From an uncultured Chitinophagales bacterium (GTDB taxonomy: Bacteria; Bacteroidota; Bacteroidia; Chitinophagales; JAHDHT01): a DNA stretch of 28,623 bases. Shown in pieces: positions 1 to 28,623 of the stretch (position 1 is the first letter of the stretch; each line of letters starts with the position of its first letter). The notes under the pieces were generated by a model that worked only from the letters and a program-made list of their open reading frames with translations, was not told the origin of the DNA and did no database searches. The stretch lies in assembly GCA_938023075.1 (NCBI GenBank), contig CALHDG010000077.1, positions 1-28,623 on the forward strand, read 5' to 3'. A program made the translations under genes and the position numbers.

Positions 1-136
1 ACGCTATTGTAGGGAAATTTGGTCGCTTGCTCAGCTAAAAAAGCTATTGATTTGGGCTGCTTAACCCCACTTAGTCAATAAATGAATATGATAAATTTAT
101 ACTTGTGGCAGTTGGTATATACATGCGGATATAAGG

Positions 137-174
137 TGCAATCGGGGCTAGTTGGCAAACGTCGGTTCTTCGTA
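137..174 (+). repeat. Partial third copy of the family-2 intergenic element (3' arm only). It shares 'tgcaatcggggctagtt...aaacgtcggt.cttcgta' with the reverse complement of copy B (22461-22510) and its flank.
   Basis: 17-nt exact match 'tgcaatcggggctagtt' at 137-153 to the reverse complement of copy B at 22494-22510. The further match 'aacgtcggtNcttcgta' at 158-174 aligns to the reverse complement of 22468-22484. Seen directly by alignment by eye. Confidence 0.5.
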
Positions 175-323
175 CACCGAAAAATGACAACACTCGATAT
201 CCTAAATATTCGTACCACAACTGTCAGTTAAACTTACAAGTTGTAAATTTTCAAAAGATTTTTTGGATTAATTTACTTAAGTTTCGGCAGTAAAGTAATA
301 TTCGAAGTTGTCCTTAAAATTCT

Positions 324-394
324 GTCATTTCGAATGAAATGAGAAATCTTCCCCCTAAATTCAAAGAAAAGTAGGGGTTTATGTAAGATTTCTC
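324..394. other. Two adjacent hairpins in the non-coding leader. The first is tcatttc-gaat-gaaatga. The second is a long imperfect hairpin, gagaaatctt/ccccct...agggg/aagatttctc.
   Basis: Inverted repeats read directly: 341-350 'gagaaatctt' pairs with 385-394 'aagatttctc', and 351-356 'ccccct' pairs with 373-377 'agggg'. The smaller palindrome is at 324-341. Confidence 0.35.
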
Positions 395-632
395 CCTTCG
401 GTCGAGATGACAAGTTTTATTCTAGACAATTTAAACTACTTGAAAAGCATCACAAAAACAAAATTTTAAGTAAAACAATAAATATTGAATCTTTACAAAT
501 AGTTAAAAATCATAAACTTAAAAAAATAGCTACTACCGAAACTTCAGTTAATTTATTTTTGTAGCATTCCAATGCTAAAATCAACTAATATTTTTTAAAT
601 TTGATGTATATATAAAAATCAATAGATAAAAT

Positions 633-1685
633 ATGAGCCAAATAAAAGGACCGGCTATTTTTCTTGCTCAATTTGTAGATAATAAACCACCATTTAACAG
701 TTTAGAAGGCATATGTAAATGGGCTGCTGATTTAGGGTACAAAGGTATTCAAATACCCACTTGGGAAGGCTTTTTAATTGATTTAGATAAGGCGGCAGAA
801 AGCAAAACCTATTGCGACGAATTGAAGGGAACTGTAGAAAACTTTGGTTTAGCAATCACCGAATTATCAACTCATTTGCAAGGACAATTGGTGGCAGTTA
901 ATCCTGCCTATGACGTTCAATTTGATAATTTTTGTCCAGCTAATATAAAAGGTAATTCTAAAGCCAGAACTGAGTGGGCAATCGACCAAGTTAAAAAAGC
1001 GATTGTTGCCAGTAATCATATGGGTATTGATGTACACGCTACATTTTCTGGTGCCTTGATGTGGCATACCATGTACCCTTGGCCCCAACGCCCAAGTGGA
1101 TTAGTTGAACAAGGGTTTAAAGCCTTAGCCGAAAGATGGTTATCTATTTTGGATGTTGCTAAAGATAAAGGCGTAGATATTTGTTATGAAATTCATCCTG
1201 GAGAAGATTTGCATGATGGTATTACTTTCGAAATGTTTTTGGAAGCTACCAATAATCATAAAGCTGTAAATATGTTGTACGATCCAAGCCATTTTGAACT
1301 GCAACAATTAGATTATTTGGCATACATTGATCATTATCATGAGTTTATTAAGATGTTTCATGTAAAAGATGCCGAGTTTAATCCTACCGGTAAAAGTGGC
1401 GTGTATGGAGGTTATCAAAATTGGGTTAACCGTCCTGGCAGGTTCCGTTCTTTGGGTGATGGACACATTGATTTTACGTCCATTTTTTCGAAGCTAACGC
1501 AATATGGTTATGATGGTTGGGCAGTCATGGAGTGGGAGTGTTGTTTGAAATCATCGGAACAAGGAGCTGCCGAAGGTGCACCCTTTATTCAACAACACCT
1601 AATTAATGTAGCCGGTAAACAATTTGATGATTTTGCCGGTGGCGATACGGATGAGCAGCTCAATAAGACAATTCTCGGAATTTAG
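633..1685 (+). CDS. Sugar phosphate isomerase/epimerase (xylose-isomerase-like TIM-barrel family)
   Basis: 350-aa ORF with an ATG start at 633 preceded by an AT-rich leader. Family-typical motifs are visible, such as 'DICYEIHPGEDLHDG' and 'DGWAVMEWEC' (metal-binding Glu/His/Asp residues of the AP-endonuclease-2/xylose-isomerase-like fold). Its neighbour is a DUF1080 gene. Confidence 0.7.
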   Translation: MSQIKGPAIFLAQFVDNKPPFNSLEGICKWAADLGYKGIQIPTWEGFLIDLDKAAESKTYCDELKGTVENFGLAITELSTHLQGQLVAVNPAYDVQFDNFCPANIKGNSKARTEWAIDQVKKAIVASNHMGIDVHATFSGALMWHTMYPWPQRPSGLVEQGFKALAERWLSILDVAKDKGVDICYEIHPGEDLHDGITFEMFLEATNNHKAVNMLYDPSHFELQQLDYLAYIDHYHEFIKMFHVKDAEFNPTGKSGVYGGYQNWVNRPGRFRSLGDGHIDFTSIFSKLTQYGYDGWAVMEWECCLKSSEQGAAEGAPFIQQHLINVAGKQFDDFAGGDTDEQLNKTILGI

Positions 1686-1768
1686 TTTGATGACTATATG
1701 GCACTTATTTTTTGGAGAACAATGGAACAAAAGGAAATCCGAACCTATTCCCCTTCACTTGTGAAGAG

Positions 1769-1800
1769 CCTGTGCCGATACTTCGGCAGGTGGGCTTTTT
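1769..1800 (+). terminator. Candidate rho-independent terminator after the isomerase gene
   Basis: Stem tgccga(1773-1778)/tcggca(1783-1788) with loop 'tact', followed by 'ggtgggcttttt'. It is preceded by a second small hairpin, cttcac-tt-gtgaag (1753-1766). Confidence 0.4.
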
Positions 1801-1862
1801 CGAAAGAAGAAGGTCGGGGTAGTTTTAAATCTATACGTAATTAATTTTTTTAAAATACAAAC

Positions 1863-2588
1863 ATGAAATACATAACTTTTTTATGCGCCATATTTATAGC
1901 TTTCAACGCTTATTGCCAAATTACCAAACCCGAAGTAACGGAAGTGTGGCAACCGGAGCCACGCGTAGTGCAAGCAGCTAAAAATGAACCACCCTCAGAT
2001 GCGGTTATTTTGTTTGATGGTAAAAACTTAGATACCTGGGAATCCATAAAAGAAGGACCTGCCCAATGGACTATTGAAGATGACCATTTCACTGTGATAA
2101 AAGGCACAGGAGACATACAAACCAAAGAACATTTTGGCAGTGTACAATTGCACTTAGAATGGAGAACGCCAACCATTATAGAAGGGGAAGGACAAGGCAG
2201 AGGCAACAGTGGGGTGTTTTTTCAAAACCGCTATGAAGTACAAATATTAGACAGTTATCAAAACCGCACTTACAGCAATGGACAAGCCGGCTCGGTATAC
2301 AAGCAACACAGCCCCTTAGTAAACGCCATGCGTGCCCCCGGCAAATGGCAAGTATATGATATTATTTTTACGCAACCTATTTTCAACAAAGACAGTATGA
2401 AGATAAGCCCGGGCTACTTAACGGTTTTTCATAATGGGGTATTAATACAAAACCACGTGGAAGTATATGGAACTACCGAATATATAGGTATGCCCAAAAA
2501 CCTCGCTCACGGGGAAGGACCTATCCAATTGCAAGATCATGGTAATCCGGTTAGCTATCGGAATATTTGGGTTCGGCGGTTGGATTAG
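1863..2588 (+). CDS. DUF1080 (3-keto-disaccharide/3-keto-glycoside hydrolase-like, concanavalin-type beta-sandwich) secreted protein
   Basis: 241 aa. There is an N-terminal signal peptide (MKYITFLCAIFIAFNAYCQ). Family-typical segments include 'WTIEDDHFTVIKGTGDIQTKEHFGSVQLHLEWR', 'NSGVFFQNRYEVQILDSY' and 'GPIQLQDHGNPVSYRNIWVRRL'. The sugar-phosphate-isomerase neighbour is the pairing known from Bacteroides 3-keto-glucoside loci. Confidence 0.7.
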   Translation: MKYITFLCAIFIAFNAYCQITKPEVTEVWQPEPRVVQAAKNEPPSDAVILFDGKNLDTWESIKEGPAQWTIEDDHFTVIKGTGDIQTKEHFGSVQLHLEWRTPTIIEGEGQGRGNSGVFFQNRYEVQILDSYQNRTYSNGQAGSVYKQHSPLVNAMRAPGKWQVYDIIFTQPIFNKDSMKISPGYLTVFHNGVLIQNHVEVYGTTEYIGMPKNLAHGEGPIQLQDHGNPVSYRNIWVRRLD

Positions 2589-2603
2589 GAGTTATTGATA
2601 AAT

Positions 2604-3512
2604 TCAGCTCCCTGTTTTCTTAGTACCATCTATCTTTCTCTTATATTTATCAAATTGGTTGATGCCTTTATCCACTTTTTCCATTATTTTTTTGGAGTTG
2701 AATTTTTTATCCATCAGAAGTTCTATGATCTCACTAATTTTTAAATTTTTAATCGTTCTTGAATAATCTTTATATCTTTTTTTAGTAGCTGTAATCACAA
2801 TATGACCTGATCTTTCAACCGTAGCTTTTAAAAATCCATTTTTATCGGTGTAATGAATTTCGCCATCAATGCTCACTTCCACATCTTCTAAAAGCTTCCC
2901 ATTTTCACTGTTTTCTTGGGCAACAAATTTTAAAACTATTTCTGTCTTTTCGGTAAGTACGATTTCTAAGGCTCTTTTACCATCTTGATAAATTAATTTT
3001 TGTGAGTAATCATTATAACCCTCCTTGCCCACAGTAATTAAAATAGGGTCACCTGTTAAATAGCGAGGATCTGTAATTGGTATAAATTTAAATCCATATT
3101 CATCTGTCCAATGTTCTTGCCCGTTTACATTAATTCTGGCATCTTTTATCATGGTTTTATTAATTGAATTTTCGAAAATCATAAACCATAAACCCTGCTT
3201 GTTTGAGGGGTTGATGTTAAATTGCCCTAAAGACCCTTCAGGATTGGCAAATACCGATTCTCGCGTTATGTAATCATATCCTTCCTTTAAAAAACAAAGA
3301 TTCAACTTCATGTTTCTAAAACGTCCGTCAATTACAAATTTGCCTTCTGTATCCGTATAGGTTTCTATTCCACAACTGAGTAAAACAACTTTTACATTGG
3401 GCAATCCTTCTTTTTCAATTTCTGAAAAAACATAGCCGTACAGTTGGTCGTGCTGAGCAAAAGAACATAAGCTTAAATTAATAGTAAAAAGGATAATCAG
3501 TAAATTTTTCAT
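2604..3512 (-). CDS. Secreted protein made of three carboxypeptidase-regulatory-like (CarbopepD_reg) beta-sandwich repeats. It is the downstream partner of the TIR membrane protein.
   Basis: 302 aa with a signal peptide (MKNLLIILFTINLSLCSFAQ). There are three repeats, each with the YTDxxGxF signature: 'YTDTEGKFVIDG', 'WTDEYGFKFIPI' and 'YTDKNGFLKATV'. The ATG lies 5 nt after the stop of the TIR gene on the same strand. Confidence 0.55.
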   Translation of the reverse strand: MKNLLIILFTINLSLCSFAQHDQLYGYVFSEIEKEGLPNVKVVLLSCGIETYTDTEGKFVIDGRFRNMKLNLCFLKEGYDYITRESVFANPEGSLGQFNINPSNKQGLWFMIFENSINKTMIKDARINVNGQEHWTDEYGFKFIPITDPRYLTGDPILITVGKEGYNDYSQKLIYQDGKRALEIVLTEKTEIVLKFVAQENSENGKLLEDVEVSIDGEIHYTDKNGFLKATVERSGHIVITATKKRYKDYSRTIKNLKISEIIELLMDKKFNSKKIMEKVDKGINQFDKYKRKIDGTKKTGS

Positions 3513-3517
3513 AAATT

Positions 3518-4537
3518 TTATATTTTAATGTCTATTCTATTATTGCATACTTTTTTCCATCTTTCGTATAAGCTACCCTTATATTTTATTGTGAGAAGTA
3601 TTTGTTTACCCTCAATATTGTCAAGTAATTGAATTGAAAATTTTCCTATCTTATTAACAATACAAACTAAGTCTTCTTCATCATCAAACATAATAGTTGC
3701 ACCGGTTGCTGGTTGATTGTTGGCTTCTAACTTAACCGAGCCTTTTTGTTTACAAAATGAAGTTTCTGTTTTAGGATGAACTTTATTTACAGGAGACTTA
3801 GGGAATGGAATATTTTCACTTACTTGTTTTGGAATTTCCTTTTCAGTTGCTTTATTATCTACAATATTGTTAGTGATTTCTGTAGGTTTAGAATTTTGTA
3901 GTATTTGATTTTGTTCATTAGTTGAAGTTACTTCTCGTTCGGTAATGGCAATCGGTTTTTCTGCAACTGTATCAAGTTTAGTCATCATTTCTTTAAACAC
4001 GTCTTGTGAAAGAAATAGAAATAGGCAAATAATAGATATGAAAATGCTCATCTTCAATATAAATAAGATTTTTGGGGAAAATGGTGGTTTACATTCAATT
4101 TGATTGATCAACTTTTTTAATCCATCTAAAACATTTAACCAAGCTGCATCTTTATCATCCCAAGTAGAAATGGGTTTTGCGTGGGTTGGTAAAGCCTGAA
4201 ATTGATGAAGAGCTAATGACTCAAAATCACAAATTCGAGCTATAATAGGTACAATTATAACTTCGCGTTTATTATATCTTTTAATTGCCTTATTAATTTC
4301 AATATCATTAATATAATCTGAATTAATAAAATCAGAACTGACTAAAAAAATGATGATGTCAGCAATTTGTAACTGTTTTTTCACCGCTTTATCCCAAGGC
4401 ATACCGGGTAAAATTTCATTATCACTCCAATGTTCAATTAAACCTGATCGTTCTAAACCGGTAAGATGTTTCACCAATGCTTCATAATATTGGCGATCTT
4501 CACTTGAATACGATATGAATATTTTTCGTTTGTACAT
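3518..4537 (-). CDS. TIR-domain (TIR_2-like) single-pass membrane protein. The layout is an N-terminal cytoplasmic TIR domain, one TM helix, a low-complexity linker and a small extracytoplasmic beta-sandwich-like C-terminal domain.
   Basis: 339 aa. The N-terminus 'KIFISYSSEDRQYYEALVKHL...IADIIIFLVSSDFINSDYINDIEINKAIKRYNKREVIIVPII' is a classic bacterial TIR signature (FISYS start, SxxY..DIE helix with a candidate catalytic Glu). A hydrophobic helix 'ILFILKMSIFISIICLFLFLS' lies around residues 155-178. A T/N/K/E/P-rich linker follows. The C-terminus contains 'VNKIGKFSIQLLDN', which resembles the GKF motif of CarbopepD_reg domains. The region is AT-rich. Confidence 0.7.
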   Translation of the reverse strand: MYKRKIFISYSSEDRQYYEALVKHLTGLERSGLIEHWSDNEILPGMPWDKAVKKQLQIADIIIFLVSSDFINSDYINDIEINKAIKRYNKREVIIVPIIARICDFESLALHQFQALPTHAKPISTWDDKDAAWLNVLDGLKKLINQIECKPPFSPKILFILKMSIFISIICLFLFLSQDVFKEMMTKLDTVAEKPIAITEREVTSTNEQNQILQNSKPTEITNNIVDNKATEKEIPKQVSENIPFPKSPVNKVHPKTETSFCKQKGSVKLEANNQPATGATIMFDDEEDLVCIVNKIGKFSIQLLDNIEGKQILLTIKYKGSLYERWKKVCNNRIDIKI

Positions 4538-4776
4538 ATTTTTCGCATTAAAGATAAATCAAATATTTAGATTAAGCTATTAATCTCATCATTTACGTTT
4601 TAAGATGCCTGTAATTTTATATCAAATAAATAGTGATTACAAAACTAAAACTTAGACATTTGTATCTCTTAATTAATACACGAATGGTAGGTTTGAGATG
4701 ATGAATGGTAAGCAGGGTGTTTTAATTTGATAGTCTAATAAAGTTACAAGCAAATTCTAACCTATGAAGAACTTAC

Positions 4777-5529
4777 CTACGCCCCAATCAAACCGGGCTT
4801 TAACTCATTTACAAAAGCTACCAGAAAATCGAATTCGTGCAACTCTTTATCTACTATCGTATGGTTATAGGCTACCACATCTAAATCAATGGTTCGGGGC
4901 GCATTTTTGTTGCCGATTCTTACTCTGCCTAAGCGATGTTCAATCTTTTTTAGTTCACGAATCAATTGCTCGTAAGATAATTGGGTTTGTAAGACCACGG
5001 CACCATTTAAAAAATCGGGTTGATCTAAATATTTTAAAGGCTTGGTGAAAATAAAATCCGTTTGTTGACTAATGTCGCCCAACTCCGTTAAGGCAAGCAA
5101 CGTTTTATCTTTATTTTCGGTTGGATTAATGTTAGAGCCAATGCTAATAATGGCTTCGTTATAACGATCTTGATCATCTATCTCCACCAACACATTATCA
5201 CAAAACCGAAGCGCGTGTGGTTTTTCAACCTTTACTATAACATCAAATACGTAAGGGTTTTCTTTTATGTAGGTCCATATAATTTCAGCTACCGTTTCAA
5301 TTAAGGCAAATTTTTGATGTTCAATTTTGGCAATAATGGCTTTGGTAATGGTTTTATAATTAACGGTTTCGGCTTCGCTATCGGTTTCCACAGCACGGGC
5401 AGCGTTATGTTTAAACGAAAAACTGATTACTAAGTCTTGCATCTTTTTGGTTTCCCAATCATTAAAACCGATGTAACAACGCAAGCGCAGTTTCTCTACT
5501 TGTACTTTTGTAATTTTTAATGGTTTCAT
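4777..5529 (-). CDS. folBK: Bifunctional dihydroneopterin aldolase (FolB) / 6-hydroxymethyl-7,8-dihydropterin pyrophosphokinase (FolK)
   Basis: The N-terminal half aligns to E. coli FolB ('IGFNDWETKKMQDLVISFSF', 'FALIETVAEII'). The C-terminal half aligns to HPPK ('IISIGSNINP', 'QPDFLNGAVVLQTQLS', 'RWGPRTIDLDVV'-like 'NAPRTIDLDVV'). Confidence 0.85.
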   Translation of the reverse strand: MKPLKITKVQVEKLRLRCYIGFNDWETKKMQDLVISFSFKHNAARAVETDSEAETVNYKTITKAIIAKIEHQKFALIETVAEIIWTYIKENPYVFDVIVKVEKPHALRFCDNVLVEIDDQDRYNEAIISIGSNINPTENKDKTLLALTELGDISQQTDFIFTKPLKYLDQPDFLNGAVVLQTQLSYEQLIRELKKIEHRLGRVRIGNKNAPRTIDLDVVAYNHTIVDKELHEFDFLVAFVNELKPGLIGA

Positions 5530-5532
5530 AGT

Positions 5533-6243
5533 CTACAAATTTTCCCCTCCATCTACATAAATTATTTGACCGGTAAGAAAGGCATTTTCTACAAACAATT
5601 TTACCGTATTTTGTATTTGTTTTAAATTGCCTATAGTTTGCAAGGGTATAGTTTTAGCTTTTGCTCTTAAGTAATCCATATTTTGATCGGGTGGTGGTAA
5701 AATTAATCCCGGTCCAATGGCATTTACTCTAAAATGAGGAGCTAATTCGTAAGCCGCTATTTTAGTAAACTCTTTTAATAATTTTTTACTTAAGATATAA
5801 TCTAAGTGAATGGTGTCATTATCTTCTGCTTTGGTATCTAATAAATTAATAATTAAGCCGCCCTTTTTTGTTTGAGCAAAAGCCTTGGTTAAGGTATAGG
5901 CACTTTTAAAGGTAATATTAAAATGATGATGCAACCAATCGTCAGTTGGGGTATTAAAATCGGAAGGGGTAAAATCAGAGGCATTATTCACCAATATCTG
6001 GAGATCAAAATTTGGGTCGATTTGATTCAGCACTTGAACATCAATTGCATCTTCTTTAAAATTAATAGGTAATAACTGACATTGCACACCAAGTTCTTCA
6101 ATTTCTTTTTTAGTGCTGTTTGCCTTATCAACAGATCGGTTATAATGTAATATAATATGATAACCTAAGTTGGCTAATTGTAAGGCAATGGCTTTGCCAA
6201 TTCTATCAGAACCTCCGGTAACTAATGCTGCTTTATTGCTCAT
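5533..6243 (-). CDS. Short-chain dehydrogenase/reductase, pteridine-reductase (FolM/PTR1-like) candidate
   Basis: N-terminal Rossmann motif 'ALVTGGSDRIGKAIA', 'HYNRS' and a YxxxK motif ('YILSK'). It lies 3 nt upstream of folBK on the same strand, which suggests an operon. Confidence 0.65.
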   Translation of the reverse strand: MSNKAALVTGGSDRIGKAIALQLANLGYHIILHYNRSVDKANSTKKEIEELGVQCQLLPINFKEDAIDVQVLNQIDPNFDLQILVNNASDFTPSDFNTPTDDWLHHHFNITFKSAYTLTKAFAQTKKGGLIINLLDTKAEDNDTIHLDYILSKKLLKEFTKIAAYELAPHFRVNAIGPGLILPPPDQNMDYLRAKAKTIPLQTIGNLKQIQNTVKLFVENAFLTGQIIYVDGGENL

Positions 6244-6311
6244 TGTTTATTAATCTAGTCAATATTTCAAATGGACAAAATAAGCTAAAAATTCAGAATT
6301 AGGAATGATGA

Positions 6312-6457
6312 GAAAATAAATTTACCATCTATGACAAAGCAATTTTTTGATAGACGAGGCGAAAAACGCAGTCTTAGTGGGGCTAAGACGAGGCTTTTCA
6401 ACGAAGTATATCGGAAAATTGCAAAGTCAGAATGTAAATTTATTTTTTTCTCATTCC
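6312..6457 (+). mobile_element. MITE-like dispersed repeat, family 1, copy 1 (~145 bp, terminal inverted repeats 'gagaaaataaattta' ... 'taaatttattttt')
   Basis: Near-identical (~90%) to the reverse complement of 21505-21650. The core is 'tttttgatagacgaggcgaaaaacgcagtcttagtggggctaagacgaggcttttcaacgaagtatatcgg'. Imperfect terminal inverted repeats at 6301-6326 and 6439-6466. The element is intergenic between divergent genes. Confidence 0.7.
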
Positions 6458-6525
6458 TTAGAGAAAAGTACCTTTTATCATTCCATAGTTTAATTTAGGT
6501 AAAAACTTTTTTGCCTGTCAAGAAA

Positions 6526-7494
6526 ATGTTTTCTTTGAAAAGTATGAGAGCCAAAGCCTTATTTCACATCAATGCACATCAGTCAACTATACAAGAAGTG
6601 AAGTTGCCGGCGGCAGATGATAGGGTGATTATTCAATCGCTGTATTCTATGATAAGTACCGGTACAGAATTAACAGTAGCCAAAGGTGAAATAGCTAATC
6701 AATTTGCCGATCGAATGGCAGTACCTTATATGGAAGGTAGTTTTTTGCTCCCAATAAAGTATGGTTATTCTATGGTAGGCAAGGTTCTCTCAAGCGGAAA
6801 ATATCAAAATAAAATAGTGCATTTATTGCATCCTCATCAAAATGAATGTGTAGTTAAGTTGGAAGATTTGATGCTTGTTCCCAATGAGTTACCTCCCTTA
6901 CGAGCGGCTTTAACCAGTAATATGGAAACGGTAGTTAATGCGATTTGGGATAGTGAGTTGAGTGCCGGGCAAACTGCAGTTGTTTGTGGCTTTGGCAACA
7001 TTGGTAGCTTATTGGCAGAAACGTTACGCATACATTTTCAGGTTGAAGTGATGGTTTTAGAAAAAAATGAATGGCGGATAAACAAAGCACGTCAATTGGG
7101 TTTTCGGGTAAATGAATCTATTCAAACATCATTGGCTTTTCATACCACCGGTACCGAAAAGGGTTTACAAACTTGTATTGACTTAGTTGAAAAAGAAGGA
7201 AAAATAATTGAGCTGAGTTGGTATGGTAATAAGCAAGTAAACCTTCAATTGGGTGGAAGTTTTCATTATGATCGAAAACAAATTATTAGCTCACAGGTCT
7301 CTTCTATTCCATTAAAAAAACAAAGTGAATGGAATTTTGCGAAACGAAAACAATATGTTTTTGAATTATTATCTGCCTCAGCGTATGATGCCTATATTAG
7401 TCAACTCATTCCTTTTGAAGAAAGTGCTCAATTTTTTAATCATTTAAGAAAAAATGATAACCCTGAAGGTTTGATATGGTGCATCCAATACTAG
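6526..7494 (+). CDS. MDR-type (alcohol-dehydrogenase-like) NAD(P)-binding dehydrogenase lacking the canonical zinc Cys ligands
   Basis: Rossmann GxGxxG 'VVCGFGNIGSLLAE'. No CGxCHSD-type Zn motif is visible. The six-frame track starts at a TTG at 6511, and the first in-frame ATG is 6526 (MFSLKS...). It is followed by a PTPS-like gene. Confidence 0.5.
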   Translation: MFSLKSMRAKALFHINAHQSTIQEVKLPAADDRVIIQSLYSMISTGTELTVAKGEIANQFADRMAVPYMEGSFLLPIKYGYSMVGKVLSSGKYQNKIVHLLHPHQNECVVKLEDLMLVPNELPPLRAALTSNMETVVNAIWDSELSAGQTAVVCGFGNIGSLLAETLRIHFQVEVMVLEKNEWRINKARQLGFRVNESIQTSLAFHTTGTEKGLQTCIDLVEKEGKIIELSWYGNKQVNLQLGGSFHYDRKQIISSQVSSIPLKKQSEWNFAKRKQYVFELLSASAYDAYISQLIPFEESAQFFNHLRKNDNPEGLIWCIQY

Positions 7495-7538
7495 TATAAA
7501 AAGCATCTTATAAAAAGAAATTGAAAACCAGTTAATTT

Positions 7539-7910
7539 ATGTATACCGTAAAAATAAGAGAGCATATTATGATCGCTCATTCTTTTAAAGACCCTTTTTT
7601 TGGACCGGCACAAAAAATGCATGGTGCCACTTATGTAGTAGATGTTTCCTTTATAACGCCTCAGTTGAATAAGCACAATGTGGTTATTGATATTGGAAGA
7701 GCACACGATGTAACCAAAAAAATATTGCAACAAATCAACTATCAAAATTTAGATGAACATCCTGATATGCTGGGTGATTTGACAACTACCGAATATCTAT
7801 GCAAATATATTCATGATAAAATAGGGGAGGAGCTAAGGGACGAGTTTAATGGAAAACTATCGGTCACTTTAGGAGAATCGCATGTAGCTTGGGCTAGTTA
7901 TCAGGGTTAA
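7539..7910 (+). CDS. 6-pyruvoyl-tetrahydropterin synthase / QueD-fold protein with a non-canonical active-site signature
   Basis: 123 aa, alignable to E. coli QueD: 'IMIAHSFKDP...KMHGATYVVDVSF' versus 'FEAAHRL...RLHGHSFMVRLEI'; 'NYQNLDE' versus 'DHHYLND'; 'TTEYLCKYIH' versus 'TSEVLAKWIW'. The CxxxHGH Cys is absent and the third His is Ala. Confidence 0.65.
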   Translation: MYTVKIREHIMIAHSFKDPFFGPAQKMHGATYVVDVSFITPQLNKHNVVIDIGRAHDVTKKILQQINYQNLDEHPDMLGDLTTTEYLCKYIHDKIGEELRDEFNGKLSVTLGESHVAWASYQG

Positions 7911-7946
7911 AGGGTAACGGCATAAACATACTTGATGTCTTGTTAA

Positions 7947-8840
7947 TCAAAATCGCATTAAATCGGTTGAGAGAAAATTCCATTCTGGCGTAGTAATTTC
8001 ATTTGTATCTTTCAAAGCATACCAAGGAGAAAGTTCATCATTCAAGGGATTAACGAGTATATGAATATCTTGTGCAGGCATATAACTTTGTGCTAATATA
8101 TAGACTTTTTCTGCTTTATGGTTTTGAGCTATATCTAACACCATTACGGCGTGTCCGGGAAAACCACCTTGAATGAAGACATCTCCAATTTGCATATTTT
8201 TAAAATTGACGCTTTTCATTTCTTTACTTAAGGAAGCACTTCCTGCATAAGTAAAAACCATATTCAAATATTTTCTGAAATTTTGATAGCTATTATCTTG
8301 AGGTTGAGATTTATTCCATGTAACCTTACTGCCTTTTATTACAGGCCGCCAACCTTGCTTCCATTTTTGCCAAGCGCAAACATCTCCACTTGTAAAATTA
8401 AAAGCGATTTCATCAAACCGCTCCATTTCATACAGATACTCTGCCCTTATCCGCATCACCGCATCGGCACATTGCTGTAAATCTCTAATTCCGACATCAA
8501 CATCTAATATAGCATAATGTGCTTTTTGATTGCCTTTCAATTCTCCATTAAATAATCTAACAGGGCTATCTAAAGGTTTTAACAATAAATTTCTGCAAAA
8601 ACTACCCATCTCACCACCTATATCTTCTCTGAAAAAACCCTTGGGTAAAGGTATATTGCCAATTTTTTCAATTTTTTGTGGAGTTAATGTTGTAACTGCA
8701 TTAGATTTTTCTAAATTAGTAAAGATGGTATCTTTTTTGTAAGGTGCTTGTGGCGAAGTACAATAAACGCAAAATACAATAGATGTAACATAAATAATTA
8801 TATGCAAGAGTTTCATAAGGTTCAATTTTTTGATATTCAT
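7947..8840 (-). CDS. Hypothetical lipoprotein (possibly DUF4846-like)
   Basis: 297 aa with an N-terminal signal and lipobox-like 'FCVYCTSPQ'. No catalytic motif is recognisable. The family assignment is from memory only. Confidence 0.4.
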   Translation of the reverse strand: MNIKKLNLMKLLHIIIYVTSIVFCVYCTSPQAPYKKDTIFTNLEKSNAVTTLTPQKIEKIGNIPLPKGFFREDIGGEMGSFCRNLLLKPLDSPVRLFNGELKGNQKAHYAILDVDVGIRDLQQCADAVMRIRAEYLYEMERFDEIAFNFTSGDVCAWQKWKQGWRPVIKGSKVTWNKSQPQDNSYQNFRKYLNMVFTYAGSASLSKEMKSVNFKNMQIGDVFIQGGFPGHAVMVLDIAQNHKAEKVYILAQSYMPAQDIHILVNPLNDELSPWYALKDTNEITTPEWNFLSTDLMRF

Positions 8841-8919
8841 TCGTTACTTTGTGCTCAATTAGTGTTTAATTTTTTTTGTTATCTTAAATTCGTAATAAAT
8901 ACAAGTCATTTTAAATTTT

Positions 8920-10290
8920 ATGTATGCAATTGTCGATGTAGAAACCACTGGAGGTAGTCCTAAAAGAGAACGAATAATCGAAATAGCTATTATAAAATCG
9001 AATGGCGAAAAAATTATTGATTCTTATCAAACGCTGGTTAATCCAGAAAAAATGATTCCTCCTTTTGTTAGTAACCTAACCGGTATTAGTAACGAAATGG
9101 TGGAAGAAGCGCCACTTTTTGAAGAGATTGCCCCTCAAATAGAGGCTTTTACCAAAGGTTGCGTAATAGTAGCACACAACGCTCATTTTGATTATGGTTT
9201 TATCAAAAACGAATTTCGATATATCGGAGAATATTATCAAAGAGACCGGATTTGTACGGTAAAACTTACACAAAGGGCATTACCCGGTTTAGAAGGATAT
9301 AGTTTGGGAAAGCTCGCTACACATTTTAACATTGACCACGAAGATAAACACCGGGCTTATGCTGATGCTGAAGCAACTACCCGGCTTTTACATATTTTAT
9401 TGCGCGATGCCAATCCTCAAATTTTAGCGCAATTTATGCATCGCAGTTATATTCATAACCCACCAGAAATTAAAATACCGGAAAAACAAATCGTAAATGT
9501 GCCGGAAGATACGGGCATTTTGCAATTTTATAATGCAGCGGGCAAAATTTTGTATATCATGAAATCTCATGATTTATACACCAGAATAACAGATATGTTA
9601 TTTTATTTTAATCCGGATACGCACAAGGGTAATATGCTAAAAAAAGCAACCGATATATCATTTTCGGTTACGGGAAGTGAAATTTTAGCCCAAATTTTAG
9701 AAATTGAGCATATTTACAAACATCGCCCTGCCTACAATAAAAAAACCTATGGACTTAATTTAGTTGAGATGCAGGCTGAAAAAGATAAATATGGTTATTA
9801 TAATATTCATCTGCATCGTTCAAATAAAATTGCTAAAAATGGCACCTATTTCTCTAATTTTTACGAAGCGAATTCGCAAATAGGTAGTTTAGTAAAGTTA
9901 CATAAACTTTGCCCTATTTTATGTACGCGCCAAACTAACTTAAATGGCAATTGCGAATATTTTGAGAAAAAATTATGTCAGGGAGCTTGTGTAAAGCAAG
10001 AAGAAAAAACAACTTACAATAAAAGAGTAGAAAGAGCCTTGAAAAAATTGAAGTATAAACATCCTAATTTTATTTTAATTGATGAAGGACCCAACATGGC
10101 TACCTTAACGGCATTTATCATTAAAAATAATGCTTGCAAAGGTTATACTATTATTGACAAAGAAAGTAAGATAGAAAATCCAGAAGCTCTATTAGAAGAA
10201 ATAACGCCAACTATGGCACATCCGGTTATTGATCAAAAAATACGGATGTTCATCCAAAAGAAAAAATATGAAAAAATAGTACCTTTTTAA
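8920..10290 (+). CDS. DnaQ-like 3'-5' exonuclease fused to a GIY-YIG (Cho/UvrC-N-like) nuclease domain
   Basis: The N-terminus has Exo I 'YAIVDVETTGG', Exo II 'VIVAHNAHFDYGFI' and Exo III 'HRAYADAEAT'. The middle region has a GIY-YIG-like 'GILQFYNAAGKILYIMKSHDLYTRI' and a following 'LEIEHIYKHRPAYN'. The architecture resembles M. tuberculosis Rv2191-type Cho fusions. Confidence 0.7.
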   Translation: MYAIVDVETTGGSPKRERIIEIAIIKSNGEKIIDSYQTLVNPEKMIPPFVSNLTGISNEMVEEAPLFEEIAPQIEAFTKGCVIVAHNAHFDYGFIKNEFRYIGEYYQRDRICTVKLTQRALPGLEGYSLGKLATHFNIDHEDKHRAYADAEATTRLLHILLRDANPQILAQFMHRSYIHNPPEIKIPEKQIVNVPEDTGILQFYNAAGKILYIMKSHDLYTRITDMLFYFNPDTHKGNMLKKATDISFSVTGSEILAQILEIEHIYKHRPAYNKKTYGLNLVEMQAEKDKYGYYNIHLHRSNKIAKNGTYFSNFYEANSQIGSLVKLHKLCPILCTRQTNLNGNCEYFEKKLCQGACVKQEEKTTYNKRVERALKKLKYKHPNFILIDEGPNMATLTAFIIKNNACKGYTIIDKESKIENPEALLEEITPTMAHPVIDQKIRMFIQKKKYEKIVPF

Positions 10291-10464
10291 GTGTTCATTT
10301 CAAAAATCTATTAATAAGGATACCAATACTTAAACAAACACCGGTCTGTCATCTTCAAGTTAAGCTAATAAAGTTCTGCTGATGAATACAAATAATGAAA
10401 TAATTAAAATGTGTTTCATGAAATGTTTTATTATGAGATATTCATTTAGATGTATTGAACAGTT

Positions 10465-11706
10465 TTATTCCTGCTCAAAAACCCGAATATAATCGACCAC
10501 CATAAATTGAGGAAAAACCGTTGTTGCATCGGGAGACCCGGGCCATTGCCCACCAACAGCCACATTAAAAATAAAGAAAAACGGATCATTAAACGGATAA
10601 GGATTTTGTGTCCCTAAACTAACTTTAGTTACGGTATGATACTTTACATCATCTAATAAAAATTCAATTTGATCTTCTTCCCAAATAATTGAAAATACGT
10701 GAAAAGCTTCTGAAAATTTTTGGTCGCCGGATAATATAGTGGAAGAGCCATTCATTAGTTGTTGAGTATCTGGATTAGCATAATGTACGGTTGCATGTAC
10801 TTCCGACGGTTTGTGACCGACCAATTCCATAATGTCAATTTCACCGCAACGGGGCCATTCAAAAGCAGGATCGTCAATATTGGCACCCAACATCCATAAA
10901 GCGGGCCAAATACCTTGCCCTTCGGGTAAAGCTGCACGAATGTCAACCCTGCCAAATTTAAATTCAAATTTGTTTTTTGTAATCAGTCTCGAGCTGGTAT
11001 AATTAAAACCATTAGACCTTTCTTCCTTAGCTTCAATAACGAGGTTACCATCTATTAAAGAGGTATTTTCTCTTTTGTAAAATTCTAATTCGTTGTTACC
11101 CCAACCCCATTCGCCATTGCCAATTTCATAAGTCCAAAAACTTTCATCCAACTGTTCTCCATCAAACTCATCACTCCATAACATTTTCCAACCCTCATAT
11201 TCCGTTGGCGTGCTGTAACCCGTATCAGGAATATTTAACATGCCAACTATAGCTGCATCGTCGTTTTGTATTACAATGGTTGCCGAAGCCACCTCAATAT
11301 TAGCACCCGTAACATTAACAATTTCGATCGTTAAATCTTCGTCCGCTTCGGTTTCGGTATCCCCAATTATAGTAAGCTCCACATTTTCTTGTGTCGAGCC
11401 AATACCAAATTCAACAAGCTTTGAAACAGTCACATAATCCAATCCGGCTGCTGCCGTTCCATCCTCCGATTCCACAAAAATGCTAACCAGTTCGGTTGAG
11501 GCTTTAGATAAACGGACACTTACAAAAACACTTTGCTCGTCATCGCCTTCCAATACCGATAAAGCAACTATAGACACCCTTGGTTTGGTGTCTGTTGGAG
11601 GTGCAGGCGGCTCCTCCGTTCCACAAGAACACGTTAAGCACAACACACTAAATAAGGCAAGTAAAATTTTCACCAATTTTATATTTATATTATTAAAGAA
11701 GAGCAT
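10465..11706 (-). CDS. GH16 family endo-beta-1,3-glucanase (laminarinase) with an N-terminal Calx-beta domain; lipoprotein
   Basis: GH16 catalytic motif 'GEIDIMEL' (ExDxxE). Calx-beta-like 'GLDYVTVSKLVEFGIGSTQENVELTIIGDTETEADE'. Signal/Cys-rich N-terminus 'LCLTCSCG'. The track ORF begins at a TTG at 11712, and the first ATG is at 11706. Confidence 0.8.
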   Translation of the reverse strand: MLFFNNINIKLVKILLALFSVLCLTCSCGTEEPPAPPTDTKPRVSIVALSVLEGDDEQSVFVSVRLSKASTELVSIFVESEDGTAAAGLDYVTVSKLVEFGIGSTQENVELTIIGDTETEADEDLTIEIVNVTGANIEVASATIVIQNDDAAIVGMLNIPDTGYSTPTEYEGWKMLWSDEFDGEQLDESFWTYEIGNGEWGWGNNELEFYKRENTSLIDGNLVIEAKEERSNGFNYTSSRLITKNKFEFKFGRVDIRAALPEGQGIWPALWMLGANIDDPAFEWPRCGEIDIMELVGHKPSEVHATVHYANPDTQQLMNGSSTILSGDQKFSEAFHVFSIIWEEDQIEFLLDDVKYHTVTKVSLGTQNPYPFNDPFFFIFNVAVGGQWPGSPDATTVFPQFMVVDYIRVFEQE

Positions 11707-11809
11707 CCGCAAAAACGAATGCTCTATATTATTTGTTAATTTAAGACTTTAACCTGATACCCGATAACTTTATTTTAAACCTATCCATAAAATTTTATGA
11801 TTTATTCTG

Positions 11810-11925
11810 GAAGCGAAACTACAAGCTCATTTAGAAACGGGCTCCCCGCTATCCGTTCAAATGCTACGCCAACGCTTCAAAAGCCAACGCTTCAGGTAGC
11901 ATAACCACTGCTATCGGGGCTAAAC
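11810..11925 (+). repeat. Family-2 structured intergenic element, copy A (~115 bp)
   Basis: Aligns to the reverse complement of 22494-22609 ('gaagcgaaac...ccccgct.tccg.tcaaatgcta...gccaacgcttcaaagcc...agcataacc.ctgc.atcggggcta'). It contains a hairpin atgctaC...Gtagcat, whose counterpart in copy B is atgctaT..Atagcat, a compensatory change. It lies between the PKD gene stop and the GH16 gene start. Confidence 0.6.
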
Positions 11926-11984
11926 TTCCAACTTCATCACTATTTAAATACGTTCTTAATATATAATCATCAAGTTAATATAAT

Positions 11985-13505
11985 CTACTTTATACTAAAA
12001 TTTCTAACATAAAAGTTACCCGCTTTAGTATGGTCATTACCACCAATTCGAATAAAAATCATATCAAAATCAGTTCTCTCTTTAGGCGTACTTCCATTGC
12101 CAGTATTCGATACAAAAGTAGGACTATCTAAATCGAAACTTATCGGTATCCACTCATCTTCTGCAAAACCGGAGTCATCTGCTTCATACTGTTGAATGTC
12201 TTCCCACCATCTTTCTGTAGCACTAAGGTCGCCAAAACCAATAATTACATTTTTAGTTAAAGCACCAGAATAATCGTTGGCACTAGGAAAGTAAACTTCA
12301 ATATCAATAGTAGATAAGTTAGCAAAATTAATATCACTTTCAGGAGAAGTTTGCAATTGAAATTCCTGAAACTGTGCTTCAGTTCTTATAAACTCTCCAA
12401 CTAAATCCATACTACCTGCCGGATCGGGAACTTCATAGGTTACAAAAGAACCTGAAGAGGGAGGCACTCGAAAGTTTGCCGTATCTGCATTTAAAAACGA
12501 AAGCGACAGTTCAGTTGGCGTTACATCCGGTAAATCTTCTCCAAATTCCATAGGTTCCGGCGCATCGGTTACTACATCCGGCTTTAAACTAAGGTCGGTG
12601 TAATGGGCGTATCTAATGGGCCAATAGTTACCATCATATATAAACTCAACCAACATTACATCGTAGCCGGTAAATTCTTCAATAGTAACTTTAGCAGAAA
12701 CTGAACTAACGGGAACTATGGTTTCGCCATTTGTTCCTAATTTTGGATTACCAATCCAGGCACCTTCACCATTAAGTGTAAGTGTGCTGGTAGCGGCATC
12801 ATACTCAAAAGTATGCTTACCCGATCTCCAGGCAGAAACATCATTTCCACAAGAATTGACCAAATTAGCATCTGTTGATTCTATGCAAGCTTCAGGAGTA
12901 ATTTTGTCAGTGCAGCTATTGTTATTAAATACGCCAAATTCTGTCCAAAACTCCCCTTTATCATCAAACTCGTAAGTACCATCTGAGTGAAAAATAAACT
13001 CATGAAAATAAAGGCATGGTCTTGACCCATCGTTGGCTAAGCCTGCCCAATGTCCAGCAGGATCATATGCATTTGGCCCAACCGACATGCTTATACCTTC
13101 CCGGAAAAGATCCCATGTTTTAGAAGTCTCACCTGTTAAAGTTTTAATAGCCGAATTCGGATCGGAGAGCGAAAAGCTTTCACTTCTGGTGGCAGACATT
13201 CCGTCAGCGTTTCGTGCCGTTAAGGTAACAGTGTAGTCTCCTGCTTCGCTGTAAGTATGGCTTGGGCTTTGTTCAGTAGAGCTGTTGCCATCGCCGAAAT
13301 CCCAAGAGTAAGAAGTTGCGTTTAGTGAGAAATTAGAAAATTGAACGGTCAGGAAATCAGTCTCATCAATTTCGAATTGAAAGCTGGCAACCGGAGTTGG
13401 TGAAACAGGATCTGGATCATCTTTACAACCGGTAGAATACATCAACACAAAAACCGGTATAAGTATTTTAAACCAGTTTTTGGGCATTAAAAATAAACTT
13501 TTCAT
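11985..13505 (-). CDS. PKD-domain surface glycan-binding lipoprotein (SusE/F-position protein of the PUL)
   Basis: Lipoprotein signal 'LMYSTGCKDD'. PKD motif 'WDFGDGNSSTEQSPSHTYSEAGDYTVTLTARNADG'. It is located immediately downstream of susD. Confidence 0.7.
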   Translation of the reverse strand: MKSLFLMPKNWFKILIPVFVLMYSTGCKDDPDPVSPTPVASFQFEIDETDFLTVQFSNFSLNATSYSWDFGDGNSSTEQSPSHTYSEAGDYTVTLTARNADGMSATRSESFSLSDPNSAIKTLTGETSKTWDLFREGISMSVGPNAYDPAGHWAGLANDGSRPCLYFHEFIFHSDGTYEFDDKGEFWTEFGVFNNNSCTDKITPEACIESTDANLVNSCGNDVSAWRSGKHTFEYDAATSTLTLNGEGAWIGNPKLGTNGETIVPVSSVSAKVTIEEFTGYDVMLVEFIYDGNYWPIRYAHYTDLSLKPDVVTDAPEPMEFGEDLPDVTPTELSLSFLNADTANFRVPPSSGSFVTYEVPDPAGSMDLVGEFIRTEAQFQEFQLQTSPESDINFANLSTIDIEVYFPSANDYSGALTKNVIIGFGDLSATERWWEDIQQYEADDSGFAEDEWIPISFDLDSPTFVSNTGNGSTPKERTDFDMIFIRIGGNDHTKAGNFYVRNFSIK

Positions 13506-13523
13506 ACTATTAAATTTTATGTT

Positions 13524-15146
13524 TTATTGAAATAAACTTGCGTCAGGATATTCGGTTAAGTTTTGTGCTACAGTGGTTTCTTGCAAGGCAATAGGTAACC
13601 ACAAATGCTGGTTTTCATCAAAGTTGGTTTCTCTAATATCATCTCCGGCAAATAAAGCATTCGTGGCTCTGCCCGATCTAACCAAATCAAACCAACGATC
13701 GCCTTCTAAGGCTAATTCGGCTCTTCTTTCGTACCAAATCATTTCTATTATCGACCAAGCTTCGTCACTCATCACTTGTTGCGCCGTTCTGAAATTGTCG
13801 TTGTTATCGCCCGGTCCGGCAGCGCGTTCTCTTACTTCATCAATATAAGTCATCGCTTCTCCTTCAGAACCGGAACCTCTCACCAAAGCTTCTGCCAACA
13901 TCAACAAAACATCTGCATATCTTATCGAATAAATATTATCATCTTTGGTTAAATTAGGATCGCCACCGTTTACATTATTGCCTTGGTAAGCCAAAAAGTT
14001 TGGAAATTTTTCTTGCCAATAACCCGTATAATCTATCGGGTTGCTTTGGGTTTGATCGACTACTACATCACAAAATCCTTCGGCATCTTCTATATCTTGC
14101 GTCAATTCATCAACTGAAATAATTGATGCATCGCGCCGGTAAGTATCATCAGATAAATAAGAATCATATAAGGATTGCGTAGGCAACATAAAGCCCCAAC
14201 CTTCTTGATACTCCGGATGCGCCGCACACAAACCTCTTATGCCACACAATTGAGTGATGCCATTGCCTTCAATACCCTCAAACCAACCCCAATCGCTGGG
14301 CCACAAATTCGATTTTTGAATTTCAAAAACCGATTCGACCGGATTTTTTAAGCCAAAGGCAAACAAGGCTTGGTAGTCGTCAACTAAACTATATGCACCG
14401 GATTCTACCACACTTTTTAATTGTTCCGCTGCCTGATCGAATTTCGCCACGTCATCGTTCATTAAATCTGCCCAATATAAATATACTTTGCCTAACAAGG
14501 CTTGTGCCGCTCCTTTGTTGGCTCTGCCTGCTTCAGAAGATGAAATGGAAGTAGGTAAAATATTGATGGCTTCGAGTAAATCGGTTTCAATCGCTGTAAA
14601 AACTTCGGTTAAAGTGTTTCTGGCGAGACCCGTATCTTCTGGAGATAACAAATCCTTCACCACCGGAATAGGACCAAAATGTTTAAACAATTCAAAGTGA
14701 TAATAGGCACGTAAAAATTTGGCTTCTGCCTGGTACCTGTCCACAATAGGCGAAGTAATTTCTGGTTGATGAATCACTAAATTCGCTCTAAAAATGCCAA
14801 TGTAAAACCGGCGATACATCGGATGCGTTACGGTGTTGGTATTGGTGTTTCTAAAATCATCAAATTCTTGCCAGCCGGGTTGGTCGTTATCAGATGGGTC
14901 TCCACCGGCGTGGGCATTATCGCTTCTGATTTCGTTGTACATCACTTCTGAAACCCAATTGCCAAATGCCATCGTCCAACCCAACGGATCATAAGCAGCT
15001 ACTAATGCAGCAAACACCTGGTCTTCGGTTTGATAAAAATTTTCTGATAAAAATTCGTTTACCGGTTCTACATCCAAATCCTCACTGGAGCATCCTGCCA
15101 ACAAAACAATAATTGTAATAAATGAAAATATTTTTTTAAGGTACAT
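13524..15146 (-). CDS. susD: SusD/RagB-family nutrient-binding outer-membrane lipoprotein
   Basis: 540 aa with lipoprotein signal 'LLAGCSSEDL'. It sits 12 nt downstream of the SusC gene on the same strand. TPR-like helical composition typical of SusD. Confidence 0.85.
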   Translation of the reverse strand: MYLKKIFSFITIIVLLAGCSSEDLDVEPVNEFLSENFYQTEDQVFAALVAAYDPLGWTMAFGNWVSEVMYNEIRSDNAHAGGDPSDNDQPGWQEFDDFRNTNTNTVTHPMYRRFYIGIFRANLVIHQPEITSPIVDRYQAEAKFLRAYYHFELFKHFGPIPVVKDLLSPEDTGLARNTLTEVFTAIETDLLEAINILPTSISSSEAGRANKGAAQALLGKVYLYWADLMNDDVAKFDQAAEQLKSVVESGAYSLVDDYQALFAFGLKNPVESVFEIQKSNLWPSDWGWFEGIEGNGITQLCGIRGLCAAHPEYQEGWGFMLPTQSLYDSYLSDDTYRRDASIISVDELTQDIEDAEGFCDVVVDQTQSNPIDYTGYWQEKFPNFLAYQGNNVNGGDPNLTKDDNIYSIRYADVLLMLAEALVRGSGSEGEAMTYIDEVRERAAGPGDNNDNFRTAQQVMSDEAWSIIEMIWYERRAELALEGDRWFDLVRSGRATNALFAGDDIRETNFDENQHLWLPIALQETTVAQNLTEYPDASLFQ

Positions 15147-15158
15147 CGTTCTTTCTTT

Positions 15159-18100
15159 TTATAAAGTTATTTTAATTCCTCCGCCAATGGTTTTATTAGA
15201 TGGGTAAAAACCCTTATCAATACCGGTATCTAAAATCCAACCGGTGGTGCCAATCTCGGGGTCGAAACCACGATAGTTAGTTACAGTTAGCAAATTATTG
15301 GCTGAGGCATATACTCTAATGCCTTTCAGTTTTATTTTGCTGGCAATTTTTTGAGGTAAATTATAGCCCAACTGTATATTTCTCAATCTTAAAAATGAAC
15401 CATCTTCTACATAAAAGTCAGATGGACGTTGGTTGTTGTTGGGGTCGTTAGAAACCAACCTTGGCAAGGAGGCATTAGGGTTTTCGGGTGTCCATCTATC
15501 TAACCAAAAATCTTGATAATTGGTGTACGATATATCCGATCGCTCGTAGGTTCTAAAAATATCGTGCCCTAACTGTGTGCCCAAAACCGCATTAAAATCA
15601 AAGCCTTTAAAGGTAGCACCGAAAGTTAAACCGATTACGTGGTTTGGCCAAGGGCTGCCAATGTGACCAATGTCGTCGGTATTAATCAAGCCATCTTTAT
15701 TCGTATCTACAAAACGAATGTCGCCCGGGCTGGCATCGGGTTGTAAAACATCACCGGTATTGCTAATGTGCGAAAACACTTCATCTTGCGAACTAAAAAT
15801 GCCATCGGTTTGATAACCCACAAAATGCCCAACCGGAAAGCCTTCCGTCATTCTGGTGATGGGTTGGTTTCTTACGGGCCAACTCCATCCATCTAAAAAG
15901 CCGGTTTCTCCTGCAACATCAATCACTTCATTTTTAAAAGTGGTGTAGTTTAAGCCGGTATTGAATTTAATGCCTGCCACATCAAACTTATAATTAATGC
16001 TGGCTTCAAAACCCGTATTTTGAATTTCGCCAAGGTTGCTGATAGGATTGTTTGTAGCCCCAATAAAACCGGGAATGAATTGTTCCATCAACAAGTCTCT
16101 GGTATTCTTAATATAAAAATCAAATTCAGTAGTTAATTTATCTTGCCAAAAACGCAGTTCTAAACCAACATCTAATTGCCGGCTTTCTTCCCATTTTATG
16201 TTGGGGTTGGGTGGTGTTGCCAACGAAGAACCGGTGTTTAGTGCCGGATCAATTCCAAAAGGATAACTAAAGGCATTTTCTATTCGTGGTGCATAAGTTA
16301 AGGGTGCGATTCTATCATTGCCATTTACGCCCCAACTGGCTCTAATTTTTGCAAAATTAACTGGACCCACATCAAAAAATAGTTCATCAGATAATACCCA
16401 TCCTAGCGAAAAAGAAGGAAAGATACCAAAGCGGTTTTGAGCACCAAAGTTAGAAGAACCATCTCTACGTAAAGTTGCCGAAAAAAGATATTTCCCGGCA
16501 TAATCATACAACAACCTTCCATAATAACTTACTAATTTGTATTCTACATCAATGCCACCATAGCTTAAGTCAATGGTATCTTGCCCGGCATCTAATATTT
16601 GAAAATTTTCGTTGAATTGAACTTCGCTTGGGATAAATTGCGAACTTCCTCCCGCACGTTCGCCAATAGAATTTCGGTAAGAGGTACCTACTACCACATC
16701 AACATTGTGAATGTCGGCAAATGTATTGTTATAATTTAAATAATTTTCTACCTGGTATGATTGGGAAAATCCAAAGCCTTGAGAAATATCGTTAGAGACA
16801 TTAATAGCAGCAGGATGGAAGTTATAATCCGGTGTAAACGATCGGAATTTAAACCAGGAATAATCCATACCAAAATCGGAGTGAAAACGGATATGTTCGG
16901 TCGGATGAATTTCGAGAAATACATTACCCAAAATTTGATCGGCATGGCCTCTGTTATTGTTAATAAATAATCTACTCAAGGGATTGATATATTCTTTCTG
17001 CACCCATCTTGATTGTGCATAGCCAAATTCTCCCAATTCATCAAATAGCGGAGTTACCGGATCGTAAGCAAAGGCATCGGATATAACCGTTCCAAAGGCG
17101 TTATTTGAACCAATATTTTGGTTATCCACCCGGTTGGCATAAATATTTTCACCAATCGTTACAAAATCATTAATCTCTTTTTTGCTATTGATCCGAACGG
17201 CATATCTTTTGTAATTGGATTTTGTGCCGCCAACCACGCCATTTTGATCCCAATATTCGAGCGAAAGAAACACGTTATTTGCCGATGCCGATAAGCGGTG
17301 CGATTGTAAGCCGGCATCCGTAAAAATAGCATCCATCCAATTGGTGTTTATACTATTTTCGCCAACGGAGGGAAAGCCTAAGCTGTTTAAAAAATTTAAT
17401 TGATTACCGTTTGTAAATTTTTCGCGGGTTAAGGTAAGATAGTCATCAGCACCTAACATAGTTGGTAAACGCCAAGGCTGTGAGGTTGAAGTGAATGCCT
17501 CGTAAATCAACTCGCCACCATCTTGTGTTCCTTTTTTGGTGGTGATGATGACCACGCCATTGGCAGCACGTGCTCCATAAATAGCGCAAGAGGCGGCATC
17601 TTTCAACACATCTACACTTTCAATATCATTTGGGTTGATGTTATCTATACCCGATACTTGCAGCCCATCTACAATAAATAAAGGCGTATTATCTCCATTA
17701 GTGCTCACCCCTCTAATTAAAATAGATTTACCCGAACCCGGTTGACCAGAAGACTCACTCACAATTAAGCCAGAGACTTGACCCTCTAAGGCAGATTGCA
17801 CATTTTGAACCTGATAGCCTTCTAAATTTTCGGTATCTAATTTCGCAACAGAGCCCGTAGCTACCCGTTTTTTCTGAACGCCATAGCCAATCACTACTAC
17901 TTCATTTAACAGTTCGCTTGAGATATCCATCACCACATCAATGGTTGTTCGATTGCCAACCACAATTTCCTGTGTTTCATAACTCGTATAGGAAAAACGC
18001 AAAGTATCTGCCGGTGAATTTACCTTAAGGTTATACTTGCCATCAATATCGGTAATAGTGCCGGTAGAAGTGCCTTTCAACAAAATGGTCACCCCAATTA

Positions 18101-18206
18101 ATGGGAGCTCATCTTCGCTGGATATTACCGTTCCTTGAATGGTTTGCCCTTGAACCTGCAAGCACATAGCGATTGCCATCAGTAGAAAAGTCAGTTTTAT
18201 TTTCAT
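15159..18206 (-). CDS. susC: SusC/RagA-family TonB-dependent outer-membrane transporter
   Basis: N-terminal CarbopepD_reg domain ('IQGTVISSEDELPLIGVTILLKGTSTGTITDIDGKYNL'). Hallmark SusC TonB-box/plug motif 'VVIGYGVQKKRVATGSV'. About 1000 aa. The likely start is MKIKLTF at 18206; the track ORF extends to 18248. Confidence 0.9.
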   Translation of the reverse strand: MKIKLTFLLMAIAMCLQVQGQTIQGTVISSEDELPLIGVTILLKGTSTGTITDIDGKYNLKVNSPADTLRFSYTSYETQEIVVGNRTTIDVVMDISSELLNEVVVIGYGVQKKRVATGSVAKLDTENLEGYQVQNVQSALEGQVSGLIVSESSGQPGSGKSILIRGVSTNGDNTPLFIVDGLQVSGIDNINPNDIESVDVLKDAASCAIYGARAANGVVIITTKKGTQDGGELIYEAFTSTSQPWRLPTMLGADDYLTLTREKFTNGNQLNFLNSLGFPSVGENSINTNWMDAIFTDAGLQSHRLSASANNVFLSLEYWDQNGVVGGTKSNYKRYAVRINSKKEINDFVTIGENIYANRVDNQNIGSNNAFGTVISDAFAYDPVTPLFDELGEFGYAQSRWVQKEYINPLSRLFINNNRGHADQILGNVFLEIHPTEHIRFHSDFGMDYSWFKFRSFTPDYNFHPAAINVSNDISQGFGFSQSYQVENYLNYNNTFADIHNVDVVVGTSYRNSIGERAGGSSQFIPSEVQFNENFQILDAGQDTIDLSYGGIDVEYKLVSYYGRLLYDYAGKYLFSATLRRDGSSNFGAQNRFGIFPSFSLGWVLSDELFFDVGPVNFAKIRASWGVNGNDRIAPLTYAPRIENAFSYPFGIDPALNTGSSLATPPNPNIKWEESRQLDVGLELRFWQDKLTTEFDFYIKNTRDLLMEQFIPGFIGATNNPISNLGEIQNTGFEASINYKFDVAGIKFNTGLNYTTFKNEVIDVAGETGFLDGWSWPVRNQPITRMTEGFPVGHFVGYQTDGIFSSQDEVFSHISNTGDVLQPDASPGDIRFVDTNKDGLINTDDIGHIGSPWPNHVIGLTFGATFKGFDFNAVLGTQLGHDIFRTYERSDISYTNYQDFWLDRWTPENPNASLPRLVSNDPNNNQRPSDFYVEDGSFLRLRNIQLGYNLPQKIASKIKLKGIRVYASANNLLTVTNYRGFDPEIGTTGWILDTGIDKGFYPSNKTIGGGIKITL

Positions 18207-18381
18207 ATTTACAAATTGGTTGATATAAACTATTATATCGTAAAACAAATATAGTACAACTATTCACTTTTTGTTGAGGAAATGGCAAATATGTAAAGAT
18301 TAAGAAAACCTGAGACATATTGCCTACTGTAAAACGAAGATAAAAGAGCATATTTATGTTAACAAAAGGTTAATCAAACCT

Positions 18382-19632
18382 TTATCTGAAAACAAGTAAC
18401 TGCATCATCTCTCTGGCGGAGACTTGTCCTTTCAGATCAATAAATTTACGCGGTGTTTCATCACCAATTTCATAGGTAATACCTTCTGCATTAAATTGAG
18501 TGTAAAACCATCCCTTTGAAACTGGTGCACCTAATCCGGCGGGTTTGTTAACTGACTCATGGTCATTGAGGGTTTCTTGTACTCCTGGAATCCAATAATT
18601 TTTAAACCCTGGCAAATCGGATTGCAGACTATCAATCATGGTGTAATATACATCATGCCAAGTCGAGTGAAAATCCAAACCCAAAATCACATCATTTTTA
18701 TCTGCTTTTTCTGTTTGAACGATAAAATCGGCAACCGTTTTTGTTTCGGGTTGATGATAATATGCCCAATCGCGATTTAAATCAATACCACCTGCCGAAT
18801 GTCGCCAATGTCCTAAATCTACCCCGTCTGGATTTAATAAAGGAAAAACCAAAATCCGGTACTTTTTACGGAAAGCTACACTCAAAGGTTTATCCGCTAA
18901 AATCTCTTCAACAAAGGCTTCCATAGCTAAATGACCGGTTACTTCCGGAGGATGCTGGCGACATAAAACCACTATCATATCTTTCCCTTTTTTCTCTCCG
19001 GTAAACATATCTAAGCAATTTAAATCGCGCCCTAACTTACTTTTACCAATAGTAAGAAAGGATACATTCGAGTTTTTTGCCATTGCTTCACACCATAATT
19101 TTACATCCGATGAAACAAGCAATTCCTGACTTGCGAGATAGGTTTTCTTTGAGCTAACAGCTAACTTGATTGAGCATTGTTTCCCATCATTCAAAATTTC
19201 ATATTGGGTTGAATCCAACTCTATCCATTCCTTTCGATTTGTACTAACTTTAGGCTTATATCGATGTTCATGTTCTGTATAATTTAGAATGACCGTTATC
19301 TCTTTTGCCTCATTCGACCAAATTTGCATAGCATAATAAGCACTTGCATTGATTGGTGTATTTTCTGGAGAAATAGTGGCTTCTATTGTTGAATCATTCA
19401 CAACCTTACAATCGTTGAGTCGCGCTCCGTCAAATTCATTGCTTACAAATACTCCAATATTTTTAAAAGCATAAGTCTTTTTCTCTTGTTGTACAATTGT
19501 CTTGTCTGTGGTATCTACTGGCTTTGGGAAATGGTAAGTTGATGCACTTTTGGTGGAGACGCAAGCGTACAGTCCGCAAATGAATACAAGATAAATTAGC
19601 TGATAAAATAGTTGGTTTTTCAAACTTTTCAT
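18382..19632 (-). CDS. M14-family zinc carboxypeptidase lipoprotein with an N-terminal accessory domain
   Basis: Lipobox 'GLYAC'. M14 motifs: HxxE 'QHPPEVTGH', 'GIDLNRDW' (Arg/Asn substrate-binding region) and 'LDFHS' (third Zn ligand). Confidence 0.7.
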   Translation of the reverse strand: MKSLKNQLFYQLIYLVFICGLYACVSTKSASTYHFPKPVDTTDKTIVQQEKKTYAFKNIGVFVSNEFDGARLNDCKVVNDSTIEATISPENTPINASAYYAMQIWSNEAKEITVILNYTEHEHRYKPKVSTNRKEWIELDSTQYEILNDGKQCSIKLAVSSKKTYLASQELLVSSDVKLWCEAMAKNSNVSFLTIGKSKLGRDLNCLDMFTGEKKGKDMIVVLCRQHPPEVTGHLAMEAFVEEILADKPLSVAFRKKYRILVFPLLNPDGVDLGHWRHSAGGIDLNRDWAYYHQPETKTVADFIVQTEKADKNDVILGLDFHSTWHDVYYTMIDSLQSDLPGFKNYWIPGVQETLNDHESVNKPAGLGAPVSKGWFYTQFNAEGITYEIGDETPRKFIDLKGQVSAREMMQLLVFR

Positions 19633-19698
19633 AATTACTTGATCAACAAGATATGAAAATTATGGAAATTGACTTAATTGCCCTTTTTGATTGTTTAA

Positions 19699-19733
19699 AC
19701 AAAAAAGGAGTTGGCAAGCACCAACTCCTTACT
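19699..19733 (-). terminator. Rho-independent terminator (minus strand) downstream of the flotillin gene
   Basis: 10-bp stem aaggagttgg/ccaactcctt with loop 'caagca'. On the minus strand it is followed by a run of 7 T's (plus-strand 'caaaaaaa' at 19699-19706). Confidence 0.5.
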
Positions 19734-19920
19734 TCATACCAAATTGACCATAAAATGTACCAAAATTTCGGTTTAATATTGGCGATCTCTTCGTTAAAAA
19801 TACTCGCCATAGCTGCTGGCTATGTCTGCGTTTTTTGCCTTGAGCTCACCAAATTAATTCCAAAATTTTTGTGTCACTTTTTACAGTCAATTTGGTATCA
19901 TTTATAAAACTTAATTCTAA

Positions 19921-21480
19921 TTATGCTTCTTCTTCAAGGGCTGCAATAACTTCAGTTTCTTTTACTGATGAAACTCCGTTTTCACCATTCTGCTTTTTAA
20001 CCAACGCATCGGGCAAATTCATTCCACTTTGATTTAAGAAGTCATTTAACTGAGGCATCATACTATACAAACCTTGTACAAAATTCCCGACGCCTTTTCC
20101 ATTTCCACTATCATACACCACCACTTTATCTATGCCAATATCTTTAATGGCAGAGGTTTGTATTTCAGCTAACTCGGTTATTTTATCTAACATTAAATAA
20201 CTGATAGCACTTTTGGCATCACCATTGGAGGCTTTTACTAATTGCTCGAAACCTTCGGCTTGTTTCTTCAAGAGTTCTTCTGTACCCTTGGCTTGCGCGA
20301 TATATTTGGCGAGTATGGCATCAGCTTCCCCTTTGGCAATTTCTCGTTGTTGCTCGGCTTGAGCTTGCGCGGCAATCACTTGCTTTTGCTTTTCAATGTC
20401 GGCAATTACTACTTCATCGGCTTCGCGTTTGGCTTTCTCCATTAAACCTCTTGCCATTTCTGCTTCTTTTTCAGCGGCATAGGCTTCTTCTAACGATTTT
20501 GCGTGCGCTACTTTTTTAGCTGCCGTTGCGGCTCGTTGCGATTCTGCAATTTCAATATCCCTTTCAGCATCCGATTTAGCAATTTTAATCATCGAATTGT
20601 TTTTGCCTTCTGTAGCAATAGCAATGGCTTTGGCTTCTCCTATTTCGGCTAATCCATTGGCATCCGCTATTTGAATTCGTTGATCTTTATTGGCTTTCGC
20701 TTCGCCAATTTCGGCTAAACTGTTGGCTTCGGCAACTTGAATTCTTTGTTGTCTCGTGGCTTGTGCTTCTCCAATTTCGGCTAAACTATTGGCATCAGCA
20801 ACTTTTACGCGTTGCTCTTGTTTGGCTTCTGATTCGCCAATAGCACCGGTACGGTCTTCAATAGCTACTTTTACTTTGGCATCGTTAATGGCTTTGGCGG
20901 CTGCTTCTCTACCAAGTGCAACAATGTATCCGCTTTCATCTTGAATGTCGGTTACGTTTACGTTAATGAGTTCTAATCCAATTTTGTGTAACTCATCACC
21001 TACATTAGTATAAACCGAATCAACAAATTTATCGCGATCGGTGTTCAGTTCTTCAATATCCATATTAGCAATTACCAAACGCATTTGCCCCATGATAATA
21101 TCATGGGCAAGCGAGGTAATTTCTTCCCGTTGTAAAGCCAGCAAACGTTCAGCAGCAGCCACCATTAGGTTAGGTTTGTTGCTCACCCCAACTGTAAATT
21201 GTGCCGGTACCGATACCCGGATGTTTTGTTTTGATAAGGCATCTTGTAGGTTTACATCAATACTTAAAGGTGTTAAATCTAAAAATTGATAGGATTGAAT
21301 AACGGGCCAGATAAAAGTAGCTCCACCGGCATAACATTTGGCAGATGCACCTCCACCGGTTTTACCATAAACTACCAATATTTTATCAGATGGGCAGCGT
21401 TTGTACCTCGATACAAAAAATAAGACCAACATAAATACGAGAAAGCATACAAATGCGACAATAAAAAGAATTCCTTCCAT
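19921..21480 (-). CDS. floT: Flotillin (SPFH/band-7 family, FloT-like)
   Basis: N-terminal membrane anchor 'ILFIVAFVCFLVFMLVLFFV', an SPFH domain and a long Ala/Glu-rich coiled coil. Three 22-aa 'LAEIGEA' repeats are present. Confidence 0.85.
   Translation of the reverse strand: MEGILFIVAFVCFLVFMLVLFFVSRYKRCPSDKILVVYGKTGGGASAKCYAGGATFIWPVIQSYQFLDLTPLSIDVNLQDALSKQNIRVSVPAQFTVGVSNKPNLMVAAAERLLALQREEITSLAHDIIMGQMRLVIANMDIEELNTDRDKFVDSVYTNVGDELHKIGLELINVNVTDIQDESGYIVALGREAAAKAINDAKVKVAIEDRTGAIGESEAKQEQRVKVADANSLAEIGEAQATRQQRIQVAEANSLAEIGEAKANKDQRIQIADANGLAEIGEAKAIAIATEGKNNSMIKIAKSDAERDIEIAESQRAATAAKKVAHAKSLEEAYAAEKEAEMARGLMEKAKREADEVVIADIEKQKQVIAAQAQAEQQREIAKGEADAILAKYIAQAKGTEELLKKQAEGFEQLVKASNGDAKSAISYLMLDKITELAEIQTSAIKDIGIDKVVVYDSGNGKGVGNFVQGLYSMMPQLNDFLNQSGMNLPDALVKKQNGENGVSSVKETEVIAALEEEA
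20635..20832 (-). repeat. In-frame 3 x 66-bp tandem DNA repeat inside the flotillin coiled-coil region
   Basis: 'ttctcc(t/a)atttcggctaa(t/a)c...' repeated three times. It encodes 'ADANSLAEIGEAQATRQQRIQ' / 'AEANSLAEIGEAKANKDQRIQ' / 'ADANGLAEIGEAKAIAIATEGK'. Confidence 0.8.
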
Positions 21481-21504
21481 AAGTTTTAATTTTAATTTAG
21501 TAAT

Positions 21505-21650
21505 GCTACAAATATAAATCTACATTTCTGTCTTTGCCATTTTTCGATATACTTCGTTGAAAAGCCTCGTCTTAGCCCCACTATGACTACGTTTTTCGCC
21601 TCGTCTATCAAAAAATGACTTTGACATAAAAAGTAGATTTATTTTCTCCG
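21505..21650 (-). mobile_element. MITE-like dispersed repeat, family 1, copy 2 (inverted orientation relative to copy 1)
   Basis: Its reverse complement aligns base-for-base with 6312-6457 ('gagaaaataaatctac...tttttgatagacgaggcgaaaaacgtagtcatagtggggctaagacgaggcttttcaacgaagtatatcg...gtagatttatatt'). It sits in the 305-bp gap between the nfeD-like gene and flotillin. Confidence 0.7.
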
Positions 21651-21785
21651 CATTACTTAGTTGTGATTTAATTTTTTAAATGTGTTTATATTTGTAGAAG
21701 AGACATAGCTCTCCTGTTTTTTGAGTAATTGTTTTTTGTTTTTAGGGTTGTTTTAATAGATCGTACGTTTATAGAAATAAAATAT

Positions 21786-22316
21786 TTATAGTTTCTTTAC
21801 CATAGCATAGCCTTCGTAATAATCTTGCACAAAAATGGACTCTCCTGTAGCAATTTCAGTTTGATCCATACTTTTAGCTTTTAGTTCTCGGGTAACTCCG
21901 TTCACCAAAACTTGTATAATACCTGAGCCTTTTTGGGGTATTTTTAGATATACTTTGCCTGATTGATGTAAGGCATCTAAGGGTTCCCAATTCACGTTTT
22001 CAGTTTGCGTCATTAACAATTGAAAAATTTTCTTTAAGATGAGCACAGCAATATAACCTCCAATAAATCCGGCAACTATTGCCACTATAGGATTCGCTTT
22101 AGATGCCAGAATGACTTTTACAATCCATGAAGAAACACTGATGAAAGTTAACCCGGCTTTTACCACACCGAGACCGCCACTGCTATCTATGTCGCCGTCT
22201 CCAGCATCAAAATCAAAGTCTAAATCGAGCCCGCCAAGTATGGATAGAAACATTAATACAATTAGAATGCCGCCTGTTGTAATGGAGAGATAAGTTAGAA
22301 TTTCAATAGTAGCCAT
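21786..22316 (-). CDS. NfeD-like membrane protein (YuaF/YqiJ-type short NfeD, partner of flotillin)
   Basis: 176 aa with N-terminal TM helices ('ILIVLMFLSILGG', 'IVAIVAGFIGGYIAVLIL'). The C-terminus is a beta-rich OB-fold-like 'GKVYLKIPQKGSGIIQVLVNGVTRELKAKS'. It lies immediately upstream of flotillin, matching the B. subtilis yuaF-floT arrangement. Confidence 0.65.
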   Translation of the reverse strand: MATIEILTYLSITTGGILIVLMFLSILGGLDLDFDFDAGDGDIDSSGGLGVVKAGLTFISVSSWIVKVILASKANPIVAIVAGFIGGYIAVLILKKIFQLLMTQTENVNWEPLDALHQSGKVYLKIPQKGSGIIQVLVNGVTRELKAKSMDQTEIATGESIFVQDYYEGYAMVKKL

Positions 22317-22493
22317 TGTTTTTTAAGTTTGTTTAACAGTATAATTACAAATATGGAAAAATAGTTCCTGCGTTCTTTCTTTTTTTACAAATCAATATTA
22401 ATAATATGCTAATAATTTATTATTTTGGTTTACACTTTTCTGTTTTCGACTGCCAGCCTTTTTTTGTATTTTTACGAAGCACCGACGTTTTTA

Positions 22494-22609
22494 AACTAGC
22501 CCCGATTGCAGCGGTTATGCTATTTTTGCGTGGCTTTGAAGCGTTGGCAAAATAGCATTTGAGCGGAAAGCGGGACCCGCCTTAGTATAATGCTACAAGG
22601 TTTCGCTTC
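22494..22609 (-). repeat. Family-2 structured intergenic element, copy B
   Basis: Its reverse complement aligns with 11810-11925. The hairpin is atgctatttt...aaaatagcat. The copy shares 'tgcaatcggggctagtt' with 137-153. It lies in the divergent intergenic region between nfeD and pdxJ. Confidence 0.6.
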
Positions 22610-22705
22610 AAAAAAAAATATATACGAATGTGGCAGCTAACTTCAGTATTTAGATAAATATGTAAAATTTGAAGAACCAAAAATACTTTGATTAAGTTTA
22701 TAAGT

Positions 22706-23419
22706 ATGATGACTAAGCTTTCAATAAATATTAACAAGCCGGCATTGTTGCGCAATTCACGTGGCAGTAATTTTCCGGATATAGTGCAGATTGCAAAAGA
22801 TTGCGAACGTTTTGGAGCGCAAGGGATTACTGTTCACCCTCGTCCCGATGAACGACATATTACTTATGGAGATATATCAGAATTGAAAAAGCATGTACGA
22901 ACAGAATATAACATTGAGGGCTATCCTTCAAAAGCGTGGATGGATTTGGTATTGATTAATAAACCCACTCAGGCAACTTTAGTGCCCGACCCGCCAGGAG
23001 CCTTAACCAGTAATGCCGGTTGGGATACTGTTAAACATCAATCATTTTTGAGCGAAGTGTTGAGCGAATTAAAAAGAGCAAAAATCCGTAGTTCGTTGTT
23101 TATGGAAAACGATTTGCATCAAATTGACAAAGCCAAACAAGCCGGTGCCGACCGCATTGAATTGTATACCGGACCATATGCCCATCAATATAAGGCAGAT
23201 AAAAATAAAGCCATACAACCCTACACCCAAGCCAGCAAGCATGCTTTGGAAATTGGCTTAGCACTCAATGCCGGACACGATTTAAGCTTAGATAATCTAA
23301 AATTTTTTAAAGAAAGTATACCCGGCTTATTAGAAGTTTCCATAGGGCACGCTTTATGGATAGACGCGATTTATGTTGGTTTAGAAAATGCGATTATGAT
23401 GTATAGAAGATTGTTGTAG
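22706..23419 (+). CDS. pdxJ: Pyridoxine 5'-phosphate synthase
   Basis: 'LSININKPALLRNSRG' matches the PdxJ N-terminal 'LxVNIxxIATLRNARG'. 'ITVHPRPDERHI' matches PdxJ 'ITVHLREDRRHI'. The track ORF starts at a TTG at 22688, and the first ATG is at 22706 (MMTKLS). Confidence 0.85.
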   Translation: MMTKLSININKPALLRNSRGSNFPDIVQIAKDCERFGAQGITVHPRPDERHITYGDISELKKHVRTEYNIEGYPSKAWMDLVLINKPTQATLVPDPPGALTSNAGWDTVKHQSFLSEVLSELKRAKIRSSLFMENDLHQIDKAKQAGADRIELYTGPYAHQYKADKNKAIQPYTQASKHALEIGLALNAGHDLSLDNLKFFKESIPGLLEVSIGHALWIDAIYVGLENAIMMYRRLL

Positions 23420-23623
23420 TGCAAATTTGAATATCAAAGCTCAAATACCACATTCCGGTAAATGGCATCCAAAGCAATTTCAATATTGATTGATTCAATA
23501 CTTAGGCGATTCAAAAAATCGCCTCATAGTGGTGCTATTATGGAGCTATTTTTTGAAGATGTAAAAGTGCAAAAGCCTTAGTCAAAAAGTTTAAAATTCA
23601 ACCTAATCAAGTATATACAAGTT

Positions 23624-23759
23624 GATGCTGTCGGAAAATTAGGAGTGAAATTTGTAATGTGTAGGAGCTGAGTTGATTAGGCAACCTGAACCTTCGAGAT
23701 GGTTGATGTGCTCCAACGATTGATTGTTCTAATTTTGTCAAACTATATCCGACAGCATG
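23624..23759. other. GC-rich nested inverted-repeat element, a candidate structured RNA, closed by an 11-bp perfect inverted repeat atgctgtcgga/tccgacagcat
   Basis: Perfect inverted repeats at 23625-23635 and 23748-23758. Nested complementary pairs lie inside (aaattag/ctaattt, ggagc/gctcc, caacc/ggttg). Local GC is clearly higher than the flanks. Confidence 0.4.
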
Positions 23760-23993
23760 AATTTGATAGAGTGTAAAATATTTATATATGAAAAATTTGT
23801 TGTCAATGCAAAGACATTTCTCTAAACAAATCAAGAAAAAATTATATTTGGCATAATTTTAGTCGTAATTAGTAAAGGCAATAATGTATATTTGTCATCG
23901 TACGATTTTCTTGCCCCCTATCAAATGCTTAAAATATCTTACACAAGTTATATATTATTATATTAAAATATACAGTTTAAATCAATTAAATTA

Positions 23994-25781
23994 ATGAGAC
24001 ATAGTATAAAAATTATTATATTAATTCTTATGCCTTTTTTCCTGAATGCACAAAGAGTGTATACCGACCATTTTGGGGCAGGGCATAATGTAAGCGTAAC
24101 GGTAACTTCTTCTTCTGAGCAAAATGCTAATATTGATGATAATACGCTAAATGGCTCTATGCTACGTACAAATGTAGAAGGAGCTTCCAGGTTCTTATCT
24201 CAGGCTACATTAGGTGCCAACTATGCCGAAATGGAAGCAGTAGCCCAAACCGGTATTAAAAATTGGTTAGCAGAACAATTTAATATGCCCCCAGGCTCAT
24301 TTTGGGATGACTTTATCGATACTAAAGAATGGGCGCATACCGTGCTTACAACTCCTAATACTGATATTGTTAATGGGGCTTTTTTATCGGGTACTTTTTA
24401 TGATAAAGTACTAAATGACAATGACGTGCTGAGAAACAAAGTAGCTTTTGCCTACAGCCAAATTTTTGTAGTTGCAGTTAAGACCGGTAATATTAATAAT
24501 GTAGCCAATTTTTACGACTTGATGTATCAAAATGCTTTTGGTAATTACAGAGATATTTTAGAAGAAGTAACTCTATCCTTAGCCATGGGTGATTATTTAA
24601 GTCACTTTAGGAACCAGAAAGCCGATTTGTCAAACGGTAAATTGCCAGACGAAAATTTTGCAAGAGAAATTATGCAACTATTTACTGTAGGGTTGTTTGA
24701 ATTGAATAATGACGGTTCGCTAAAATTAGACAATAATGGTAACCCCGTACCCACTTACGATATAGTTGATGTACAAGAGTTAGCCAAAGTATTTACTGGT
24801 TTAAGTGGAAACAGAAACTTTCAGTGGTGGGTAGGACGACACGACCCTACCTTACCGATGCAAATGTATCAAGAGCATCACGATTTGGGACAAAAAGTAA
24901 TGCTTGATGGCACTGTAATACCACCTAATCAACCTGGAATGGAAGATATTCGCCAAGCCTTAGATGTGTTGTTTAACCACCCAAATGTAGGACCTTTTAT
25001 GGCAATTAGGCTTATCCAAAATTTTGTCAAATCAAATCCTACACCTGAATATATAAACCGCGTTGCCTCCGTTTTTAACAATAATGGGCGAGGGGTAAGA
25101 GGTGATATGAAAGCCGTAATTGAAGCTATTTTGATAGACCCTGAAGCCAGAAACTGTGCTTGGATTAATCATCCACACAATGGAAAATTGATACAACCCA
25201 TTGAACGTTTTACGCAATTGTGGAAAGCTTTTAATGTCAGCTCTCCTTCTGGCATTTTAATGGTTAAAGATTATAATTCTCAGCAAGGGATTTTCGATGC
25301 GGATCAAACCTTTATGCGTGCGCCCTCAGTATTTAATTTCTTTTCTCCGTTTTTTGCCGAACAAGAAATTATTGAACCGCTTGGCTTGGTAAGTCCGGAG
25401 TTTAACATTTTAAATGCTTCTACAAGTATGAACTATATAAATTATGCCGAAAACACAGTTAAGATACGCCCATTTGAAAACTTTACGGCAAGAGGAAGCG
25501 ATAGATTTTTAACCAACAATAGAAATGACGAACCATTTTTAGACTTATCCGAAGAAGTTGCCATTATACAAAACGATATTCGCAACAACATAGATGTATT
25601 GTTAGATAGAATAGATATAATTATGTGCAGAGGTCAACTATCAAACACTACACGGCAAATAATTAAAAACAACATATTAGCCAACGAAAATGAAAACCCT
25701 AATCGCTATACCCCAACTCAGGCAGTAGAAGACATATTATATTTTATTATGATTTCACCAGATTATCTTATTCAAAAATAA
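23994..25781 (+). CDS. DUF1800-family protein with an N-terminal signal peptide
   Basis: 595 aa. Signal 'IIILILMPFFLNAQ'. The conserved DUF1800-like block 'ENFAREIMQLFTVGL' is recalled from memory. It is immediately followed by a DUF1501 gene, the canonical DUF1800/DUF1501 pair. Confidence 0.65.
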   Translation: MRHSIKIIILILMPFFLNAQRVYTDHFGAGHNVSVTVTSSSEQNANIDDNTLNGSMLRTNVEGASRFLSQATLGANYAEMEAVAQTGIKNWLAEQFNMPPGSFWDDFIDTKEWAHTVLTTPNTDIVNGAFLSGTFYDKVLNDNDVLRNKVAFAYSQIFVVAVKTGNINNVANFYDLMYQNAFGNYRDILEEVTLSLAMGDYLSHFRNQKADLSNGKLPDENFAREIMQLFTVGLFELNNDGSLKLDNNGNPVPTYDIVDVQELAKVFTGLSGNRNFQWWVGRHDPTLPMQMYQEHHDLGQKVMLDGTVIPPNQPGMEDIRQALDVLFNHPNVGPFMAIRLIQNFVKSNPTPEYINRVASVFNNNGRGVRGDMKAVIEAILIDPEARNCAWINHPHNGKLIQPIERFTQLWKAFNVSSPSGILMVKDYNSQQGIFDADQTFMRAPSVFNFFSPFFAEQEIIEPLGLVSPEFNILNASTSMNYINYAENTVKIRPFENFTARGSDRFLTNNRNDEPFLDLSEEVAIIQNDIRNNIDVLLDRIDIIMCRGQLSNTTRQIIKNNILANENENPNRYTPTQAVEDILYFIMISPDYLIQK

Positions 25782-25857
25782 TATACTAATTAATAATTTA
25801 AATTATTGCCAAAAGTGCGCCTGTTGTTTTTTTAATAAAAATTTAAAATAAATATAG

Positions 25858-27285
25858 ATGTCAAAACATCATCATAAGCAATCATCAAGAAGAAAATTTT
25901 TAAGCCGCTTAGGTTTGGGTTGTGCCCATGTAGGTGCAGTATCACTACTTAGTGGTATGACGAATATGACGGTACTTAATGCAGCCGCAAAATCAAACTT
26001 TAGCTTTGTAAATAACGAGCCAACCGGCTACAAAGCATTGGTTTGTATACTTTTAGCAGGTGGTAATGATAGCTTTAATATGCTAACACCACGCGGAAAT
26101 GATGAATATAATGAATATGCATCTGTAAGAACCAATTTAGCATTGGAACAAAATTCATTATTGCCCATTAATCCCTTAAATCCTGATGGAAAACAATATG
26201 GTTTACATCCGAATTTGCCCAAAACTCAAGCCTTGTTCGAAAATGAAAATTTGGCTTTTGTAGCAAATGTTGGCGCATTGGTAAGACCCACCACACTTAA
26301 CGATGTAAAAATAGGCAATAAATTACCCTTAGGGCTTTACTCTCACTCCGACCAACAGTTGCATTGGCAAACCTCGGTACCCAACGATAGGTCTTCTTTA
26401 GGTTGGGGTGGAAAATTAGCCGACATTGTGCGGGCTAATAATAACAATCAAGATATATCAATGAACATTTCATTAGATGGGGTGAACTTGTTTCAAAAAG
26501 GCAGAACCCTTTCGCCTTACGCCATCACCCGCAAAAATAATGGCAGTGTGTTAATCAAAAATTTCAGCGATAATAGCTTTTACGAAACTTTAAAAAGAGA
26601 AGCCGTTGAAGATTTGGTAACCAACAATTACGCTAATGTGCTTGAAAAAGCCTTAGCTAAAAGTTTTAATAAAGCCACGGGCAACTCGGTAACCTTTGAT
26701 GCGGCTTTGGCTGCTGCCGGAGATGTTACCACAACTTTTAGTGGAGGTTCTTTATCAGATAAGTTGAAAATGGTAGCCCGTACCATTAAAGCCAGAGATA
26801 TTTTTGATGTAAAACGACAAACCTTTTTTATTAACGCCGGTGGCTATGATACGCACGATGAAATTTTAGACAACCACGCTAATTTAATGAGAACTTTAGA
26901 TGACGGTCTTCACTCATTTAACGAAGCAATGATAGAACTTGGCTTAGAAGACCAGGTAACCACCTTCACCATGTCTGACTTTGGCAGAAAATTAATTTCA
27001 AATGGAGATGGGTCGGACCATGCTTGGGGCGGGCATTCGCTTATTATGGGCGGGGCAGTTAAGGGTAAAAGAATTTATGGCGCATATCCTGAGTTGTACC
27101 CCGGTGCACCATTAGATGTAGGTGCAGGACGGATATTACCTACCACTTCATGCGATGAATACTTTTCGGAATTAGCCTTATGGTTTGGGGTAAACCATAG
27201 TCAGTTAGTAGATATTTACCCAAACATTAAAAATTTCTATCAACCAATTTCTAATACGCAACCCATAGGCTTTATGGCTTTGTAA
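25858..27285 (+). CDS. DUF1501-family (sulfatase/phosphatase-superfamily-like) Tat-secreted protein
   Basis: Twin-arginine signal 'SRRKFLSRLGLG'. 'ILLAGGNDSFNML' matches the DUF1501 'GGxDxxN' motif. The C-terminus has 'GDGSDHAWGGHSLIMGG' (the DH..G block). Confidence 0.7.
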   Translation: MSKHHHKQSSRRKFLSRLGLGCAHVGAVSLLSGMTNMTVLNAAAKSNFSFVNNEPTGYKALVCILLAGGNDSFNMLTPRGNDEYNEYASVRTNLALEQNSLLPINPLNPDGKQYGLHPNLPKTQALFENENLAFVANVGALVRPTTLNDVKIGNKLPLGLYSHSDQQLHWQTSVPNDRSSLGWGGKLADIVRANNNNQDISMNISLDGVNLFQKGRTLSPYAITRKNNGSVLIKNFSDNSFYETLKREAVEDLVTNNYANVLEKALAKSFNKATGNSVTFDAALAAAGDVTTTFSGGSLSDKLKMVARTIKARDIFDVKRQTFFINAGGYDTHDEILDNHANLMRTLDDGLHSFNEAMIELGLEDQVTTFTMSDFGRKLISNGDGSDHAWGGHSLIMGGAVKGKRIYGAYPELYPGAPLDVGAGRILPTTSCDEYFSELALWFGVNHSQLVDIYPNIKNFYQPISNTQPIGFMAL

Positions 27286-27318
27286 ATAAACTCATAGTGT
27301 TAAAAATTTAAATAATAA

Positions 27319-28623
27319 ATGACATATATAAACAAAATATTATTTACACTACTGTTTGTTGGAGGCTTTCAACTGTATGTACAAAGCCAATGTGTAGATG
27401 ATACCAACTATTGGGAAAATAGTTGGGTATCGTGCGAAACGCGTACTAATCCAAATCCGTTAAGAGGTAATTCGTATTGGATTAATTACCAATTTAGCCA
27501 ACCTGAAGCCATAACCGATATTCATTTTTGGAATGCTAACAAAAGGGGCGAAAGTGCTACCGGAGCAAAAGATATTATTATAGATTATTCAATTGACGGC
27601 GTTAATTGGATTAATGAAGGATTTTATACTTTACCACAAGCTAATGAATCTAATAACTATAGAGGAGTAACTCTTACCAATTTAAACGGTCAATTTGTTC
27701 AAAAAATATTAGTAACCGTTCAAAATAATCATAACAATACCAATTGTGTTTCATTAGCCGAAGTAAGATTTGGTGTAGATGAAAATGTATGTTACGAAGA
27801 ATTGGATGCCTGCGGAGTATGTAACGGTCCGGGTGCTACCAAATGGTATTTAGATGCTGATAACGACGGGCAAGGCAACCCTGATATTAACTTATTAGCC
27901 TGCAACCAACCGGCAGGTTATACTTCAAATGGAAACGACCCTTGTGATGATTTAGCTTTTGGATGGTCGGAAATAAGTACTATTTTTAATAGCAATGGTT
28001 GTACAGGTTGCCACGGCGGTGGTGCTGCCGGTGGTTTAGATTTACGAACTTACGAAGCCGCCATGTTAGGAGGTAACAAATGTGGTACTAATATTTTTAC
28101 TGCTGATAACTTAGTGCGTATTATTACCGAAACCGGTTATGAGGGATGTACCTCGCCTATTGCAGGACAAAGCATGAACGACAGAGTTGGTGGAAATATA
28201 GATGCCGAAGAGTTGGCAATGATACAAGCTTGGGTAAACACCGGAGCTGCTGAAAATTGTTCATCTAATTTGGTACAAAACATTGCAGTAAACAAACCTG
28301 CCACCCAATCTTCAACCGATTTTAACGGAGTAGCCGCAAGAGCAGTAGACGGTAATACTAATGGTGTGTATAGACAAGGCTCAACAACACATACGGTTAA
28401 TGAAATAGGTTGGTGGAGAGTAGATTTATTGGATATTTACGACATTTCATCTATTAAAATACATAATAGAACCGACTGTTGTGCAGACCGTATTGAAAAT
28501 AGTTCTGTATATGTAGGTAATGTTGATAGCAGCAACCCTAACGACTATACCAAGGTAGGTGATTTGAACAATCTTACTGTAAATGAATTGTCCAACCTCA
28601 ACTTGCAAGGTCGCTATGTAATG
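27319..28623 (+). CDS. Secreted multidomain protein, truncated at the window end. Domain order: discoidin/galactose-binding-like domain, TSP3-like Ca-binding repeat, a CxxCH c-type heme motif (PSCyt1-like) and an F-type lectin (fucolectin) domain.
   Basis: The frame runs open from the ATG at 27319 to the window end (translated by hand). Signal 'ILFTLLFVGGFQLYVQSQ'. 'DADNDGQGNPDI...DPCDD'. 'NGCTGCHGGGAAGGLDLRTYE' (CxxCH followed by GGLDL, as in planctomycete-type cytochrome domains). The F-lectin hallmark is 'AVDGNTNGVYRQGSTTHT...WWRVDL...IKIHNRTDCCADRI...VYVG'. Confidence 0.65.
   Translation, partial: MTYINKILFTLLFVGGFQLYVQSQCVDDTNYWENSWVSCETRTNPNPLRGNSYWINYQFSQPEAITDIHFWNANKRGESATGAKDIIIDYSIDGVNWINEGFYTLPQANESNNYRGVTLTNLNGQFVQKILVTVQNNHNNTNCVSLAEVRFGVDENVCYEELDACGVCNGPGATKWYLDADNDGQGNPDINLLACNQPAGYTSNGNDPCDDLAFGWSEISTIFNSNGCTGCHGGGAAGGLDLRTYEAAMLGGNKCGTNIFTADNLVRIITETGYEGCTSPIAGQSMNDRVGGNIDAEELAMIQAWVNTGAAENCSSNLVQNIAVNKPATQSSTDFNGVAARAVDGNTNGVYRQGSTTHTVNEIGWWRVDLLDIYDISSIKIHNRTDCCADRIENSSVYVGNVDSSNPNDYTKVGDLNNLTVNELSNLNLQGRYVM

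Follow-up and report, generated by a model that had tools for sequence, protein, structure and literature searches.

What does a bacterial TIR domain do when it is joined to a predicted single-pass membrane protein and encoded beside a secreted one? To our knowledge, characterised bacterial TIR proteins are cytoplasmic, and the cues that trigger them also come from the cytoplasm (nucleotide second messengers, proteins of phages, or duplexes of guide RNA and target). In the window (the whole stretch of DNA that we analysed, 28,623 nt), two genes lie 5 nt apart on the same strand, at the coordinates that the first-pass annotation had given (Table 1). Hereafter, the product of the upstream gene is called the anchor and that of the downstream gene the partner. 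Comparison with other genomes showed that the conserved unit at this locus is a two-gene envelope module of several Bacteroidota lineages, not a TIR system.

Table 1. Features of the anchor-partner locus, in window coordinates
Feature	Position	Strand	Details and basis
Upstream intergenic region, probable promoter region of the two-gene operon	4538..4776	(-)	239 nt
TIR-TM-linker-beta-domain anchor gene	3518..4537	(-)	339 aa; ORF list, Pfam and PADLOC TIR matches, AF2 model
TIR domain, predicted cytoplasmic	4088..4537	(-)	Residues 1-150; TIR_2, ThsB1, AF2, Foldseek, dN/dS
Glu80 codon, candidate catalytic residue in NDIEIN	4298..4300	(-)	Invariance and alignment
Juxtamembrane PK motif and single TM helix	4004..4075	(-)	Residues ~155-178; hydropathy, AF2, conservation
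T/N/K/E/P-rich low-complexity linker, predicted disordered and periplasmic	3764..3964	(-)	Residues ~192-258; AF2, divergence
C-terminal CarboxypepD_reg-like beta domain with Cys262 and Cys331	3521..3763	(-)	~80 aa; AF2, profile matches, invariant Cys
Secreted partner gene	2604..3512	(-)	302 aa; ORF list, homologues, AF2 model
Partner signal peptide with F(A/S)-Q cleavage motif	3456..3512	(-)	Residues 1-19; alignment, AF2 N-terminal helix 2-16
Three tandem carboxypeptidase-regulatory/CnaB-like beta-sandwich domains	2709..3452	(-)	Residues ~21-268; AF2, Foldseek
Basic C-terminal helix of the partner	2607..2708	(-)	Residues ~269-302; AF2 helix 273-295, DKK...K...D.G...KK.G pattern conserved

We confirmed that the N-terminal part of the anchor is a bacterial TIR domain with a candidate catalytic glutamate. 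The FISYSSED and SDYINDIEIN motifs pointed out earlier are both present, as is GKFSI of the C-terminal domain. Pfam TIR_2 (PF13676) matches residues 6-118 with 54.6 bits against a gathering cutoff of 28 (E=2e-14), and the AF2 model of the domain, with a pLDDT >90, was matched by Foldseek to AbTir (7uxu; TMt 0.78, rmsd 3.0 Å) and also to the TIR domains of TRR-2, SPARTA and SARM1. A single-sequence phmmer search against the PDB gave zero matches; with a profile, the best PDB matches were Cat1 (E=8e-15), BtTir and AbTir. The PADLOC model ThsB1 (PDLC00420) matches residues 5-150 with E=8.3e-36, over profile positions 3-148 of 319 only, the PADLOC SAVED_TIR match is confined to the TIR part of the protein, and Pfam ThsB_TIR scores 19.7, under its cutoff of 21.2. 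Glu80 is invariant among 26 relatives and falls in the alignment column of the glutamate of the W..(Y/D)EL motif in Cat1, BtTir and AbTir. In AbTir, this glutamate is E208, the catalytic residue. The anchor TIR may cleave NAD+ through Glu80.

The nearest relatives of the domain are effectors of the TIR-EAD11, TIR-SAVED, TIR-STAND and TIR-iSTAND types, and one close relative adjoins a SLATT-patatin-TIR operon. EADs are adaptors of conflict systems (PMC7159879). The TIR-EAD11 proteins P0003, P0004 and P0006-P0009, from similar marine metagenomes, are 46-59% identical to the anchor TIR; by Pfam, EAD11 is absent from the window protein, though P0003 and P0006 carry it. A TIR-SAVED protein (P0015) belongs to the same TIR clade. 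In the TIR tree, the two anchored TIRs, those of the window and of locus L001, group together as sisters (72% bootstrap); their next neighbour is P0003, a soluble TIR-EAD11 protein. Between these two the domain is 59-60% identical with a dN/dS of ~0.21; it is kept under purifying selection, and all the residues invariant in the clade are present in both fused lineages. The clade also includes P0010, a TIR-TM-TPR protein of Leptolyngbya, and P0017, a TIR-TM-Peripla_BP_6 protein, which were fused independently, so that the layout of TIR, TM helix and outside domain recurs. P0029 joins its TIR to TM helices alone and lacks a domain outside.

Beyond the TIR, the anchor continues as had been proposed from its letters, with a single hydrophobic helix, a linker and a small C-terminal domain, recovered here by Kyte-Doolittle hydropathy and AF2. 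Its domain architecture is well supported. The TM segment (residues 157-175) has a Kyte-Doolittle value of 2.75 and lies within an AF2 helix running from 155 to 191, and the P and K that precede it are invariant in four anchors. The one homologue found along the full length of the anchor is P0002 (44% identity). Over residues 194-266, the pLDDT falls below 50, consistent with a disordered linker, which is only 22% identical to that of L001, with a dN/dS of 0.92. The C-terminal domain is all-beta in the AF2 model (residues 261-338, moderate pLDDT of 54-77), with a dN/dS of 0.26 between the window and L001; its two cysteines are invariant across seven lineages and likely form a disulfide that clamps the domain. 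CarboxypepD_reg was matched by 7/7 anchor C-domains (best E=7.4e-7), the C-domain scoring 15.6 and 12.1 bits in the test with CarboxypepD_reg and CarbopepD_reg_2 (PF13620 and PF13715), below the gathering threshold. Together with an hhalign comparison of the C-domain with the partner repeats (84% probability, E=7.7e-6), these matches uphold the claim that the two proteins share a fold. The claim that the TIR lies inside and the C-terminus outside is supported as a prediction: because the TIR has no signal peptide, one strong TM helix is present, K+R residues are biased to its N-terminal side in close homologues (weakly in the window protein, 3 vs 2) and the C-domain carries paired invariant cysteines, we infer a single-pass type II protein with a cytoplasmic TIR.

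The partner had been described as a secreted protein made of three CarbopepD_reg-like repeats. AF2 and Foldseek bear this out, Pfam itself staying under threshold: CarbopepD_reg_2 reaches 29.6 bits in repeat 1 only, below its gathering value of 32.2, and the test with PF13620 and PF13715 gave a further score of 20.9 against a cutoff of 32.3. The modelled beta domains span residues 23-99, 107-185 and 191-267; TD..G is invariant in every repeat, and T, D, G, K and Y are invariant across repeats. With this model, Foldseek retrieved pilin CnaB domains, TIE and SdrD, and aligned the partner with the C-terminal domain of carboxypeptidase N/D with an rmsd of 2.2 Å over 81-86 columns. At the level of the model, a transthyretin/CnaB-like seven-stranded beta-sandwich fold is confirmed. 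The partner homologues that we found have identities of 74%, 64% and 59-60%, and one that is distant has 33-35%. A lipoprotein reading of the signal sequence, suggested by LSLC, was rejected: Cys16 is missing from the homologues P0032 and P0033 and thus not conserved, in contrast to F(A/S)-Q, so that the signal is not of the lipoprotein type.

We then asked where else the pair occurs. In seven lineages (the window, L001, L003/L008, L004-6, L010, L017 and L019), the anchor gene lies next to the partner gene, with a spacing that ranges from a 4-nt overlap to an 18-nt gap, and the pair is indeed conserved as neighbours in other genomes. The view that it is intrinsically a TIR module did not survive the comparison. 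A TIR is present in two of the seven lineages only, the window and L001; one has a truncated anchor, and the remaining four have full-length anchors with a cytoplasmic tail of only 13-28 residues, in housekeeping contexts. Hence, the TIR is a lineage-specific add-on to a pre-existing envelope module. The fusion is rare, since these two TIR-bearing lineages are the only ones found among ~5.8 billion clustered proteins searched. Their partners form the most derived clade (74% identical to each other and 62-64%, 58-60% and 33-35% identical to successive outgroups), which makes one TIR gain more parsimonious than two losses; judging from these sequences, the TIR fusion is derived and probably single. 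The partner profile gave only a weak repeat-1 match among genome contigs, in a Flavobacteriaceae MAG (L007), and added L008 from metagenomes. The viral contigs that we scanned held no relatives of the pair, and tblastn against plasmids matched TIR domains alone (coverage 41-45%), implying that the pair is not phage- or plasmid-borne in these collections.

The surroundings of the pair were analysed in the same way. The module had been called AT-rich and, on that account, possibly acquired. The AT-richness stands, the GC content of the two genes being 0.300 and 0.318, where the 18 other genes of the window have 0.379 +/- 0.027; as a sign of a horizontally acquired TIR module it was rejected, since the TIR-less pair of L008 is equally AT-rich, and it is therefore a property of the core pair. 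The neighbours in the window are folate/pterin and sugar genes, and the TIR-less loci are flanked by genes for an aminotransferase, a glycosyltransferase and PolX. No defence island was found around the pair, and no mobile-element signature either (no tRNA, no convincing flanking direct or inverted repeats). As the first-pass annotation had noted, ThsA, SIR2, cyclase and STING genes are absent from the whole window, as is an NTPase. In agreement with the earlier impression that the pair is not a described system, no PADLOC system matches, and the PADLOC scan left the partner, the neighbours and the TIR-less anchor unmatched. An anti-sigma/ECF module was considered and rejected, as no sigma factor adjoins any locus (none was found in the window, L001 or L008) and TIR-less anchors have nothing but their short tail in the cytoplasm. 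Upstream of the ATG of the TIR gene, the Bacteroidota-type motif TAnnTTTG occurs exactly at 102 nt and with 7/8 positions at 22 nt, which is not above chance; because ~0.16 exact matches are expected by chance, it lends weak support to a promoter.

The best reading of the locus, which we hold tentatively and rate as quite possible, is a TIR NADase receptor that crosses the membrane once, is built on an envelope tether and is activated by clustering. The ancestral anchor would have been a bitopic inner-membrane protein in which a TM helix joins a short cytoplasmic tail to a long, disordered linker in the periplasm, followed by the disulfide-clamped C-domain; the partner, predicted to be secreted by its signal peptide, consists of tandem sandwiches of the same fold as that C-domain. 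In the window lineage and one other, the anchor gained a TIR of the conflict-system-effector type by fusion at its N-terminus, the predicted cytoplasmic end. The periplasmic domain and the partner, whose gene adjacency and shared fold suggest that the two proteins may bind each other, would set the lateral association state of the anchor, and a periplasmic event (a ligand, a phage component or some disturbance of the envelope) would cluster anchors. Clustering would then bring the cytoplasmic TIRs together into the composite active site on which TIR enzymes depend, and the assembled TIRs would cleave NAD+ via Glu80, leading to NAD+ depletion or to an ADPR-derived signal. TIR NADase activity depends on stacking or oligomerisation, for example in Cat1 filaments (PMC13434031), and clustering may be the activation mechanism here. 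The system may have a role in immunity, and the envelope-sensing abortive infection proposed earlier is a plausible hypothesis. It is doubtful that the locus is a full bacterial counterpart of Toll/IL-1-receptor logic, with a periplasmic cue switching on a TIR NADase by induced proximity across one TM helix. Such a receptor might respond to damage to the cell wall, to a specific ligand, or to the tail or ejection machinery of a phage. Against the clustering-activated receptor stand the rarity of the fusion, the existence of the core pair without a TIR and among housekeeping genes, the negative results for a defence island, a mobile-element signature and PADLOC matches of the partner or neighbours, the moderate AF2 confidence of the C-domain and the weak positive-inside signal of the window protein.

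Alternatively, the pair would be a housekeeping envelope module with a structural, tethering or binding role, and its TIR would work outside immunity, either in homotypic interaction or scaffolding or in the regulation of metabolism. The TIR-less versions in four lineages, the flanking metabolic genes and the conservation of the partner beyond that of the TIR (identity of 74% vs 59%; dN/dS of 0.08-0.13 vs 0.21) all speak for this account. However, both fused lineages keep the glutamate at the catalytic position and every clade-invariant residue, and the closest TIR kin are conflict-system effectors, not scaffolds; we consider it unlikely. Another idea is that the anchor merely parks a self-sufficient TIR at the inner membrane, for instance at sites of phage DNA entry, where a cytoplasmic cue would activate it, the periplasmic domain and the partner being irrelevant. 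TIR-less anchors are without a cytoplasmic signalling part, so that the ancestral protein can be seen as a passive tether; single-pass proteins pass on little conformational information, and P0029 does without an outside domain. Against such a role, which seems to us distinctly unlikely, linker, C-domain, paired cysteines and partner are all retained under purifying selection in both TIR lineages, and the independent TIR-TM-TPR and TIR-TM-Peripla_BP_6 fusions suggest that outside domains matter.

In a Thoeris-like division of labour, the anchored TIR would be a ThsB-type sensor that the tether only puts in place. Its product, a cADPR isomer or a signal of the His-ADPR type, would act on a ThsA-like effector whose gene lies at another site in the genome. 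ThsB1 is the best PADLOC match and Pfam ThsB_TIR matches weakly, and a 28.6-kb contig alone leaves room for unlinked effectors. Even so, this scheme appears less probable still: the ThsB1 match covers the TIR part only, no SIR2/SLOG, Macro/TM or caspase-type partner was found in the window or L001, and the conserved companion is a beta-sandwich protein, which is no known Thoeris effector. The rarity of the fusion, seen in two lineages only, could also be explained by a neutral or decaying fusion accident, or a gene-calling artefact, that leaves the TIR without function. This is very improbable, as the anchor ORF is uninterrupted and starts with the same MxKRKIFISYS as its homologues, and the TIR has held its identity, low dN/dS (~0.2) and invariant residues while linkers went down to 22% identity.

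If the locus does encode a clustering-activated TIR receptor, outside-in signalling through TIRs, known from the TLRs and IL-1 receptors of animals, would extend to bacteria, and the few immune systems that sense the envelope (Kiwa, Zorya and SNIPE) would be joined by one with a TIR output. TIR-TM-ectodomain receptors would then be an unrecognised class with several independent origins, bearing CarboxypepD_reg, TPR or periplasmic-binding-protein ectodomains. The anchor-partner pair is in itself an uncharacterised Bacteroidota envelope module, and its natural TIR-less and TIR-bearing versions provide a ready comparison for the grafting of an effector domain onto an envelope protein.

Among known systems, Cat1, TIR-SAVED (CBASS) and AbTir/BtTir have the same TIR fold, sequence family and Glu motif position as the anchor. 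In contrast to them, the anchor is devoid of CARF, SAVED and nucleotide-sensing domains, has neither a cyclase nor CRISPR beside it, and continues after its TIR into a TM helix and then an extracytoplasmic beta-sandwich; neither the protein nor its neighbours gave a Pfam match to the marks of CBASS or Pycsar (SAVED/cNMP-binding, CD-NTase/cyclase). The closest TIR sequence kin are the TIR-EAD11 effectors of NTPase-centred conflict systems (Kaur, Burroughs, Iyer and Aravind 2020, PMC7159879). In the anchor, EAD11 is replaced by the TM helix, the linker and the CarboxypepD_reg-like domain, and no STAND, iSTAND or vWA-MoxR core component lies nearby. Thoeris provides the PADLOC model against which the anchor TIR scores best; its ThsB proteins are soluble, whereas the anchor is accompanied by no ThsA-type gene and has a secreted beta-sandwich protein as its conserved neighbour.

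Two uncharacterised proteins, P0010 and P0017, have the same order as the anchor, with an N-terminal TIR, one TM helix and a putative periplasmic domain, but their outside domains differ and they have no known conserved secreted partner. The antiphage systems Kiwa, Zorya and SNIPE act from the envelope: a protein of the inner membrane, part of which reaches into the periplasm, senses what happens at the envelope and controls a cytoplasmic effector (PMC13434031). By analogy, the anchor would follow the same logic; it has no sequence relationship to these systems and no PADLOC match to them, and their effectors are DNA-binding proteins or nucleases, not TIRs. Metazoan Toll-like and IL-1 receptors likewise cross the membrane once, with their TIR in the cytoplasm and a beta-rich or repeat domain outside, the topology predicted for the anchor, and both they and the anchor plausibly signal by induced TIR proximity. 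However, the polarity of the anchor is reversed, with a type II orientation and an N-terminal TIR, its ectodomain is CarboxypepD_reg-like instead of LRR or Ig, and its TIR keeps the catalytic-type glutamate and belongs to a bacterial effector clade, which makes it an independent fusion and not an orthologue of these receptors.

The anchor gene, which encodes a TIR domain, a TM helix, a linker and a C-terminal beta domain (C-domain), and the gene of its signal-peptide partner both lie where the first-pass annotation had placed them, separated by 5 nt. Residues 1-150 of the anchor are a bona fide TIR domain of the TIR_2 family: Pfam TIR_2 (54.6 bits, cutoff 28; E=2e-14) and the PADLOC ThsB1 profile (E=8.3e-36, residues 5-150) both match, while a search of NCBIfam with the anchor gave no significant match. 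In an AlphaFold2 model built from an alignment of 20 sequences, pLDDT exceeds 90 throughout the TIR, which is followed by a long helix (155-191), a disordered stretch (194-266) and an all-beta C-domain (261-338, pLDDT 54-77). The top Foldseek matches in the PDB are exclusively TIR domains (AbTir: TMt 0.78, rmsd 3.0 Å) and include those of SPARTA, SARM1 and TLRs. Alignment of 26 TIR relatives showed that F7, Y10, D14, S67 and E80 are invariant, and the resulting profile matched Cat1 (E=8e-15), BtTir and AbTir, with E80 at the position of the Glu in W..(Y/D)EL, the motif of these three proteins; in AbTir, this Glu (E208) is the catalytic one. The earlier domain calls are correct; the TIR has kept a catalytic-type Glu, and E80 is its candidate catalytic residue.

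The central change to the earlier reading concerns the conserved module: it is an envelope pair, which also occurs without a TIR. Among ~5.8 billion clustered proteins, the sole full-length anchor homologue is P0002 (44% identity overall, 59-60% in the TIR), whose gene, at locus L001, precedes that of a partner with 74% identity, in surroundings unrelated to those of the window (P450, FBP aldolase, M4-LRR peptidase). Three further close partner homologues were found, P0032 (64% identity) and P0033 (59%) among them; upstream of these two is a 197-198-aa protein made of the anchor's TM helix, linker and C-domain, and no TIR coding sequence was found upstream of these TIR-less anchors. In L008, a 71-kb metagenome contig, the genes of a TIR-less anchor and a partner overlap by 4 nt, next to genes for an aminotransferase, a glycosyltransferase and a PolX/PHP protein. 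A partner profile search of 1.84 billion representatives returned two full-length partner clusters, all remaining matches being repeat-level and within giant proteins. The gene preceding the distant partner cluster P0035 (33-35% identity) ends in the same two-Cys domain, and a TM-anchored protein with this domain at its end is likewise encoded ahead of each of two remote partner-like proteins, P0039 (two partner-like repeats and Fib_succ_major) and P0043. Adjacent anchor and partner genes occur in 7 lineages, with a TIR in 2, a full-length TIR-less anchor in 4 and an anchor cut by the contig end in 1. Of the proposed two-gene TIR module, the pairing therefore stands, but not the TIR as its constant part.

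The C-domain carries two invariant Cys, one at each end. Because it matches CarboxypepD_reg in 7/7 anchors (best E=7.4e-7) and aligns with the partner repeats in hhalign (84% probability, E=7.7e-6), the fold that anchor and partner had been proposed to share is supported. The partner model comprises an N-terminal signal helix, beta domains at 23-99, 107-185 and 191-267, and a C-terminal helix (273-295); CarbopepD_reg_2 and CarboxypepD_reg match repeat 1 only, below threshold, and Foldseek returned the C-terminal domains of carboxypeptidases N and D (rmsd 2.2 Å) as well as CnaB-type pilin, TIE and SdrD domains. Since the signal-peptide Cys varies among homologues and F(A/S)-Q is conserved, the partner is predicted to be a signal-peptidase-I substrate, and we ruled out a lipoprotein. 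An N-terminal Gln after signal cleavage is typical of Bacteroidota. Every anchor has one strong hydrophobic helix. K+R counts on its N-terminal and C-terminal sides are 7 vs 2 in P0002, 6 vs 1 in L003 and 4 vs 1 in L004; the window protein (3 vs 2) and L019 (4 vs 3) show only a weak excess on the N-terminal side, and in L017 (1 vs 2) the excess is on the other side. The paired Cys are suggestive of a disulfide outside the cytoplasm, and the predicted topology places the TIR inside and the C-domain outside. In L017 and L019, a TM-anchored two-Cys CarboxypepD_reg-like protein precedes a secreted protein with two partner-like repeats and a C-terminal part that differs from the partner's (lectin-like Fib_succ_major in P0039), which suggests that modules of a tether and a secreted protein form a wider, uncharacterised family in Bacteroidota.

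A defence-linked context was not found. Every ORF of 100 aa or more in the window is a metabolic or envelope gene; PADLOC matched none of the pair's neighbours in the window except the exonuclease domain of a protein 4.4 kb away, a generic match (PDC-S48/DEDDh), and none in L001 or L008. The Flavo-1 RNA and the SusC/SusD genes point to Flavobacteriia as the source of the window. We found no tRNAs, flanking repeats or integrase around the pair and no such pair in viral contigs, and plasmid matches were limited to the TIR domain. The low GC previously noted is real, the pair being the lowest in the window (z about -2.9 and -2.3 vs other genes), but it does not mark an acquired TIR system: GC is just as low, compared with the respective contigs, in the TIR-less pair of L008 and the pair of L001, so AT-richness is a property of the core pair, owing partly to a K/N/I-rich amino-acid composition.

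Coordinates of features in the window and at other loci
Feature	Position	Strand	Remarks
Partner ORF	2604..3512	-	302 aa (ORF list)
Anchor ORF	3518..4537	-	339 aa (ORF list)
Pterin/folate cluster	4777-7910		Immediately upstream of TIR gene; fused FolB-HPPK, SDR (possibly a pteridine reductase), ADH-like dehydrogenase, 6-pyruvoyl-tetrahydropterin synthase (PTPS)
DEDDh exonuclease protein	8920-10290	+	456 aa; candidate system PDC-S48, E=1.3e-45, exonuclease domain only, probably generic
Polysaccharide-utilisation locus	10465-18248	-	GH16 with Calx-beta domain, PKD protein, SusD, SusC (own N-terminal CarbopepD_reg_2, 66 bits); looks like laminarin or beta-glucan type
176-aa ORF	21786-22316	-	Between SPFH/flotillin-like gene and Flavo-1 RNA; no Pfam or PADLOC match
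Flavo-1 RNA (RF01705)	22494-22581	+	46.1 bits (gathering score 42); ~100 nt upstream of pdxJ, position possibly of interest
pdxJ (PdxJ)	22688-23419		PLP biosynthesis
Sugar-phosphate isomerase; 3-keto-disaccharide hydrolase; DUF4846			Window genes
M14 peptidase; SPFH protein; DUF1800/DUF1501			Window genes
L017 pair	1261-3149		Tether and secreted protein
L019 pair	685-2327		Tether and secreted protein
L011, locus of P0006	4919-7118; 7474-8801	-; +	Marine Bacteroidota MAG GCA_964441245.1

The topology derived from partner identities is (((window, L001), L003/L008), L004), L010. The TIR-bearing pairs are innermost and hence the most derived clade, so a single TIR gain explains the pattern more parsimoniously than losing it twice. 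In a neighbour-joining tree the two anchored TIRs group as sisters (72% bootstrap), and the soluble TIR-EAD11 protein P0003 is as close to the window TIR (59% identity) as its anchored sister. Pfam-confirmed TIR-EAD11 proteins are the nearest relatives; the clade also holds TIR-SAVED, TIR-nSTAND, TIR-iSTAND, TIR-TPR, TIR-GUN4 and TIR-FGE-sulfatase proteins. EADs have been described as homotypic adaptors coupling effectors to NTPase-centred conflict systems (PMC7159879). One TIR-EAD11 gene, that of P0006, adjoins a three-gene SLATT_1, patatin and TIR operon and lies upstream of a gene for a 1248-aa protein without annotation, a probable defence island; another is flanked by genes for a 904-aa protein and an FRG-domain protein.

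Since the cytoplasmic tail of TIR-less anchors is only 13-28 residues, the ancestral anchor was probably a passive tether, a small sandwich domain on a flexible periplasmic linker of 70-110 residues beside a secreted three-sandwich protein. Addition of the TIR would give this tether a cytoplasmic output: periplasmic association of C-domains, which the partner would drive or block, would cluster the TIRs and so switch on NAD+ cleavage through E80. Little conformational information passes through a single membrane helix. Active sites of TIR enzymes form where domains stack, as Cat1 filaments show (PMC13434031). For both reasons induced proximity appears the most economical mechanism; we infer the anchor-partner interaction, the trigger, the cleavage of NAD+ and a possible defence role against phage. 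Independent fusions within the same TIR clade to a TM helix and TPR (P0010, 323 aa, Leptolyngbya) or Peripla_BP_6 (P0017, 512 aa) support an outside-in design and add to the receptor-like bacterial TIR proteins, both being apparently uncharacterised; P0029, of the same clade, has TM helices only.

This receptor-like reading is plausible, and it competes with a ThsB-like signal generator acting on an unlinked effector, with an envelope housekeeping role in which the TIR is non-immune, and with a TIR that is parked at the membrane and responds to a cue from the cytoplasm. Selection disfavours a neutral accident of fusion: dN/dS between window and L001 is ~0.21 in the TIR, 0.26 in the C-domain, 0.92 in the linker and 0.08-0.13 in those partner regions with estimable dS, rough values, given nearly saturated synonymous sites. 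Rough as they are, they make it clear that the TIR has been kept since the fusion. Defence is nevertheless a weaker interpretation than first proposed, because the conserved envelope pair also exists without a TIR.

The anchored-TIR architecture is real, rare and uncharacterised; no bacterial TIR-TM-periplasmic-domain receptor is described in the literature searched, whose coverage was partial, and similar ones may already appear in computational catalogues. The window locus is not Thoeris, as ThsA, the partner in that system, is absent; nor is it CBASS or Pycsar (no cyclase or SAVED/cNMP domain) or an EAD/NTPase conflict system (no EAD or NTPase), and an anti-sigma module was rejected. In architecture it parallels TLR and IL-1R, but its polarity is reversed and its ectodomain is of another kind. 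The closest functional resemblances are to oligomerisation-gated TIR NADases and to the envelope-sensing systems Kiwa, Zorya and SNIPE (PMC13434031), to which it has no sequence relationship.
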